Assembly: GCA_949155905.1 (NCBI GenBank)
Contig: CASCWU010000004.1
Coordinates: 174 to 64,173, forward strand
Direction of reading: 5' to 3'
DNA from: an uncultured Lachnospiraceae bacterium
GTDB taxonomy: Bacteria; Bacillota; Clostridia; Lachnospirales; Lachnospiraceae
DNA length: 64,000 nucleotides
The notes below the pieces were generated by a model. The model saw only the letters and a program-made list of their open reading frames with translations, had not been told where the DNA came from and made no database searches. Position 1 is the stretch's first letter. Each line of letters starts with the position of its first letter. Shown here piece by piece: positions 1 to 64,000 of this stretch. The translations under genes and the position numbers were made by a program.

Positions 1-333
1 ATCAACCGCTAAGTGCTGCTTTGAATTTTGCATTACTTTTCCGCATTGTGGCAAAAGAAATTACATTTTACGAATATGTGATTATATTTTTATATAGAGT
101 AAGCCAGCGTGAAAAGCATTCCTACTTTTACGCTGGCTTTTGCCTTTGCTATCGCCCATAAGCTGTATTCCAATTATGTTTTCAAATTATCTCCTTATGT
201 GGTGACAGCCTTTGCGGTTTTTCTTTTGTCGTTTTTTATCAGATTAAGGCATGAGCCTGTTTCTGCTGTAGGTTGCCGTTCACCACCGTCCAATCTGGAT
301 TTTTCAAAAAATTCAGATTGGAGGTAAAGACAA

Positions 334-768
334 GTGGCTTATAACCACGGACGAGAAGAAAGGAAATGGCGGCTTTGGAAAGAAGCTGAAGAAAAGATAT
401 TGCGTGAATGTGGTGTTTCGGAAAGTATCATTAAAGAAATCCGCAACTATGACAGGGCAGAGTTTAACTCTAATAGACGATTTTACAGACGCTTAAATGA
501 TGTCGGGGAATACATAGAGGATACCGCCGAGCAGGAACAAGTTGCAGAGGTCAAGACAATTATTGAGTTACTTGACGAAATTGAGAACGAAGCATTGTAT
601 CAAGTCTTACTTATGGTGGACAAGCATACCCTGCAAATCATACTGCTGAAAATGCAGGGCTATTCCACGAAAGAGATTGCTGTAATGATAGGTTTAACCG
701 AAAAGGCGATTTACAAAAGGCTTGACAGACTACGGGAAAAATTAAAACCGATTGTCGGGGAATTTTAG
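334..768 (+). CDS. Small sigma-70 region-4 type HTH protein (regulator type seen on Firmicutes conjugative transposons)
   Basis: 144-aa ORF with a GTG start. The C-terminal LLKMQGYSTKEIAVMIGLTEKAIYKRLDRLREKLK is a typical sigma-70 region 4 / LuxR-like HTH. No region 2 is visible. Confidence 0.6.
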   Translation: MAYNHGREERKWRLWKEAEEKILRECGVSESIIKEIRNYDRAEFNSNRRFYRRLNDVGEYIEDTAEQEQVAEVKTIIELLDEIENEALYQVLLMVDKHTLQIILLKMQGYSTKEIAVMIGLTEKAIYKRLDRLREKLKPIVGEF

Positions 769-834
769 GCTTTCCCGTGGACTATTGGGTGAGAGGGCAA
801 ACTTCTCACTCAATTTTTTCGGGAGGAAAGAACA

Positions 835-1308
835 ATGCTATATCGCACAAGAGCCTATATGCTTCGGCAGGTTGTCACGGAGGACGGCACACAATGCTTT
901 ATCGACTTTAAGGACGGGCAAGGCGTATTCCACGAATTGAATGTACTGTATGACTTTTTTATGGCGTTTCGGAGATTAGAGCTTGACAATCGAAAATTGG
1001 AAAATTGGGATTACCGACATCGGGAGTTTAACGAAGTATATGAAGAAACGTTGAACAGACGGGCATTGAGATTACCAAAGAATGTAGACGAGCTAATCAT
1101 TGAGGAAGAACAGACGGAACTGCTCTATAAGGCAATCAAGGCTTTGCCAGAAATACAGAAGCGGCGTTTCCTGCTCTATCACGAATATGACTGCAATTTT
1201 TATGAGATTGGGAAAATGGAACATTGTACGCCGCAGGCGGTAAGGCGTTCCGTTATTCTTGCCAGAGAAAAGATAAAGACACAGATGAAAAAATATCTCT
1301 GTGCCTGA
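835..1308 (+). CDS. Second sigma-70 region-4 type HTH protein
   Basis: 157-aa ORF with GGAGG upstream. The C-terminal RRFLLYHEYDCNFYEIGKMEHCTPQAVRRSVILAREKIK resembles a region-4 HTH. It lies in tandem with the previous gene. Confidence 0.55.
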   Translation: MLYRTRAYMLRQVVTEDGTQCFIDFKDGQGVFHELNVLYDFFMAFRRLELDNRKLENWDYRHREFNEVYEETLNRRALRLPKNVDELIIEEEQTELLYKAIKALPEIQKRRFLLYHEYDCNFYEIGKMEHCTPQAVRRSVILAREKIKTQMKKYLCA

Positions 1309-1473
1309 TAGGGATAACAAATGCCCTTGTATCTTCGGATATGAGGGTATTTTGTTATATGTTCTCTAATGGAATTTTGCAAGTGAAAAAAAGCTTGATT
1401 ACAGGAATCAAATGTTCTACAATAAAAATAAGCTTTTGTCTTGTAACATTTTTTTTAAAAAGGGGGCTCTTTC

Positions 1474-3426
1474 ATGAAAAACCATATCCGCGCTCTGCTG
1501 GCCGCAGTCCTGCCTGTCCTATTGCTGATTACAGCTATTCCGTCCATAGCAGACACAGAGCCTGTTGTTTCTGCTGCCGATACGTTTCAGGAAACGGCAG
1601 TGATCCGCAAAAAGCTGATTCCGCTTAAAACGGAACTGGAGACGAAAAGCTATCAATATGGCTCATCTGGTAATTTTAACTGGAACGAGGTATCTCCTGT
1701 CAGCGATTTTTTTGACCAAAACGGAACGTATACCATTGCCTATGCTGATGAGAATACCGTCTATATTTCTCATATCGGAAAAAATCTCGCGATTTCCGAC
1801 ACGATTGAAATTGCCAGGCCGATGCCTTTGATTGGCGGGGTTTGCTGCGGCGCAGACGGCAAATTTTATATTGCCTGCGGCCAAAATGATGAAAAAAGAG
1901 ACCACAGCGTTATGACCTTCGCCATTTACCAGTACGATTCTGCCGGGTGTTTTTTAAGCAAATGCGAGGATCGGGATTCCCTGAACCCGGAAGAGGACTG
2001 GGCCACCAGCAGGCCGTTTAGCAGCGGCAACTGTGCGATGGCGTTTCGCGGCAATATCCTGATTTGCTCCTATGGAAGAGGCATGTATAATGGCCATCAA
2101 TCTAACAAAGTCTTTTGCGTGGATACCACTACAATGGAACGGAACCGCGATTACGGCAGTTATACCAGCCATTCCTTTAACCAGGCTGTTCTGGTGACGA
2201 ACATACTGGACGAGGGTGCGGTTGTGTTTGCCGATCATGGAGATGCCTACCCGCGCGGCTTCCATATCAATATTAACCGGGAACCGATACAATATGAATA
2301 TTGTCAGGGACAGGTTCCGTTTCATTTTTACGGGGACATCGGCGATAACCATACCAATGCCCGCCTGACCGGGGTCGGAGAGCTGGAGAGCGGGATCGTC
2401 CTGGTTGGTTCCTCTGCCAAATCTCTGACTGCTGCAGAAAAAAATGAAAAGCAGCAGATGTTTTTACAGATTTTGGATTTTGATACCGTAGAGCCGATTC
2501 TTTCTGCCTCTTCCCGCACAGGAGGCTCTAAGACAGAAGATGCAGAATCCAAAAGCGAGGCCTATACCGATAAGGGAATTGTATGGCTGACCAATTACAA
2601 AAGCGCCGAAGCCAGAGCATCCGCCATGGTGCCGATTGCAAAGGACAAGGTTTTGGTCATGTGGGAAAAATGGGATAAAAATGGCAAGTTTGTCAATTCC
2701 TACTATTCGATCCTTTCCTCTACTGGAAAGATTTTAAAAAAGGCTGTCCCAATGCAGCACGCCCGGCTCAATGGAGCGGAAGAGCTGAAGTACCAGGATG
2801 GTTTTGTTTACTGGGTATATTCCGATGGAATGACTCCTTATGCAGAGCTTTACCAGATGGACGTGACGAAAACGTCAAAAGATAACATCCTAGAGGCAGT
2901 AGTGACGGTGACAGGCTCGACTGCTTATACTGGTAAGGCGGTCAAGCCTTCGGTAAGCGTTATCTATGAAGGGAAAAAGCTGAAAAAAGGCACCGACTAT
3001 ACCGTTTCCTACACCAACAATAAAAAAATAGGCTTCGGACAGATTAAGGTGAAGGGAAAAGGACGATATCACGGAACACTTGTCAGGGAATTTGTACTTG
3101 CTCCGGCAGTAAAGGGCTTTACGGGCAGCTATACCAAAGGAACTACGGGCACTACAGGCACTCTGAAGCTTTCTTGGAAAAAAGCCGCCGGAGCAACAGG
3201 GTATGAACTGCTGGTTTTAGATTCTTTTTTCGGCCCGCCGCAAAGTAAAAGCTCCGAGGGCTTCCCTGTCTACAGCAAACAGATTGGCAAAACAAAGACC
3301 TCTTATTCGGAAAAGCTTCCACAGAATAAAAACTCTACGTACTATATACGGCCTTATACGGATGTCAACGGGCAAAGGATTTACGGGGATTGGTCGGATT
3401 ATGTGTATACCTATCTGCTGCACTGA
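1474..3426 (+). CDS. Secreted surface protein with C-terminal Ig-like and FN3-like modules
   Basis: AGGGGG RBS and an N-terminal signal peptide (MKNHIRALLAAVLPVLLLITAIPSIADT). YTGKAVKPSVSVIYEGKKLKKGTDYTVSYTNNKKIGFGQIKVKGKGRYHG is the Ig-like repeat common in clostridial surface proteins. LKLSWKKAAGATGYELLV is FN3-like. Confidence 0.6.
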   Translation: MKNHIRALLAAVLPVLLLITAIPSIADTEPVVSAADTFQETAVIRKKLIPLKTELETKSYQYGSSGNFNWNEVSPVSDFFDQNGTYTIAYADENTVYISHIGKNLAISDTIEIARPMPLIGGVCCGADGKFYIACGQNDEKRDHSVMTFAIYQYDSAGCFLSKCEDRDSLNPEEDWATSRPFSSGNCAMAFRGNILICSYGRGMYNGHQSNKVFCVDTTTMERNRDYGSYTSHSFNQAVLVTNILDEGAVVFADHGDAYPRGFHININREPIQYEYCQGQVPFHFYGDIGDNHTNARLTGVGELESGIVLVGSSAKSLTAAEKNEKQQMFLQILDFDTVEPILSASSRTGGSKTEDAESKSEAYTDKGIVWLTNYKSAEARASAMVPIAKDKVLVMWEKWDKNGKFVNSYYSILSSTGKILKKAVPMQHARLNGAEELKYQDGFVYWVYSDGMTPYAELYQMDVTKTSKDNILEAVVTVTGSTAYTGKAVKPSVSVIYEGKKLKKGTDYTVSYTNNKKIGFGQIKVKGKGRYHGTLVREFVLAPAVKGFTGSYTKGTTGTTGTLKLSWKKAAGATGYELLVLDSFFGPPQSKSSEGFPVYSKQIGKTKTSYSEKLPQNKNSTYYIRPYTDVNGQRIYGDWSDYVYTYLLH

Positions 3427-3480
3427 GCTTCACGGAACGGGTAGGGCTGACTTATCGAGAATGACAAAAAGACTAAAAAA

Positions 3481-3517
3481 GGGAACCGTCCTGACTGCCC
3501 CTGGAAGGACGGTTCCC
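3481..3517. terminator. Bidirectional rho-independent terminator between convergent genes
   Basis: GGGAACCGTCC-loop-GGACGGTTCCC, an 11-bp perfect stem. An A-run precedes it and TTTCTCT follows. Confidence 0.6.
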
Positions 3518-3550
3518 TTTCTCTGCAAGCGGAATTCACAATTATTTCCT

Positions 3551-4579
3551 CTATAAATTATTTTTTAAATATGTAAAAATAAAATTATAGTATTTGTCTT
3601 TCTTGATATTATAAAATTCAATAATTTTATTAGCAGTAGAATATGCCATAGCAAAGTCTTCTTTTGTTATAAATCCATTGTCTAATAATTCCTTTAATTC
3701 TTCTTCGCCCATCATAAAGGGTTCCTGATTATATGGAATGCACACATCTAATTTCATATCTATAAAAAACGGATTTTCCTGGTTATAAAAATTGTTTAAT
3801 CTAGTAATGTCAAAGCGGCTTTCTATTAAATTGTTATCACTGTCAAACATAACCGTTAGCCACCAGTTATCATTTTTAGGAGCAATTATAATATTTTTAA
3901 TACCTATAGGAGAATTCACCTTCAAAGGCCTTTCTACCTCGTTCATAGTTAATATACAAATTTTACCCTCCAAACAGTGATTCTTAAAATCCTCTATTTT
4001 AACAATTTTATCTCTGATTCTACTACAATCCTCTCTTTTTAAATCCCTTATTTCAAAACAAATGTTCCTATTGTTATTTAATTTTATCCGTGTTAAATAT
4101 TCATCTTCCTTTTCTCCGCATAAATATGCACCACATTTCATTTGTACCTTCAATGATGCAGGGTTATTTTTATGAGAGGACAAATATATCTCCTCTTCTT
4201 TCACTAATTTTCTACATTCCTCTATTGCAAGCTTTAAACCTTTTGTCGCATACCCATTTCCTCTGTACTCTTTTAAAATTGCATATCCTATATGGCCTGA
4301 ACCTTGTTTCAAAAAATCATTTAAGTAATGTCTTATTTTAAACAGACCCACAATATTTTGATTATTCCATAGAAAAAAATAAGAATCAGGAACATGTCCT
4401 TCGGGAAGCTCCATTCCCTCTGAATTCTTTAATAACTTTGGTATAATTTCATTTTTGAAATTTTCTTTTGATACATTCCAATATTCATTTCCAAACCCAT
4501 TTTCATTATATGGAATTTTTGTTATTGCTTTATATTCTTCATCAATATCTTCAAAATTTATTTTTTTTAAAAACAGCAT
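3551..4579 (-). CDS. GNAT N-acetyltransferase fused to a DUF402 (FomD/nucleoside-diphosphatase-like) domain
   Basis: GGGGGA RBS. The N-terminal half has the GNAT core (GYAILKEYRGNGYATKGLKLAIEE). The C-terminal half has a DUF402-like FFIDMKLDVCIPYNQEPFMMGEEELKELLDNGFITKEDF. The gene is conspicuously AT-rich compared with its neighbours. Confidence 0.55.
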   Translation of the reverse strand: MLFLKKINFEDIDEEYKAITKIPYNENGFGNEYWNVSKENFKNEIIPKLLKNSEGMELPEGHVPDSYFFLWNNQNIVGLFKIRHYLNDFLKQGSGHIGYAILKEYRGNGYATKGLKLAIEECRKLVKEEEIYLSSHKNNPASLKVQMKCGAYLCGEKEDEYLTRIKLNNNRNICFEIRDLKREDCSRIRDKIVKIEDFKNHCLEGKICILTMNEVERPLKVNSPIGIKNIIIAPKNDNWWLTVMFDSDNNLIESRFDITRLNNFYNQENPFFIDMKLDVCIPYNQEPFMMGEEELKELLDNGFITKEDFAMAYSTANKIIEFYNIKKDKYYNFIFTYLKNNL

Positions 4580-4675
4580 AATATCCCCCTTAACCTAACA
4601 GGTCTCCTTATCATAATTAGATTTTCTCATAGAAGACCTGTTTTGTTTCACCGTTTACCAAAAGCTTTCATACTC

Positions 4676-5641
4676 TCAAAAAAACTCCTCCAAATATTGG
4701 TTTAGCTTCTCCTCTGATAAAGGATAACGCTTAAAAACAATATCCCTTGTATCTGCCCGGCTCATACCAAGCTCGCAAAGCGTCAGAACCAGATTTTTAA
4801 TGCCTTCCCGAACACCTTCCTCTTTTCCTTCCTCTTTCCCTTCTTCTCTACCTTCCTCTCTACCTTCCTCTCTACCTTCTTCTCTACCTTTCTCTCTGCC
4901 TTCCTCTCTACCTTTCTCTTTACCTTCCTCCATAAGCCTTTTTATCTCTGGCTCCATAATCCTCAATAACGCCTGGCACATATGCACATCTCCTCTCCAT
5001 TCTTTGATTAGATCTTCGTTGGCCTGTATACTGACCTCCAGGACGGAATCCATCAGACGATGATCGAACTTCTCCTGTAATTTTTTGGCATATTCCAATA
5101 ACCGCCAAAGATGGTCCTTTTTTAATTCCCTCGTCAATGCCTTCAAAACAATATGAACGTCGGATTCCAGTTCTTTTGTTACGATGATTTGAACAGGAAA
5201 CAAAAACCCTTCTAATATATAATAAATGCCCGGATAAGGGTTCGTTGATTCTATCTGATTTGCTGCAAAATATTTAAAAAGCTTTTCCGGTTTGGCTTCT
5301 CTGACAAAGGAAACCGTGATATCCTTTACCGGACGGCTATCTACACCCTTTCCATAGGATTTGTAAAGACAGGCATAGCCAAGTACCTTGTATAAAACAT
5401 CAATGTCCATCTGATCCCCTGGCGATTTATATTCTAAAAGATTGTCCCGACGAAAAAACTTCCCGATTTCGTTTTTGATTTCGGCAGAAGCCTCTTTTTT
5501 GATTACTAACAAATCAACCTCTAACGGCTTGGTGTTGAGGTTATACTCTGCTTCAAAATACAGTTCCTTCCGGTTTTCTGATAACTCCAGCTCCATAGCA
5601 GCCACAAAGGCCGGGTGCCATTGAATGAGCGTTTTTTCCAT
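4676..5641 (-). CDS. Rpn/YhgA-like PD-(D/E)XK family protein (putative recombination-promoting nuclease/transposase-like) with expanded G(R/K)EE repeat
   Basis: EVDLLVIKK ... NLLEYKSP fits a D...ExK nuclease core. The C-terminal (K/R)EEG repeats followed by a short helical tail resemble the DUF4351-type tail of Rpn proteins. Confidence 0.5.
   Translation of the reverse strand: MEKTLIQWHPAFVAAMELELSENRKELYFEAEYNLNTKPLEVDLLVIKKEASAEIKNEIGKFFRRDNLLEYKSPGDQMDIDVLYKVLGYACLYKSYGKGVDSRPVKDITVSFVREAKPEKLFKYFAANQIESTNPYPGIYYILEGFLFPVQIIVTKELESDVHIVLKALTRELKKDHLWRLLEYAKKLQEKFDHRLMDSVLEVSIQANEDLIKEWRGDVHMCQALLRIMEPEIKRLMEEGKEKGREEGREKGREEGREEGREEGREEGKEEGKEEGVREGIKNLVLTLCELGMSRADTRDIVFKRYPLSEEKLNQYLEEFF
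4815..4931 (-). repeat. In-frame 12-bp tandem repeat (about 10 units) encoding G(R/K)E(E/K)
   Basis: The + strand reads ctctaccttcct / ctctaccttctt / ctctacctttct and so on. The translation is EGKEKGREEGREKGREEGREEGREEGREEGKEEGKEEG. Confidence 0.85.
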
Positions 5642-5739
5642 ATCATGCCCCTTTTTTATTTTTTATTTAAAAGTCGATTTGATTGTCAGTTACTGTCAAT
5701 TCTATTATAGAATAGTTTCTGGAATTTGGCAAGACAAAA

Positions 5740-5783
5740 GCAGCCTGTAAGATAAGATACTTTCACAGGCTGCTTTCTTTTTT
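5740..5783 (-). terminator. Rho-independent terminator downstream of the glycosidase gene
   Basis: GCAGCCTGT ... ACAGGCTGC, a 9-bp stem. T-runs flank it on both strands (TTTTGTCTT on the minus strand). Confidence 0.6.
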
Positions 5784-5843
5784 ATGCACACGTGCCTATA
5801 GAGGCGGGAGTCCTCACCTATCTGATATAAGGACTGCAGAAAT

Positions 5844-8582
5844 TTACTTCGCTACAACGCTGACCTTTCCTACAATTCCACTCGGTGCGATCACAGACGG
5901 GCCGCCTCTCATCGGGCTTCCGCCTGCTCCGTTCATCGCCTGCACACGGTTAAACAGAGTATTGGCCACTTCGATCCGTACATGATTTTTTCCGGCCTGT
6001 ACTGCCTTGGTAATATCAAACGTATACGGAGGACAGATCTTCATACCGATATATTCCTCGTTGATCCATACCTCTACGCCCTCATAGGCATCTTCGATAT
6101 GAAGCAGCGTCTGATGTTCTCCGATTTGTCCATCTGCCTCCTGGCTTCCTGCCGCTGCCAGTACAAGGTCTGTCTCATAACGCATAAATCCAGAGAAATC
6201 CGGGTATCTTCTGCCGACATTGACGAGTTCGCTTACCGTCTCCTCGTCATGGAACTCAGGGTATTCCTTATTTTCTGCAAGAGAAAGTCTCCATTCCTTT
6301 GCAAGCGCCTTCCACTCGCCTCCGGCCGGACAGGCTTTTACCGTTTCATACTCCTTTAAATCAGCAAATACATATAGCTCGGTCTGATACGGCTCCAAAT
6401 GAACGTGAAGCCTTGTCCCTTCCTCCACCTCCGCGGCAAGAGCCGGATACACCAGGTTCTCCATGGCATCATAAAGGGAAACTGCACCTTTTACCGGAAC
6501 CGTCACCATCCCGTCAAATGCCTTCCCTGGGTCTTCGTTGGAAAACAGATACAGATGCGCTCCATTCTTATTATAGTGATAATAGCGCAGACGTGCAAAC
6601 GGCGTTTCCGAGGCTACCTCATATAAGAGCTGTTCTCTCAATGTTTCTGCCAAATCCTCCAGATAAACTACCTGGCAGGCTTCTAAACCCTCTATCAGCC
6701 CTTTCTCCGTTTTTGGATCGCACTTTCCGCAGATTCCCTCTGGAAGCCCGTCTATAAACAGCACAGGAAAGCCCTCTCTGGCGGCGGCTCCTGCAAAGGC
6801 CGCTACCTCCTTCGTAATAAACTGTGCATATGGTACCACCAACGTCTGATATTCCTCTCCGTTGACCTTTAAGGTCTTGTCAAAAGAGGCGTTAAAATAC
6901 TCCATATCGGCAAACAAATCCGATGGTACAACGTCAAAATCGATCTGATGCTCTAACAGCTCCCTGGACGGCTCCTGAAGGAACATATAGTCTCCCGTCC
7001 ACTCTGCTTCTCCATGATAAAGCATAGCAACCGGCGCTATGTGTAAGCCACCGTTTAACAGCTCGCACATCCGGTTCATATAGTGCATCAGCTTTCCGAA
7101 ATGGCGGTACTGCGGGTTTTCCCCATGCGCGTAAAAATGCGGCGGACAGTCCGGATCCGGAAATGCCTTCGGCGAAAACGCATGAGGCACATAGGTATTG
7201 ACGCCGCGCACAAGGAAATGATCCAGTACATACTTCATTTTCCGCACACCAAAATCCCAGCCATAGGCGCCAAAGATCTCACACATCGCCCGTCCCTGCT
7301 TCTTCGGATCGATATGGGCAAAGGAGGAACCAAGCTTCCCTAAGGCGAAATGATAGAATTCCCCGTCTCCGGCAGGCCCGAAGCCCTTGACACGGTTATG
7401 ATTTTCCCCGCCTAAGAGTACCTGGCCGCCAATATCGTCAATCCCGGACATATGCTGCCCGTACATCGAACGGAAATAGTGTCCCTGACTGCAGCCTAAA
7501 CGGCTATGCTGGTTATTGTCCTCAATGATATGGCCAATGTATTCCACACCATGCTCCTCACACCATTTCCCAATCTGGCCGGCAAAGCAACGGTCTACCA
7601 GCTTCGTCACGCTATCCATATAGGCATAGCGTACCTTTGCCGTCAGCTCCTCGTCCCCGGCATCCGTCCAGAGCGCCGGAAGCAGTCTGACATAATCTGC
7701 ACCAAGCTGTTCTGCCATCATCCCCGGCATATGCTTACTCCATGGCAGAGGCATCGCACGCCGGCCGATGGATTCGTTCATATCAAAGCCTACGGTATTG
7801 CCAATCGCTGGTTCATCCGAGAAAAAGCCTGCAATCGTTTTCCCGAAATCATCCTTATAATGCTCCCAATGCGGCTCATAGACCGCATCGATCTGTACCC
7901 GGCACGACTCTTCGTCAAGCATATTGATATAATCCGTCCGACCACCGCCGTTCTTTGTTGCATAGCATACAAAAATACGCCACATTCCGTCCGGCACATC
8001 CCAATCCAGCACGCCATCCTTCACGTATTCCGTAATATCCAATAACGTATCGTCTACATGATCTCCGCTTCCCTCGCCGTCCAGCTTAGAAGCAATCACA
8101 GCAATCAGCCTGTCATCGTCGAATTCTCTTACTTTTGCCCCGCGCATAAACATCGAAGCCATTCCGCCGGAAAACGGATTCGGCGTATACCTTGCCATTT
8201 CACCTACCTTTAAAATCGCCTGCGGCATCGGCCCGCAAATATCCGCCTGGCTGACGTTGATATACTGCTTACACAGCTCCGGTGCGGCGTCTGTCATTTT
8301 TCCTGCTGCAAAGCCTGTCGGAAAATGAGCGTCATCTAAAATCCATACCTTCATCTCCCGCTTTCTGGCCTCGTCTAAAATAATGTCCATATCGTGCCAC
8401 CACTGCGGCCCTACATAATCCGGATGCGGTCTGGCCTCTACGCACACCGCTCCAATCCCGCAGTCATAAATAGCGCCCATATACTCGCGCAATACCTCTT
8501 CGGTTTCCCCATGCTGCCAGAAAAACGGTAAAATATAATTTCCCCCTGCATCCTGCAGCAGATTTTGAATCGTTTGTTTCAT
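5844..8582 (-). CDS. Putative glycoside hydrolase (N-terminal TIM-barrel-like domain, C-terminal galactose-binding-like beta-sandwich)
   Basis: 912-aa ORF with a GGGAGA RBS. The N-terminus LPFFWQHGETEEVLREYM..VCVEARPHPDY matches what I recall of uncharacterised clostridial GHs. The C-terminal VEVWINEEYIGMKICPPYTFDITKAVQAGKNHVRIEVANT matches the GH2-type sugar-binding domain pattern. The family is not assigned. Confidence 0.5.
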   Translation of the reverse strand: MKQTIQNLLQDAGGNYILPFFWQHGETEEVLREYMGAIYDCGIGAVCVEARPHPDYVGPQWWHDMDIILDEARKREMKVWILDDAHFPTGFAAGKMTDAAPELCKQYINVSQADICGPMPQAILKVGEMARYTPNPFSGGMASMFMRGAKVREFDDDRLIAVIASKLDGEGSGDHVDDTLLDITEYVKDGVLDWDVPDGMWRIFVCYATKNGGGRTDYINMLDEESCRVQIDAVYEPHWEHYKDDFGKTIAGFFSDEPAIGNTVGFDMNESIGRRAMPLPWSKHMPGMMAEQLGADYVRLLPALWTDAGDEELTAKVRYAYMDSVTKLVDRCFAGQIGKWCEEHGVEYIGHIIEDNNQHSRLGCSQGHYFRSMYGQHMSGIDDIGGQVLLGGENHNRVKGFGPAGDGEFYHFALGKLGSSFAHIDPKKQGRAMCEIFGAYGWDFGVRKMKYVLDHFLVRGVNTYVPHAFSPKAFPDPDCPPHFYAHGENPQYRHFGKLMHYMNRMCELLNGGLHIAPVAMLYHGEAEWTGDYMFLQEPSRELLEHQIDFDVVPSDLFADMEYFNASFDKTLKVNGEEYQTLVVPYAQFITKEVAAFAGAAAREGFPVLFIDGLPEGICGKCDPKTEKGLIEGLEACQVVYLEDLAETLREQLLYEVASETPFARLRYYHYNKNGAHLYLFSNEDPGKAFDGMVTVPVKGAVSLYDAMENLVYPALAAEVEEGTRLHVHLEPYQTELYVFADLKEYETVKACPAGGEWKALAKEWRLSLAENKEYPEFHDEETVSELVNVGRRYPDFSGFMRYETDLVLAAAGSQEADGQIGEHQTLLHIEDAYEGVEVWINEEYIGMKICPPYTFDITKAVQAGKNHVRIEVANTLFNRVQAMNGAGGSPMRGGPSVIAPSGIVGKVSVVAK

Positions 8583-9056
8583 GTTATTTTTCTCCCTATC
8601 CTTCCTGCTGCGACTAACTGTTTCAAAAAATCATACGGTTTCACAGGACCGGCGCAGCACAATCCCGTTCCGGCCAATCAAAACAGGCCAGAATATTCCT
8701 GTATCTTATTGTAACGGATTTTTTCTGGAAATGTAAGTCCTTGTTTTTTACCTTTTCAGGCTTCTGACAGGATGAATGATTATTTTACTAGGACAAAAAA
8801 GGTTCTTGATTTTTTACAGCTAAAAGAAAAGAAGTTTGCTATTCTCCGGCCTGATAAGCACTATGCCATGAATAAAAACTATTTTCCTGCTGCTTTAAAA
8901 AAAACGAACCCCTCTATTTTCCCGGAATAGTTGATATTTTGCGTTAAATAATTTACAATTATGCTGTGACAGACAAAGAAGGACACAAACTACCTATTAT
9001 ATAACGGACAAGAAAAGACACAAAATACTTATTCTATATTAGAAAGGATGAAAGCC

Positions 9057-10535
9057 ATGAATTCATATTCTCCTCGTTCTTTTCCCATTATGCTGCTGCG
9101 AAATCATCCGGAAGCCTTATCCGCTGCCGCCACATGGTTTTCAGAAAAATGGGGTATCCCGACAGAGGCCTACCAGGAAAGCATGGAAGAATGCCTGGCA
9201 AACCCGAGTTCTGCCGTTCCGCAATGGTATTTTCTTCAAAATGAACAACAGGATATCATCGCAGGCTGCGGCATCATCGAAAATGATTTCCACGACCGCA
9301 AGGATCTGGCTCCAAACCTATGCGCTCTCTATGTAGAAGGGAAATACCGCAGACAAGGCATCGCCGGACGTCTCTTAGCCTTTGTATGCCGGGATATGGC
9401 GCGGCTTGGACTTTCTGCTCTTTACCTGGTGACGGATCACACCAGCTTTTATGAACGGTATGGCTGGACGTTTGCCGCTATGGTAACGGGCGATGATGGC
9501 TGTATGACCAGACTGTATAAACGGCAGCTTTCCGAATTCCTTCCGCCCGTCTCTAAGGTATTGGTCTTTGGCTCCTTAAACATAGATCATGTCTATCAGG
9601 TAGAGCATATTGCCGCACCCGGAGAGACGATTGCCTCCAAAAAGCTGCAGATCCTCTGCGGCGGAAAGGGATTAAACCAGGCAATCGCCTTTTCCAAGGC
9701 AGGAGCTAATACCTATCTTGCGGGCAAAATCGGCCCGGACGGCGGCATATTAAAGGAGGCTTGCCAACAATATGGCGTAAAAACGGACTTTCTTCTCTCC
9801 TCCGACCTGCCGAGCGGCCACGCGATCATCCAGGTAGACCAGGAGGGTCAAAACAGTATTTTACTGTTCGGCGGGGCAAATCAGGCACAAAGCAGGGCAG
9901 AAATTGACCGGATATTACAAAACTTTGACGCCGGGGACCGGCTCGTGCTGCAAAATGAGATCAACGAGCTTCCTTATATCATCGAGTCGGCTGCCGCCAA
10001 AGGAATGGAGTTAATTTTAAATCCGTCCCCCTACCATCCTGATCTGCAAAACTGCGGTCTTGGGAAGCTGTCCTGGCTGATTTTAAATGAAGTCGAAGCC
10101 TTTCAAATGACCGGAGAAACGGAACTTACTGCTATCCTGGCAAGATTAAAGCAATATTGTCCCAATGCAGGCATTGTCCTGACGTTAGGAGAAGAGGGAG
10201 CCGTCTGCTACCAGAATGGCAAGCTCTATAAACAAGCCTGCTTCCCGGCAGACGTTCTGGACACAACGGCTGCCGGAGATACGTTTACCGGCTACTTTTT
10301 TACAGAATTATTGCTTTCTAAAAAAGAATTTCCTAAGGAAATACCTCTTACAGAAGAGCTTTCTTGTGAAGAACTTCCATTGGAAGTGGATTCATTGGAA
10401 GTGAATTCAATGGAAGTGGATAAAGCTGCAATAGAAGCGGCACTTTATACCGCGTCAAAAGCCGCCTCCATCACTGTTTCCAGAAATGGGGCGGCAGACT
10501 CGATCCCTACCAGGCAGGAGCTTTTTACCGGATAA
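9057..10535 (+). CDS. rbsK: GNAT acetyltransferase - ribokinase (PfkB) fusion protein
   Basis: AAAGGA SD lies 8-9 nt before the ATG at 9057; the ORF-track start at 9048 abuts the SD. The N-terminal ~165 aa are GNAT (YVEGKYRRQGIAGRLL). The remainder is ribokinase: VFGSLNIDHVY..APGETI, GGKGLNQA, and AAGDTFTG in the anion-hole region. Confidence 0.75.
   Translation: MNSYSPRSFPIMLLRNHPEALSAAATWFSEKWGIPTEAYQESMEECLANPSSAVPQWYFLQNEQQDIIAGCGIIENDFHDRKDLAPNLCALYVEGKYRRQGIAGRLLAFVCRDMARLGLSALYLVTDHTSFYERYGWTFAAMVTGDDGCMTRLYKRQLSEFLPPVSKVLVFGSLNIDHVYQVEHIAAPGETIASKKLQILCGGKGLNQAIAFSKAGANTYLAGKIGPDGGILKEACQQYGVKTDFLLSSDLPSGHAIIQVDQEGQNSILLFGGANQAQSRAEIDRILQNFDAGDRLVLQNEINELPYIIESAAAKGMELILNPSPYHPDLQNCGLGKLSWLILNEVEAFQMTGETELTAILARLKQYCPNAGIVLTLGEEGAVCYQNGKLYKQACFPADVLDTTAAGDTFTGYFFTELLLSKKEFPKEIPLTEELSCEELPLEVDSLEVNSMEVDKAAIEAALYTASKAASITVSRNGAADSIPTRQELFTG
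10378..10422 (+). repeat. 3 x 15-bp in-frame tandem repeat inside the ribokinase C-terminal insertion
   Basis: cattggaagtggatt / cattggaagtgaatt / caatggaagtggata, encoding LEVDS LEVNS MEVDK. Confidence 0.85.
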
Positions 10536-10917
10536 CCTCCGGCTCCTTGGTAAAGGAATATTTGGTGCAGACGGCATCCTCAATCCGCAGTACTTCAAAG
10601 ATTCCGTCCCCTAGCTTATACAATCTGCTAGGGCCGGTCGGATCCTCTAGCATTGCCTTCCTTGCCTCGTCCCGGTCATCACGGACGGCTCTGCCTGTCA
10701 CCCGTATCCAGGTGCCGTCCTCTCCCATACCGCAGATCTCTATTTTGGCATTTTCTATCATCTGCTTGTAGCAATCCTTTGTATTGTTGGTGCAGATGTA
10801 GGGACTGCCATCGATCTCGGTTACACTGCCAAACGGACGCACCCGCGGCTGATCGCCGTCCATGGTGGCCACATAAAAGGTCTTGACTGCTTTTAATTCT
10901 TCTACGATTCGGTTCAT
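10525..10917 (-). CDS. Pyridoxamine 5'-phosphate oxidase-like (FMN-binding split-barrel) family protein
   Basis: 130 aa with a GGGAGG RBS. FYVATMDGDQPRVRPFG is typical of PNPOx-like proteins. The stop overlaps the convergent ribokinase-fusion gene by 11 bp. Confidence 0.6.
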   Translation of the reverse strand: MNRIVEELKAVKTFYVATMDGDQPRVRPFGSVTEIDGSPYICTNNTKDCYKQMIENAKIEICGMGEDGTWIRVTGRAVRDDRDEARKAMLEDPTGPSRLYKLGDGIFEVLRIEDAVCTKYSFTKEPEVIR

Positions 10918-11066
10918 CGTAACGATCCTCCCTTCGTGATTCTTTTTAAACTACCTGGAAAAGCTGTTTTATTGTAACTTTATTTATTACACCATAAGCA
11001 TATCACAACCTCCAAATGCTGTCAACACCTTAACAAATAGCTTCCTATTTTTCCTGTTCGTTTATT

Positions 11067-11531
11067 TTATTGGTTTATTTTATGGCTCGCATACCAATAG
11101 CTTCCAAGCTTTAAAACCGCTGCCGTGGCCAAAATCACCGCAGAAGTGTAAAAAGCTGCCATATTAAACAACGCTGTTGTCCAGGTGATCACCAGCAGAC
11201 AAAGCAGCAAAGCATCCATCACCCATCCGCCGCTTTTATCGTGCAGATATTGGTTCCGTTCATCCTGCTCCTCCCGCCGTTTCTCCTTTAAAAGCAGTCG
11301 GCTTTTCAACAATCTTTTATCATAAGTAATCCGACTGATAATAAAAATGATTCCGCCAAAATAGAGAATCCGGCTAAGACTCTGCGCAAGCTCGCTCATC
11401 CTTCGGGAGTCCCCGCCGCCCAGTTCTACTATCACTATCATATACACTGCCATTACTGCAAGCAGCGCATACATCAAACGGACGCGCCGCTGCACCCGCT
11501 CCGTATACGTCATACGCCTAGATTTCCTCAT
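11067..11531 (-). CDS. Membrane protein partnered with a small XRE regulator
   Basis: Several hydrophobic helices (LLAVMAVYMIVIVELGG, ILYFGGIIFIISRI, ALLLCLLVITWTTALFNMAAFYTSAVILATAAVL). The start is taken at MRKSRR, which overlaps the upstream HTH gene end. The longer ORF-track start is probably an artefact. Confidence 0.5.
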   Translation of the reverse strand: MRKSRRMTYTERVQRRVRLMYALLAVMAVYMIVIVELGGGDSRRMSELAQSLSRILYFGGIIFIISRITYDKRLLKSRLLLKEKRREEQDERNQYLHDKSGGWVMDALLLCLLVITWTTALFNMAAFYTSAVILATAAVLKLGSYWYASHKINQ

Positions 11532-11748
11532 CCTGTTCCTCCTCCCTTCGTCTGTTTTCCTCCAGACAGCACAGCTCCTCCACTGTCGTATCAAACACGA
11601 CCGCCAACCGGTAGGCCAGCATTAAGGACGGATTGTACTGCTCCTTTTCAATGGATATAATGGTTCTGGCTGATACATGAACCAGCTCCGCTAATTGCTG
11701 CTGTGTCAGCTCTGCCTCCATACGCAGCTCTCTTATTTTTGTTTTCAT
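11518..11748 (-). CDS. XRE-family HTH transcriptional regulator
   Basis: 76 aa. LTQQQLAELVHVSARTIISIEKEQYNPSLMLAYRLAVVFDTTVEELC is a canonical Cro/C1 HTH. Confidence 0.8.
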   Translation of the reverse strand: MKTKIRELRMEAELTQQQLAELVHVSARTIISIEKEQYNPSLMLAYRLAVVFDTTVEELCCLEENRRREEEQDEEI

Positions 11749-11989
11749 TCTGATTTCATCCTACTTTCCCATTTCCGCCAAGCACTAAAAAAAGCTTCAC
11801 CCGGCACGTTTTCCTCTCAAAACGTTTCCACATGAAGCTTTGTTTTTACAGGCGGCAAAAGCGAAAACAATTCCTGATACAAGTTTCTCGCTGCCGGACA
11901 TTTATATGAAGTATACTTCATGTGAAGTTTCCTTCATAATACCACATGACCCTTTCCTTGTCAAGACTGGTCTTTCTTTTTTCTATCCT

Positions 11990-13558
11990 TTACTGCCGGT
12001 AGTATCTTAAAAAGTCCGCCAGGCCGTCCACGGCATCCTTTAATACCTCAATCCGCGGCAAATAAACTACCCGGAAATGATCGGGCTGTTTCCAGTTGAA
12101 GCCTCCTCCATGGATAATCAAAATTTTCTTTTCCCGCAGCAAATCAAGTGCAAATTTTTCATCATTTATGATATGGAATTTTTTCGTATCCAGCTTAGGG
12201 AAAATATAAAAGGCCGCCTTTGGCTTCACTGCGCTCACTCCCGGAATATCATTTAACGCCTTATAAATAAAATCCCGCTGCTCATATACACGTCCGCCTG
12301 GTACGATATAATTATTGACGCTCTGATAGCCGCCAAGCGCCGTCTGCACAATCGACTGCGCCGGTACGTTAGAGCAAAGCCGCATATTGGAAAGCATATT
12401 CAATCCTTCCATATAATCTCTGGCTATTTTTTTATTGCCGCTTAATATCATCCAGCCAATCCGAAAGCCTGCTATCATATGAGATTTGGAAAGGCCACTA
12501 TAGGTGACACAAAACAAATCCGGCGCCAGAGAAGCAACCGAGATATGCTCCTCTTCATCCATCACCAGACGATCATAAATCTCATCCGAAAAAAGAATCA
12601 GCTGATGCTCCCTGGCAATCTCTACGATTTGTTCTAGCACCTCTTTCGGATAAACAGCTCCAGTTGGATTATTTGGATTGATGATGACAATCGCCTTTGT
12701 CCGGTCTGTCACCTTTTTTCGGATATCCTCCATATCTGGATACCACTCTGCCTGCTCGTCGCAGATATAATGCACGGCCTTCCCGCCCGCCAGCGTGACA
12801 CAAGCCGTCCAAAGCGGATAATCCGGAGCAGGCACCAGCACCTCATCCCCTGTATCTAACAAGGCCGACATGCTTAAATTGATCAGCTCGCTTACGCCGT
12901 TTCCGGTATAAATATCCTCTATCGACAAATTCGGAAGCTGTTTAATCTGGGCATACTGCATAATAGCCTTCCTGGCCGAAAAAAGCCCCTTTGCCGCAGA
13001 ATAGCCCTCGCATTCCGTCAACTGCCTCTGCATATCATAAATCACCTCGTCGGGGGTACGAAAGCCAAACGGAGCAGGATTGCCGATGTTCAGCTTTAAG
13101 ACGCTGACACCGCTTTCCTCCATCCTGGTTGCTTCCTCTACGACCGGCCCTCTGACATCATATAATACATGATCTAGCTTTGATGATTTCTTTATTTCCT
13201 TCATAGGAATCTCCTCCTTTTTTTCTGATGGTTTACTTTTCAGTTCCATATTTCCCGGCAGTTTATTTTCTGCTTCTATGTTTTTCGGTTCTATAGGTTC
13301 TGATTCTGTACGTTCCGGTTCCGGCCTGTCACTAGCTCTTTCTCCCGTACATAGCCATTCCTCGCTTACTCCCAGCGCAGATGCTAAAAACGCAGCAATC
13401 GCCTTTCTTGGCATCGCCACTCCATTTACATATTGGCTTAACTGGCCTTTTCCGAGCTTTACACCTGCCTCTTCGGCCATCCTCAGCAAATCTATCTGTT
13501 TCTTATGCTCCTTGCGCATGGCAACGTTTAATCGTTCTGCAAACCTAGTATGAGCCAT
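11990..13558 (-). CDS. alaA: Alanine/glutamate-pyruvate type PLP aminotransferase (AlaA-like) with an in-frame N-terminal XRE-HTH extension
   Basis: From MKEIKKSSKLDHVLYDVRGPV onward the protein is colinear with E. coli AlaA as I remember it (KLNIGNPAPFGF, INPNNPTGAVY, the PLP-lysine motif SGLSKSHMIAGFR, FNW..PDHFRVV). The ~125 aa upstream contain an XRE HTH (QIDLLRMAEEAGVKLGKGQLSQYVNGVAMP...LGVSEEWL) with no intervening stop. The outer start is uncertain (13558-13582). An internal ATG at 13204 has a perfect AGGAGG SD. Confidence 0.85.
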   Translation of the reverse strand: MAHTRFAERLNVAMRKEHKKQIDLLRMAEEAGVKLGKGQLSQYVNGVAMPRKAIAAFLASALGVSEEWLCTGERASDRPEPERTESEPIEPKNIEAENKLPGNMELKSKPSEKKEEIPMKEIKKSSKLDHVLYDVRGPVVEEATRMEESGVSVLKLNIGNPAPFGFRTPDEVIYDMQRQLTECEGYSAAKGLFSARKAIMQYAQIKQLPNLSIEDIYTGNGVSELINLSMSALLDTGDEVLVPAPDYPLWTACVTLAGGKAVHYICDEQAEWYPDMEDIRKKVTDRTKAIVIINPNNPTGAVYPKEVLEQIVEIAREHQLILFSDEIYDRLVMDEEEHISVASLAPDLFCVTYSGLSKSHMIAGFRIGWMILSGNKKIARDYMEGLNMLSNMRLCSNVPAQSIVQTALGGYQSVNNYIVPGGRVYEQRDFIYKALNDIPGVSAVKPKAAFYIFPKLDTKKFHIINDEKFALDLLREKKILIIHGGGFNWKQPDHFRVVYLPRIEVLKDAVDGLADFLRYYRQ

Positions 13559-13611
13559 CTCCATCTCCTCTTTCTTTCCCATTCTAAACTTTTCTTATGA
13601 AAATTTCTTTT

Positions 13612-13722
13612 CATCTCAAAGTTTCTTTTAGTCTTAAAGTTTCCCTTAGCTTTAAACTTCACTATAGATTTAAAATTTATTTAGCCTTGAAGTTTATTTT
13701 GGTTTTAAAGTTCACTTTTACC
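13612..13722. repeat. Six tandem 17-18 bp repeats (core TTAAAGTTT/C) in the alaA-fusion / amidotransferase divergent promoter region
   Basis: Cores start at about 13616, 13634, 13651, 13669, 13686 and 13704: tcaaagtttc, ttaaagtttc, tttaaacttc, tttaaaattt, cttgaagttt, tttaaagttc. Weaker copies lie at about 13584, 13733, 13761 and 13772. Confidence 0.8.
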
Positions 13723-13896
13723 TCCTGTTTATTTTAAACTCCATATTAGCACAGTTTTAAAAAAAGTTCAAGTAAAAGTTTATTTTTATTAAATAGTCAA
13801 AAATCCGGCCTTATACAGCGAATCAACATTGACATTTTCCTCTTCTGCGCATACAATAGAATTAAGTAATCTGGAAAAGCAAAGGAGATTCTGCGT

Positions 13897-14598
13897 ATGC
13901 CTCACATTCTGATTTCCGGCTCTGATATCAGCCGGGCCAACTATGAAAATGCCCTGCAGGCCGTAGGGGCTTCCTATGATTCTTTTTATCTTCCAAAAGC
14001 AGCCGAAGATTTCGCCAGCCCCTCCTTTCTTCCTGCCTATGACGGCCTTTTGCTGGCAGGGGGAGGAGATGTGAACCCGGAGCTGTTCGGGCAACAAAAT
14101 ACTGCCTCTGGTACTCCTGATACAGAACGGGATCGCATCGAATTAGATCTTATCCATTCCTTTATGGATGCAGGTAAGCCGATTTTAGGCATTTGCCGCG
14201 GCTTTCAGATCGTCAACGTCGCATTAGGCGGCACACTGCACCAGGATGTAGGAGAAGCAGGCCATCTGATTCACACACCGGAGCGCGGAGAAACGCCCCC
14301 TGCCGATAAGGTTCATCTAACCCGGGCGGCGGAATTTTCCTTTTTAGGACAGCTCTATGGCTCTGTCTTTTCGGTCAACAGCGCACACCATCAATCGGTG
14401 GATCGGCTGGCTGAGCCGCTACTGGCCATTCAGTGGGCGATGGAGGACGGCTGTGTGGAAGGAGCGTTTCACCCAAGCTATCCCTATATCGGCGTACAAT
14501 GGCACCCAGAACGGATGTGCCTGGAAAAAGCACGTACCGATACCGTAGACGGACTAGCTGTTTTCCAATACTTTCTTTCTCTATTTTCCACACTTTAG
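13897..14598 (+). CDS. Class-I glutamine amidotransferase / peptidase C26 (gamma-glutamyl-GABA hydrolase-like)
   Basis: AAGGAG RBS. GICRGFQIVNVALGGTLHQD contains the nucleophile Cys, and GVQWHPE contains the His. Confidence 0.8.
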   Translation: MPHILISGSDISRANYENALQAVGASYDSFYLPKAAEDFASPSFLPAYDGLLLAGGGDVNPELFGQQNTASGTPDTERDRIELDLIHSFMDAGKPILGICRGFQIVNVALGGTLHQDVGEAGHLIHTPERGETPPADKVHLTRAAEFSFLGQLYGSVFSVNSAHHQSVDRLAEPLLAIQWAMEDGCVEGAFHPSYPYIGVQWHPERMCLEKARTDTVDGLAVFQYFLSLFSTL

Positions 14599-14700
14599 CC
14601 GGAACCAGGTTTTGAACAGCATAAACCGTTTTGATTAGCAAGCATGAGGACACCAAAGTTTAGAATACAAAAAGTTTAGAATACCTACAAGGAGAGCTAT

Positions 14701-15729
14701 ATGCCAAAAGTACCGAGAAACTATACACGCAAGGATTATTCTTCCTTATTAACCGAATTGCAAAGCACCTACTCTGCTTCACAGGCCAGAAAAACGATTG
14801 ATGACGACGCCAAAAAACGAGAACAGGAGCCTCTTACAGCCGCCCGCAGACTGCGTTCCAGCAAGATGGACAACCGTCGGCTCAAATATGCCTATTCCAA
14901 ACGTCAAATGGTGCTTCACGACAAGGCCTGTGATCTGGTGAGATATATCCCAGATATGGATTTTGATATGGTAGAAACGATTCCAAAGGGTATGACGATC
15001 TGCCAGAAATGCTACCGAATGGTTTTGATTCGCAACGCGATTGGCGATGATGCCAAAAAGATGAATGCCTATCTGCGTTTTTTTGATATGGTAGAAGCCT
15101 CTAATTCCGATTTATACACCCTTCTGGTAGAATACCGCGCTTCTATCCACTGGGAAAATTCCTATACACTTACTATTAAAGTAAACGACGACCGCTGGCA
15201 GCTCGTACATATGGAGCGTGGAGAGAACCTGCTTTATCATAATAATTACTATATTTTGGATGATTATTCCAGACATTTTCTAAACGATTACCATGAACAG
15301 CATGTAAATGGCACACAGGATTTTCATCATTATTCCTACATTATGTGCCACTATTCCTGGGAAGAGCATGTAGAAAGCATGAAGGAAAAGGCCAGAAAGC
15401 AAGAGGAAGAAGCGAGAAGAGCAGCGGAACCGATCCGCAACTGCATGAAGCTGAAAAAGCTTTCTTTGTTCTACGCCCACTATATTTTTGTAGACAAGGA
15501 AGAACATCTGGCAGATTCTCTCCTGCTCTCAAAAGGCGTGGAAGTGCGCTGGGGAAAGGAATTTGCAAAGCCAGGCGTAAGCTATCGCTTCCGCTTCTGC
15601 AAGGTTCGCAAACGTCAGGAAGCGTTGTTTTTAGAGGCTCTGCAAAAGCTGCAAGACGATATGCCTCTATCCCAATATCTGGAATATGCTCAGTTTTGCA
15701 AAACCTTTCCGACAACGATACCCGGATAG
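14701..15729 (+). CDS. Hypothetical protein (no domain recognised)
   Basis: 342-aa ORF with an AAGGAG RBS and coding-like composition. It contains HDKAC..(26 aa)..CQKC and a KE-rich helix. I cannot assign a family. Confidence 0.5.
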   Translation: MPKVPRNYTRKDYSSLLTELQSTYSASQARKTIDDDAKKREQEPLTAARRLRSSKMDNRRLKYAYSKRQMVLHDKACDLVRYIPDMDFDMVETIPKGMTICQKCYRMVLIRNAIGDDAKKMNAYLRFFDMVEASNSDLYTLLVEYRASIHWENSYTLTIKVNDDRWQLVHMERGENLLYHNNYYILDDYSRHFLNDYHEQHVNGTQDFHHYSYIMCHYSWEEHVESMKEKARKQEEEARRAAEPIRNCMKLKKLSLFYAHYIFVDKEEHLADSLLLSKGVEVRWGKEFAKPGVSYRFRFCKVRKRQEALFLEALQKLQDDMPLSQYLEYAQFCKTFPTTIPG

Positions 15730-15777
15730 CAAATACCTGCCTTGATGCTCCATGACAAAAGATTCCTATCTATCCTC

Positions 15778-16464
15778 TTAACAGATCATTCCATCCGGCT
15801 TCCCCGCTTTCTTTCTGGACAGCTCCGAAACTCCCGGAGACTTTATCTCCTCCGCCACGGCTCGCAGCGCTGCCTCCAGCCCTCTTGTGATCGCCGGAAG
15901 CTCCATAAACGGCGTGCTGGCTGCCTTTTCCAATACCTGTCCGGACGCATATGGCACATGGATAAAGCCACCAAACACTCCCGGATATCGCACTGCACAA
16001 AGATCCAGCAGTTCATACATCGTCGAATTGCAGACATAGGTTCCTGCCGTATAAGATATATGCGCAGGAACTCCGGCCTCCCGCATTGCCGCGACCATCG
16101 CCTTTACCGGGACAGTCGCAAAATAAGCGGCCGGAGCGTCCTTCCTAACTGGTTCATCCTGCGGCTGGTTGCCGTCGTTGTCAGGAGCCGACGCTTCCAT
16201 CAGGTTAATCGCTACCCGCTCTACGGTCATCGCCGCCCTTCCTCCGGCCTGTCCAATACAAAGCACGGCTGACGGCTGGTAACGCTCCATCAGCTCCTGC
16301 AGCACCTCGCCGCTTTTCTGGAATACCACCGGAATTTCTTCCTTTTGGATTTTCATTCCCGCTATCGTATCCGGCAGGCACTTTACCGCCTCATACGCTG
16401 GATTGATCGCTTCCCCGCCAAACGGCGCAAAGCCTGTAATTAAAATCGTATCAGTCAAGCTCAT
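15778..16464 (-). CDS. pcp: Pyroglutamyl-peptidase I
   Basis: ILITGFAPFGGEAINPAYEAV N-terminus. Catalytic Cys in AGTYVCN and His in GGFIHVPY. Confidence 0.85.
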   Translation of the reverse strand: MSLTDTILITGFAPFGGEAINPAYEAVKCLPDTIAGMKIQKEEIPVVFQKSGEVLQELMERYQPSAVLCIGQAGGRAAMTVERVAINLMEASAPDNDGNQPQDEPVRKDAPAAYFATVPVKAMVAAMREAGVPAHISYTAGTYVCNSTMYELLDLCAVRYPGVFGGFIHVPYASGQVLEKAASTPFMELPAITRGLEAALRAVAEEIKSPGVSELSRKKAGKPDGMIC

Positions 16465-18373
16465 ATCTCCCCTTTTTCATTTCTATTTTTCCTAAACGGA
16501 AGCCGCCGTCCTCAAACAAAAGCTCTGCCCGCAGCTCTGGAGAATCCTCCTCGTACAGAATCATGCCGACTCCCTTCAGGCGGTAGCCGCCGCTCATCAT
16601 CAGCCAGAGTGTTCCATCCTCTGCTGTAATCGTCACCTGCTCCCACCAGGAAATTCCCAGGAAAGCTCCTTCTCTCTCATAATGGTTCCCGATTCGCTCC
16701 GCACCTTCTGCCAAACCATCGAACAGCTCCGTCAGATCCCAGCTTCCGTCAAACGGCTTCCCATCCAGAGAGCAGGAAAGCCTTTCCTCCTCCAGATCCC
16801 ATTCCCAGGATACCCTTTTTTCTGCTGGTTCCAAGTAATCCGCCTCTTCCAGAGGAAAAGCCTGCAGTCCCTCTTTCTCCTCCTTTATCACTACCAAAGC
16901 ATCCACGCAAACTCCGGTTCCATGGCCGAATAGCCATATGAGCGCAGCTTCCTCCTCGCCGTCTTTATCATAATCTCCACAGAGAAGCAGCGGCGGCGCC
17001 CAAAAATCCAGCCCTGCCTCAAGCTTCTTCCGCTTTCCATGGAAGCGTATAAATACTCTGCCGTCTGACTCGCAGTAATACAGATAGCAGCTATGCGCTG
17101 GAACCTCCGCAACCAGAATGAGGCCTTTTTCTTCCTTGTCCTCCCATCTTCTATGAATCTCCTGAAAATCCACACACTCCAGACGGTCTAATTCTTCATC
17201 AGTCATGGTTTCCATATAATATGCCACATCCCTGACTGGCTCCGAATGTTCCTTCTCCTTGGCTGCTTCTCCTTCCGTTCCTTCTGCTCCTACCTCATTT
17301 CTGGAATCGCCCGTCTCTTCTTCTATCTCCTCATTTCCGGCTCCGTCTGTCTCTTCTTCTGTCTCCCCATTTCCAGAACCATCTGTCTTCTCTTCTGCTT
17401 CCTCATCTGGTATCGCCTCTCCACCGGACAGAGCCAAATCCCCCAGCGTAAACGCACCGTCTTGTACCTGAACCTCTGCTTCTAACAATGGATATGGATC
17501 GCCCGATTCGCCATAGTACAGACTGCCAAAGCAGCTCAGACGATAGCCTCCTGACATTACCATCTGCAGCGTCCCGTCCCCTATCTCAAAACAAACCTGT
17601 TCCTGAAATTCGATTCCTTCAAACAGCTCTTCTCTGGCCAAATCGGTTCCGATCTCCTGCTCTGCCGTCCAAATCCGTTCCATCATCTGGCTCAAATCCC
17701 AGACCTGTCCAGACGATGCTCCATCCTGGCTGCAGGTTAGCTGCTCCCGCTCCGGTTCCCAGCTCCACTCCAGTCTCTCCTGGAGCTGCGCCAGATAATC
17801 CTCCTGCTCAAATTCTGCAATCTCCAGCCGATCCCCTTCCTCCTGGATCAGCAATAATTCTTCCACTAAAATTCCGGTTCCATGGCCGCCCAGAAGTTCT
17901 AACGCCACTTCCTTTTTCCCGTCTCCGTCATAATCCTCGCAGGCCAGCGTCGGCGGCATCCAAAGCAAACGGAAATCCATATGTTTCTCCGGCAGGATAC
18001 TCCGTTTTCCATGGAAGCGTATAAACAGCCCGCCGCCCGGCTCACAGCAATATACATAGCAATCCTCCTCGGAATCTGCTGCGACCAGGTTAATCCCTTC
18101 AGAATCCGCCTTGGCTGAATCCGAAACCAACTCCAGACGGTCTAATTCTTCATCGGTCATGGTTTCCATATAATATGCTACATCCCTGACTTGCTCCGAA
18201 TGCTCCTTTGCCCCCGCTGTCTGGACGGTTTGGACATGATTCTCTTCCTTATTCTGCCCTGCAAAAGCAGACGGATCTCCCTCCGGCTCTGCCGCTGCAG
18301 GTCTTTGGCAGGCGGACAGGCTTCCTATCGCCAGGCACGATACTGCAAGTACTGCTAAAAAACGTTTCTTCAT
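16451..18373 (-). CDS. Lipoprotein built from two copies of a ~270-aa domain joined by an acidic repeat linker
   Basis: Signal peptide plus lipobox (AIGSLSAC). KEHSE(Q/P)VRDVAYYMETMTDEELDRLE occurs twice, each followed by FIRFHGKR, (E/G)DYD(G/K)DG..E.A, GHGTG and MSGGYRL. The linker is (E/T)EETDG(S/A)GN. Confidence 0.7.
   Translation of the reverse strand: MKKRFLAVLAVSCLAIGSLSACQRPAAAEPEGDPSAFAGQNKEENHVQTVQTAGAKEHSEQVRDVAYYMETMTDEELDRLELVSDSAKADSEGINLVAADSEEDCYVYCCEPGGGLFIRFHGKRSILPEKHMDFRLLWMPPTLACEDYDGDGKKEVALELLGGHGTGILVEELLLIQEEGDRLEIAEFEQEDYLAQLQERLEWSWEPEREQLTCSQDGASSGQVWDLSQMMERIWTAEQEIGTDLAREELFEGIEFQEQVCFEIGDGTLQMVMSGGYRLSCFGSLYYGESGDPYPLLEAEVQVQDGAFTLGDLALSGGEAIPDEEAEEKTDGSGNGETEEETDGAGNEEIEEETGDSRNEVGAEGTEGEAAKEKEHSEPVRDVAYYMETMTDEELDRLECVDFQEIHRRWEDKEEKGLILVAEVPAHSCYLYYCESDGRVFIRFHGKRKKLEAGLDFWAPPLLLCGDYDKDGEEEAALIWLFGHGTGVCVDALVVIKEEKEGLQAFPLEEADYLEPAEKRVSWEWDLEEERLSCSLDGKPFDGSWDLTELFDGLAEGAERIGNHYEREGAFLGISWWEQVTITAEDGTLWLMMSGGYRLKGVGMILYEEDSPELRAELLFEDGGFRLGKIEMKKGRYELD
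17177..17253 (-). repeat. Copy 1 of a 77-bp near-identical intragenic repeat
   Basis: ctccagacggtctaattcttcatcAgtcatggtttccatataatatgcCacatccctgactGgctccgaatgTtcct. It differs from the copy at 18131..18207 at 4 positions. Confidence 0.85.
18131..18207 (-). repeat. Copy 2 of the 77-bp intragenic repeat
   Basis: See copy 1. The rest of the duplicated domain is much more diverged. Confidence 0.85.
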
Positions 18374-18412
18374 TGTTTTCTCCTTTGCATATATGGCTTT
18401 TCTGTTTTCTAC

Positions 18413-18808
18413 TTACACAACTGCTTCAACAATCTTCTTTCCCTCCCAGGCAATTTCCCGGATGCCTCTCGTTTTCTTCTTATTAAAATTGAAGCTTAGC
18501 AAATACACTTCCTTTACCTGATAATAATCCAGATAGGCAGAAAGCTGTTCTCTGCCCCGTTTGTTGTACTCTTCCCCATGCCAGATTTTCATTTCTATCA
18601 CATACTGCTACCCCCGGTAATCGACTATAACATCCGTCCGTTTCTGATCTCTGGTTTGTGCTTCAATATAATAGTTCCCCACTCCATGGATAATCGGTTT
18701 TAAGTAGAGAAGGAAAAAACGCCGTCCGTTTTCCTCTAAAAAACTTTCTGCACTATCCGCATAAACTTGTGTAAAATGCTCTGCAAATTTTGTAAGCACC
18801 AGCTTCAT
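18413..18808 (-). pseudogene. 5'-truncated, nonsense-interrupted remnant of an AAA-ATPase-like/PDDEXK_9 family gene
   Basis: Two same-frame ORFs are separated by TAG at 18608..18610: ...KRTDVIVDYRG*QYVIEMKIWHGEEY.... This matches the C-terminal nuclease motif of the intact paralogues at 55888 and 59807 (SDITV..VIETK, SDISV..VIELK). The N-terminal ~400 aa are absent. Confidence 0.7.
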
Positions 18809-18910
18809 ATCTAATCTGCCGCCTCTCTTCCAGTATAAAAAAATCTCCCTGATCTAGCAAGAAATTTCCAGTTACAGTTCTATGATCTTTTGGTTTATTT
18901 TCTGTTTCGC

Positions 18911-19010
18911 TTTTGTTTATTTCTATTTCCACTTTGTTTCAATTTTCGTTTATTTCTATTTCGTTTCTGTTCCAATTTCGTTCATTTTTATTTCTATTCT
19001 ATTTCCATCC
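18911..19010. repeat. Three imperfect ~33-36 bp T-rich repeats downstream of topB
   Basis: gtttatttctatttc occurs at 18915 and 18948, and ttttatttctattc at about 18986. No credible ORF is present. Confidence 0.5.
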
Positions 19011-19042
19011 CATTTCATCTTTACTACTATCAATCTTTCGTT

Positions 19043-21481
19043 TCATGGCTCCTCCAGCTTCAGCTTTGCAAACGCATCTGCAAACGCCGTATTCATCGGG
19101 GTAGCTGCCTCTTTTTTCTGCCGGTTCATATAATTGGCCACATCCTTTTTCGACACGCCTGCTCCCTCTCTCTTCCTCCGCTCCTGGAAGGCCGCCAGCT
19201 TTTCCTTATGGCCGCAGCTACATACAAATTGCTGGGCGTCGCCCTTCCCGCGCAGTTCCATTTTTTTATGGCAAACCGGACAGCGGGCATTCGAGGTACG
19301 GGAAACCGTCTCCCGGTAGCCGCATTCTCTGTCCTGGCAAACTAACATCTGGCTGTTTTTCCCCTTGACTGAAAGCATCCGCTTTCCGCAACGCGGGCAT
19401 TTGCTGTTCGTCAGGTTATCATGGCGGAACTGTCCCTGTCCGGCTTTAATTTCCTGTATCAGCTCCTCGGCATAGCCTCGGATCTCCTTCATAAACACAG
19501 ACCGTTTCAGGCTCCCCTTGGCAATTTGCCCCAGACGCAGCTCCCAGTCCGCCGTCAGCTCCGGCTTCCGCAGATCCTCCGGCACCAGCTCCAAAAGCTG
19601 TTTGGCCTTGCTGGTCAGATAAATATCCTGCCCCTTCTTCTCCAGTAAAAAGCTGGAAAACAGTTTTTCGATGATATCCGCCCTGGTCGCTACCGTTCCC
19701 AGCCCGCCGGTTTCCTTCAAGGTTTTCGCCAATATTTTTTGCGAAGCTTCTATCGCAGAGCCTCCATCTGACCACTTTTTACTCTGCTTGCTTTCAAACT
19801 TCGTTTCTTCTGTCCATTTCTCTTTTTGCTGCAACTCTCCCTGTCCTCTATTGCCTGTCTCCATATAGGCCACCGGATTTTCCATCGCGGAAAGCAAGGT
19901 TGCTTCGTTAAAACGAGCCGGAGGCTTTGTTTTTCCTTCCGTCAACTGAAAAGAAAAACCGGTCAGCTTCTCTCCCTGACGCAGCTCCGGTAAGTTTTGT
20001 GCTTTTAACCGGCTATCCGCTTCCGCACGGTCTGCATTTCGGCTCTGCCCGGACATCCCTGAACTCTGACGGATACCATTTCTGTCAAAATTCTCCTCAT
20101 ACTCGTCTTCCTCATCTCCATATTCTCCGAAAGCACTAGCCGAACCGACGCCATCCGTATAGATCTCCCTCCAGCCCAGGCTTTTTACGATTTTCCCCTG
20201 CGCCACGAAGGTTTCCTTGCCAACCGTCACCTCCAGGCTTGTCTGTTCGTATTCATATGGCGGATACAGCACCGCCAGGAAACGCCGCACGACCAAATCA
20301 TAGATTTTCCGCTCCTCCACTGTCATATGATCGAGCTGGACGTATTGCTCCGTCGGGATAATCGCATGGTGATCGGATACCTTTGCATCGTTGACAAAGG
20401 CCGCCTTTGCCGAAAAGTTCTGTCCGGCCAGACGTCCTGCCAGCTTCCGGTACGGCCCTGTCGCGCACGCCTGCAGCCGTTCCTTTAACGTCGGGACAAC
20501 GTCGCTGCTTATGTAGCGCGAATCGGTTCTCGGATACGTCAGCACCTTATGGTTTTCATACAGACGCTGCATAATGTTTAAGGTTTCCTTTGCGGAAAAC
20601 TGGAACCGGCGGTTCGCCTCCCGCTGCAGCTCGGTCAAATCGTAGAGCAGCGGCGCAGGGGATTTCTTTGGCGTCCGTTTTACCATTGTCACTGTCCCGG
20701 TTTCCCCTTGCAGCTCGGTAAGAAGCCTTTGCATCCGCTCCTTATCAAAGGAACGGTAGGAACCGGATTTGCTGTCCCTCCAGGTCAGCTTTAACATACC
20801 TCCTGCTGTTCCTGCGTTACCCTGGCTCGCCGTTATCCCAAAATAAGCCTCTGGCCGAAACTCCCGGATCTGCTGCTCCCGTCTGGCAATGATCGCTAAC
20901 GTCGGTGTCTGCACCCGCCCGCAAGAAAGCTGCGCGTTGTATTTACAGGTCAGCGCCCTGGTCGCATTGATTCCGACAAGCCAATCCGCCTCTGCCCGGC
21001 ACATCGCCGCGTCGTAGAGCGGTTCGTATTCCCTGCCGTCCTTTAAATGGGCAAAGCCCTCCCGGATCGCCTTATCGGTGACAGAGGAAATCCACAGCCG
21101 CTTGATTGGCTTCTTGCTGCCTGCCTGCTTTAAAATCAGCCTTGCTACGAGCTCGCCCTCCCGTCCGGCATCGGTCGCAATGATCACCTGCCCGACGTCC
21201 TGGCGGTGAAGCTGGCTCTTTACGGTATGGTACTGCTTTCCGGTCTGCTTGATCACGACCAACTTGAACTGCTCTGGCATCATCGGCAGGTATTCCAGCT
21301 TCCATTCCTTATACTGTGCGCCGTACTCCTCCGGATCGGCCAGCGTCACCAGATGCCCCAGCCCCCATGTTACGATATAGTCCTTTCCTTCTAAAAAGCC
21401 GTTTCCGCCCTGCCCACAATGCAGTACCCTGGCAATGTCTCTGCCTACGGAGGGCTTCTCTGCGATTACCAATGCTTTCAT
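19043..21481 (-). CDS. topB: DNA topoisomerase III with C-terminal zinc-ribbon domains
   Basis: Start at MKALVIAEKPSVGRDIARVL (Toprim) with AGGA upstream. The active-site region is LTYPRTDSRYIS. The C-terminus has CPRCG..CQDRECGY and CPVCH..CSCGH zinc ribbons. The ORF-track start at 21673 would overlap the upstream gene and lacks homology. Confidence 0.9.
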   Translation of the reverse strand: MKALVIAEKPSVGRDIARVLHCGQGGNGFLEGKDYIVTWGLGHLVTLADPEEYGAQYKEWKLEYLPMMPEQFKLVVIKQTGKQYHTVKSQLHRQDVGQVIIATDAGREGELVARLILKQAGSKKPIKRLWISSVTDKAIREGFAHLKDGREYEPLYDAAMCRAEADWLVGINATRALTCKYNAQLSCGRVQTPTLAIIARREQQIREFRPEAYFGITASQGNAGTAGGMLKLTWRDSKSGSYRSFDKERMQRLLTELQGETGTVTMVKRTPKKSPAPLLYDLTELQREANRRFQFSAKETLNIMQRLYENHKVLTYPRTDSRYISSDVVPTLKERLQACATGPYRKLAGRLAGQNFSAKAAFVNDAKVSDHHAIIPTEQYVQLDHMTVEERKIYDLVVRRFLAVLYPPYEYEQTSLEVTVGKETFVAQGKIVKSLGWREIYTDGVGSASAFGEYGDEEDEYEENFDRNGIRQSSGMSGQSRNADRAEADSRLKAQNLPELRQGEKLTGFSFQLTEGKTKPPARFNEATLLSAMENPVAYMETGNRGQGELQQKEKWTEETKFESKQSKKWSDGGSAIEASQKILAKTLKETGGLGTVATRADIIEKLFSSFLLEKKGQDIYLTSKAKQLLELVPEDLRKPELTADWELRLGQIAKGSLKRSVFMKEIRGYAEELIQEIKAGQGQFRHDNLTNSKCPRCGKRMLSVKGKNSQMLVCQDRECGYRETVSRTSNARCPVCHKKMELRGKGDAQQFVCSCGHKEKLAAFQERRKREGAGVSKKDVANYMNRQKKEAATPMNTAFADAFAKLKLEEP

Positions 21482-21528
21482 TCCTTCTCTATGTTTCCTT
21501 TCTGCTAGATTTCCTGTGCGATTCCAGC

Positions 21529-22113
21529 TTATACCCTTTGATCCACATTCATCCCCCGCAGCACGGTTCCTTCTACGGCCTTCCGTCCCTGATCGTAAGG
21601 ATTTTCCCGGTAAGTAAGCATTTTCGTATGGGTGGTTCCGCCTGCGATATACGTCCGTCCGCACTCCGGGCATACACCGGTCTTTAACGATACGCTGACC
21701 GACACCAGCTTTTTATTTTCCTTCTGTCCCTCCGCTACTGCGTTCCTTACATGCTCCCGCTCATGGGACATTACCCTTGCCGCAGCCTGTCCCGGCGCGA
21801 TATGGGTCGGAGACTGGAAGGAAACGTTCCCTTCGTTGGACTGATCCATGTATTTCCGTTCCTTGCAGGTCTGGCATTCTGCCTTCTGCGCCTTCTTTGC
21901 CTCCTGCGTCCCGGTTTTCTCCTGTGCGCCTTGCACCTCTGCTGGCCGTCCTGGTGCGGCTGCACGAGTTCTCTCAAGCGGGCTGGCCGCCTGGACATTC
22001 TCGGTCGGCTGCACTGCTCCCCTACTACCTGGCTGCCCGCCATATAATCCGGCGCCATAGTCTGCCGCGCCTTCCATCCCCCATGTTGCTTGTACTGATC
22101 CGATTCCTGACAT
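21529..22113 (-). CDS. SprA-related / putative metalloprotease (CJM1_0395-like) family protein
   Basis: ECQTCKERKYMDQSNEGNVSFQSPTHI...VMSHEREHV...VCPECGRTYIAGGTTHT fits my memory of the SprA-related family (HExxH-like plus Cys pairs). The start is 22113 or 22119. Confidence 0.45.
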   Translation of the reverse strand: MSGIGSVQATWGMEGAADYGAGLYGGQPGSRGAVQPTENVQAASPLERTRAAAPGRPAEVQGAQEKTGTQEAKKAQKAECQTCKERKYMDQSNEGNVSFQSPTHIAPGQAAARVMSHEREHVRNAVAEGQKENKKLVSVSVSLKTGVCPECGRTYIAGGTTHTKMLTYRENPYDQGRKAVEGTVLRGMNVDQRV

Positions 22114-22159
22114 CTTCATTCCTCATATCCCCGTCTCTTCTTATATGTATGGCTCTTCT

Positions 22160-22267
22160 CTGAGCCAGGCCTGCTGTCTGCTCTCTGCTTTCCTTCTGAG
22201 CCAGGCTTGTTGTCTGCTCTTTGTTCTCCTTCTAAGCGAGGCTTTCTATTGCTCATGGCTCTCTATC
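22160..22267. repeat. 3 x 36-bp tandem repeat upstream of the SprA-like/topB genes
   Basis: Units start at 22160, 22196 and 22232. Units 1 and 2 differ only by five C/T transitions (ctgagccaggcCtgCtgtctgctctCtgCtTtcctt). Unit 3 is more diverged. Confidence 0.8.
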
Positions 22268-22288
22268 CGCTGCCAGCTCTTACTGGCC

Positions 22289-22953
22289 TTATTCCTCTTC
22301 TGGAGCAATTACCTGGTTATCTGCTAACACCTCTGGCATATGTATCATGCTGTCTGCTTCTGTTATCTCCCGTATCACCCGGCAAGGCACTCCGGCGGCA
22401 AAGCTGTTGGCTGGAATATCCCTTGTCACTACACTGCCGGCACCGATGACACAGCCATCGCCAATCGTCACACCTGGACAAACCGTGACAGAAGCCCCGA
22501 ACCAGCAGTCATTGCCAATCTGTACCGGCTTCGCATAGCAAAGCAGCTTTTTCTCCCTCTCCGCAGTACGCATGGCACGGCGCTCACTGGCCACCATCGG
22601 ATGTATGGGGGTTACAATGGTGACATTCGGGCCGAAATTGCAGTTATCGCCGATAATCACCTCTGCGTCGTCCTGGACAGTAAAATTAAAATTTGCAAAA
22701 AATTTTTGCCGATTTTAGTATGTTTGCCATAATGAAATGCAATCGGCCCCTGAATACGCACGCCCTCTCCCATCTCACCGATGATTTCGTGTAGAATGGC
22801 GTCCCGTTTTTCAAACTCATCCTCGTATGTCTGGTTATAATCTACATTCAGGTTATGTGTTTTTCGCTTGATTGCCACCAACTCTGGTTCCGCAGGACAA
22901 AACAATATCCCGGCTTTGATTTTTTCCTCTGCATTTGCATATTTTCCCTTCAT
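22289..22953 (-). pseudogene. maa: Maltose/galactoside O-acetyltransferase (left-handed beta-helix) gene interrupted by a frameshift
   Basis: The N-terminal ORF carries the Mac domain (AGILFCPAEPELVAIKRKTHNLNVDYN). The C-terminal ORF carries hexapeptide repeats ([39 protein letters not shown]). The frames join at the A6T5 homopolymer at 22697..22707. One extra base restores [23 protein letters not shown]. Confidence 0.8.
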
Positions 22954-23138
22954 ATTGAAAGCCTCTTTTCTTTTTTTCCAGTTTACGCCTTTTTCTCTAC
23001 CCTGTCAATGCAATCCTGTCCTGATACTCTTTTTCAAAGGTGGGGGGAGACAAAACCCCGTCCAAGCTTCCTGCCAGACGGGGCTTTCTGACATTTCCCG
23101 GATGATAACCAATCTCCGCACAGGAAATGTTTTCTTCT

Positions 23139-23804
23139 TTAACTGGAAAATTTCGGAGCATTTACCTCATTTCCGGCAAAGGTATTCGGCCCAGGGTTCG
23201 AGAGAGAAAAATACATCTTCGCCGCCTTCGTCGTACCGAAATCGCGGTTCGATCCGGTATCCTGCACCTCGTTAAAGGCGTCCCGGAACATCTGGTTGTG
23301 CGCCTCCTCCCGGTTCAAAAGAAAATCTATCGTCTCCCGTACTTTATTGTCCTTAATCTGACGATACAGATATTCGTACACGACCTTCGCCCGCTGCTCG
23401 GACGCAATGTTGCTAAGCAAATCAGCGCATAAATCACCTGTCACCGTTACATAATCTCCTGTCCAGGAATAACCGGAGGCATTGATTAGCCCTGGATTCA
23501 AGCCCAACAGGACATGCGTTTGGATCTCTCCCGCCTGAACCTGTGCCGCCTCTAACTCATGCCCGTTTAGCAAATTGATGGTCTGCGCCACCATCTCCAT
23601 ATGCCCTAATTCCTCTGCCGCAATATCCAGAAACAAATCCTTGATCCGCTGATCCTTAATCCGAAAGGATTGGGACATATACTGCATCGCCGCCTTTAGC
23701 TCACCATTCCCGCCGCCTAGCTGCTCCTGAAGCAAGGCGGCGTACTGCGGATTAGGGCGTTCTATCTCTACCGGATGAAATAGCTGCTTTTCATGTTGAA
23801 ACAT
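23139..23804 (-). CDS. Manganese catalase family protein (CotJC-like)
   Basis: GGNGELKAAMQYMSQSF and AAEELGHMEMV are the di-Mn ligand motifs. GGAGG RBS. Confidence 0.85.
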   Translation of the reverse strand: MFQHEKQLFHPVEIERPNPQYAALLQEQLGGGNGELKAAMQYMSQSFRIKDQRIKDLFLDIAAEELGHMEMVAQTINLLNGHELEAAQVQAGEIQTHVLLGLNPGLINASGYSWTGDYVTVTGDLCADLLSNIASEQRAKVVYEYLYRQIKDNKVRETIDFLLNREEAHNQMFRDAFNEVQDTGSNRDFGTTKAAKMYFSLSNPGPNTFAGNEVNAPKFSS

Positions 23805-24121
23805 ACCTCATTCCTCCAATCTGAAAATCTGTATCCAAATGCTTTGTATTGGAAGCTTCTGCTTCGCCAAACGGCACAGACGAAGCTATCCGTACATGAT
23901 AATAAACGGCAAAATAAGTTGTCGTTCACTATAGTTTGTCCCGGCGCCCAAAAAATATGCAGCCCTCTTTTTCTCCGTCAGAGAAGCCTCAGAAACGCTT
24001 TTCAAAAACAAAAACGAATAACTTTACACTTCTTATTCTCCGTTTTTTCGTCAAAATACCAATAATTCGCCCTGTAAATTCAAAAATATAAATAAGTATG
24101 TATAAAAATACAATTCACATA

Positions 24122-24150
24122 TTTACAAATCCACTTTATCATGATAAAAT
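24122..24150 (+). promoter_or_regulatory. Candidate sigma-A promoter of the ABC transporter operon
   Basis: TTTACA-N17-TAAAAT, about 115 bp upstream of the SBP start. Confidence 0.45.
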
Positions 24151-24265
24151 GTCTGACATAGTTTTGCTGCAAGTACAGCCAGCCAAACAGTCGGCAGTCA
24201 GATAGGAGAAAAGGCTGCCGGAACCAGAGAATCAAATCAGCAACCAAATAAGGAGAGGATGGAGT

Positions 24266-26704
24266 ATGAAGAAAACCAAGACGCCAAAAAAACTACTGGC
24301 ATTGCTTTTGCTTGCTGTCATGCTGGTCGGCACATTCGCTGCCTGCAAGGGGAAGGATAAGACAGACGGCGACGATACACAAAACCCTTCCGTCGGCAAC
24401 GATACCGAGCAGACCGGTGACAATGACAACCAGACAGACGATAATGACACAGAGACAGGCAATCCGCCTGCAGATGATGCAGAATACACCCTAAACCTGA
24501 CGCAGACCACCTCTGCTGTCCACACCTTAAACCCGCACGAATGGGAATATTCCCCGGAATATGATATTATGCAGCTGACACAGTCCGGGCTGTATGGGAT
24601 TATCTATTCCGAAACAGAGGATTTCGCCTATTCCTGTGAAATGGCAGCAGACTTCCCGACGGATGTCACCTCGGAGTATGCCGGAAATGAGACCTATGGT
24701 GTCCCGGCTGACGCGACAGAGGGCTATGCGTTCCGCATTCCGCTTCGCCAGGATGCAAAATGGGAGGACGGCACCCCAATCAATGCCGATACTTATATTT
24801 ATTCCTATCAGCAGCTATTAAGCCCGGAAATGGTAAACTACCGTGCTTCTGGCCGTTATGAGGGTACTTATGCTCTGGCCAATGCCTATCAGTATTTCCT
24901 CGGCGGCGCTGACCAGTATACCGACTATTTCAATGCAGAAACCGGAGAATATGCCGAAGTAAAAGACGGCAACCTCTATTTCAGCACGACGGAGCCGACC
25001 GCCTTCTTTGGTATGAGCCTGGCGGATGCTGCTGCCGGTGATTATGCAGAATACTTTACCGCAGAGGACGGCACAGATACCTTGGCCGCTTTGCAGACGT
25101 TGCAGGGAGACGAAGCCTGGATTCCGGTAAATGAGGAAGTTCGTACTGCTCTGGATGCGATGATTGCAGCAGTAAACGCCCATACGGATACAGCGGCTTA
25201 TGATCAGGAATATTTAGAGTTCTGTACTTATAAGGAAGAAATGGAAGCTGTCACCTGGGATCAGGTCGGCCTGGTAAAAAATGACGACTATACCCTGACC
25301 TTTATTTTTACCAAGCCTATCCTGGAAGAATTTATGTTCTATTTCGGCCATACAGGCGGTCTGTTAGTAAAAGAAGATGTTTACGAGGCCAACAAGTCCG
25401 ATATCGGCGGCTTGACCAAAACTACCTATGGAACCTCTGCTAACACCTATGTTTCCTACGGTCCGTACAAACTGACCGAGTGGCAGGCAGAAAAGGTTCT
25501 GACCGTGGAGAAAAACGATCAGTGGTTTGGCTGGAACGATCCTGCCTATGAGGGACAATATCAGGCCACCAGAATCAGCTATCAGTTCATTGATGAGCAT
25601 ACCACGGAAATGCAGTTATTTTTACAGGGAAATGTAGATACGGTGACACTGGATGCCAACGATGTCCAGACCTATGGAACGAGCGACTATGTCGTATATG
25701 AGCCTACCAGCTATACCTTTAAGCTTTCCTTTAACACCGAGAAGGAATCCTTAAAGGCCAGAGAATCCGCTGGAATCAATAAGACTATCATTACTTATGT
25801 AGACTTCCGGAAGGCCTTCTCCCTGGCTGTCAACCGTACCGAATTATGCCAGGCGGCTTTCCCTACCCACAGCGCTGCCTATGGACTTTTGAATGATCAG
25901 TATGCCTATGAAACCAACAATTTCAGCACCTACCGCGATACCGAACAGGCCAAGTCCATTCTCTGTGAGGTATATGACGCAGAAAATTATGATACGTTAA
26001 GCGGCTACAACGTAAAGGAAGCCTCTGAGCTTTTAGAAAAAGCCTATCAAGAAGCCCTGGCTGCAGGCGATATCAAGGAAAATGATAAGGTGGTACTGGA
26101 CTTTAATGTATCCGTTTCCTCCGATACCAACCAGAAGGCCATTAACTTCTTAAATGACGCTATCGTAGCCGCTGCGGTCGGAACCTCCCTGGAGGGCCGG
26201 ATCTCCGTCGAACTGAAAGAGGTAGACGACTATTATGCCGCAATGAAGGCCGGAACCGCCGATTTGATTTTCAGCGCCTGGGGCGGAAATGAAATGGATC
26301 CATATTCTCTGATGCAGTGTTATGTAGATATTGTTTATTTTGATGACGGCGAGCATGGCTTTAATGCCGAGCTGCCGCTTACCATCCAGATAGACGGAAA
26401 GGATTACACCTACTCCCTGTACGAATGGTACAAGGAGGTATGCGAGGGACAGTGGGCGCAGGCTCCTTCCGATACCCGGCTGCACATCCTGGCGAAGCTC
26501 GAGGGCGGCGTCCTGGATCAGTACTGCGGTATCCCGCTCTACTCCCGTCGGGAAGCCAACCTGCTTTCCCAGAAGGTACAGTATGTCACCGATGAATTCA
26601 GCAATGTCTATGGCTACGGTGGTATTCGGTTTATGAAATTCCTCTACAACGATGAGGAATGGGCCGCTTACTGTGCAGAACAGAACAATCAGCTTTCCTA
26701 CTAA
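24266..26704 (+). CDS. ABC transporter substrate-binding lipoprotein, family 5 (Opp/Dpp-type), unusually large
   Basis: Lipobox LVGTFAAC followed by a D/T/N-rich linker. 812 aa. It is the first gene of an operon with two Opp-type permeases and two ATPases. Confidence 0.8.
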   Translation: MKKTKTPKKLLALLLLAVMLVGTFAACKGKDKTDGDDTQNPSVGNDTEQTGDNDNQTDDNDTETGNPPADDAEYTLNLTQTTSAVHTLNPHEWEYSPEYDIMQLTQSGLYGIIYSETEDFAYSCEMAADFPTDVTSEYAGNETYGVPADATEGYAFRIPLRQDAKWEDGTPINADTYIYSYQQLLSPEMVNYRASGRYEGTYALANAYQYFLGGADQYTDYFNAETGEYAEVKDGNLYFSTTEPTAFFGMSLADAAAGDYAEYFTAEDGTDTLAALQTLQGDEAWIPVNEEVRTALDAMIAAVNAHTDTAAYDQEYLEFCTYKEEMEAVTWDQVGLVKNDDYTLTFIFTKPILEEFMFYFGHTGGLLVKEDVYEANKSDIGGLTKTTYGTSANTYVSYGPYKLTEWQAEKVLTVEKNDQWFGWNDPAYEGQYQATRISYQFIDEHTTEMQLFLQGNVDTVTLDANDVQTYGTSDYVVYEPTSYTFKLSFNTEKESLKARESAGINKTIITYVDFRKAFSLAVNRTELCQAAFPTHSAAYGLLNDQYAYETNNFSTYRDTEQAKSILCEVYDAENYDTLSGYNVKEASELLEKAYQEALAAGDIKENDKVVLDFNVSVSSDTNQKAINFLNDAIVAAAVGTSLEGRISVELKEVDDYYAAMKAGTADLIFSAWGGNEMDPYSLMQCYVDIVYFDDGEHGFNAELPLTIQIDGKDYTYSLYEWYKEVCEGQWAQAPSDTRLHILAKLEGGVLDQYCGIPLYSRREANLLSQKVQYVTDEFSNVYGYGGIRFMKFLYNDEEWAAYCAEQNNQLSY

Positions 26705-26749
26705 GACAGGACGGCTTCTAATCACAATCGCGATACAAATGTTTGAAAA

Positions 26750-26781
26750 ACAGGTAAGGCAGCGCAAGCTGCCTTGCCTGT
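26750..26781 (+). terminator. Strong intra-operon hairpin after the SBP gene (attenuator/partial terminator)
   Basis: ACAGGTAAGGCAGC-GCAA-GCTGCCTTGCCTGT, a 14-bp stem with one G-U pair. The downstream U-tract is weak (TTATAG). Confidence 0.5.
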
Positions 26782-26935
26782 TATAGCGCTTCCTTGAAGT
26801 TTTATCACTATGTATGCCTGTTTTTCTCAGCCGGAGTCTGGATTTTAGGCCAAGCTAACCGTCTGCCATCTGTTTCGCGGCCAAAGTCTGCAGCACAGAG
26901 CCTTGGGCAGAGAACAGGCAAGATTGGAGATTGTT

Positions 26936-27907
26936 ATGAAAAAATACATCGCCAAACGTATCATGCTGATGTTTGTCACAGCCTTTGTGACGATGACGGT
27001 GCTGTTCGTCCTGATTCGTCTGCTTCCGAACCACGTCCATGCGGCGCTCGGTGGCTATGCCAAACAGGAAGAAATGATGCGGGAGGCCTGGGGCTACAAC
27101 AAGCCAATCATCGTCCAATATGGTATTTTCCTAAAAAATGTTTTTACCGAATGGAACTGGGGCTTTTGTACAGAAGTCGGTACTTATTTGCAGCCGGTAA
27201 CGGAATATGTCACCTCCAAGCTTCCGGCTACGATTTATATCAACGTGATTTCCGTCGTATTCAGTATCCCGCTTGGTGTTATTTTTGGTGTGATTGCCGC
27301 CAATTACAAAAACCGCTGGCAGGATCATATTATTAACTTCTTTATTATGCTGTTTATTTCCGTGCCGTCGTTTGTCTTTGCCTTTTTCCTGCAATACATT
27401 GTCGGCTTTAAGCTGGGACTGTTACCTCTCGTGATGAAATCCGGGACGGACTATTTCACCTGGGCGATGCTGCGCTCCGCGATTATGCCGATCTTGGCTA
27501 TGTCTTTTTATATCATTGCCGGGGACATGCGTTATGTCAGAGCGGAGCTGACCGAAACCATGACCAGCGACTACATGCTTTTAGCCCGTACGAAGGGACT
27601 GACCAGACGGCAGGCATTGTTCCGCCACGCTTTGAGGAATTCCATGGTGCCGCTCGTTCCGACCTTTTTAGCAGACGTCATTTATGTCATTTCCGGCTCC
27701 ATGATCATTGAACAGATTTTTGCAGTACCTGGCATCGGCAAGGTCTTTGTCCTTTCCGTCACCTCCAGAGACTACAGCGTCCTTCAGTTCGTCGCGATGT
27801 TCTATACCTGTATCGACCTGGTGGCCGCCCTGCTGTTTGATTTAAGCTATGGTCTGATCGATCCAAGAATCCGTATGGGAGGAGGGAAAAACAATGAATT
27901 ATCCTGA
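26936..27907 (+). CDS. ABC transporter permease (OppB/DppB-like)
   Basis: Start at MKKYIAKRIM with GGAG upstream. It has multiple TM helices and the EAA-type loop ARTKGLTRRQALFRHALRNS. Confidence 0.85.
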   Translation: MKKYIAKRIMLMFVTAFVTMTVLFVLIRLLPNHVHAALGGYAKQEEMMREAWGYNKPIIVQYGIFLKNVFTEWNWGFCTEVGTYLQPVTEYVTSKLPATIYINVISVVFSIPLGVIFGVIAANYKNRWQDHIINFFIMLFISVPSFVFAFFLQYIVGFKLGLLPLVMKSGTDYFTWAMLRSAIMPILAMSFYIIAGDMRYVRAELTETMTSDYMLLARTKGLTRRQALFRHALRNSMVPLVPTFLADVIYVISGSMIIEQIFAVPGIGKVFVLSVTSRDYSVLQFVAMFYTCIDLVAALLFDLSYGLIDPRIRMGGGKNNELS

Positions 27908-29357
27908 GCATATTCCGGCCAAAAAGTTCGAGTTCGTCCAACAGGACGCCCAAATCCACGATCTGAAGTTTGAAACAGAGCCGGTTGGCTACCTAAAGGA
28001 TGCGTTCCGGCGCTTCCGTAAAAATAAAAGCTCCGTTATCGGCGGCATTGTCATTATTATCCTGATTTTATTTGCTCTGATTACACCGTTTATTTCCCGT
28101 TACGGCGTATCCGACCGAGACGCCTACTATGCGTATGCCCTGCCGAAAAACAATCTCTTTTCCAAGCTGGGCTTTTGGGACGGCTGCCAGACTGTCACCG
28201 TTAACCAACAGACCTACGACCGTTATGAGGCCATTCCGGGAGCCGTTGTCAAGCATATCAGCGAGGAAGCAGCGGATGCCAGAGACAGCCGAAAAGGAAG
28301 CACCCATAAAATCCGGCTGGATACCTACGCAAAGGTCGGCTATATTTATAAAACCATTACTGACCAGGAATACCAAGATATCCTTGCCTATGAAAAGAAA
28401 ACCGGAATCCAGGTTCTTTACCCGCTCATTGACTCCTCTCAGGTCAAGGCTGCTGCTTATCAAAACGATGCCAACGCCTGGTATCTGACCAATGAAAAGG
28501 GCGTGGCCAAACGGGATAAGGAAGGGAAACTTCGGGATATCTACTTACTGGACGAGGAGGGAAATCCCCTCTATACCAAACCGGTAGGCAACGGAACACA
28601 GCATGAGGTACGGGTTCTCTACAGCACCTGGTATCAAATGTTAAACGGCGAACATGCCAGCTTTTTATTTGGTGCAGACGCCAATGGTTACGATATCTTA
28701 GTCCGTATTGCTTCCGGCGCCAGGCTGTCCTTTTTGCTGAGTATCGGTGTTTCTGCCATCAACCTTTTCCTGGGTATTTTTATCGGCTCCTTAGAAGGCT
28801 ACTACGGCGGAAAATTTGACTTAATCATGGAACGGATCAAGGAATTTCTCTATGAAATCCCGACTATCGTCATCTTTTCCCTGTTCCAGCTCCACCTGGC
28901 CAGCAAGGTCGGCCCAGTCGTTTCCCTGCTGTTTGCCTTTATCTTCTTTGGCTGGATTCATACCTCCAGCACCGTACGCGCTCAGTTTTACCGTTTTAAG
29001 GGACAGGAATATGTCATGGCTGCCAGAACCTTAGGAGCCAAAGACAGCAGACTGATCTTCCGTCATATCCTGCCAAACGGCATCGGCTATATTATTACTG
29101 CTTCGGTATTAAGCATTCCAAGCACGATTTTATCCGAGGCTTCCCTTTCCTACCTAGGTATTTTAAACCTCCAGACCGACACGATGACCAGTATCGGAAC
29201 GATGTTAAGCAACGGCCAGTCTACGTTGTCCACCTATCCGCACTGTCTCTTCTTCCCGGCCGCCTTCATCGCTCTTTTGATGATCTGCTTTAATATGTTC
29301 GGGAACGGACTGCGCGACGCCTTTAACCCATCCCTGCGCGGTGCGGACGAGGGTTAA
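27894..29357 (+). CDS. ABC transporter permease (OppC/DppC-like) with a large extracytoplasmic loop
   Basis: GGGAGGAGGG RBS. One N-terminal TM helix is followed by a ~200-aa soluble segment and then the TM bundle with AARTLGAKDSRLIFRHILPN. Confidence 0.85.
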   Translation: MNYPEHIPAKKFEFVQQDAQIHDLKFETEPVGYLKDAFRRFRKNKSSVIGGIVIIILILFALITPFISRYGVSDRDAYYAYALPKNNLFSKLGFWDGCQTVTVNQQTYDRYEAIPGAVVKHISEEAADARDSRKGSTHKIRLDTYAKVGYIYKTITDQEYQDILAYEKKTGIQVLYPLIDSSQVKAAAYQNDANAWYLTNEKGVAKRDKEGKLRDIYLLDEEGNPLYTKPVGNGTQHEVRVLYSTWYQMLNGEHASFLFGADANGYDILVRIASGARLSFLLSIGVSAINLFLGIFIGSLEGYYGGKFDLIMERIKEFLYEIPTIVIFSLFQLHLASKVGPVVSLLFAFIFFGWIHTSSTVRAQFYRFKGQEYVMAARTLGAKDSRLIFRHILPNGIGYIITASVLSIPSTILSEASLSYLGILNLQTDTMTSIGTMLSNGQSTLSTYPHCLFFPAAFIALLMICFNMFGNGLRDAFNPSLRGADEG

Positions 29358-29403
29358 ACAGTTATGATAAATAGGATATGATAATCAGAAAGGATGGCGC
29401 TTT

Positions 29404-30792
29404 ATGAACCATTCAGAACAAAATGAGGTTATTTTGGATGTGCAGAACCTGGCGGTCTCCTTCCGTACCAACAACGGAAACGTCCAGGCCGTCAGAGACA
29501 TCTCCTTTACCTTAAAAAAAGGAGAAACCCTGGCCATCGTAGGAGAATCCGGTTCCGGCAAATCCGTAACCGGAAAGGCTATTCTTGGTATCCTGGCTCC
29601 AAACAGTATCATCGAGGGCGGCCAGATTTTATACGATGACAAGGAACTGCTGCATCTCTCCGAGGAAGAATTCAACAAGCTCCGCGGCAATAAAATTACA
29701 ATGATTTTCCAGGATCCGATGTCAAGCCTCGATCCGATCATGAAAATCGGCAAGCAGATGACGGAAGCCACCCTGCTCAATGCCAAAACCAACCGCAAAT
29801 ACGCGAAAAAAGCCTTTAAGCTCCGGCTCAAACGGCTGAAAAAGGATATGGAGGCCGCCGGTATCCCGTCCACACAGGCAAGTGAGGAAATCAAACAGTT
29901 TGAAAACCTGCTGCAATCCTATGGAGCAAATTCCAGTAAGGATGATAACACTAGCCCTAAGAACAGAGAGGCTTCCGTAATGGAAGAAAAACGCTCTGCG
30001 GTTTTAAATTCCGACTTTATCAAGCAATTCCAGGAACGGCTTATCCAGGTATTGGGCAGTGAAGGAGCAGCGAACGCCTTTCTTCACTACATGCTGGATC
30101 AGGTTGATTTGATGAACCGTTTCGTCACCAAAAAGGAAGCCTATGAGCAGGCGATCAAAATCATGGCGGACGTTGGTATCCGGGAACCGGAAAAGCGTTT
30201 TCATCAATATCCGTTTGAATTTTCCGGCGGTATGCGCCAAAGAATCGTCATCGCTATCGCTCTGGCAGCCAACCCGGATATTTTGATCTGCGACGAGCCG
30301 ACGACCGCCCTCGACGTCACGATTCAGGCACAGATTCTGGAGCTGATCGCCGATTTGAAGGAACGCCGCAGACTGTCGGTCATCTTTATCACCCACGATC
30401 TGGGGGTTGTGGCAAACATCGCCGACGAGGTGGCTGTCATGTATGCCGGGAAAATTGTCGAGCATGGTACGGTAGATGATATTTTCTACGATCCGAAGCA
30501 TCCGTATACATGGGCGCTGCTCTCTTCCATGCCGGATCTGGACACGAAGGAAACACTTTCCTCGATTCCAGGCACGCCGCCGAATATGATCCATCCGCCA
30601 AAGGGCGACGCCTTCGCTGCCCGAAACCAGTACGCGATGGCGATTGATTTTGAGGAGCAGCCTCCGCTTTTTCAGGTATCACCGACGCATTCCGCTGCTA
30701 CCTGGCTGCTTCACCCTGACGCGCCGAAGATCGATCCGCCGGAAATCGTGCTGGATCGGATCGCCCGGATGAAGCGTCTAAACGAAGAATAG
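29404..30792 (+). CDS. ABC transporter ATP-binding protein (OppD-like) with a ~110-aa insertion
   Basis: Walker A GESGSGKS, signature FSGGMRQR, Walker B ILICDEPTTALD. A long helical insert lies between the Q-loop (IFQDPMSSL) and the signature. Confidence 0.9.
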   Translation: MNHSEQNEVILDVQNLAVSFRTNNGNVQAVRDISFTLKKGETLAIVGESGSGKSVTGKAILGILAPNSIIEGGQILYDDKELLHLSEEEFNKLRGNKITMIFQDPMSSLDPIMKIGKQMTEATLLNAKTNRKYAKKAFKLRLKRLKKDMEAAGIPSTQASEEIKQFENLLQSYGANSSKDDNTSPKNREASVMEEKRSAVLNSDFIKQFQERLIQVLGSEGAANAFLHYMLDQVDLMNRFVTKKEAYEQAIKIMADVGIREPEKRFHQYPFEFSGGMRQRIVIAIALAANPDILICDEPTTALDVTIQAQILELIADLKERRRLSVIFITHDLGVVANIADEVAVMYAGKIVEHGTVDDIFYDPKHPYTWALLSSMPDLDTKETLSSIPGTPPNMIHPPKGDAFAARNQYAMAIDFEEQPPLFQVSPTHSAATWLLHPDAPKIDPPEIVLDRIARMKRLNEE

Positions 30793-30816
30793 TTGCTTTG
30801 AAAGGAGCATTTTTAT

Positions 30817-31872
30817 ATGAATGAACGGGAAACCCTGCTCCGAGTGGAGCATCTAAAACAATATTTTAAGGATGGCAAGACGGATTTTAAGGCAGTAGAC
30901 GATATCAGCTTTGAAATCAAAAAAGGAGAAATTTTCGGCCTGGTAGGGGAATCCGGCTGTGGGAAAACTACCACCGGACGCTCCATTATCAAGCTTTATA
31001 ACATCACCGGAGGTAACGTCTACTTTAAAGATCAGCGGATCAGCGCCGGTATCCGAGACTATCAGGATACGATCTGGTACTGCCGTACCAAGCTGAAAAC
31101 CGCTTCTCCAGAACAGAAAACCGAGCTGCAGCAAACCATTGCCGAGCAAAAGAAGTTGATGTCCGAGGCTATCCGGGATAACAAAAGAACCAAGAGCGTC
31201 ACCGATATCCAGATGATTTTCCAAGATCCGATTGCCTCCTTAAATCCACGTATGACGGTAGGCGAAATCATTTCCGAGGGCTTGATCATCAAAGGAATCA
31301 AGGACAAGCAGGCGATCATGGAAAAAGTCTATAACATCCTGGAGACGGTCGGTCTGGTACGGGAACATGCCACCCGTTATCCACACGAATTTTCCGGCGG
31401 ACAGCGGCAGCGTATCGGTATCGCCAGAGCAGTTATCATGAACCCGGAGCTGATCATCGCCGACGAGCCAGTCAGCGCCCTTGACGTATCGATCCAGGCG
31501 CAGGTCATCAACCTGCTAAGCGACCTGCGAGATAAAATGGATCTGACCATTCTGTTTATCGCCCACAACCTGTCCGTCGTCAAATATTTTTCTGACCGGA
31601 TTGCCGTGATGTATTTTGGCAAAATCGTGGAGCTGGCAGATTCTGACGAGCTGTTTTTGCACCCGCTCCACCCTTATACGAAGTCCCTGCTTTCCGCGAT
31701 TCCGTATCCGGATCCGCACTATGAAAAGAAGCGTGTCCGCATGCTTTACAACCCGGAGGAGGCGCACGATTACAGCCGCGAACAACCGGAACTGATTGAG
31801 CTTCTGCCAGGACATTTTGTGAGCTGCAACAGTGTGGAGGCAGTACGGTATAAGAAGGAATTAGGGATTTAG
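30817..31872 (+). CDS. ABC transporter ATP-binding protein (OppF-like) with a ~55-aa insertion
   Basis: Walker A GESGCGKTT, signature FSGGQRQR, Walker B LIIADEPVSALD. An insert (RDYQDTIWYCRTKLKTASPEQKTELQQTIAEQKKLMSEAIRDNK) lies before the Q-loop. Confidence 0.9.
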   Translation: MNERETLLRVEHLKQYFKDGKTDFKAVDDISFEIKKGEIFGLVGESGCGKTTTGRSIIKLYNITGGNVYFKDQRISAGIRDYQDTIWYCRTKLKTASPEQKTELQQTIAEQKKLMSEAIRDNKRTKSVTDIQMIFQDPIASLNPRMTVGEIISEGLIIKGIKDKQAIMEKVYNILETVGLVREHATRYPHEFSGGQRQRIGIARAVIMNPELIIADEPVSALDVSIQAQVINLLSDLRDKMDLTILFIAHNLSVVKYFSDRIAVMYFGKIVELADSDELFLHPLHPYTKSLLSAIPYPDPHYEKKRVRMLYNPEEAHDYSREQPELIELLPGHFVSCNSVEAVRYKKELGI

Positions 31873-31980
31873 CAGAGTGAACGGGCGTTTATATACTTTC
31901 TGCCTGAATATGTTTTCTGCCTGAATACAATCTCTGAGAATGAAATGGTTAAATAGGAAACAAGGAAAGGAAGTTATACG

Positions 31981-32436
31981 ATGTTTCAGCTCTTTCAATC
32001 AAAAAAAGGGTCCACAAAATTTGCAGATTCTGCAGAATCCATCAGAGAAACACTCCGCCGTCTGGCCTTCTCCTTTCTGGGAGGGCTGCTTCTGGCGACC
32101 GCGGTCTTTTTCTATGAGGGCTTTTTGTACCGCCCGGACACGCTTCCTTTCCTCCATCAGCTCAGCGACGCTTGTACGGTTTCCGGCCTGCTCCTCCTCT
32201 GCGCCGGAATGTTCGCCTTTGTGTTAAACGGGGGAGGTTTTGATGCCTTTGCCTATATCGGACACCGCTTCCGCTGGAGCTTTTCCCGGCAGCTGCGGGC
32301 AGAGGAACCACGGCTGACTCCTTATCATGAATTTCTTCAGAAAAGACGGGAGAAAGGGAAACGTTCCGTCGGGCATCTGTTTGCGGCAGGGGGCGTATTT
32401 TTGCTGGTGGGGATTTTGGCGGCGATGCTTTGCTGA
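31981..32436 (+). CDS. Small membrane protein (DUF3899-like)
   Basis: 151 aa with three hydrophobic helices and a GGGFDAFAYIGHRFRWSF segment. The family assignment is from memory only. Confidence 0.4.
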   Translation: MFQLFQSKKGSTKFADSAESIRETLRRLAFSFLGGLLLATAVFFYEGFLYRPDTLPFLHQLSDACTVSGLLLLCAGMFAFVLNGGGFDAFAYIGHRFRWSFSRQLRAEEPRLTPYHEFLQKRREKGKRSVGHLFAAGGVFLLVGILAAMLC

Positions 32437-32490
32437 TTCCAGAACGCCTCCAGCATTCTTACGACAGCGCACAAGCCTATCCCCATCCGT

Positions 32491-32676
32491 TTATCCGCCT
32501 GATCCGCTAAAAACAGGGGAATATTCAGCAGCAAAGTTTCTAAGGCTCTCGCTTGTCACATTTGCCTCCGCCTTTACTTCTATCGGAATCATTTCATTTT
32601 TCCGCTGGATCAAAAAATCAACCTCATAAGGCGGATTGCTCTGCGACCAGTAGCAGGACGCATTACTCTTGGGCAA
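32491..32676 (-). pseudogene. C-terminal remnant of an AAA_14/DUF4143-type ATPase gene
   Basis: CYWSQSNPPYEVDFLIQRKNEMIPIEVKAEANVTSESLRNFAAEYSP matches the conserved C-terminus (YW..EVDFLI...IPIEVKA....SL..F) of these ~400-aa proteins. Everything upstream is missing, because the nitrilase-family gene ends 36 bp away. Confidence 0.55.
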
Positions 32677-32712
32677 TCCTAGATTTCGTCAAAAATCACC
32701 CGCGACAAAATA

Positions 32713-33573
32713 TTATCTATTCAGATTTTTATACGCCTTTGTCTTTCTGTATTTTCCCAAATCCTCCCTTTCTCTGTATGCCCTGATTTCCTCTATATCA
32801 AACTCCACATAGTAGATCGTCTCCTCCAGCTCGTCCCCTACAAACATCGTATTATCAAGAGACTCCCCTTCCTTTGTCCATACCATAGGGCTAAAGGCAC
32901 AGGAATTTCCCATTCCCTTTGCCGGTGGATTTGCCATCGCGATACCTACCATATTTTCCATAGCCCGCACAGACAGCTCCCGCAATCTAGGAGGCATCCC
33001 GCCGCAGCTATTCGGATGGAGAATAAGCTCCGCTCCCTTTAACATCAATTCTCTGGCGCTCTCCGGGTATTCCCTATCATAGCAAATCATACATCCTAAG
33101 GTGATTCCGTCAAACTGGCACACCGGAAAAGAATCGCCTGATTCAAGGTATCGTTCCCAGTCAAAATCACAGGTATGTACCTTGGAATATTTTAAAATCA
33201 CCCTTCCGTCCCGGTCAATCAGCCATGCCGTATTTTGCGGATATTGCTTCCCTTTGGAAAAGCCGGTTATGACCACCCCTATTTTCAGTTCGGCGGCAAG
33301 TGCCGTTATTTGCACAAAATGTTCTTCCTCCTCTGTCAACGCATTTTCGCACCATGCCAGAAATTCCGGGTGATGCTCTATTTCCTGAACCGGCAATAAC
33401 TTCTCGCAAATATCCGGTGCCGCATATGCTGTCAGAAAACATTCCGGGAATAATACCAAATCTGCACCGTTTTTGCTGGCCTCCTGGATAAGCCTGATAG
33501 CTGTTTTGGTATTCTGCTCCACATCCGGCATAATCGTATCATATTGAACAAGTGCTACCTTCCATTTTTTCAT
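32713..33573 (-). CDS. Carbon-nitrogen hydrolase (nitrilase superfamily) protein
   Basis: Start at MKKWKVALVQYD with a CAGGAGG RBS. The E-K-C triad context is LVLFPECF ... LGCMICYDREYPE. Confidence 0.8.
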   Translation of the reverse strand: MKKWKVALVQYDTIMPDVEQNTKTAIRLIQEASKNGADLVLFPECFLTAYAAPDICEKLLPVQEIEHHPEFLAWCENALTEEEEHFVQITALAAELKIGVVITGFSKGKQYPQNTAWLIDRDGRVILKYSKVHTCDFDWERYLESGDSFPVCQFDGITLGCMICYDREYPESARELMLKGAELILHPNSCGGMPPRLRELSVRAMENMVGIAMANPPAKGMGNSCAFSPMVWTKEGESLDNTMFVGDELEETIYYVEFDIEEIRAYREREDLGKYRKTKAYKNLNR

Positions 33574-33784
33574 AAAAACCTCCTGTTGATTGAGACGATA
33601 ACTCTCAAAAAATGTTTCACATGTGATATTTTTATTATAGCATATCACCCGTGTCCTTTCCAATCCTTTCTGAAACAAAGTTCTTTTTTTACAAAGCCTC
33701 TGCTATTTGACAAACATACAAAAATAGGCTACCATCCTAATAAAAAGCTTTCTTGCTACAAACAGGATAATGGAGGTAGAAGCC

Positions 33785-34669
33785 ATGCTCAGGCAAATCA
33801 AATACTTTCAGGCAGTCGTCCGCTGCGGCAGCTTCACGGAGGCCGCAGAGGACTGTTATATTTCCCAATCCGCCATTTCCCAGCAAATACAAGCACTGGA
33901 GCAAGAGCTGGGCCTCACGCTTCTGGAGCGTAAAAACCGGCGCTTTACTTTGACTGCTGCCGGAAAGCATTTCTATGAAAAAAGTCTAATTCTGACCGCG
34001 GATTTTGACAAGCTTTGTATGGAAACCCTGCGGATTGCCCGTGGAGAAGTACCGCAGCTTCATGTCGGCTGTCTCCAGGGCTACAGCGGACAGGAATTCC
34101 AGCAGGCTTTGGCGGAGTTCACAGAAAAACACCCAGATATCGCTCTCCATATCAGCAACGGCACCCATGAAGAGCTTTATGAAGAACTGATTTCCGGGCG
34201 GCTGGATCTGATATTCAACGATCAGCGTCGTGCCTTTTATGAGGAATACCAAAACTGGATTCTGGCTGTTCGTCCTTGTTATATTGAACTCTCTGCCCGC
34301 CATCCACTTGCCACGCAGGGGCAGGTAGAGCTTGCCGAGTTAAAACAGCTTCCTTGCATTTTAGTAGCTCCTAAAAAGCAACGTAAGACAGAGGAAAGCT
34401 TTTACCGGGAGGTCATCGGCATCCAGGGAGAATTTCTTTTTGCGGAAAATATCGAAGAAGCCAGACTGCTTCTCGTCAGCGGCAGAGGCTTTATGCCGAT
34501 AGAGGGCGGCGGATCGCCCATCACAGGGCCTTCTCTCTGCCGTATCCTGCTGCTGCGTAACGGCCAGCCCATCAACCGCAACTATTGCGTCTTTTGGAAG
34601 CTGGAGCATACGACGGATTCTATACAAGAATTCGGAGAACTCCTCAAAGCACAGTTTCCAGAGATGTGA
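33785..34669 (+). CDS. LysR-family transcriptional regulator
   Basis: MLRQIKYFQAVVRCGSFTEAAEDCYISQSAISQQIQALEQELGLTLLER is a canonical LysR HTH. GGAGG lies 8 nt before the ATG at 33785. Confidence 0.9.
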   Translation: MLRQIKYFQAVVRCGSFTEAAEDCYISQSAISQQIQALEQELGLTLLERKNRRFTLTAAGKHFYEKSLILTADFDKLCMETLRIARGEVPQLHVGCLQGYSGQEFQQALAEFTEKHPDIALHISNGTHEELYEELISGRLDLIFNDQRRAFYEEYQNWILAVRPCYIELSARHPLATQGQVELAELKQLPCILVAPKKQRKTEESFYREVIGIQGEFLFAENIEEARLLLVSGRGFMPIEGGGSPITGPSLCRILLLRNGQPINRNYCVFWKLEHTTDSIQEFGELLKAQFPEM

Positions 34670-34766
34670 AATTTCCTAGAATGCTAAGTTTCCTAAAACG
34701 CTAAGTTCGCATAAGTTTTTCTAATGAATTATCTTAGAAAATCGAATAGCTTCCTTTCTTTCTTTT

Positions 34767-34775
34767 TGCTATAAT
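34767..34775 (+). promoter_or_regulatory. Extended -10 element (TGcTATAAT) upstream of the aldo-keto reductase genes
   Basis: tgctataat lies about 75 bp before the ATG at 34851. The -35 is poor. GCTAAGTT direct repeats lie just upstream (34683..34720). Confidence 0.4.
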
Positions 34776-34850
34776 AGCCATAATCAAGCAGAATAGAACG
34801 GCAAAAGGAAACATAAGAATCAAGCAAAAACAAGAAAGGAAGGTATTCCT

Positions 34851-35978
34851 ATGTCAGAGTATTTCGGCAAAGATACATTTAAACTGGGCTTCGGCCTGAT
34901 GCGTCTGCCAAAATTGGAGGACGGAAAAACAGAGGACATCGATCAGGTCTGCCAGATGGTCGATCTGTTTTTAGAAGCAGGTGGTACTTATTTTGACACT
35001 GCCTATGTATATGACGACGGCTTATCCGAGGAGGCAATCAAAAAGGCGTTGGTTGACCGCTATCCAAGAGAGCGTTATACCCTCTGTACCAAGCTGTGCG
35101 CCTGGCTGCAGTGCCATGACGAAGAAAGTGCCAAGCAGCAGTTTTATACCAGCCTGGAGCGTACCGGCGCAGGGTATTTCGACTACTACCTGCTGCATGC
35201 CCTTCAGCGTAACAATTACAAAAAATACGACGAATACCATATCTGGGAGTTTGCCCAGGAACAAAAAGCAAAAGGGTTAATCAAATATTGGGGCTTCTCC
35301 TTCCATGCGGATCCGGATCTGTTAGAGGAGCTTCTTACCGATCATCCAGAAGTCGATTTTGTCCAGCTGCAAATCAATTATGCTGACTGGGACAATCCTG
35401 GCGTTGCTGCCCGTCAGTGCTGGGAAATTGCCCGGAAGCACGGGAAATCCATTACGGTTATGGAGCCGGTAAAGGGTGGAGCATTAGCCAACCCGATTCC
35501 AAAGGTACAGGAAATTTTTAAGGCTGCTGCACCGAATATGTCCTTCGCCTCCTGGGCGATCCGCTATGCTGCCTCTTTGGATGGCATTATTACTGTACTT
35601 TCTGGTATGAGCAATCTCGAACAAATGAAGGATAACCTTAGCTATATGAAGCAATTCCAGCCATTATCGGAGGCGGAACAGGAGGTCATTCAAAGGGTTC
35701 AGATCGCTTTGACCGAGGATAAGTCAATTGCCTGTACCGCCTGCCATTATTGTACCGGCGGCTGCCCGATGAACATACCGATCCCGGAAATTTTCGCTAT
35801 CCGCAACGATGCCCTGGCCAATCAGCCTTGGGACGGCGGCAAAAGAGGATATAGTATCGCGACCGCCAACAAGGGAAAAGCTGGCGACTGTATTCAATGC
35901 GGCCAGTGTGAGGCTGCTTGTCCGCAGCATCTGCCGATTATCAGCTTGTTAGAGGATTGTGTAAACGCGATGGAATAA
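34851..35978 (+). CDS. Aldo/keto reductase with C-terminal 4Fe-4S ferredoxin-type domain
   Basis: FDTAYVYDDGLSEE and the AKR core. The C-terminus has CTACHYCTGGCP and CIQCGQCEAACP cluster motifs. Confidence 0.85.
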   Translation: MSEYFGKDTFKLGFGLMRLPKLEDGKTEDIDQVCQMVDLFLEAGGTYFDTAYVYDDGLSEEAIKKALVDRYPRERYTLCTKLCAWLQCHDEESAKQQFYTSLERTGAGYFDYYLLHALQRNNYKKYDEYHIWEFAQEQKAKGLIKYWGFSFHADPDLLEELLTDHPEVDFVQLQINYADWDNPGVAARQCWEIARKHGKSITVMEPVKGGALANPIPKVQEIFKAAAPNMSFASWAIRYAASLDGIITVLSGMSNLEQMKDNLSYMKQFQPLSEAEQEVIQRVQIALTEDKSIACTACHYCTGGCPMNIPIPEIFAIRNDALANQPWDGGKRGYSIATANKGKAGDCIQCGQCEAACPQHLPIISLLEDCVNAME

Positions 35979-36016
35979 CAGAAAGATGAATGTGTCTAAA
36001 AAAGGAGCGATTTTTT

Positions 36017-37021
36017 ATGGTTACAAGAACATTAGGAGCTACCAATATACCAATTTCCCCGGTCGGCCTAGGCTGTATGGGGCTTTCCCATGCGTTCGGC
36101 ACGCCGCTGGAAAAAAATGAGGCCGCCGACAAAATCCGTCAGGCCTATGAAATGGGTTATACCTTTTTTGATACTGCAGAATGTTACACGGGAACAAATC
36201 CAGACGGTACGACAGCTTATAACGAAGAAGCCGTTGGAATCGGCATCAAGGACTTCCGGCATAACATCACCCTTGCAACGAAATGCGGCGTTTCCTTTTC
36301 CGGGAACCAAATGCTTTTAGACAGCAGCCCGGAAACCATCCGACGCTCGGTAGAAGGGAGTCTAAAACGCTTGCAGACGGATTATATCGATCTGTACTAT
36401 CAGCACCGCCTTGATCCAAAGGTAGAACCGGAAACCGTAGCCGAGACGATGGCACAGCTGATCAAAGAGGGAAAAATCCGTTCCTGGGGAATCTCCTGCG
36501 TCACCGAGGACTACCTCCGCCGCGCTCATGCTGTCTGTCCAGTATCCGCCGTCCAAAATGTCTACTCTGTCATTGATCGGGAAACAGAGAACCTGTTTTC
36601 TGCTTTTGAAGAGCTTGGTATCACCCTGGTGGCCTTTACCCCGTTAGCAAAGGGCTTCTTGTCCGGACGTTATCAGGAACGTCCAAGCTTTGAACATCCA
36701 GAGGATAACCGAAGCGGACGCTTCCAGTTCTCTGAGGAGGGCTTTTCCTACTATCAGCAGGCACTTAACCTGATCCGTACGGTTGCAGAAAAGAAGCAGG
36801 CTACAATGGCTCAAATCTGCCTGGCCTGGATGATTCATAAAAAACCATGGATTGTGCCTATTCCCGGCACGAGAAGCCCAGAGCGGATGAAGGAAAATCT
36901 TATGGCGGCAGAGGTTGTACTAAGCCAGGAAGAAATCTTTGAAATTGATCACGCCTTAAACCAAATGAATCTGGCGGATGCCGCTAGCAGAAGGCTAAGT
37001 AAGCCAAAGATGGTTCCATAA
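36017..37021 (+). CDS. Aldo/keto reductase
   Basis: Start at MVTRTLGATNIPISPVGLGCMG with an AAGGAG RBS. It has FFDTAECY and IDLYYQHRLDP motifs. Confidence 0.85.
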   Translation: MVTRTLGATNIPISPVGLGCMGLSHAFGTPLEKNEAADKIRQAYEMGYTFFDTAECYTGTNPDGTTAYNEEAVGIGIKDFRHNITLATKCGVSFSGNQMLLDSSPETIRRSVEGSLKRLQTDYIDLYYQHRLDPKVEPETVAETMAQLIKEGKIRSWGISCVTEDYLRRAHAVCPVSAVQNVYSVIDRETENLFSAFEELGITLVAFTPLAKGFLSGRYQERPSFEHPEDNRSGRFQFSEEGFSYYQQALNLIRTVAEKKQATMAQICLAWMIHKKPWIVPIPGTRSPERMKENLMAAEVVLSQEEIFEIDHALNQMNLADAASRRLSKPKMVP

Positions 37022-37073
37022 CCATGTTATCCTTGCGGGAACTTCCTTCTCAAATATCGATCCATGCACCCTT
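37020..37073. repeat. Direct repeat copy 1 (54 bp) flanking the PIN/Phd cassette
   Basis: aaccatgttatccttgcGggaacttccttctcaaatatcgatccatgcaccctt. It matches 37936..37989 at 53 of 54 positions. Confidence 0.9.
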
Positions 37074-37128
37074 TAACATCACTCCATACACCCTCCATTA
37101 AAAAAACGGCCAGCTTCTTTTACGTTAT

Positions 37129-37157
37129 TTGACAAATGGGTAAAAATAGGGTACTAT
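37129..37157 (+). promoter_or_regulatory. Promoter of the Phd/PIN operon with overlapping inverted repeat
   Basis: TTGACA-N17-TACTAT. The inverted repeat AATAGG-N7-CCTATT spans the -10. Confidence 0.6.
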
Positions 37158-37185
37158 CCTATTAAATAAATTTAGGAGGTGGCAT

Positions 37186-37419
37186 ATGACGACTGTTACT
37201 ACAACAGAACTACAACAAGATTTCGGAAAATATTTACAGATGGTGCAGGCAGGAGGAGAAGTTATCATTTTAAAAAACGGAAAAGAAGTAGCCCGGTTAA
37301 TTTCCCATGAAAAAAGTATTTCTTTTTTGACGGATTCTTTAACTGGTATTTTAAAGGGAGATTATGATGACAAAATGATAACAAAAGAAAGGATGCAGAA
37401 ATATGAAAATATTGGTTGA
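37186..37419 (+). CDS. Type II antitoxin, Phd/YefM family
   Basis: 77 aa with an AGGAGG RBS. VTTTELQQDFGKYLQMVQAGGEVIILKNGKEVARLIS is the Phd/YefM N-terminal fold pattern. It overlaps the toxin gene by 17 bp. Confidence 0.8.
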   Translation: MTTVTTTELQQDFGKYLQMVQAGGEVIILKNGKEVARLISHEKSISFLTDSLTGILKGDYDDKMITKERMQKYENIG

Positions 37420-37822
37420 TACAAATGTGCTTCTTGATGTACTTTGTAAAAGACCAGCCTTTTATGAAGATTCTGCAAAAATATTCAAATTATGTGAAGC
37501 CGGGGAAGTATCTGGTATAATTTCTGCCCTGTCTGTTCCTAATATTGTTTACATTATGCGGAAGGAATTAGATACAGAAAAAATCAAGCACACTTTAGAA
37601 AATTTATCTCTTATCTTCTCTATTATGGATTTAACAGGAGAAGATTTACACAAGGCAGCAAATATGGACTTTAAAGATTATGAAGATGCTATACAAAGTG
37701 CCTGTGCGGTTCGCGCTAAAGCAAACTTTTTGATTACGAGAAATATTTCTGGTTTTGGGAAAAGCCAGATCCCTGCCCTTCTTCCTTCCGAACTATTGAC
37801 CAACTTCACCTGTTCCATATGA
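37403..37822 (+). CDS. Type II toxin, PIN-domain (VapC-like) ribonuclease
   Basis: MKILVDTNVLLDVL (first acidic residue), with downstream acidic residues (DYEDAIQ, ITRN). Confidence 0.8.
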   Translation: MKILVDTNVLLDVLCKRPAFYEDSAKIFKLCEAGEVSGIISALSVPNIVYIMRKELDTEKIKHTLENLSLIFSIMDLTGEDLHKAANMDFKDYEDAIQSACAVRAKANFLITRNISGFGKSQIPALLPSELLTNFTCSI

Positions 37823-37832
37823 GTATTTTACG

Positions 37833-37900
37833 GGCTGTGAAGCCAGCCGATCTGATTCTTATCACTCCGGCTCCTTCACAGCCTTTATTTCTATCCCTTT
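37833..37900 (+). terminator. Terminator of the TA operon
   Basis: GGCTGTGAAG ... CTTCACAGCC, a 10-bp stem with a long loop, followed by a T-rich tract. Confidence 0.5.
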
Positions 37901-37935
37901 TCTTTTTCCCTTTTCCTTCTTCTCGTTTTCCATAC

Positions 37936-37989
37936 AACCATGTTATCCTTGCAGGAACTTCCTTCTCAAATATCGATCCATGCACCCTT
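37936..37989. repeat. Direct repeat copy 2 (54 bp); includes the last 8 codons and stop of the dehydratase gene
   Basis: See copy 1. It encodes ...KGAWIDI* on the minus strand. Confidence 0.9.
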
Positions 37990-39720
37990 CATCGGGGAAA
38001 CGGCCAGTTCAGAAAAAATCCGCAGCACCCCGCGCGGATATTTGGCTGGCTTTGGCTTCCAGGCCTTCCGCCGTTCCATGAGAATCGCCTCGATCTCTTC
38101 TTCGCTCCGGCGCTCTCCCTTTATACCAACAATCGCCAACCGCCGTTTTTCCACATCCAGCTCAATCAAATCCCCTTCCTCTACCAAGGCAATCGGCCCG
38201 CCTGCCTGCGCCTCCGGGCTGCAATGGCCAATCACTGGGCCGGTCGAGGCACCGGAAAAACGTCCGTCGGTAATCAAGGCAATGCTGCGTCCCAGCTCTT
38301 TATCAGAAGAAATCGCCTCCGAGGTATAAAACATTTCCGGCATCCCGGAGCCCTTTGGCCCTTCATAACGGATAAACACCGCATCGCCTGGCTTTACCTT
38401 ATGGTGCAGCACCGCGTCGATACATTCCTCCTCGCTGTCAAACGGCCTGGCAGAAAGAACAGCAGAAAACATTTCCTTTGGGCAGGCGGTATGCTTGATC
38501 ACTGCCCCTTCTGGTGCCAGGTTTCCTTTTAAAATCGCAATCGATCCGTCTGTCCCAAGCGCTTTGTCCCATGGACGGATGATATCCTGGCGGGTCAGCT
38601 TCGTCCCGCAGCGTCTGTTCGCCTGCCCCAGCCAGTCCTCACAGCGTTCGTAAAAGCCGTTCTGCTTCAATTCCTCCAGGTTTTCACCCAAGGTCTTTCC
38701 GGTCACGGTTTTCACCTCTAAATGCAGCACGCTTTTTAATTCCTCCATAATCGCCGGAACGCCTCCTGCATAATAAAAGAACTCGGCAGGCCAACGTCCC
38801 GTTGGGCGTACATCCAACAGGTAATGCGCCCCGCGGTGCAGACGATCAAACGTCTCCCCGGTGATCTCGATTCTATATTCGTGCGCTATCGCCGGCAGAT
38901 GGAGCAGACAGTTCGTGGAACCGGAAACTGCCGCATGAACCAAAATCGCATTTTCAAAGCTTTCCAAGGTGACAATATCACACGGGCGCATCCCTTCCTC
39001 ATACGCCATCTGAACGGCACGCTCCCCCGCTCGGCGGGCATACTCGAACAAATCCGGACTATTTGCCGGAAGTAAGGCACTTCCTGGCAGCGCCAGCCCT
39101 AATGCCTCCGCCATAATCTGCATCGTCGAAGCCGTCCCGATAAAAGAACAGGCTCCGCAACCAGGACAGGCATTTTCCTTTGCCCAATCCAGCTTTGCCG
39201 CATCGATTTCTCCCCGCTCGTATTTGGCTGAATACATACCAAGCTGCTCCAGCGTCAATAAATCTGGTCCTGCCGCCATCGCCCCGCCTGTTACTACGAC
39301 GGAAGGAATGTTCACTCTTGCCAGCCCGATCAGGTTGCCTGGCAGCCCTTTATCACAGCTGGCTATGTAGACTCCTGCGTCAAACGGCGTGGCGTTCGCC
39401 TGAATTTCTATCATATTGGCGATCATTTCCCTACTGGCCAGAGAATAATTGATTCCATCCGTTCCCTGGCTCTCTCCGTCACAGATATCGGTACAGAAAT
39501 ACCGCGCACCATGGCCGCCCGCCTGGGCAATCCCTTCACAGGCCGCCTGCACCAGCTTGTCCAGATGCCCAGAGCCTGGATGGCTGTCGCCGAAGGTGCT
39601 TTCGACGAAAATCTGCGGCTTGGATAAATCTGCCTTTGACCAGCCTGTTCCCAGGCGCAGAGGATCCAGTTCTGGAGAAAGGCGGCGCATTTTTTGGCTG
39701 GTTAGTTCTTTTTCTGACAT
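37966..39720 (-). CDS. IlvD/Edd-family dehydratase (sugar-acid dehydratase-like)
   Basis: Start at MSEKELTSQKMRR. DICDGESQGTDGINYSLASREMIA, ASCDKGLPG, and CPGCGACSFIGTASTMQ (Fe-S ligand region) are family hallmarks. The CDG.SQG motif looks closer to Edd/YjhG-type than to canonical IlvD. Confidence 0.8.
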   Translation of the reverse strand: MSEKELTSQKMRRLSPELDPLRLGTGWSKADLSKPQIFVESTFGDSHPGSGHLDKLVQAACEGIAQAGGHGARYFCTDICDGESQGTDGINYSLASREMIANMIEIQANATPFDAGVYIASCDKGLPGNLIGLARVNIPSVVVTGGAMAAGPDLLTLEQLGMYSAKYERGEIDAAKLDWAKENACPGCGACSFIGTASTMQIMAEALGLALPGSALLPANSPDLFEYARRAGERAVQMAYEEGMRPCDIVTLESFENAILVHAAVSGSTNCLLHLPAIAHEYRIEITGETFDRLHRGAHYLLDVRPTGRWPAEFFYYAGGVPAIMEELKSVLHLEVKTVTGKTLGENLEELKQNGFYERCEDWLGQANRRCGTKLTRQDIIRPWDKALGTDGSIAILKGNLAPEGAVIKHTACPKEMFSAVLSARPFDSEEECIDAVLHHKVKPGDAVFIRYEGPKGSGMPEMFYTSEAISSDKELGRSIALITDGRFSGASTGPVIGHCSPEAQAGGPIALVEEGDLIELDVEKRRLAIVGIKGERRSEEEIEAILMERRKAWKPKPAKYPRGVLRIFSELAVSPMKGAWIDI

Positions 39721-39904
39721 AGATACTATCTCCCTTTCTTCTTTGTGTGTGATGATATTTGACTGCAAAATAATATGGTATCATTATACTGAACTTTTTT
39801 ATATTGGTCAATGAAGGTACGTGTTTTATAAGGAATATAATAGATAACTCTCATTACCGGGCAGAATAGAAAGATCGCAATATTTAAGAAAAACAAAAGT
39901 TACG

Positions 39905-40005
39905 CAAAAAGTTCTTTGAAAAATATTTCTTTTCTTACAAAAAGTCCTTGAAAAAAGATAGTATTTTCCTCAAAAACTCCCTTGAAAAAGTTATCATTCT
40001 TTTTA
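39905..40005. repeat. 3 x ~33-bp tandem repeat in the dehydratase / GntR intergenic region
   Basis: caaaaagttctttgaaaaatatttcttttctta / caaaaagtccttgaaaaaagatagtattttcct / caaaaactcccttgaaaaagttatcattctttt. Confidence 0.8.
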
Positions 40006-40077
40006 TATGGCGTTTTTGCTCCAGGCAGTCTGACACATTTAGCAAAGCTAACAAATGAGACAACATTCCTATTGCTC

Positions 40078-40128
40078 TTGACAAACATGTGCATATAGTG
40101 TATATATAATTATATACAGTTTATGCAC
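40078..40128 (+). promoter_or_regulatory. Strong sigma-A promoter overlapped by nested inverted repeats (probable GntR operator)
   Basis: TTGACA(40078)-N17-TATATA(40101). Nested inverted repeats GTGCATA..TGTATATA-taat-TATATACA..TATGCAC span 40089..40128. Confidence 0.6.
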
Positions 40129-40468
40129 ACTATTTATAAGGAGTGTTCCCTATGCTGAAGCTGGATCATATTTCCAAACAATTACTGTGGCCTTTTGGAA
40201 AATGGCAGCGCCCGGAACTGGCTCGCCGGGCTTCCGCTGTTGTTTGCCCTTTTTTGTGACCTTGCTGCGTTGGCCGTCAGTTTTTGAATTCTGGTAGATT
40301 TTTGCCGTACTGACTGGATTGCTGCTGCCGATGGTCATTTTTACTGCCAAACGCTGGAAGCGGCTCCGCCGCAGGCTTGCCGAGTGCCGCCTACCCGTCT
40401 GCTGACAAGGTCAGTTCGTTTCCGGCGCACAAGGGCTTTCAGAAATCGTTCCAGACAGGAGGAGGATT

Positions 40469-40834
40469 ATGCAGATTATCATCGAACCGCATAGCACCTA
40501 TGCCATTTATGAACAAATCGTCAACCAGATGAAAAACGCCATTGTTTCCGGTGTCCTGTCGGCTAACGAGGCGCTGCCCTCTATCCGTGGGCTGGCAGCG
40601 GAAATCGGCGTAAGTGTTATCACAACCAAACGCGCTTATGAGGAGCTAGAAAAGGAAGGACTGATTCGCTCTGTAGCCAACAAAGGTTTTTATGTCTGCG
40701 AATACAATACGGACTATTTGCACGAAAAACAACTGATACAGTTGGAAAAGCATTTTTCCGAATCGATCCGGCTGGCGCGGCAGGCAGGGCTGTCCGATGA
40801 GGAAATCCGGGATATGCTGGATGGATTATTATAA
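40469..40834 (+). CDS. GntR-family (YtrA-like, short) transcriptional regulator
   Basis: 121 aa with a GGAGGAGG RBS. LPSIRGLAAEIGVSVITTKRAYEELEKEGLI is the GntR wHTH. Confidence 0.85.
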   Translation: MQIIIEPHSTYAIYEQIVNQMKNAIVSGVLSANEALPSIRGLAAEIGVSVITTKRAYEELEKEGLIRSVANKGFYVCEYNTDYLHEKQLIQLEKHFSESIRLARQAGLSDEEIRDMLDGLL

Positions 40835-41302
40835 AGAAAGAAAAATAGGTTCTTGGAGTGAATCTATAAAATGGAAAGCTCGGAAAGCGCATAAAATAAG
40901 GCTTAGAAATTCCAGTTAGTCTTTGCTATCTCACATCGTCCGAAGCTCTTTTGTGGAAACGGATATACAGAATAATAGAAAATATACAGAAATATAGAAA
41001 ATTGGGGAGAAATAGTCCAGCTTAGCTACCTCTTCCGCTTTTTCTGGAAGCTGGCGCTTATCGGAAGTATCCTGCAAGCCTTAGGCGCTGCAGTCGAATT
41101 TCACACTGTTTCTCTGGCCAATTTCGCCTATGCAGCAGAAATTTTACTGCTGGCTCCTCTGACGGCAGGAATTGTCTTAATCTGGTCAGAACAATACTGT
41201 GTTTCTGCCCTGAAATAAGGAACGAATCTTTTGCAGTTATATACCACAAAAGCCGCCTTAAAAAATACCATATAAAAAAATGGCAAGAAAGGAGTATTTT
41301 CA

Positions 41303-42604
41303 ATGATGCAGACCTATACCCTCTCCGGCCGGAGGAGCGCTTCCCGTTACGCCTCCCAGGACAGCCTGGAGGACGCCCTTTTCTATTTAAAACACCCTCA
41401 GTCCTTCCGCACCTTTAGCAAGGGACTGACCGAATTATTGCAGAAAAAAGGCTTTTCCGGCGACAGCACAAAGCCGGAAGAGCTGGCGGACTATCTGTTT
41501 CCCCGTCTACAGGAGATTTCCTCTGGTATCAGCCGGAAAACACTCCTCTCCTGGCTTTCCGGAAAGCACAGTCCCAAAATCGAAGCAAGCAGCAGACGTT
41601 CGATGTACGAGCTTTGCTTTGCTCTAAATCTGACCTATGAGGAAACACTTTGGTTTTTCCAGCATGTCTACTACGACCGAGCCTTTAATTGCCATACGAT
41701 AACGGAATCTGTCTTTTACTATGCCTTCCTGCATGGGCTTTCCTATGCCAAGGCTTTAAAACTGATCGAGTATATCGAATCTGCTCCGGCCGGAGAAGCG
41801 GCCTCTCTGTCTCCTTCCTACACACACTTTGTTCAAAGCAGCATCACCAACTTTCGTTCCGCCGAAGAGCTGACTGATTTTTTGATCCACAACCGGGAAA
41901 ATTTCCATCTCTGGAACCAAAGCGCCCAGACACACCTTCATGCTCTGGTAAACGATCTGCTTGGCTCCTCTGCCTTTCGGACAGAACTAGACCGTTTGAA
42001 ACGGCTGCTGGCAAGAAATCGCCGCTCCGGTCATCTGTCTCACCCTTCCCTTCCAAAGCAAATCCGTTCTGACCAAAAAGGAGCCTACGGGCTTATTCTG
42101 CAGGAAATCTTTTTCGATGCCTGCTGCTCCTCTGCGGAATCTGCCGCCGAGGCAGTTTTAGAGCAGATCGAACATCAAAACGTATTTTCCTACAGCTTTT
42201 TGCTGCGCTATCTTTTGTCCACTTCAGCAGGTACGAAAAGAGAACCTTCCATTCCTTATGTAGTGCGAAACAACTTTCCCAGCAAGAAAGTACTCTCCGA
42301 CGTGCTTTCCGAGGAAAAGCTTTCTGTCTCCAAATCCTATGACTCCATCCGAAAAATGCTGGTACTGCTGGATTTTTACCGTTTTTGGGTTCGGATCAAG
42401 CTAGGTCTGGCAGAGCTTACCGATATCCCGGCAAGTCAGCAGTTTGACATTTACTTGGAGGAAGCGGATCACCTTCTCTGGCAATGCGGCTACGAAGGCC
42501 TGTACGCTGGAAATCCCTATGACTGGATTTTTCTCTGCGCGGGACAAAGTGAAAATCCGCTGGACTTTTTCCGTTCCTTTATCAGTGAATTGCTCCCGGA
42601 GTAG
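41303..42604 (+). CDS. Hypothetical protein (possible degenerate N-terminal HTH)
   Basis: 433-aa ORF with an AAGGAG RBS. ISRKTLLSWLSGKHSPK resembles an XRE recognition helix, but no domain is confidently recognised. Its 3' end overlaps the convergent HTH gene by 23 bp. Confidence 0.5.
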   Translation: MMQTYTLSGRRSASRYASQDSLEDALFYLKHPQSFRTFSKGLTELLQKKGFSGDSTKPEELADYLFPRLQEISSGISRKTLLSWLSGKHSPKIEASSRRSMYELCFALNLTYEETLWFFQHVYYDRAFNCHTITESVFYYAFLHGLSYAKALKLIEYIESAPAGEAASLSPSYTHFVQSSITNFRSAEELTDFLIHNRENFHLWNQSAQTHLHALVNDLLGSSAFRTELDRLKRLLARNRRSGHLSHPSLPKQIRSDQKGAYGLILQEIFFDACCSSAESAAEAVLEQIEHQNVFSYSFLLRYLLSTSAGTKREPSIPYVVRNNFPSKKVLSDVLSEEKLSVSKSYDSIRKMLVLLDFYRFWVRIKLGLAELTDIPASQQFDIYLEEADHLLWQCGYEGLYAGNPYDWIFLCAGQSENPLDFFRSFISELLPE

Positions 42605-42827
42605 GCTGTATCCGATAGCCCTCCTTCTGCCGATCATATATTAGCCTTCTGTCCCGCCCGCTTTCTACCCGTTCCTCCGCCAGAAACGCCTTGATGTCCG
42701 CGATATCGCGTTGTACCGTCCGTATTGTCACCTGAAATTCCTGAGCGGCCTGTACCGGGTTAATACATTTGCCCTCATCCAGCCATACATACAGCCTCAA
42801 AATTCTGTAATTTTTGTTTGTCTTCAT
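42582..42827 (-). CDS. Small HTH protein (HTH_11/YafY N-terminal-like, no WYL domain)
   Basis: 81 aa with an AGGAGG RBS. INPVQAAQEFQVTIRTVQRDIADIKAFL is the HTH_11-type motif. It lies 119 bp downstream of the kinase-STAND gene on the same strand. Confidence 0.6.
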   Translation of the reverse strand: MKTNKNYRILRLYVWLDEGKCINPVQAAQEFQVTIRTVQRDIADIKAFLAEERVESGRDRRLIYDRQKEGYRIQPTPGAIH

Positions 42828-42946
42828 ATGAAAAGCCTCCTACTGGCAGTCGTTCTGCTACAGCAAGCTTATCATATAGACCATTCCAGTTTGTAAAAGT
42901 GTTGTAACGTTCCGATAGAACGTCTGAATGCTTCTATTTTCTTAAT

Positions 42947-45900
42947 TTAGAAGCGATGCTTAAATTCAACCTCTTGGTGCTGATACTTCTCCTCTATCCG
43001 CTCCAAAAGAGCTATACAGCGTTTTTCCTCCTCCTCACTGCCACAAACATCCCGACATCCTGCCATCCTCTCCTTCCATCGTATCACCACATCCACCAAA
43101 TCCGTCTCAATCCCCTGCTCCAAAAGCAGCCAAGCCTTCTCCCATAAGAAAAGATGGTTCGAGTTAGAGGAGCAGCCTGACTGAAATATACCTTTCGGGA
43201 AAACCCGTTCCACCTCCGGATCGGTTTCCAGCCCAATATACAACGCTGCCAAATAAATTCCGATTGCTTCTGGCTTTCTGGATACCTCCATCAGAGAGTC
43301 GGCGATCTGGCTGACCTTTTCCATCCATTTTCTTCTTTGAGCCTGATTCCATCCATCCTCCGAATCTTTCAAATCCTCTGCCTTCCTTGCTTCCGCTGCC
43401 TTCTCTGCCAGATAATCTCTCGTCCTGCCATACCACTCTTCCAATAAGCGTTCCGCCACTTCCTGTTCTGCATTCCCGCCCGATGGCTGCTTCGCTTCTT
43501 GTTCCGCACTTCTGGCTGACACCCAAACTGCTTCCTGCATCATATCCCAGTAACAGCCGTCCAGTCCGTTCCATTCCTCCTGACCGAAAATCGGTCTGAT
43601 CACCGCTAATGCCTTGTTTAAGCAGGCGGCTTCCTTCTCATAGCAATCCAGATAACGATACTGTCCTGCCGCCTCCCGCCAAAGCTCCACCTGCTGTTCC
43701 TTTCCATAGCTTCCCTCTTGAAGTTCCCGCTCCGCCAGCAGCCAGAAATCACACTTTGCTTTTACTGCCCGCAGCTGCTCATATCCGCATTCCTCGTCTT
43801 TCAAAAGCAAATCCGCCCTTGTCCGGTAAATCAGGCTTTGAAGATACGAATCCTCCAGGCCATATCGATCATACCATTCCTGCGCCCGGTTACAGCTTTC
43901 CTGGGCAGAATGCAGATCTCCGTCTGGATATTCTGCATACAACTCCGCTAATTTACATAAAAGTATGATAAAGCAGGAAAAATCCGTCGATTTTCTTGTC
44001 CTTTTTTTTGCTGGCATGTTATCCTCTTCTACGGACTCTGTCTTTGGAAGATTTTTCTCCAGAAATGTCTCGATCAGCCGCTCCTTCCCCCGGTTCCCGT
44101 TCCATTCCTCCAGCCGATCCAGCAAACCGGACAGTTCTTCACCAGTTACCGGCTCTCGTTCGACATAGGTAAGGATAAAGTCCAGGCAGTTCTGGTCAAT
44201 TTCCTGATCGCCCAGCCTTTTATACGAACGCAGACATTCCTGCCACAAGCTTTCCCGTTCCGTCTCTTTTTCCTCTAACAGATACAAAAAATAATATCCG
44301 TCCAGGACGCACGATGCCCTTTTATCTGTGATCAGTCTCCTGGCATACTGTTTTGCCTTCTCCCGTTCTCCCTGCTGGATCAGGATTTGGATAAGGTCAA
44401 TACAAAGATAGGCCGAACACAACTCCTCTTCCTCAAACAGCCGCTCCAGCCAGGAGATTGCCAAAGCCGCCTCCCCTTGCTCCAGATACACATGAGCGAT
44501 TCGTTGCACCGTCTGATCGTACGGCTCATATTCTTCCTCATACCCCCTTTGATAAAATGTGATTGCCTCTTCGTACCGTCCCTCCTTCCGGCACCTCTCT
44601 GCCAAATCTACAAAAGAAACCCCTCCTATTTGTATCGTCTCTAACTCTTGTACTTCCTCTACTGTCTGTACTGTCTGTGCTGCCTCCGATACGCCTCCCA
44701 TCGTTTCGGCTTCTCTTCTTAGCTGCCGGATCTTCTCCTGATATCCATACGCTTTTTCCGCGTCAGAAAAATACTCACAGCGGTACAGCGCCGTAAAATC
44801 GTCTTCTTTGTAAAATTCCTGAATCCTCCTGTAGAGCCTTTCCTTCTCAGAGGCTGAATAAGAGGTAAACGGAAGCCGCTCCGCTGCCTGGTCAAACAGC
44901 TCTATGATGCTTTCATAAATCCGATCCAGCTCCGGCTCCCGTTCCTCAAAGTACCAGAGCATATTTCCGGCGAGGACGCTGTCTACCTCCCTCCCGATTG
45001 CAATCCATTCCCGCACCATCCAATCCAGCTTCCGAGAAGGTTCTGCCTCCTCCTTTAAAGCCTCTCTTGAGCCTTCCTGTAAAGCTCCCTCAAAAGCTTT
45101 TCCGCAAAAGAGCACCGCCTTTTCTAGCAGCCCCTCTATCGCATGAAAGCACCTCCTGGAATATTCCTCCAGTTCCAATCCAGACTCCAGGATATCCTCA
45201 CATTCCCCGATCTGCCTGATTTTTTTCCGGTAAATTCTCTGCAGCAGATCAAAGGCCTCCGCTGTACCAGCCTGGATACAAATCTGCTCCGCTTCCTCCA
45301 GCTTCTCTGCTCTCCCATCCCTCAGACACAGTCTGGCATAGGGAAGCGTCCATCCGGACAGGCGATCCATAAAGCCTGCAAACACCCGTTTCCGAACCGT
45401 CCGTTCCGCTTCGTTTGCAAGATCAGCAGAAAGATAAGCAGACATCCCCGCTACAATATGGGGACAGTTCCCGGCGTCCGGCTGTAACTCGGCATAAACC
45501 AGATCCTGGATCACCTGATGGAGCGATACCTTCCCGGAAGCCTCCCAAAGCTCTATCCAGCCATTTTTGATCAGGCTATCCAGCCTTGCTCGAACCCCTT
45601 CCATGCCGCACAGCTCCTCCAGCCTGTCCCTGCGGATACGGATTCCGCCCAGCAAGGAAAGACTGCCCATCAGCTCCCGTTCCCCTTCGTCAAAGCTGGA
45701 GCAGTCAAACAGCACCTGCAAATGGCGGTTGACACTTTCCAGACGCAGCCTCCGATCCTTCCTCTGCCGAACCTCTATTTCCCCAGTATTGGTAATCCCT
45801 TCTTTTTTCAGAAAATCCTTATACAGACGGATCGGCGACTGGCCGACATTCCTCAAATATTTGGCGATCAGCTCGACCGTCATTGTATGGCGTTCCACCA

Positions 45901-47452
45901 GCTCTATCAGCTCTACGATAGCCTTCTCTTCCTCCTCGGTATAAGGCAAATCGTTGTATGCCATGAATATTTCTAACATTTCCTGTAAATCGTCAAGCTG
46001 CCCTACCGAAATCTGCTCGTAATTGTAATCCCGGAAATCCTTTCTTGTCGTAATGAGAAACTTGCAAGGACAGCAAAACAATTCCTCCAGGTTTTCGTCC
46101 AGCTCCTGATCCATATTGTCAAGGATAATCAAATCGTCCGGCGCCGCCAACTGCTTTAACAGCTCCAGCTTTCTCTGAAAATATTCACGGTCAGATTCTG
46201 TTTCCTCCCTGTTGAGCTGATGAAAGCCGATTTCGTCACAGACAAGCTGCTCGATGCTTTTTTCAAACACTGCAAATACCACTGTGCGATATTGCCTGCG
46301 GCGGCTTTGGGCATACTGTTTTGCCAGCTCTGTCTTGCCGATTCCGCCGATCCCGGAAAGAAACACCAGTTGACTGTTCGCCAATACCTCGTCGATCTGC
46401 GCTAACTCCCTTTCCCGTCCGGCAAAGCAGGCGGAATGATACGAAAAAGAATCCAGCAAATAGATTTCCTCCAAATCAGAAAGCCGAATCAGTTCGTCTA
46501 GCTGTGCCAAAACCGGCTCAACAGACTGCCACCGGGAAGCTGCGGCAATAGAAAGTGTTTTACGGAAAAAATGCTCCAAAGCCCGATAAAGTCCCGGCGA
46601 ATATGGCTCCTCTGCATAGCGCATCGACTCAAAGCAGTAATGGCTTGCCAGTCTTCCCTCCGTTTCACCGGGTGTCCTGCCGAACAGCTTCTCAAACACC
46701 AATGCGCCGATGGCATAAATATCCGTGTGCATCCCGATTTTCTCCCGGTTCCCCTGCACCTGCTCCGGCGCACAAAAGCCCTCCGAATACGGCAGCCAAA
46801 GCTCCTTTTTTCCGGCCAGATCCTCTATGCGGATCACCGAATCCACATCAAACAGGACAACATGTTCCTCTGTCTCTGGCAAAAGAAAGATATTTTCCGG
46901 CTTGATATCCAGATGAAGATACCCGTTTCTGTGATATTTTCCGATCAGCTCCGTCAGGCTTTTCGTATGTAAAAACAGCTCCTTTAAGGAACGATCCTGG
47001 TAGCTCCTGTAATCCTCGCCCTCCTCCATCGCTACCCGGAGATAGACCGTGTTATGAAAAAACAAAAGATCCGTCGGGTTACTGGTAGAATTGATAAGCC
47101 CTAATGTATTCCTAAGCGCTACGTTTCGCTCGTAGGTCTTTAAAAAACGCTCCTTCGCCTGTTCCAGCCGCGCCTCTTCTTTTTCTTTTCTTTTTTCTTT
47201 TCCTTCCTCTCCCCTTTCCTCTTCCTCTTTCTCTACGGTCAGATCTCCCTCGCTGTTTCTGGATACCGCCAGGGAAACCGGATAGCATTCCTTTAACCGG
47301 ATCGTATGCGGTATACCAATGCTATCCTGATAAACCGCGTTATAGACAAGGCAACTCGCCCCTCTTCCAATTTCTTCCTTTATCTGGATGTGTTCCTTTG
47401 CCGAAAGCGGCAGAAGTGCGCCATATGGCAAGGCGATTCTATGATCCTCCAT
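42947..47452 (-). CDS. Ser/Thr protein kinase - NB-ARC/STAND P-loop NTPase - TPR/helical repeat giant protein (~1500 aa)
   Basis: Start at MEDHRIALPYG with AAGGGGGA 5 nt upstream. Kinase motifs: IGRGASCLVYNA (G-loop), TIRLKE (Lys), HLDIKPENIFL (catalytic loop), LFDVDS (DFG position), GFCAPEQ (APE). NTPase motifs: FAGRERELAQI..VFLSGIGGIGKTELA (Walker A, nt about 46331..46354) and LIILDNMD (Walker B). More than 850 aa of helical/TPR-like repeats follow (e.g. YEEAITFYQRGYEEEYEPYDQTVQRIAHVYLEQGEAALAISWLERL). Confidence 0.85.
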   Translation of the reverse strand: MEDHRIALPYGALLPLSAKEHIQIKEEIGRGASCLVYNAVYQDSIGIPHTIRLKECYPVSLAVSRNSEGDLTVEKEEEERGEEGKEKRKEKEEARLEQAKERFLKTYERNVALRNTLGLINSTSNPTDLLFFHNTVYLRVAMEEGEDYRSYQDRSLKELFLHTKSLTELIGKYHRNGYLHLDIKPENIFLLPETEEHVVLFDVDSVIRIEDLAGKKELWLPYSEGFCAPEQVQGNREKIGMHTDIYAIGALVFEKLFGRTPGETEGRLASHYCFESMRYAEEPYSPGLYRALEHFFRKTLSIAAASRWQSVEPVLAQLDELIRLSDLEEIYLLDSFSYHSACFAGRERELAQIDEVLANSQLVFLSGIGGIGKTELAKQYAQSRRRQYRTVVFAVFEKSIEQLVCDEIGFHQLNREETESDREYFQRKLELLKQLAAPDDLIILDNMDQELDENLEELFCCPCKFLITTRKDFRDYNYEQISVGQLDDLQEMLEIFMAYNDLPYTEEEEKAIVELIELVERHTMTVELIAKYLRNVGQSPIRLYKDFLKKEGITNTGEIEVRQRKDRRLRLESVNRHLQVLFDCSSFDEGERELMGSLSLLGGIRIRRDRLEELCGMEGVRARLDSLIKNGWIELWEASGKVSLHQVIQDLVYAELQPDAGNCPHIVAGMSAYLSADLANEAERTVRKRVFAGFMDRLSGWTLPYARLCLRDGRAEKLEEAEQICIQAGTAEAFDLLQRIYRKKIRQIGECEDILESGLELEEYSRRCFHAIEGLLEKAVLFCGKAFEGALQEGSREALKEEAEPSRKLDWMVREWIAIGREVDSVLAGNMLWYFEEREPELDRIYESIIELFDQAAERLPFTSYSASEKERLYRRIQEFYKEDDFTALYRCEYFSDAEKAYGYQEKIRQLRREAETMGGVSEAAQTVQTVEEVQELETIQIGGVSFVDLAERCRKEGRYEEAITFYQRGYEEEYEPYDQTVQRIAHVYLEQGEAALAISWLERLFEEEELCSAYLCIDLIQILIQQGEREKAKQYARRLITDKRASCVLDGYYFLYLLEEKETERESLWQECLRSYKRLGDQEIDQNCLDFILTYVEREPVTGEELSGLLDRLEEWNGNRGKERLIETFLEKNLPKTESVEEDNMPAKKRTRKSTDFSCFIILLCKLAELYAEYPDGDLHSAQESCNRAQEWYDRYGLEDSYLQSLIYRTRADLLLKDEECGYEQLRAVKAKCDFWLLAERELQEGSYGKEQQVELWREAAGQYRYLDCYEKEAACLNKALAVIRPIFGQEEWNGLDGCYWDMMQEAVWVSARSAEQEAKQPSGGNAEQEVAERLLEEWYGRTRDYLAEKAAEARKAEDLKDSEDGWNQAQRRKWMEKVSQIADSLMEVSRKPEAIGIYLAALYIGLETDPEVERVFPKGIFQSGCSSNSNHLFLWEKAWLLLEQGIETDLVDVVIRWKERMAGCRDVCGSEEEEKRCIALLERIEEKYQHQEVEFKHRF

Positions 47453-47518
47453 AAAATCCCCCTTTCCCTTACCTTTTCTTTTTCTCACATTTCTTTTTCC
47501 TATTTAGAAAGAACTTCC

Positions 47519-48112
47519 TCAAATTGCCCCTTTTGTCAGCACAATATCCTCCAGCCGTCTCTTAGGCACATAATGAACATCCTGCTCATCCCGGTAATAC
47601 CCGGTAGATCCGCCCTCCTCCGCCTCGGTCAGCACCACCGTCTCGTCCGGCTTTCCAAAGGCCACGATCAGCATCGGCACAAGATACTCCGGCAAGCCAA
47701 GCTCCGCCTTTACCTCATCTCCGTTAAAATTCCCGATCATGCAGCCGCCCAGTCCCTGCTCAGTCGCCGCCAGCAGCATGGTCTGTGCCACGATTCCTAC
47801 ATCCTTTAAATACCGCTGCAAAGATTCTCCCAACCGGGTATCCTGGCAAATCACAACAAAACCAGTCGGACAGTGTCCCGGATGCGGTAGCGTCAGTTCC
47901 GGCAACCCGCGCGCCCATTTGGTCAGCGCCTGGATCTGGTCTACCTCCCTCTTCTCCCACGCCAGATAGTAGCGGAACGGCTGCGCATTGACACTCGACG
48001 GCGACAGTCTGGCGCACTCTACAAAACTTTCCAACTCCGCCTTGGTGAGGCGGCGGGATTCGTCGTAGCCGCGGTAGCTTCGGTTTTTTCTTACTAAATC
48101 CTGAAAATTCAT
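47519..48112 (-). CDS. Nitroreductase family protein
   Basis: Start at MNFQDLVRKNRSYRGYD with an AAGGAGG RBS. LSPSSVNAQPFRY is the FMN-site motif. Confidence 0.85.
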   Translation of the reverse strand: MNFQDLVRKNRSYRGYDESRRLTKAELESFVECARLSPSSVNAQPFRYYLAWEKREVDQIQALTKWARGLPELTLPHPGHCPTGFVVICQDTRLGESLQRYLKDVGIVAQTMLLAATEQGLGGCMIGNFNGDEVKAELGLPEYLVPMLIVAFGKPDETVVLTEAEEGGSTGYYRDEQDVHYVPKRRLEDIVLTKGAI

Positions 48113-48178
48113 AATTTTTCCTCCTTTATTGCGTTTCCTCTCATCATACACTGGGTTCTCTGCCAGCATAGATAGTGT

Positions 48179-49243
48179 TCATTTTGTATCACTGCCCTTT
48201 TCCTGCAACGCCGGATGCTGCATGTAAAAAATCTCTTTTTGCCGTTCGACTTCCGCCCGAAGCTGCTCTTTCGTCGGAAGATACGTCATGTACTTGGACA
48301 TAAACAGCCGTTCATTGTCATGCAGCACAGAGTATCTGGCAATGTCCTCACTGGTTTCACTGCAAAGCAGTATTCCCAAAGTCGGATTGTCTCCCTCTTT
48401 GCATTTGAGTGCATCATACATCCGTACATACATATCAATTTGACCTACGTCCTGATGGGTAATTTTCCCCATTTTCAAATCAATGAGAACATAACATCTC
48501 AGCTCGATATTGTAAAAAACCAAATCAATATAGTAATCCTCTGTATCTGTAATAATGTGCTGCTGCCTAGCCACAAACGCAAAGCCCTTTCCCATTTCTA
48601 TCAGAAAGTCCCGAATATGCAATAAAATAGCCGTCTCCAAATCCGTTTCAGCAAAGGAATCTTCAGACCGAAATCCCAGAAATTCTGCAACAACGGGATT
48701 TTTTAGCAGCTCGAATTTGTTCTGTTGATACTCCGCCGTTTTTTCTTGCATCTCTGCAATTACAGTTTCCTTTTTGGGTGACTGTAATAGCCGATAATAA
48801 TATTGCGTACCAATGTTGCGATCTAACGTTCTGTAATTCCAGCCTTCGTTGGCCGCTTCCCTCATATACCAAATTCTTGCATTCTCATCCGGTACACGCA
48901 AAAGACTCCTAAAATGCGTCCAGCTTAGATTATGAACGCATGCGTTCACAATCTGCTTATCTGGAAAATACAGATAGAATTTTCTAAAATAGTGCAGATT
49001 CCGTTCGGAATAGCTTTTGCCAAACTCTTTTTTCAGTTCCTCTGATAATACGGGAATCAGCCGCTTTCCATATTCCGCCCGTTCACTGCCTTCCTGTTCC
49101 TGCTCTACGATCCGTTTACCAATGTGCCAGTAAGTCAGCACCATAGCGGTATTTGCGGCACTGTATGCGTTTTGCTGACCTGCTGAAATAATCTCTTTTA
49201 TCTCTGTGATGATTGGCTGGTATAGCATGAAATCCTTTTCCAT
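48179..49243 (-). CDS. DUF1016 / YhcG-like PD-(D/E)XK nuclease family protein
   Basis: Start at MEKDFMLYQP with a GAGGTGGG RBS. The N-terminus has AYSAANTAMVLTYWHIGKRIVE. The C-terminal nuclease core is YYIDLVFYNIELRCYVLIDLKMGKITHQDVGQIDMYV. Confidence 0.8.
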   Translation of the reverse strand: MEKDFMLYQPIITEIKEIISAGQQNAYSAANTAMVLTYWHIGKRIVEQEQEGSERAEYGKRLIPVLSEELKKEFGKSYSERNLHYFRKFYLYFPDKQIVNACVHNLSWTHFRSLLRVPDENARIWYMREAANEGWNYRTLDRNIGTQYYYRLLQSPKKETVIAEMQEKTAEYQQNKFELLKNPVVAEFLGFRSEDSFAETDLETAILLHIRDFLIEMGKGFAFVARQQHIITDTEDYYIDLVFYNIELRCYVLIDLKMGKITHQDVGQIDMYVRMYDALKCKEGDNPTLGILLCSETSEDIARYSVLHDNERLFMSKYMTYLPTKEQLRAEVERQKEIFYMQHPALQEKGSDTK

Positions 49244-49244
49244 A

Positions 49245-49382
49245 TCAGCCCACCTCGATTTCCGTGATGATTTTGTCAATTTCCTCATAAGGTACACAGC
49301 GGGCGAAATACTCAACATCCGCAATCGTCCATATCGCACGATGGAATTCCTCACACTCTTGTTCTTTTCTAATATCAGCCAT
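49245..49382 (-). CDS. Small ORF (45 aa) translationally coupled to the DUF1016 gene
   Basis: MADIRKEQECEEFHRAIWTIADVEYFARCVPYEEIDKIITEIEVG. Its ATG overlaps the stop of the upstream mini-ORF (ATGGCTGA), and its TGA lies 1 nt before the DUF1016 ATG. No family is recognised. Confidence 0.3.
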   Translation of the reverse strand: MADIRKEQECEEFHRAIWTIADVEYFARCVPYEEIDKIITEIEVG

Positions 49383-49533
49383 TACCTTCATTCTCCCTTT
49401 CATCGGAAATAAGGTCCAGAATCTCATCTGACTTGCAGCCAAACGCAAAACCTATCTTTTCGATACTGTCCAAAGATACCTGCTCCCCACTAACCATCCA
49501 TATAAACTTTTTTGCAAAACTCCCTTTTATCAT
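49375..49533 (-). CDS. 52-aa ORF resembling the C-terminal two-thirds of a short XRE/HTH_26 protein
   Basis: My own translation (below the ORF-track cut-off): MIKGSFAKKFIWMVSGEQVSLDSIEKIGFAFGCKSDEILDLISDERENEGNG. It aligns with NKTLDILKNDGNITLLTLEKICRACDCTPNEVVRFI of the HTH protein at 50445. It may be a truncated remnant. Confidence 0.3.
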   Translation of the reverse strand: MIKGSFAKKFIWMVSGEQVSLDSIEKIGFAFGCKSDEILDLISDERENEGNG

Positions 49534-49619
49534 ATCATAGAACTACACCTCAGACAATCAAAAAATACACCATACAGATTGTTTACTGACATACCTTCTG
49601 TATGGTGTACCTCTATCTC

Positions 49620-50132
49620 CTACTTTCTCTCCCTGCCCAGCATCCTTTGCTTAAACGCCCTGATTCTCTTTCCATACCGGCTGGTAAACAATGCCCCGAC
49701 GAGCAGCATTCCAAAATCCAGCCCCAACGCGGCATCCGCTATGTTCGCATACACGCCCTCCGAGGTCAGACCCCGGACGTCCAGCACAAAATAAACGATA
49801 AACGCTGCTACTGCAATCAGGAACAGGATATTCAGCCGTTTAATCAGAAGCAGCCGTTCCTCGTTCCCATAATCTGCTACTTTCAATAACGATTCCTTTG
49901 TTTTCTCATCCATACTCTCTGCCTTCCTTTCTCCCTCTAATAATTCCTCGATACTGACATCAAAATAATCCGCAAGCTCAATGACCAGATCAATATCCGG
50001 CATATTTGTCCCGGTCTCCCATCGGGAAACGCTTCGGTTGCTTACTCCCAGATACTCAGATAGCTGCTCCTGCGTTAGTCCCTTTTCCTTGCGGAGTTCT
50101 TTTAAGAACGTCCCAAATTTTTTTTGGTTCAT
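49620..50132 (-). CDS. XRE-family HTH regulator with C-terminal transmembrane segments
   Basis: LTQEQLSEYLGVSNRSVSRWETGTNMPDIDLVIELADYFDVSIEELL, followed by two hydrophobic helices (LNILFLIAVAAFIVYFVL, ALGLDFGMLLVGALF). Confidence 0.8.
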   Translation of the reverse strand: MNQKKFGTFLKELRKEKGLTQEQLSEYLGVSNRSVSRWETGTNMPDIDLVIELADYFDVSIEELLEGERKAESMDEKTKESLLKVADYGNEERLLLIKRLNILFLIAVAAFIVYFVLDVRGLTSEGVYANIADAALGLDFGMLLVGALFTSRYGKRIRAFKQRMLGRERK

Positions 50133-50444
50133 GCTCCAGGCTTCCTCCTTTCCCTGTCAGCATAGCACATTTTGATATGAAAAAACACGACATAGAACGA
50201 GAATTTCTCCATTTTCCAGCCTTTCCTGTTTTATGGCAATCCAAATTTCAGCCTGCCAAGAGCGTCTTCTTTTTCCTGACAAAACAAGGAAAGGCGCTGT
50301 TTTTATAATGCCGAATTTTATATTGTGAATATATGCACAATATTCATGCGCTTATTTTTCAGGCATAATCATATCATGCTATAAATTCATGCACAAAAGC
50401 ACACCTGGAATCAGACAGGCGAAAACGCTGGGAGGGAGATTGCA

Positions 50445-50657
50445 ATGATTGATTTTACCCCTTTATGGGAAACGATGGAAAAAAAGAACATCTCGCAGTA
50501 TAAGCTATTAAAAAGCGACATCAACAACAAGACCTTGGATATTTTGAAAAATGACGGAAATATTACTCTTCTCACTTTAGAAAAAATCTGCCGTGCTTGT
50601 GATTGTACGCCAAATGAAGTAGTGCGCTTTATAGAGGGAGAAAACCAGGAGATATAA
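50445..50657 (+). CDS. Short XRE/HTH_26-type DNA-binding protein
   Basis: 70 aa with a GGGAGGGAG RBS. ISQYKLLKSDINNKTLDILKNDGNITLLTLEKICRACDCTPNEVV. Confidence 0.7.
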   Translation: MIDFTPLWETMEKKNISQYKLLKSDINNKTLDILKNDGNITLLTLEKICRACDCTPNEVVRFIEGENQEI

Positions 50658-50734
50658 AAGGGGGAATAAACTAAAAACAGAAAACACTATCGTCGGATTC
50701 ACTTTGTAAAGAACAAAAGAAAAGGAGAAAACAA

Positions 50735-51298
50735 ATGTCTTTTCATTACTTTTCTACAACAAATCCCGCTTGGGAAAAAGCAGGCGACAAGGAAAAATTT
50801 GCCCGTCTTTACCAGACCTATAAATCGGATATGTATCAGACTGCATTCTCCATCCTTTTAAACCATACTATGGCAGAGGATGCAGTACAGGATGCCTGTC
50901 TCAAGCTGATACACTATCTGGATAGTGTTGACGAGGAAGATACCCATCGTACAAAAGGCTATATAAAGGCGATTGTCCAGACAACTGCCCTTCATATGCT
51001 AAAAAGAAGCAAAAAGGAGTTTCTTTACGAGCCACATTTATTAGAGGAATTATCCTCTGAAAAAGCCGCCTCTCCGGAAATTCAGTTTTTAGGGAAAGAT
51101 TTAGCGGGTTATTTAAGACAGTTTATTGGCGAATTAAAGCCAAAGGAACAGCATTGTATTTATCTGTTTTATTTTAAAAGGCAAAGCACCCTTCAAATAG
51201 CGGAGAGCCTGGGTGTCTCTCCTGCGGCTGTCCGAAAAAGACTGCAGCGGGGCAGAGAGGCTTTGCGCAAGCATCTGGAAAAGGAAGGCCTGCTCTAA
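50735..51298 (+). CDS. Sigma-70 family (ECF-like) RNA polymerase sigma factor
   Basis: Region 2 (LLNHTMAEDAVQDACLKL) and region 4 (STLQIAESLGVSPAAVRKRLQRGREALRKHL). Confidence 0.8.
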   Translation: MSFHYFSTTNPAWEKAGDKEKFARLYQTYKSDMYQTAFSILLNHTMAEDAVQDACLKLIHYLDSVDEEDTHRTKGYIKAIVQTTALHMLKRSKKEFLYEPHLLEELSSEKAASPEIQFLGKDLAGYLRQFIGELKPKEQHCIYLFYFKRQSTLQIAESLGVSPAAVRKRLQRGREALRKHLEKEGLL

Positions 51299-51335
51299 AA
51301 GGCAGCCTTCCTGCCTTCTTAGAAAATTTATGCTT

Positions 51336-51376
51336 TGTCCTTGCTAACGGTTCTTGCCTATGATAAGCTATAGGTA
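51336..51376. repeat. Direct repeat copy 1 (41 bp) upstream of the AraC-gmd-fcl-manC block
   Basis: tgtccttgctaacggttcttgcctatgataagctataggta. It matches 55781..55821 at 36 of 41 positions. Confidence 0.85.
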
Positions 51377-51405
51377 TCACATTACCGTTTCCAAGGGAGG
51401 CCGCC

Positions 51406-52269
51406 ATGAACGAGTCCTTATTTCCTACCACACCCCATTCGGTTATCTCTGACCGTATCCTGTATACCCCTGCCCCGTGGGCGAAGCATACCCTGCTTAC
51501 GCTGCAGGAAGCCGGAAGCCTGCAAGCTACGCATCCGCACAGCTCCGGGCGGGAGGAGCTTTTCTCTTATCTTTGCTTTGTCGTTCTGTCCGGCACAGGT
51601 TCTCTGGACTATGCCGGACAGCATTATCTTTTGTCGGCAGGAGATTGTGTGTTTCTTGACTGCCGCCGCCCTTACCGCCATTCTACTTCCGAACAGCTTT
51701 GGACACTGCAATGGTGCCATTTTTACGGAATGGCACTTCCGGCAATCTATGCCAAATATCAGGAACGCGGCGGGCAGCCTGTCTTTCATCTTGAGGATAG
51801 TGCGCCTGTCACAGATCTGCTCCGCCAGCTCTATACACTGGCTGCTTCCTCGGACTATATCCGGGATATGAAAATCAATGCTGCCTTAAACCAGCTTCTG
51901 ACTGTCTTAATGTCTTATTCTTGGCACCCGGAACAAACTGCTCCTTCCAGAAAACGGCTGCAATTAGACAAGGTCCGGGCTTATTTAGAAGAACATTATA
52001 CGGAAAAAATCACACTGGAGGAGCTTTCCGGCCGTTTCTTTATAGACAAATATTATCTGACCAAGCTCTTTAAGGAAGCCTATGGAATCACAATCCTGAC
52101 CTATCTCGAGCAAAAACGGATTACACAGGCAAAAAGTTTTTTACGCTTTACGTCTATGACGATGGAGGAAATCGGCAGCGCCGTAGGGATGAAAGACGCT
52201 AATTATTTCAGCCGGCGCTTCAAAAAGATGGAGGGGATGAGCCCCAGGGAATACCGGAAGCTATGGTAA
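51406..52269 (+). CDS. AraC-family transcriptional regulator (cupin-like N-terminal sensor domain plus HTH)
   Basis: The C-terminus has ITLEELSGRFFIDKYYLTKLFKEAYG and ANYFSRRFKKMEGMSPREYRK. Confidence 0.9.
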   Translation: MNESLFPTTPHSVISDRILYTPAPWAKHTLLTLQEAGSLQATHPHSSGREELFSYLCFVVLSGTGSLDYAGQHYLLSAGDCVFLDCRRPYRHSTSEQLWTLQWCHFYGMALPAIYAKYQERGGQPVFHLEDSAPVTDLLRQLYTLAASSDYIRDMKINAALNQLLTVLMSYSWHPEQTAPSRKRLQLDKVRAYLEEHYTEKITLEELSGRFFIDKYYLTKLFKEAYGITILTYLEQKRITQAKSFLRFTSMTMEEIGSAVGMKDANYFSRRFKKMEGMSPREYRKLW

Positions 52270-52371
52270 AACCAATATTGTGCTAATAGAAGAATAGATC
52301 TGCTCTTCCTGATCCAATCGAAATCCTTTAAACTAACCTCATAATTTCGCAGAAAGATGAGGTAACGTTTT

Positions 52372-53412
52372 ATGAAAAAGGCATTGATTACCGGTATTAC
52401 CGGCCAGGACGGCTCTTATCTGACAGAGCTGCTATTAGAAAAGGGCTATGAGGTACACGGCATCGTCCGCCGCGCTTCTCACTCCAATACTTCCCGTATC
52501 GACCATCTGTTACATCGTATTACGCTGCACGACGGCGATTTATCCGATTCTTCTTCTTTGATTCGTATTATCCAAATCGTACAACCAGACGAAATTTATA
52601 ATCTGGCGGCTCAGTCTCATGTTCAGGTATCCTTTGATGTACCGGAATATTCCGGCGATGTCGATGCGCTAGGCGTCCTGCGGATTTTAGAGGCCTGCCG
52701 GATCCTGGGACTGGCCAAAAAGACACGGATCTATCAGGCATCCACCTCCGAGCTGTTTGGAAAAGTCGAGGAAATCCCGCAGAAAGAAACCACTCCGTTT
52801 CATCCATATAGCCCATATGCAGTCGCCAAGCAGTATGGCTTCTGGATTACCAAGGAATACCGGGAGGCTTACGGCATGTTTGCCGTCAATGGCATCTTAT
52901 TTAACCATGAATCCGAACGAAGAGGTGAAACCTTTGTCACCCGGAAAATCACGCTTGCTGCCGGACGGATTGCAGAAGGGCTGCAGGATCACCTGGAGCT
53001 TGGCAACATGGATTCCCTACGGGACTGGGGCTATGCCAAGGATTATGTAGAATGTATGTGGCTGATGCTCCAGCACGACACACCGGAGGACTTTGTCATT
53101 GCCACCGGAGAACAGCATACGGTGCGGGATTTCACAGAAAAAGCCTTTGCCGCCAACGATATCACCATCCGCTGGGAGGGCAGTGGCCTGGAGGAAAAGG
53201 GCTATGACGCCAACACCGGAAAGCTGCTGGTCTGTGTCAATCCGCAATGGTTCCGTCCGACAGACGTCGATAACCTTTGGGGCGATCCGACCAAGGCCAA
53301 AACCGTCTTGGGCTGGAATCCACAAAAAACAAGCTACGCCGAATTGGTAGAGCTTATGGCCAAGCATGACCGAGATTTGGCCAGACAGGAAAAACGTATG
53401 TCCGGCGTGTAA
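52372..53412 (+). CDS. gmd: GDP-mannose 4,6-dehydratase
   Basis: [68 protein letters not shown]. Confidence 0.95.
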
Positions 53413-53486
53413 AACGAAAGCAACTCATTTTATCTCAGCTCATTTGATTTGGGTAGCTTATTGGAAAAGAAAGGAAGTTTCATACT

Positions 53487-54431
53487 ATGATGGAAAAAAA
53501 CGCAAAAATTTATGTCGCCGGACACCGCGGTATGGTAGGCTCTGCTATTGTCCGGGAACTGAACCGGCAAGGCTATACCAACCTGATCACCCGCACTCAC
53601 GCGGAATTGGATCTTTGCCGTCAGGAGGCAGTAGAGACCTTTTTTGCCGAAGAAAAGCCAGACTATGTTTTCTTGGCCGCTGCGAAAGTAGGCGGCATTG
53701 TCGCAAATCAGGACGCACTGGCTGATTTTATGTACGACAACATGATTTTGGAGATGAACGTCATCCATTCGGCCTGGAAAAACGGCTGCAAGAAGTTGGA
53801 ATTCCTGGGTTCCTCCTGTATTTATCCGCGGATGGCGCCGCAGCCGATGAAGGAAAGCTGTCTGCTGACCTCTGAGCTGGAAAAAACCAACGAAGCCTAT
53901 GCCCTGGCCAAAATCTCTGGACTGAAATACTGCGAATTTTTGAACCGGCAATACGGCACAGACTATATCAGTGTTATGCCGACGAACCTTTACGGGCCAA
54001 ACGACAATTATCACCCAACCCACAGCCATGTACTGCCTGCCCTGATCCGGCGCTTCCATGAAGCAAAGGTGAACGGCCTCCACGAAGTCACCTGCTGGGG
54101 AGATGGTTCTCCTTTACGGGAATTCCTTTATGTAGACGATCTGGCCAATCTGTGCGTCTTTTTGATGAACCACTACAGCGGCAACGAAACGGTCAATGCC
54201 GGAACCGGGAAGGAACTGACGATCAAGGAGCTGACCGAGCTGATCGCAAAGGTTATCGGCTACGAGGGCGAAATCAAATGGGATACGAACAAGCCAAACG
54301 GCACCCCGCGCAAGCTTTTAGACGTTTCCAAGGCTGCTGCTTTAGGATGGACATATCGCATCGAATTAGAAGAGGGTATCCGGCTTTCCTATGAGGATTT
54401 TTTACAGAACCCGATGCGGGCAGAACGCTAA
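53487..54431 (+). CDS. fcl: GDP-L-fucose synthase (GDP-4-keto-6-deoxymannose 3,5-epimerase/4-reductase)
   Basis: [43 protein letters not shown]. Confidence 0.9.
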
Positions 54432-54451
54432 AGAAAGGGGAACTCACTATC

Positions 54452-55768
54452 ATGAATATTGTCCTGTTATCCGGCGGATCCGGCCAGCGCCTCTGGCCTC
54501 TTTCCAACGATATCCGCTCCAAACAGTTTATTAAAATTTTCCATACCAAGCAAGGCGAGCTGGAATCTATGGTACAGCGGGTATACCGCCAAATCCGCAC
54601 AGTCGATCCGGAAGCGGTCGTCACCATCGCTACCTCCAAATCCCAGGTGTCTACCATCCACCATCAGTTAGGGGAACAAATTGGTATCAGCATCGAACCA
54701 TGCCGCAGAGACACCTTCCCGGCGATTGCCCTAGCTGCCGCTTATTTAAAGGATGTCCAGGGCGCAAGCGAAAATGAACCGATTGTCGTCTGTCCGGTCG
54801 ATCCTTATGTAGAAACCGATTATTTTGAGGCTCTAAAGGATCTGGGCGCACGTGCCGCTACCAGTGAAGCAAATCTGGTGTTAATGGGAATCGAACCGAC
54901 CTATCCCAGCGAAAAATATGGTTATATTATTCCAACCAGCTCCGATGCCATCAGCCAGGTTTCTGTGTTTAAGGAAAAACCGAATCAGGAAATGGCGAAA
55001 TCCTATATTGCACAAGGAGCGCTCTGGAACGGCGGTGTATTTGCATTCAAGCTGGGATATGTGCTAAAGCGCGCTCATGAGCTAATTACATTTTCGGACT
55101 ACCAGGATCTCTTTGACCGCTACGATACTCTGACCAAAATCAGCTTTGATTACGCGGTGGTCGAACAGGAGTCCTATATTGAGGTCATGCGTTTTTGTGG
55201 AATGTGGAAAGATCTGGGTACCTGGAATACCTTAACCGAGGCGATGGACAGCCATAACGTCGGAGAAGCCCTGTTCAATGAAACCTGTGAAAACGTCCAT
55301 GTCCTGAACGAACTAAACGTCCCTGTTTTATGTATGGGTCTAAAGGATATTGTCGTATCCGCCAGCCCAGAGGGCATTTTGGTTTCCGATAAGGAGCAGT
55401 CCAGTTATATCAAGCCGTTTGTCAATACCTTAGATCACCGTGTGATGTTTGCAGAAAAATCCTGGGGAAGCTTCCGTGTACTGGACGTGGGACAGGAAAG
55501 CATGACGATCAAAGTCACCCTCAATCCCGGCCACCGGATGAATTATCACAGTCACGAACACCGGGACGAGGTATGGACGGTCATTTCTGGGAAAGGGTAT
55601 ACGATAGTTGATGGCCTGAAAAAGCAGGTCGAAACCGGGGATGTGATCACGATGGCGGCTGGCTGCAAGCATACGATTGTGGCAGAAAGTGAGCTTCAGG
55701 TGATTGAAGTACAGGTTGGACGGGATATCAGCGTGGAGGATAAGAAGAAATTTCCGTTGGAGGGGTGA
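54452..55768 (+). CDS. manC: Mannose-1-phosphate guanylyltransferase with C-terminal cupin domain
   Basis: VLLSGGSGQRLWPLSNDIRSKQFIKI nucleotidyltransferase motif. The C-terminal cupin has HSHEHRDEVWTVISGKG. Confidence 0.8.
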   Translation: MNIVLLSGGSGQRLWPLSNDIRSKQFIKIFHTKQGELESMVQRVYRQIRTVDPEAVVTIATSKSQVSTIHHQLGEQIGISIEPCRRDTFPAIALAAAYLKDVQGASENEPIVVCPVDPYVETDYFEALKDLGARAATSEANLVLMGIEPTYPSEKYGYIIPTSSDAISQVSVFKEKPNQEMAKSYIAQGALWNGGVFAFKLGYVLKRAHELITFSDYQDLFDRYDTLTKISFDYAVVEQESYIEVMRFCGMWKDLGTWNTLTEAMDSHNVGEALFNETCENVHVLNELNVPVLCMGLKDIVVSASPEGILVSDKEQSSYIKPFVNTLDHRVMFAEKSWGSFRVLDVGQESMTIKVTLNPGHRMNYHSHEHRDEVWTVISGKGYTIVDGLKKQVETGDVITMAAGCKHTIVAESELQVIEVQVGRDISVEDKKKFPLEG

Positions 55769-55780
55769 AAGTTTCTGTTC

Positions 55781-55821
55781 TGTCCTTGCTAATGCTTCCT
55801 GCCTATGGTAAGCTATAAGTA
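55781..55821. repeat. Direct repeat copy 2 (41 bp) downstream of manC
   Basis: tgtccttgctaatgcttcctgcctatggtaagctataagta. Confidence 0.85.
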
Positions 55822-55887
55822 GCCTCCGTATCGGATAGCCTGCTAGCTATTCGGGAACGCAAAGGCAACGGAAAGGAAGGGAAAGAA

Positions 55888-57564
55888 ATGAAAAAGGTCA
55901 ATATTCCTGTTGGTCGTTCCGATTTTGAACACATCAGAAAAAATGATTTTTATTATATTGATAAAACTGGATTAATCGAGGAATTGTTGAAAACAGATGC
56001 TACACAGGTCACTCTGATCACCCGTCCCAGACGTTTTGGAAAAACACTTGGCATGAACATGATGGCAGAGTTTTTTGACATCCGAAAGGACAGCCATGCA
56101 CTGTTTGAGGGACTATCCATTTCAGAAAATAAGGCTCTGTGCAAGGACTGGATGAACCAGTACCCCACTATTTTTATTTCCTTCCGAACTGTAGATGGGC
56201 TCCGTTACGAGGAGGCATATGCCAGCTTGTATAGTACCATAGAAAATCTATATACAGCTCATTTTTATTTGATGGACAGTGAGAAATTAATTGCTCCCCA
56301 GAAAGCATTTATCCAAACGATTCTGGAAGAAAAAGCCAAACCGATGCACATAAAAAACAGCCTGTTAAAGCTGACCGAAATGCTCTATACCCACTACGGC
56401 AAGCCTGTCATCCTTCTTATGGATGAGTACGATGTTCCTCTGGCAAAGGCAAGTGTAAACGGCTATTATAAAGAAATGCTAAGTACCATTCGGGGTGTTA
56501 TGTCCGTACTCAAAGATAACCCCGCCCTGTGCTTTGCCGTCGTGACTGGCTGTTTACAAATTGTAAAAGAAAGCATCTTTACCGGCACCAACAACTTTGT
56601 ATCCGATACCATCTCTGACTCTCGGTTGGACGAATATTTTGGATTTACACAGACAGAGGTAGACAAACTCCTGCTGGATACTGAACTGACAGATCATGTG
56701 GATGAGATTAAGGATTGGTATGATGGCTACCATTTCGGCAAGCATGATATTTACTGCCCCTGGGATGTGATGAACCATGTAAAAAATCTATTGCTCAATC
56801 CTGCCACACCGCCTGCTGCCTACTGGGAGCATACCAGCCACAACGACATCATCTACCAGTTCATCAGCACAACCGAAGCAGACGTCAACGATAAGTTTGA
56901 AACGCTGCTCACCGGAGGCTATATCATGGAAGCGATTGAACCAAACCTGACCTATGATATACTACACTCTTCTGAAAAAAATATCTGGACGCTGCTGTAT
57001 TTTACCGGCTACCTGACCAAAATGTGTCCGAAGGATATCCCGGAAAAATTGGGGGATGGGAGCTTTGCGCTGACGATACCAAATACAGAAATTAAGAGGC
57101 TGTTCCGAAAAAGTGTGAACGAATGGTACCTGGCCAAAACAGAAGCCAGCGACCGTTCTGAGTTATTTGACGCTCTGTGGAAAGGCGATGCCGAACGGCT
57201 GCAGGAGTATCTCAATGATACACTTTTTGACACGATCAGCTTTTATGACTACCAGGAAAACTTTTACCATGCCTTTCTGACAGGCCAGCTTTCCCGGAAA
57301 GGCTACGTCGTAAAATCCAACCGTGAAAACGGACTGGGCCGTTCGGATATTACAGTAAAAGACCGCAAAAACCGCCGCGCTATTGTCATCGAAACGAAGG
57401 TTACAGGCTCGGAAAGTGATCTGGATTTCCTCTGTGACAAGGCTCTGGCACAGATCGTAGAAAATCAGTATAACAAGGAAATAGAACAGTCCGGCTATCA
57501 GCAGGTGCTTTGTATTGGGATTGCATTTTATAGGAAACAGTGCCGCGTGAAAGTGGCAGACTAA
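55888..57564 (+). CDS. AAA-ATPase-like (PF09820-type) + PDDEXK_9 nuclease-fold protein
   Basis: PVGRSDFEHIRKNDFYYIDKT, Walker A-like TRPRRFGKT, Walker B ILLMDEYDVPL. The C-terminal motif GLGRSDITV..AIVIETKV fits D..ExK. Confidence 0.8.
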   Translation: MKKVNIPVGRSDFEHIRKNDFYYIDKTGLIEELLKTDATQVTLITRPRRFGKTLGMNMMAEFFDIRKDSHALFEGLSISENKALCKDWMNQYPTIFISFRTVDGLRYEEAYASLYSTIENLYTAHFYLMDSEKLIAPQKAFIQTILEEKAKPMHIKNSLLKLTEMLYTHYGKPVILLMDEYDVPLAKASVNGYYKEMLSTIRGVMSVLKDNPALCFAVVTGCLQIVKESIFTGTNNFVSDTISDSRLDEYFGFTQTEVDKLLLDTELTDHVDEIKDWYDGYHFGKHDIYCPWDVMNHVKNLLLNPATPPAAYWEHTSHNDIIYQFISTTEADVNDKFETLLTGGYIMEAIEPNLTYDILHSSEKNIWTLLYFTGYLTKMCPKDIPEKLGDGSFALTIPNTEIKRLFRKSVNEWYLAKTEASDRSELFDALWKGDAERLQEYLNDTLFDTISFYDYQENFYHAFLTGQLSRKGYVVKSNRENGLGRSDITVKDRKNRRAIVIETKVTGSESDLDFLCDKALAQIVENQYNKEIEQSGYQQVLCIGIAFYRKQCRVKVAD

Positions 57565-57663
57565 TGCAGGAACGCCCTTGAGCCTCTGGCGTTCTTGCAA
57601 CAGCGTGAAAACCCATTCCCAGAATAAGCATGTTATTAAAATAACGCGGCAGCTTTGCAGTTT

Positions 57664-58047
57664 TTATTCGTGCAGTTCCAGCGGCAGTCCGTCCGGATCC
57701 TGGAAGAACGTCATCTTTTTCCCGGTATAAGCATCGGTTCGTATAGGCTCGCATTCGATGCCAGCTTCTGTCAGCTCCTTTACCGTTTCTTCCACGCTAT
57801 CTACAGAAAACGCAAGATGGCGCAGGCCGCAGGCCTCCGGTCGGCTCACACGCTTCGGTGGGTTTTCCTTTGCAAAAATTTCCAGCTCTGTATGTTCATT
57901 GATACGCAGGTCAAGCTTCCAGTCCTTACGTTCCGGACGGTAGTTTTCCCGGATGATGGCAAAACCCAGCTTGTTTACGTAGAAATCCTTGGAGGCTTCA
58001 TAATCGGATACGATGATTGCGATATGATGTAGTTTAGATAAGTTCAT
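57664..58047 (-). CDS. VOC (glyoxalase/bleomycin-resistance/dioxygenase) family protein
   Basis: Start at MNLSKLHHIAIIVSDYEASKDFYVNKLGF. It contains GLRHLAFSVD and FFQDPDGLPLELHE. Confidence 0.8.
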   Translation of the reverse strand: MNLSKLHHIAIIVSDYEASKDFYVNKLGFAIIRENYRPERKDWKLDLRINEHTELEIFAKENPPKRVSRPEACGLRHLAFSVDSVEETVKELTEAGIECEPIRTDAYTGKKMTFFQDPDGLPLELHE

Positions 58048-58282
58048 GGTAATTTTTTGTTTTCCTTTCTTTTTATGAATAACACGGTAGAAATCCTGCT
58101 TTAGAATTTCCATCAATTTTGCTGGTGTCACATTCAAGAATGCTTCTGGCGTTCTTACAGGTTGTGGCTTCTGCAGCAAGCCTGTATTACTACTCTCTGG
58201 AAATCCGCAAATACTCAGGAAAAACGGCTGAGTAAAGGCTGTCCTTTGTTTTCAGACATTGCCTCAAATATGAATTGGGAAT

Positions 58283-59644
58283 CTAACCGTATAGTTTCGG
58301 TAAGTAGGAGGTAAACTTACCATTACTTTTTTGTTCCAGCTTACCCTCCTCACACATTTCTTTTAAAAGTCTAAACGCCTTTGTACTTTTAAATCCTGTA
58401 ATTTCTTCGGCTTCTTTCCTGCTAACAGCGCCCTGTTCTAAAGCAAACTGATACACGGCTTGCTTTACCTGTTCAAATGAATTATCTCTGTCTTGCATTC
58501 TTTTTATCTTTAGATACGCGCTTGCAGCAGGTTCCCCTCCTTCATTACGATTATACAGCAGAACAGAAAATGCCCCCTCCGCTGTCTGGAATACAGGTTC
58601 ATAGCCTGCTTTTGGATACAGGCGTTTCATCTTTCGGATACCTGTTCCGTAACTCTCTACCAGCTTCAGGCGGTAAAAGACAGCCGCGAGATTCGGATTA
58701 CGCGACTGGGAAACGCCCATCATGATCGCATCCATTGATAAGCCGCTTACCAAACCTCCCAGAGAATTAAACTCCACATGTTCATCAAACATATTGATGA
58801 TTGTGCTGCCGCTAAAGAGATAATCTCTATGGATAATACTGTTTAAAAGCGCTTCTCTGATGGCTTCTTCCGGATAATCCCTCTGATCTACCCTCTCAAG
58901 ACCCAAAAATGCCGCCCTTGTTTTATTATAAAAATCCAGAAATTGATGGGCATCCTTCAGTTGCTTCAACACAGAACCACCAAATTCTTTTCGCTCTCTG
59001 AAAACCGCATTATCACAGCCTTGAAAAATAGCAGCCTTTATCGTATACGGACACTGTTCCGATAAAAGCAATGCCAGGTTTGTATATAGCCCATCTCCGC
59101 CAACCATCTTCAGCGTTTTCATCTGCATGAAACCAAATTCGAGATGCCGTTTCTCCATTTCAGCTTCTAAAGTTTCAAAGGTCAGCTCCTGATTCATGCT
59201 TCTGCTTTCCTCAAAGGATTTCCCGGATGTTTCCATAATCATAGAGCGAATACCTGCTTCATTTACAGGAATACTTGCAGCTCCTCTTCTAAGATAAACA
59301 CCCTCTGGAACCAGCCCCTTCTTTCTCAAATAGTACGGCCTCTCCGTTCCGACAGAGACCGTAACCTTCACAATTGTCTTTCCCTCTTCCTCTTCCTCTC
59401 TAATCTGAATAAATGGTATAATATCCGGAAGAATCGTATCGTGCAGTGTATTGGAGACTTTCGTCATCACATCATCCAGATCCGTAACTCCTATGATTGT
59501 TCCATCATCCCGAACACCAATATACACTTCCCCACCCTCTGTATTTGCAAAAGCACAGACTTCTTTTGAAATGCTTTCTGGCAATTTCCCAGTTATACGA
59601 TCCAGTTCTTTGAACTCAGTATCGACACTCTCGATTCTTTTCAT
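58283..59644 (-). CDS. Schlafen/AlbA_2 domain + HATPase_c_4-like + C-terminal wHTH protein (RecG-like putative DNA-binding protein)
   Basis: ESVDTEFKEL..VCAFANTEGGEVYIGVRDDGTIIGV (AlbA_2), LLNSIIHRDY (HATPase_c_4-type), and the C-terminal SRKEAEEITGFKSTKAFRLLKEMCEEGKL (wHTH). Confidence 0.8.
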   Translation of the reverse strand: MKRIESVDTEFKELDRITGKLPESISKEVCAFANTEGGEVYIGVRDDGTIIGVTDLDDVMTKVSNTLHDTILPDIIPFIQIREEEEEGKTIVKVTVSVGTERPYYLRKKGLVPEGVYLRRGAASIPVNEAGIRSMIMETSGKSFEESRSMNQELTFETLEAEMEKRHLEFGFMQMKTLKMVGGDGLYTNLALLLSEQCPYTIKAAIFQGCDNAVFRERKEFGGSVLKQLKDAHQFLDFYNKTRAAFLGLERVDQRDYPEEAIREALLNSIIHRDYLFSGSTIINMFDEHVEFNSLGGLVSGLSMDAIMMGVSQSRNPNLAAVFYRLKLVESYGTGIRKMKRLYPKAGYEPVFQTAEGAFSVLLYNRNEGGEPAASAYLKIKRMQDRDNSFEQVKQAVYQFALEQGAVSRKEAEEITGFKSTKAFRLLKEMCEEGKLEQKSNGKFTSYLPKLYG

Positions 59645-59806
59645 AGCATCTATCCCTTTCTTTCTTGCTTTCCTTCTTTCTTTCCTTTCTTGCTTACTTA
59701 CTTTTTTATTATAGCTGGAAGAAAAACAAAAATCAAGAATAGAAAGCAGCTGCCATCAATATTCTTCTGGACTCATGGCTTTCTGACGAATATCATCCCA
59801 CTTCTT

Positions 59807-61579
59807 TTATGCCATCATAACCATACATTCTTTCTCACAAAACGCTATACCATATTTTATCATTTTCTTCATGCCCCGGTGCTTCAGTCCTTCCGCATAT
59901 TTCTTATCCTCGATTTGTTTTAACGCTTCCACACAGGCTGCCTTCAGGTTGCCGCTATCTGCATATTTCAGTTCGATCACGATCCCGGTTCGTTCCTGAG
60001 TGCAGACGGAGATATCACTGTAGCCTTCTCCGGTTTCCGCGTTAGACTGGATCAGCCAATTCCCCTGACTCCGCAAAAGTCCAAGCAGCATACCGTGATA
60101 AAAATTCTCTTTCCGGTTTATCCGAACTGCCGTATCCCGCACGCTGATAGAATCCCACAGGTAATCATGAAGCATTTCCTGGATGATAGTCACATCCCCG
60201 GCTGGGAAGGCTGCGCAAAAACGATTGATTCTCGCCGAGTCGGAATGTGTCACTTCCCGAAACCAATCCTGCACCAAGTCAGAAAACAGTTTACGGATTT
60301 CGCCATTTGGAATCCACAGCCGGAATACATCCGCGTCTGCCTGCTCTACGTGCTTTCCTGTCAGGTATCCGGCAGAGTAAAGTACACTCCATACATGTTC
60401 CGTACGGTCATCTATCTCTCGGTATGTTAGCTCCTGTTTGATTCGTTTTGTTATTTCCCCACCACTTAACAACTCTTCTATTTCCTCTTTGGCCGTCTGA
60501 TCCGCCATTTTTAACATCCGGAGGAGCAGATCGTTTCCGCTGGTATTGGCCCAGTAGTTTTTAGGCAGGGCAATCGGATCTGCCAGCAGATCATCACAAT
60601 AATTGATAACATCCCAGGGGCAGTATACCTCTGCAGCCCCAAAGTGATACCCGTCATACCAGTCCTGTATCACGTTCTTATAAGAGGACAGACCATAGAA
60701 TGTTAGAAGTTCCTCCACATCTGCGTTCGTAAAGCCAAAAAACTCATCATATCGAATATCTGAGATCGTGTGTACCTTTAGATTGTTAAAGCCAGTGAAG
60801 ATGCTCTCTTTGGAAATCCGCAGGCAGCCGGTAAGAACAGCGAAGTAAAGGCAGTCATTCGTCTTTAGAGCATTGCCAAGAAGATTACGAATGAGGTTTA
60901 CCATCTCCTCATAATATCCGGCTTGAAAGGCTTTATCCAATGGGACATCGTACTCATCGATTAGTAGAATAACTTTCTGACTGTAGTGCTTGGACAAAAG
61001 CTGGGAAAGTGTTTTCAGGCTGTCTACCAACGTAGCATCCGACATGGCATATCTCGCATTATTCTCTATCTCGACACGAATCAGTTGGCGGTACGAATTT
61101 TTGTCCTCCTCATCCAGTTTCACGCTTTCTAACAGAAAACGAAACCTGTCAGCCTCATTCCCAATTACGGTTCGCAGCGCTGCAGATGCCGCATGAAAAT
61201 TCAAACCATCCACGCCTTTCAGACTAATAGAAATTACCGGAAGCTTTCCCATATATTTTTCACACAGTTCTTTTTCCTGCATGATTTTTAATCCATCAAA
61301 CAGAGCCGGATCCGTTCCAATCTCAAAAAAACACTTTAACATACTCATGTTCAGGGATTTGCCAAACCGTCTGGGACGAGTAAACAAATTTACTTTTCCC
61401 CAATTTTGCAAAAGTTCCTTCATGAACATGGTTTTATCGACATAATAGAAATCCTCTGTTAAGAATTCCTCAAAATTTTCGATTCCAATAGGAAGCTTCT
61501 TTCTCACCTTTTCCACACTCCTTTCCGGCAGGCGCGGCATAAGCCACATGGATGACCATTCGCTTATACTGAAAAGCAT
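59807..61579 (-). CDS. AAA-ATPase-like + PDDEXK_9 nuclease-fold protein (paralogue of 55888..57564)
   Basis: LPIGIENFEEFLTEDFYYVDKT, TRPRRFGKS, ILLIDEYDVPL, GEGYSDISV..GIVIELKY. The true start may be the GTG at 61507 (VRKKLPIG), since family members usually begin just before LPIG. Confidence 0.8.
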   Translation of the reverse strand: MLFSISEWSSMWLMPRLPERSVEKVRKKLPIGIENFEEFLTEDFYYVDKTMFMKELLQNWGKVNLFTRPRRFGKSLNMSMLKCFFEIGTDPALFDGLKIMQEKELCEKYMGKLPVISISLKGVDGLNFHAASAALRTVIGNEADRFRFLLESVKLDEEDKNSYRQLIRVEIENNARYAMSDATLVDSLKTLSQLLSKHYSQKVILLIDEYDVPLDKAFQAGYYEEMVNLIRNLLGNALKTNDCLYFAVLTGCLRISKESIFTGFNNLKVHTISDIRYDEFFGFTNADVEELLTFYGLSSYKNVIQDWYDGYHFGAAEVYCPWDVINYCDDLLADPIALPKNYWANTSGNDLLLRMLKMADQTAKEEIEELLSGGEITKRIKQELTYREIDDRTEHVWSVLYSAGYLTGKHVEQADADVFRLWIPNGEIRKLFSDLVQDWFREVTHSDSARINRFCAAFPAGDVTIIQEMLHDYLWDSISVRDTAVRINRKENFYHGMLLGLLRSQGNWLIQSNAETGEGYSDISVCTQERTGIVIELKYADSGNLKAACVEALKQIEDKKYAEGLKHRGMKKMIKYGIAFCEKECMVMMA

Positions 61580-61749
61580 CGCAGCACGATGATCTCCTGG
61601 ATGTTTTCACTTTATCATGAAGTTGCAGGGCAGTCAAGATTGATGGTTGAATTTATAGATTACTTTCGTATAGAGATCCTCTGCTGTGATAGCCTTTCTG
61701 ATATCTAGGAAGCTTCTGAAGCATGAGTAGTCTTATAGACATAAAAATA

Positions 61750-61802
61750 CCCCTCTGTGAGTGGAAAAGCCATCAATTTCAGCTTCACCGCCCACAGAGG
61801 GG
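61750..61802. terminator. Isolated hairpin with flanking T/A runs in a gene-poor stretch
   Basis: CCCCTCTGTG - 33-nt loop - CACAGAGGGG. TTTCCCTTTTT follows on the + strand and TATTTTTAT on the minus strand. No adjacent intact gene ends here. Confidence 0.3.
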
Positions 61803-62165
61803 TTTCCCTTTTTCACAACCTCATCATTTCCATGTCGGTAGCACCGATTAGCCGTGTATTCCTAATCTTTCCACAGTTTCATCATTAGTCTCGTCCCCAC
61901 CTTTATGTTTTTGATAAAGTTCTGGCACTTGTACTCACAGCTCAAATGAAATACGATGTTCCTGTAGGTATCTGCTTCTCCATCCACTTCTATACTCAAT
62001 TTTTCTATCTGTTTCCATCAATGACCGCATCTAATCACATTAGTTTGCTGGATACATTTCCAGATACGATTTTATCTGATTTACAATTTCGGTTGTGTGG
62101 TCGGGTCTGAAGCTGAACGTGTAAGGTACGATCCCCCAATCATCATGGCATCAAAAAAGCATTAT

Positions 62166-62570
62166 CTAAACAGCTAAAATACACGGTTCATTATACCCCG
62201 GTATAAGGGAGTCGTGCGTAACAAACATCATATTCTCTGTCGAAGCCTGGCAAATAAGCATCTTGTCGAACGGAGCTTTATGTAATGGAGCATTCTCGTC
62301 GCGTTTCAGGCCTGACAAAGCATAAATATGTTTTTCTCTAATTAGAGTCCTCTGGAATCCTGATTGTTCACAGTATTCGGCAAGCTCCTCTGAGGAAATT
62401 GGCATTGCATCAGGATGCGCCAGTCGTTTCAGTTCAATCTCCCACAGGGAAATGATGCTATAATATATTTCATTATCTTCGTTTTCAATTAACTTCCTTG
62501 CTTTCTCCGGAAGTTTAGCATCATTGGAAATCGCCCAGAGAAGAATGTGAGTATCTAATAAAATCTTCAT
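62166..62570 (-). CDS. Type II toxin, PIN-domain (VapC family)
   Basis: MKILLDTHILLWAISNDAKLP...YYSIISLWEIELK...FVTHDS is the classic PIN pattern. It overlaps the antitoxin gene by 4 bp. Confidence 0.85.
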   Translation of the reverse strand: MKILLDTHILLWAISNDAKLPEKARKLIENEDNEIYYSIISLWEIELKRLAHPDAMPISSEELAEYCEQSGFQRTLIREKHIYALSGLKRDENAPLHKAPFDKMLICQASTENMMFVTHDSLIPGYNEPCILAV

Positions 62571-62809
62571 ATTTCTCCCCCAAACATATCCTCAACTTCT
62601 TTATCCCATTTATCAAAGTCATCCGAAACATTAAATTTCCCTTCTGCCACGCCAATGCGTTTGTTGACAGGCTTCTCCGGAATCAGTGTCATTTGAACAA
62701 CAGCGCTTCCATTTCTCGCCAAATAGACAACCTCTTCCTGTTTTGATTCAAGTAGCTTTACCAGTTTTGATAAATCACTTTTCGCTTCCAGCATGTTTAC
62801 CTGTGTCAT
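62567..62809 (-). CDS. Type II antitoxin, Phd/YefM-like
   Basis: Start at MTQVNMLEAKSDLSKLVKLLESKQEEVVYLARNGSAVVQM, with GGAGG 8 nt upstream. The ORF-track start at 62878 runs through the promoter. Confidence 0.75.
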   Translation of the reverse strand: MTQVNMLEAKSDLSKLVKLLESKQEEVVYLARNGSAVVQMTLIPEKPVNKRIGVAEGKFNVSDDFDKWDKEVEDMFGGEI

Positions 62810-62845
62810 ATCCATACCTCCGATCAATGTATCTTTGCTAGTTGT

Positions 62846-62896
62846 CTTAGCTAGCCTAGCTAAGTGTATTATATACAATTCTCAGAGGAATATCAA
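62846..62896 (-). promoter_or_regulatory. Promoter plus perfect 19-bp palindromic operator of the second TA operon
   Basis: On the minus strand: TTGATA(62896..62891)-N17-TATAAT(62873..62868), then CTTAGCTAG-g-CTAGCTAAG at 62864..62846. Confidence 0.65.
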
Positions 62897-63246
62897 GCCT
62901 CTTCTAAATTATTTACAGAAAATCCAGCTTTTCTTCCCATGTAGCTTTTCTTCGACTATCTCCGAGACTCCTGTCTTTTCTCTCAGATATTATGAAAAGA
63001 CTGTCAATTTTTAAAAATATAGTCCCTGTCACCGTACCACAGTTGCACATTTCCTCAATAAAGGGAAGGGGCATGACAGCAAACTAAAGAACATACTGAA
63101 AAGCACCATCATCTGGTTCATCTATCAGTATGGAGTAAAGAACGTCCTTTTTGAAGATGTTTTGGCTTTGGTGACATAAATTTATTGTGCAATTTTTTTA
63201 ATTTACTCATTTATAGTTCTTACTTGAGAGTGAAAAGTTTATAGCA

Positions 63247-64000
63247 CTAAGAAGCCAGGAAATCTTTATAGATTTCTGACTTATCTTGCTTTTCCTGAAT
63301 GATTTGTGTTATGCGTAATTCCGGGCTTTTCCCTAAAAGACGGAAAAAATGGTTCCGTAAATAGTGCATCACAGAAGCTTCGGATATTCTTCCCCTGGCG
63401 GGTGTCCTCTGGTAACGGAGCTGCTTCAGAGGAACCTCCTCCGAGCAACCAAGGGAAATTCCCTGGAGAATCCCCATCGCCACACAGGAGACGACCAGGT
63501 GCAATTCCGTTGCATGAATAGCCTCCAGCACTTTTTGACGGGCTTTCTTCTCTTTTACATACTCCAGCGGGGAAGGGGATCCAGTTCCAGGCTGATACTA
63601 ACTAAGATGCTTTGGATTCCCTTCCACTCTACCAATACAAAACGGAGTTCTTGGTAAAGCTGCTGGTGCCAGAGAAGATCCACACAATAATAACGAACTA
63701 TTTCTTTCCGTACAATTCCACCCTGGCTTCCTGGAACTATTCTTTCCGGGAGAAAAACAGTTCTTTCAGGTGGATGGTTGCCCCCTTTTTTCGGTGACGT
63801 CCCCCATAGGCACTAACTTAACAAGATTTGAATAAGCTGCTGTCGGATTTTTCTTCGTTTTTCTATAAATGACACCAGCTTGGTCTCTCTCCATATGCTC
63901 CGATTCTCTTCTGAGGTTCCAAGAGGGGGAAAAATCAATATCGCCAAGATTTTTTTCTGTAAGAAGGGACAAAAGGATTTTTCCGTTGATCCACACTTCT
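63247..64000 (-). pseudogene. Degraded gene running off the window edge (possibly an IS transposase remnant; family not recognised)
   Basis: Minus-strand ORF fragments at 63766..63996 and 63247..63531 lie in different frames, with readable coding-like sequence between them in a third frame. I cannot point to a DDE motif. Confidence 0.25.

Follow-up and report, generated by a model that had tools for sequence, protein, structure and literature searches.

Three neighbouring genes form the locus described here, which lies in a window of 64,000 nt taken from a contig of an uncultured Lachnospiraceae bacterium (assembly GCA_949155905.1). The largest gene, kinase-NB-ARC-TPR (42947..47452, minus strand; stop codon 42947-42949), encodes 1,501 residues and is enclosed in an uninterrupted open reading frame (42947..47488, minus strand) delineated by ORF scan and translation. 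The ATG at 47452 is the true start, because AAGGGAAAGGGGG, which provides a ribosome-binding site, stands before it and because the N-termini of homologues agree, sharing MxDxRxAL with the window protein in a 25-sequence alignment. The product is cytoplasmic, with no transmembrane segment predicted, in line with the preliminary description of a ~1500-aa cytoplasmic protein. It is built of three parts: a Hanks-type kinase, an NB-ARC STAND NTPase and a TPR-like solenoid of ~835 aa. The domains had been read correctly at the outset as a Hanks kinase that looks competent, followed by an NB-ARC STAND and a TPR-like sensor, and all the motifs then quoted (GRGAS, RLKE, HLDIKPEN, DVD, APE, GIGGIGKT and LIILDNMD) are found in the translation; in the profile check proposed with it, the Pkinase, NB-ARC and AAA_22 matches exceed the Pfam gathering cut-offs. 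At least 697 homologues exist, the full-length ones listed being 34-45% identical, and a literature search found no paper characterising this kinase-NB-ARC-TPR family.

The Ser/Thr kinase domain covers residues ~15-325 (46478..47410, minus strand) and matches Pkinase at 42.8 bits (cut-off 31.7). Residues 20-294 align to PpkA (5hnv), the AIKEY lysine being aligned with K54. The catalytic loop HLDIKPEN, read from the translation, corresponds to residues 180-187 (46892..46915, minus strand); the HRD motif thus reads HLD, which makes the enzyme a non-RD kinase. In place of DFG the family has DFD, and the window protein DVD. Among 25 aligned homologues, D182, K184 and N187 of the loop are invariant, as are G29/R30/G31, D202, P229/E230 and R307, and K54 is nearly so (≥90%). 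The kinase looks competent, its catalytic residues being kept throughout the family, but the αC glutamate shows no clear conservation in alignments of the kinase homologues, so that activity is unproven. A lineage-specific, E/K-rich insertion in the N-lobe (residues ~75-89; 47186..47230, minus strand) is absent in the homologues of the displayed alignment block; given earlier as 25 residues long, it measures 15 relative to the family.

The central NB-ARC module, of the AP-ATPase type of STAND (residues 343-665; 45458..46426, minus strand), is delimited by Pfam, conserved motifs and Foldseek. Its Walker A motif GIGGIGKT (46331-46354, minus strand; read from the translation) is accompanied by the Walker B LIILDN, TTR and an MHD-like LHQ. 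Pfam scores reach 26.4 bits for NB-ARC (cut-off 23.5) and 28 bits for AAA_22 (cut-off 27), and fall just under the cut-off for AAA_16 (32.5 versus 32.6 bits). The STAND residues G367, G369-T374, D445, T468, R470 and H645 are invariant in the 25-sequence alignment, and Foldseek retrieves CED-4, Apaf-1, the NRC1 NB-ARC (TMt 0.61), Roq1 and ZAR1. Beyond it, residues 666-1501 (42950..45457, minus strand) form an α-solenoid, the presumed arm and sensor, modelled by AF2 as all-helical (pLDDT 81) and matched by Foldseek to the TPR solenoids Ctr9, Ski3, IFT-A and OGT; TPR profile matches in Pfam are weak only, at residues 947-1015. The helical TPR-like fold proposed earlier stands, with a length of ~835 aa in place of >850. 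Mean pairwise identity is 0.25-0.33 in the solenoid, with many indels, versus 0.51-0.58 in the kinase and NB-ARC, and the sensor region evolves much faster than these two domains.

The second gene encodes a 433-aa protein (41303..42604, plus strand). It is convergent to the kinase-STAND gene in the window and shares 23 nt with the 3′ end of the third gene. Its earlier portrayal as a convergent gene of no known family is borne out: no Pfam, PADLOC, NCBIfam or PHROGs family matched the protein, and no PDB chain resembles it in sequence. When grouped at 50% identity, its own family gives no fewer than 1,345 clusters. The AF2 model is all-α (pLDDT 83.6, pTM 0.84), a helical body without known fold for which Foldseek gave no global structural match. 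Local matches delineate a probable XRE-type HTH at residues ~37-121 (41411..41665, plus strand), namely to the TP901-1 CI NTD (probability 0.75), EspR (0.69) and viral HTH_XRE proteins (0.60-0.84); with an hhalign comparison to an XRE alignment (E 7e-4, probability just 26%), they lend weak to moderate support to a putative XRE-like N-terminus.

This protein is an obligate, previously unnoticed component beside the kinase-STAND gene. Genes 43-50% identical to it adjoin the kinase-STAND gene in loci L001, L004 and L005, and exactly one homologue is adjacent in ~50 distinct loci, out of roughly 52 close-family loci with enough flanking sequence. Adjacency persists across rearrangements and even where the large protein is no more than 27-31% identical: the partner usually stands divergent, directly upstream of the kinase-STAND gene, and in L028, L037, L047, L050, L090 and L093 the two share a strand. 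With a mean pairwise identity of 0.49, the conservation of the partner is close to that of the kinase domain (0.51). Six of the 10 non-kinase NB-ARC-TPR relatives checked carry an N-terminal TIR_2 in the kinase's place, and a partner gene occurs in none of the TIR-STAND loci. The partner goes with the kinase head, not with the STAND or TPR parts, and is therefore most likely a kinase substrate or kinase-bound regulator.

The third gene, immediately downstream of the kinase-STAND gene and on the same strand, encodes a stand-alone HTH_11 protein of 81 aa (42582..42827, minus strand), at the place where a small HTH gene had been reported. It scores 23.1 bits with HTH_11 of Pfam, slightly under the cut-off, and its N-terminus matches the PADLOC WYL-regulator model (1.2e-5). 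In L017, L019, L021, L023, L024, L086 and L088 a homologue immediately follows the kinase-STAND gene, and in L014 one lies upstream of it. With a presence in ~20% of loci, the HTH_11 gene is an optional third component. Both small proteins look like DNA-binding proteins or transcription factors. Formerly treated as context, their genes are conserved parts of an uncharacterised two- to three-gene module of gut Lachnospiraceae, in which an NLR-like kinase-STAND protein is joined by a ~430-aa partner and, in some lineages, by HTH_11. What is new is that the kinase-STAND gene is not alone but has a constant partner, and there is little doubt that the two constitute a real conserved module.

The function of the module is a more delicate matter. 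The most likely role, in anti-phage or conflict immunity, has about an even chance of being correct. A possible but doubtful alternative is non-immune signal transduction, where the TPR sensor would bind an endogenous metabolite, nucleotide or peptide, the STAND switch would turn on the kinase, and the kinase would phosphorylate the HTH partner, the HTH_11 protein or both, which would regulate ordinary genes, in a re-shuffled analogue of AfsK-AfsR, MalT, GutR or PknK. The HTH-like nature of both small components also fits ordinary signal transduction of this kind. In the species of the window, all contigs recovered, across many samples, show one and the same synteny, which leaves the earlier argument for an accessory-like context weak for this genome. 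Together with the identity of 97-100% among partner variants of Lachnospira eligens, this is closer to what a stable chromosomal regulator would show than to the patchiness of a defence island. Several genomes have housekeeping flanks, such as RuvAB, TrpS and pyrimidine genes (L086, L088). Short-form nrdG-nrdD genes lie between the partner and kinase-STAND genes in L005, L007, L010 and L013, and downstream in L001; in L005 the stop of nrdD and the start of the kinase-STAND gene have 4 nt in common, and NrdD of L005 and L001 exceed the TIGR02487 cut-off. As these genes are co-operonic with the module in several genomes, nucleotide supply is a possible target of such signalling. In published trees, moreover, transcription regulators of the STAND type are interspersed among immune clades (PMC13581612).

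Other observations go against plain signalling. The operon position of nrdGD is held in other genomes by a viperin-like gene (L022, with PDB viperin matches at ~1e-25; L018) and, in L018, also by two IRG/GIMAP-like GTPases; in L008 a viperin-like gene is 2 kb away. Some neighbours matching 'pVip' are generic radical-SAM enzymes and not viperins. Wadjet and restriction-modification genes are found among the genes flanking the module, and PADLOC matches in 137 immediate neighbours include type I/II restriction-modification, JetA/JetD, HerA, IetA, mad8 and PDC-S05, as single-HMM matches whose background rate is not known. The module pair occurs on three IMG/VR viral contigs, in one of which it adjoins a gene also found near prophage ends. 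Its taxonomic spread is patchy, with bins labelled Selenomonadaceae, Synergistaceae, Oscillospiraceae, Christensenella and Pelosinus in addition to Lachnospiraceae. A cognate PP2C phosphatase is found neither among the window neighbours nor among the 25 commonest neighbour families, and the non-kinase relatives checked are TIR-headed in the majority, not headed by DNA-binding domains. Collectively, the TIR-for-kinase exchange and the defence genes within or beside the module elsewhere uphold the effector-STAND-sensor logic advanced in the preliminary description. In the window itself, the DUF1016/YhcG gene announced earlier is present (48179-49354) and matches PDC-S02 at 4e-139 (PADLOC); this gene and a nitroreductase gene, both neighbours of the locus, are not conserved at other module loci. 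Several decayed genes claimed nearby were not substantiated; a short GntR gene and a PIN/Phd pair look intact.

In the immune reading, it is tempting to propose that a trigger would be bound by the fast-evolving TPR solenoid, upon which the NB-ARC switch would leave its ADP-bound closed state. ATP binding would then lead to oligomerisation of the kind seen with Apaf-1, plant NLRs and Avs proteins, and the clustered non-RD kinase domains would become active and phosphorylate the partner, possibly also other cell proteins. The partner HTH may turn the signal into transcription; against this reading, the intergenic regions between divergent genes yielded no conserved operator. That the STAND switch controls the kinase is probable; the whole explanation, an Avs-like system with a kinase effector, possibly inducible, and with immunity included, could as readily prove wrong as right.

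Two further alternatives are improbable. In a toxin-antitoxin-like or addiction module, a growth-arresting kinase toxin would be checked by the HTH partner, following the logic of HipA/HipB, and the STAND-TPR part would be an added regulatory layer. The specific linkage of the partner to the kinase head, its XRE-like HTH reminiscent of the antitoxin HipB, a tight pairing that outlasts changes of orientation, and the presence in the same window of a VapBC-like pair, along with other genes that look selfish, are in agreement with this idea. However, the kinase belongs to Pkinase and not to the HipA family, a 430-aa partner greatly exceeds the usual size of antitoxins, the genes are usually divergent rather than a tight co-transcribed bicistron, and a STAND-sensor extension of 1,170 aa is not accounted for by so simple a logic, making this alternative unlikely. 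Least probable, if by little, is the self-contained single-gene Avs-type protein proposed initially, with the 433-aa and 81-aa genes as mere neighbours, for example island transcription regulators: characterised Avs and bNACHT proteins reportedly act as single genes, and separate WYL- or HTH-type regulators, such as the 81-aa protein might be, are common in defence systems, but the near-constant adjacency of the partner, its kinase-like conservation and its absence beside TIR-headed relatives speak against it.

Resemblances to known systems are partial. Uncharacterised TIR-NB-ARC-TPR proteins from Bacilli, Clostridia and Erysipelotrichaceae (L054, L061, L063, L065, L078, L081) were recovered in the genome scan among non-kinase NB-ARC relatives; they have NB-ARC and TPR_12 in common with the window protein and are 27-36% identical to it over residues ~343-670, but are only ~800 aa long, with TIR for kinase, a much shorter TPR region and no partner gene. 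Avs1-5, Avs7 and bNACHT share the order of N-terminal effector, STAND NTPase and C-terminal TPR-like sensor, a fast-evolving sensor and, for part of the window family, nearby defence genes. However, the window NTPase is NB-ARC/AP-ATPase-like and matched no Avs model (Avs4, 15.5 bits versus a cut-off of 1500), and Avs effectors are nuclease, SIR2 or TIR domains, in contrast to a Hanks kinase with an obligate separate partner gene. Phage sensing by the window protein is putative. Of the single-gene kinase defence proteins PD-T4-6, Stk2 and MkoA of Mokosh, two give the window kinase its best PADLOC scores (PD-T4-6 5.9e-16, MkoA 2.4e-13), but these two matches cover just its C-lobe (~134-326), and all three proteins have neither an NB-ARC-TPR body nor the partner. 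The PADLOC search suggested earlier succeeded for the kinase domain and left the rest unrecognised; as the defence models of PADLOC and NCBIfam match nothing in the 1,501-aa protein apart from the generic kinase domain, a defence role is something we infer.

Apaf-1, CED-4 and plant NLRs display the same NBD-HD-WHD fold (Foldseek probability 1.0), with P-loop, hhhhD, TTR and an MHD-like histidine, but combine a WD40 or LRR sensor with a CARD, CC or TIR head, whereas the window protein is bacterial and has a TPR sensor and a kinase head. RNPP/Rgg regulators recall the partner in that an N-terminal XRE-like HTH precedes an all-helical body of ~300 aa; Rgg144 and PrgX are among its top global Foldseek matches, at non-significant values (E 1.3, probability 0.10, TM 0.14-0.20). 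Finally, PknK of Mycobacterium tuberculosis and AfsK-AfsR of Streptomyces associate Ser/Thr kinase signalling with a STAND NTPase, TPR and a DNA-binding output. They differ in that no LuxR/GerE, SARP/BTAD or MalT-type TPR domain is detected by Pfam in the 1,501-aa protein, the window NTPase is NB-ARC-type, the partner fold is unrelated to SARP and the host clade is Clostridia. The likeness would lie in the combination of parts, with the DNA-binding one supplied in trans by the partner.

The kinase-STAND gene occupies an open reading frame that runs without interruption from 42947 to 47488 on the reverse strand and, from the ATG at 47452, encodes 1501 residues. This start was preferred, and the GTG at 47488 rejected, on ribosome-binding-site position and homologue N-termini: a purine-rich site precedes the ATG, and the homologues share an initial MxDxRxAL. 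Neither the large protein nor its neighbour contains a hydrophobic stretch of membrane-spanning length. The motifs listed in the preliminary description (GRGAS, RLKE, HLDIKPEN, DVD, APE, GIGGIGKT and LIILDNMD) are all found in the translation, and its central observation, a giant kinase–NB-ARC–TPR protein, is confirmed by profile searches in which Pkinase, NB-ARC and AAA_22 exceed their cut-offs.

Pkinase of Pfam reaches 42.8 bits, above its cut-off of 31.7, with a match confined to the C-lobe because the N-lobe is interrupted. A search of PDB sequences aligns residues 20–294 to PpkA, a T6SS kinase, and brings up StkP, PknA, PknB and DAP kinases for the C-lobe; K54 falls on the lysine of the PpkA AIKEY motif. 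Among 25 full-length homologues, G29, R30, G31, D182, K184, N187, D202, P229, E230, D244 and R307 are invariant and K54 nearly so (at least 90%), and no αC glutamate is clearly conserved in the homologue and PpkA alignments. By profile and catalytic residues, the protein is a Hanks-type Ser/Thr kinase for which phosphotransfer is predicted. Two earlier readings of this domain need revision. The E/K-rich insert, put at 25 residues, measures 15 in the homologue alignment and is peculiar to its own lineage; the DVD assigned to the DFG position is present in the window protein, but the family consensus there is DFD. In place of HRD, the family has HLD throughout, which makes this a non-RD kinase. 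Such kinases are said, after Dardick and Ronald in 2006, to be often independent of activation-loop phosphorylation and are reportedly over-represented among plant and animal innate immune receptors.

The central part of the protein matches NB-ARC (26.4 bits against 23.5) and AAA_22 (28 against 27), falls marginally short of AAA_16 (32.5 against 32.6) and is followed by weak TPR matches around residues 947–1015 (all Pfam). Switch residues are invariant in the 25 full-length homologues: G367 and G369–T374 of Walker A, D445 of Walker B, T468 and R470 of the TTR motif and the MHD-like H645. An AlphaFold2 model of residues 330–1501, computed from 31 sequences, reaches a mean pLDDT of 81.3. In Foldseek comparisons with the PDB, its N-terminal third resembles CED-4, ADP-bound Apaf-1, the NRC1 NB-ARC (TMt 0.61), Roq1 and ZAR1, with a probability of 1.0, and the remainder resembles the TPR solenoids of Ctr9, Ski3, IFT-A subunits and OGT. 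Collectively, these matches point to a STAND of the AP-ATPase/NB-ARC type whose arm and sensor are long and TPR-like; as modelled, an NBD–HD–WHD fold with Walker A, Walker B, TTR and an MHD-type histidine is present. Mean pairwise identity within the family is 0.51 in the kinase, 0.58 in the nucleotide-binding domain and 0.52 in the helical and winged-helix domains, and falls to 0.33, 0.31 and 0.25 in the three C-terminal thirds, where indels are many. Judged by sequence comparison, the sensor is the fast-evolving part.

At least 697 homologues of the large protein were found in the first search. The best 120 of them are mostly 1400–1550 aa in length, full-length ones being 34–45% identical to the window protein, and the named ones among these 120 are labelled Lachnospiraceae or Lachnoanaerobaculum. 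Seventy-nine loci were taken from species-representative genomes, and all their ORFs were searched by tblastn and with the partner profile. The kinase-STAND frame is split in two or truncated in three species-representative MAGs (L026 9908–14274, L030 4142–8523 and L033 10001–11851; L numbers denote loci of relatives in other genomes and contigs), owing to what could be pseudogenisation or assembly error. About 35 further loci in the genome scan match only residues ∼343–670 and encode proteins of ∼800 aa. All of the 10 non-kinase STAND relatives scanned have TPR_12, six have an N-terminal TIR_2, and nine have NB-ARC or, failing that, AAA_16, the tenth (L065) showing matches to TIR_2, Sel1 and TPR only.

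The large protein has a companion. In the first three contexts examined, a gene for a protein of 427–441 aa without Pfam match lies divergent to and upstream of the kinase-STAND gene; these proteins are 43–50% identical to the 433-aa product of 41303–42604 (+) in the window, called here the partner. Wherever a close-family locus offers enough upstream sequence, exactly one partner gene adjoins the kinase-STAND gene, with L043 as the sole exception (L009 and L087, at contig ends, were unscorable). The pair is thereby present in ∼50 distinct loci, counting a distant pair (L090) and three on viral contigs (L091–L093). Its orientation is mostly divergent with a gap of 100–350 nt, both genes share a strand in L028, L037, L047, L050, L090 and L093, and the convergent arrangement belongs to this window alone. 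Adjacency kept through such rearrangement argues for a functional link. Mean pairwise identity of the partner (0.49) is about that of the kinase domain. The partner gene is absent from all ∼35 loci that match residues ∼343–670 only, and also from the vicinity of distant kinase-STANDs of ∼27% identity or less (L059, L073, L074, L076, L079, L083 and L085); a distant partner homologue, P0430, lies directly upstream of a 975-aa Pkinase plus NB-ARC gene. Absence beside the TIR-headed relatives and beside distant kinase-STANDs indicates that the partner tracks this kinase head and not the STAND or TPR parts, which is the ground for proposing that it is a substrate of the kinase or a regulator bound to it. 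Homologues of the 81-aa HTH_11 gene of the window, 42582–42827 (−), accompany the pair in about one locus in five: they follow the kinase-STAND gene directly in L017, L019, L021, L023, L024, L086 and L088 and lie between the two genes in L014. A real and conserved module of partner and kinase-STAND gene is, in our judgement, very likely. The earlier interpretation, which saw one large protein as a candidate conflict or signalling system, is supported in part and much extended; the gene for that protein does not stand alone.

The partner has no match in Pfam at E ≤ 10, HTH families included (HMMER filters drop most matches above ∼0.1), none in PADLOC, NCBIfam or PHROGs, and a 30-member partner profile found none among PDB sequences. 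Its AlphaFold2 model (pLDDT 83.6, pTM 0.84) is wholly helical, with 25 helices, and no global structural match was obtained in the PDB or BFVD (Foldseek; best E 1.3 and 0.39). Local Foldseek matches, all with E >1, concern the N-terminus: the TP901-1 CI NTD (probability 0.75), EspR (0.69) and viral HTH_XRE proteins (0.60–0.84). An hhalign comparison with a small XRE alignment places residues 37–115 in the same register, with an E of 7e-4 and a probability of just 26%. As modelled, the partner is probably an XRE-like HTH followed by a helical body without structural match in either library. Assignment to the RNPP/Rgg regulators was rejected, the best global match, Rgg144, having an E of 1.3, a probability of 0.10 and a TM score of 0.14–0.20; assignment as a phage protein was rejected on the PHROGs and BFVD results. 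An exhaustive profile search through 1.84 billion cluster representatives puts the size of the family at no fewer than 1345 clusters of 50% identity with E ≤ 1e-3, of which 377 have E ≤ 1e-30, and among the matches listed nearly all members measure 170–510 aa, one measures 545 aa, and large multidomain fusions are absent. No relative of the partner family is known.

Within the window, a DUF1016_N plus YhcG PDDEXK nuclease gene, 48179–49354 (−), corresponds to the PADLOC candidate PDC-S02 (E 4e-139) and was counted in favour of an immune role. A nitroreductase gene (47519–48169) begins 9 nt after it, with the kinase-STAND gene 66 nt further on; neither neighbour is conserved at other loci. A promoter and terminator scan near the kinase-STAND gene gave nothing above background and no promoter-like site in the 66-nt upstream gap, so that the gene may be co-transcribed with its nitroreductase and DUF1016 neighbours. 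Two AAA-ATPase_like plus PDDEXK_9 genes, 55888–57564 (+) and 59807–61579 (−), flank a Schlafen AlbA_2/HATPase_c_4 gene, 58283–59644 (−); the same family lies beside the module elsewhere (five of 137 neighbours, and also L004), a recurrence that suggests a shared variable-region habitat. An intact-looking VapBC-type pair, PhdYeFM antitoxin (77 aa) and PIN_3 toxin (139 aa) with a 17-nt overlap, is found at 37186–37822 (+), 3.5 kb from the partner gene. Regulators bracket the module: on one side a 121-aa GntR-family gene, YtrA-like in size, at 40469–40834 (+), and on the other a 170-aa XRE HTH gene, an ECF sigma factor and an AraC regulator at 49620–51298. In all five same-species contigs that reach that far, the GntR gene is preceded by a predicted 35-aa ORF.

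At other loci, a few neighbours recall antiviral proteins. In L022, the gene between partner and kinase-STAND gene (region 3141–4945) matches solved viperins over its full length at E ∼1e-25, and was counted for an immune role. The same slot in L018 (1921–4671) holds a viperin-like gene followed by two GTPases, whose best PDB matches are IRG and GIMAP GTPases, weak at 1e-5 to 1e-3, and in L008 a viperin-like gene (5479–6363) lies 2 kb from the module. These three alone stand among six neighbours matching the PADLOC pVip model; those of L012 and L019 are SPASM/RiPP-maturase-like, so that this model carries a risk of false positives from such proteins. A four-round jackhmmer search from the L022 viperin drifted to generic radical-SAM proteins. 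SPASM/RiPP-maturase-like genes occur in L012 (14533–17660), L044 (18072–21095), L019 (10258–11580 and 17751–18749), L026, L031, L016 and L041, grouped in twos or threes no more than 10 kb from the module, with SkfB and the radical-SAM protein 5wgg as best PDB matches. Among 137 immediate neighbours at 36 loci, PADLOC at E ≤ 1e-10 recovers type I restriction-modification subunits, type II endonucleases, JetA/JetD, HerA, IetA, mad8 and PDC-S05, and the recurrent Pfam families are AAA-ATPase_like plus PDDEXK_9, resolvase and RhuM; this census, too, was counted for an immune role. Three IMG/VR contigs carry the pair, one of them next to a gene with homologues near Streptococcus suis and Oscillospiraceae prophage ends, and bins labelled with the names of several other families besides Lachnospiraceae contain the module too; the viral contigs and these bins were both counted for an immune or conflict role.

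Class III ribonucleotide reductase genes (nrdG–nrdD) of the short form (NrdD ∼550 aa), in the reverse of the usual nrdD–nrdG order, lie on the kinase-STAND strand between partner and kinase-STAND gene in four species, L005 (5843–8004), L007 (4358–6501), L010 (7541–9966) and L013 (7778–9936); in L001 (Lachnoanaerobaculum) they lie downstream, after a NERD gene (13366–15515). The NrdD proteins of L005 and L001 exceed the TIGR02487 cut-off, and the end of the L005 nrdD, stop codon included, shares 4 nt with the start of the kinase-STAND gene. This linkage could tie the module to nucleotide metabolism. As nrdG–nrdD occupies the slot held by viperin elsewhere, it could alternatively indicate a nucleotide-based effector. 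A search for palindromes or operators in 36 divergent partner/kinase-STAND intergenic regions gave none above shuffled controls.

Set against one another, these contexts leave an immune role for the module at about even chances. That it serves non-immune signalling is less likely, given the viperins, the viral contigs and the scatter over bacterial families. Several observations nevertheless speak against immunity or for an ordinary regulator: no defence model recognises the large protein beyond its kinase domain, and no close relatives were found on sequenced phages or plasmids (distant kinase plus NB-ARC genes do occur on plasmids of Ruminococcus albus 7 and Butyrivibrio proteoclasticus B316). 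Moreover, the order IlvD–GntR–partner–HTH_11–kinase-STAND–nitroreductase–DUF1016 is the same in every contig with an identical partner or GntR, across many independent samples, partner variants in Lachnospira eligens are 97–100% identical, and plainly housekeeping genes flank the module at some loci.

The STAND switch quite likely controls the kinase. The switch biology of Apaf-1, plant NLRs, MalT and Avs underlies the mechanism proposed for this control. A trigger, by analogy with other STANDs, would bind the TPR region and open an ADP-locked NB-ARC; ATP-dependent oligomerisation would then bring the N-terminal domains together, and the clustered kinases, activated by proximity, would phosphorylate the partner. 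The conserved residues T80, S83, T174 and S332 are candidate phosphorylation sites. The phosphorylated partner might derepress or activate transcription, or possibly release an inhibited kinase. These steps are modelled on established STAND biology, with the four proteins just named as examples (PMC4381067, PMC13581612).

A bolder and frankly improbable version is an inducible innate-immune pathway wired like the animal route from pattern-recognition receptor through kinase to transcription factor. An NLR-like sensor kinase would detect infection and phosphorylate the HTH partner, which would induce antiviral genes lying in the interval between partner and kinase-STAND gene, namely viperin and IRG-like GTPases (L018 and L022) and a class III ribonucleotide reductase of the short form (L005, L007, L010 and L013), and, in the window, other or unlinked targets. 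In animals, interferon induces both viperin and IRG GTPases, so that the output, too, would be part of the parallel.

Lachnospiraceae rank with the most abundant bacteria of human and animal guts, and little is known of their repertoires for phage defence and signalling. The module is widespread, and identical copies recur across many metagenomes. If the module is immune, the bacterial NLR-like repertoire gains kinases as a class of effector, together with a second component that is obligate and of unknown fold, and NLR-like signalling by phosphorylation of a transcription factor, instead of cell killing, becomes open to test. If it is not, it defines a new and sizeable family of gut-anaerobe kinase regulators under STAND control, for which the class III ribonucleotide reductase link is the lead.

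No paper was found on the Clostridia kinase-STAND family or its partner. Computational work has predicted AP-ATPase/TPR conflict proteins with kinase effectors, chiefly in actinobacteria, chloroflexi and cyanobacteria, and many of these kinases are catalytically dead (PMC7159879, PMC8195603). The kinase does not belong to the HipA family of HipA/HipB toxin–antitoxins, its matches being of Pkinase, PknB and PpkA types with no HipA model among them. It also falls outside PD-T4-6, which would call for a stand-alone kinase of ∼300–560 aa matched over its full length: the architecture differs, and the PADLOC matches here span just residues ∼134–331 of 1501. With PknK and AfsK/AfsR the module has in common the theme of kinase, STAND and DNA binding, but the domains differ: the 1501-aa protein lacks GerE, Trans_reg_C, BTAD and TPR_MalT at E ≤ 0.1, which sets it apart from MalT/PknK and AfsR/SARP regulators. 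Avs proteins come closest in layout, sharing the order effector–STAND–repeat sensor. By HMM, however, the kinase-STAND protein belongs to no Avs family (15.5 bits with the NCBIfam model Avs4, whose cut-off is 1500), and all 25 PADLOC matches listed are to kinase-domain models, none to an Avs model. The differences from Avs and NLR-like proteins are that a kinase takes the place of the degradative effector and that a second gene would be needed.
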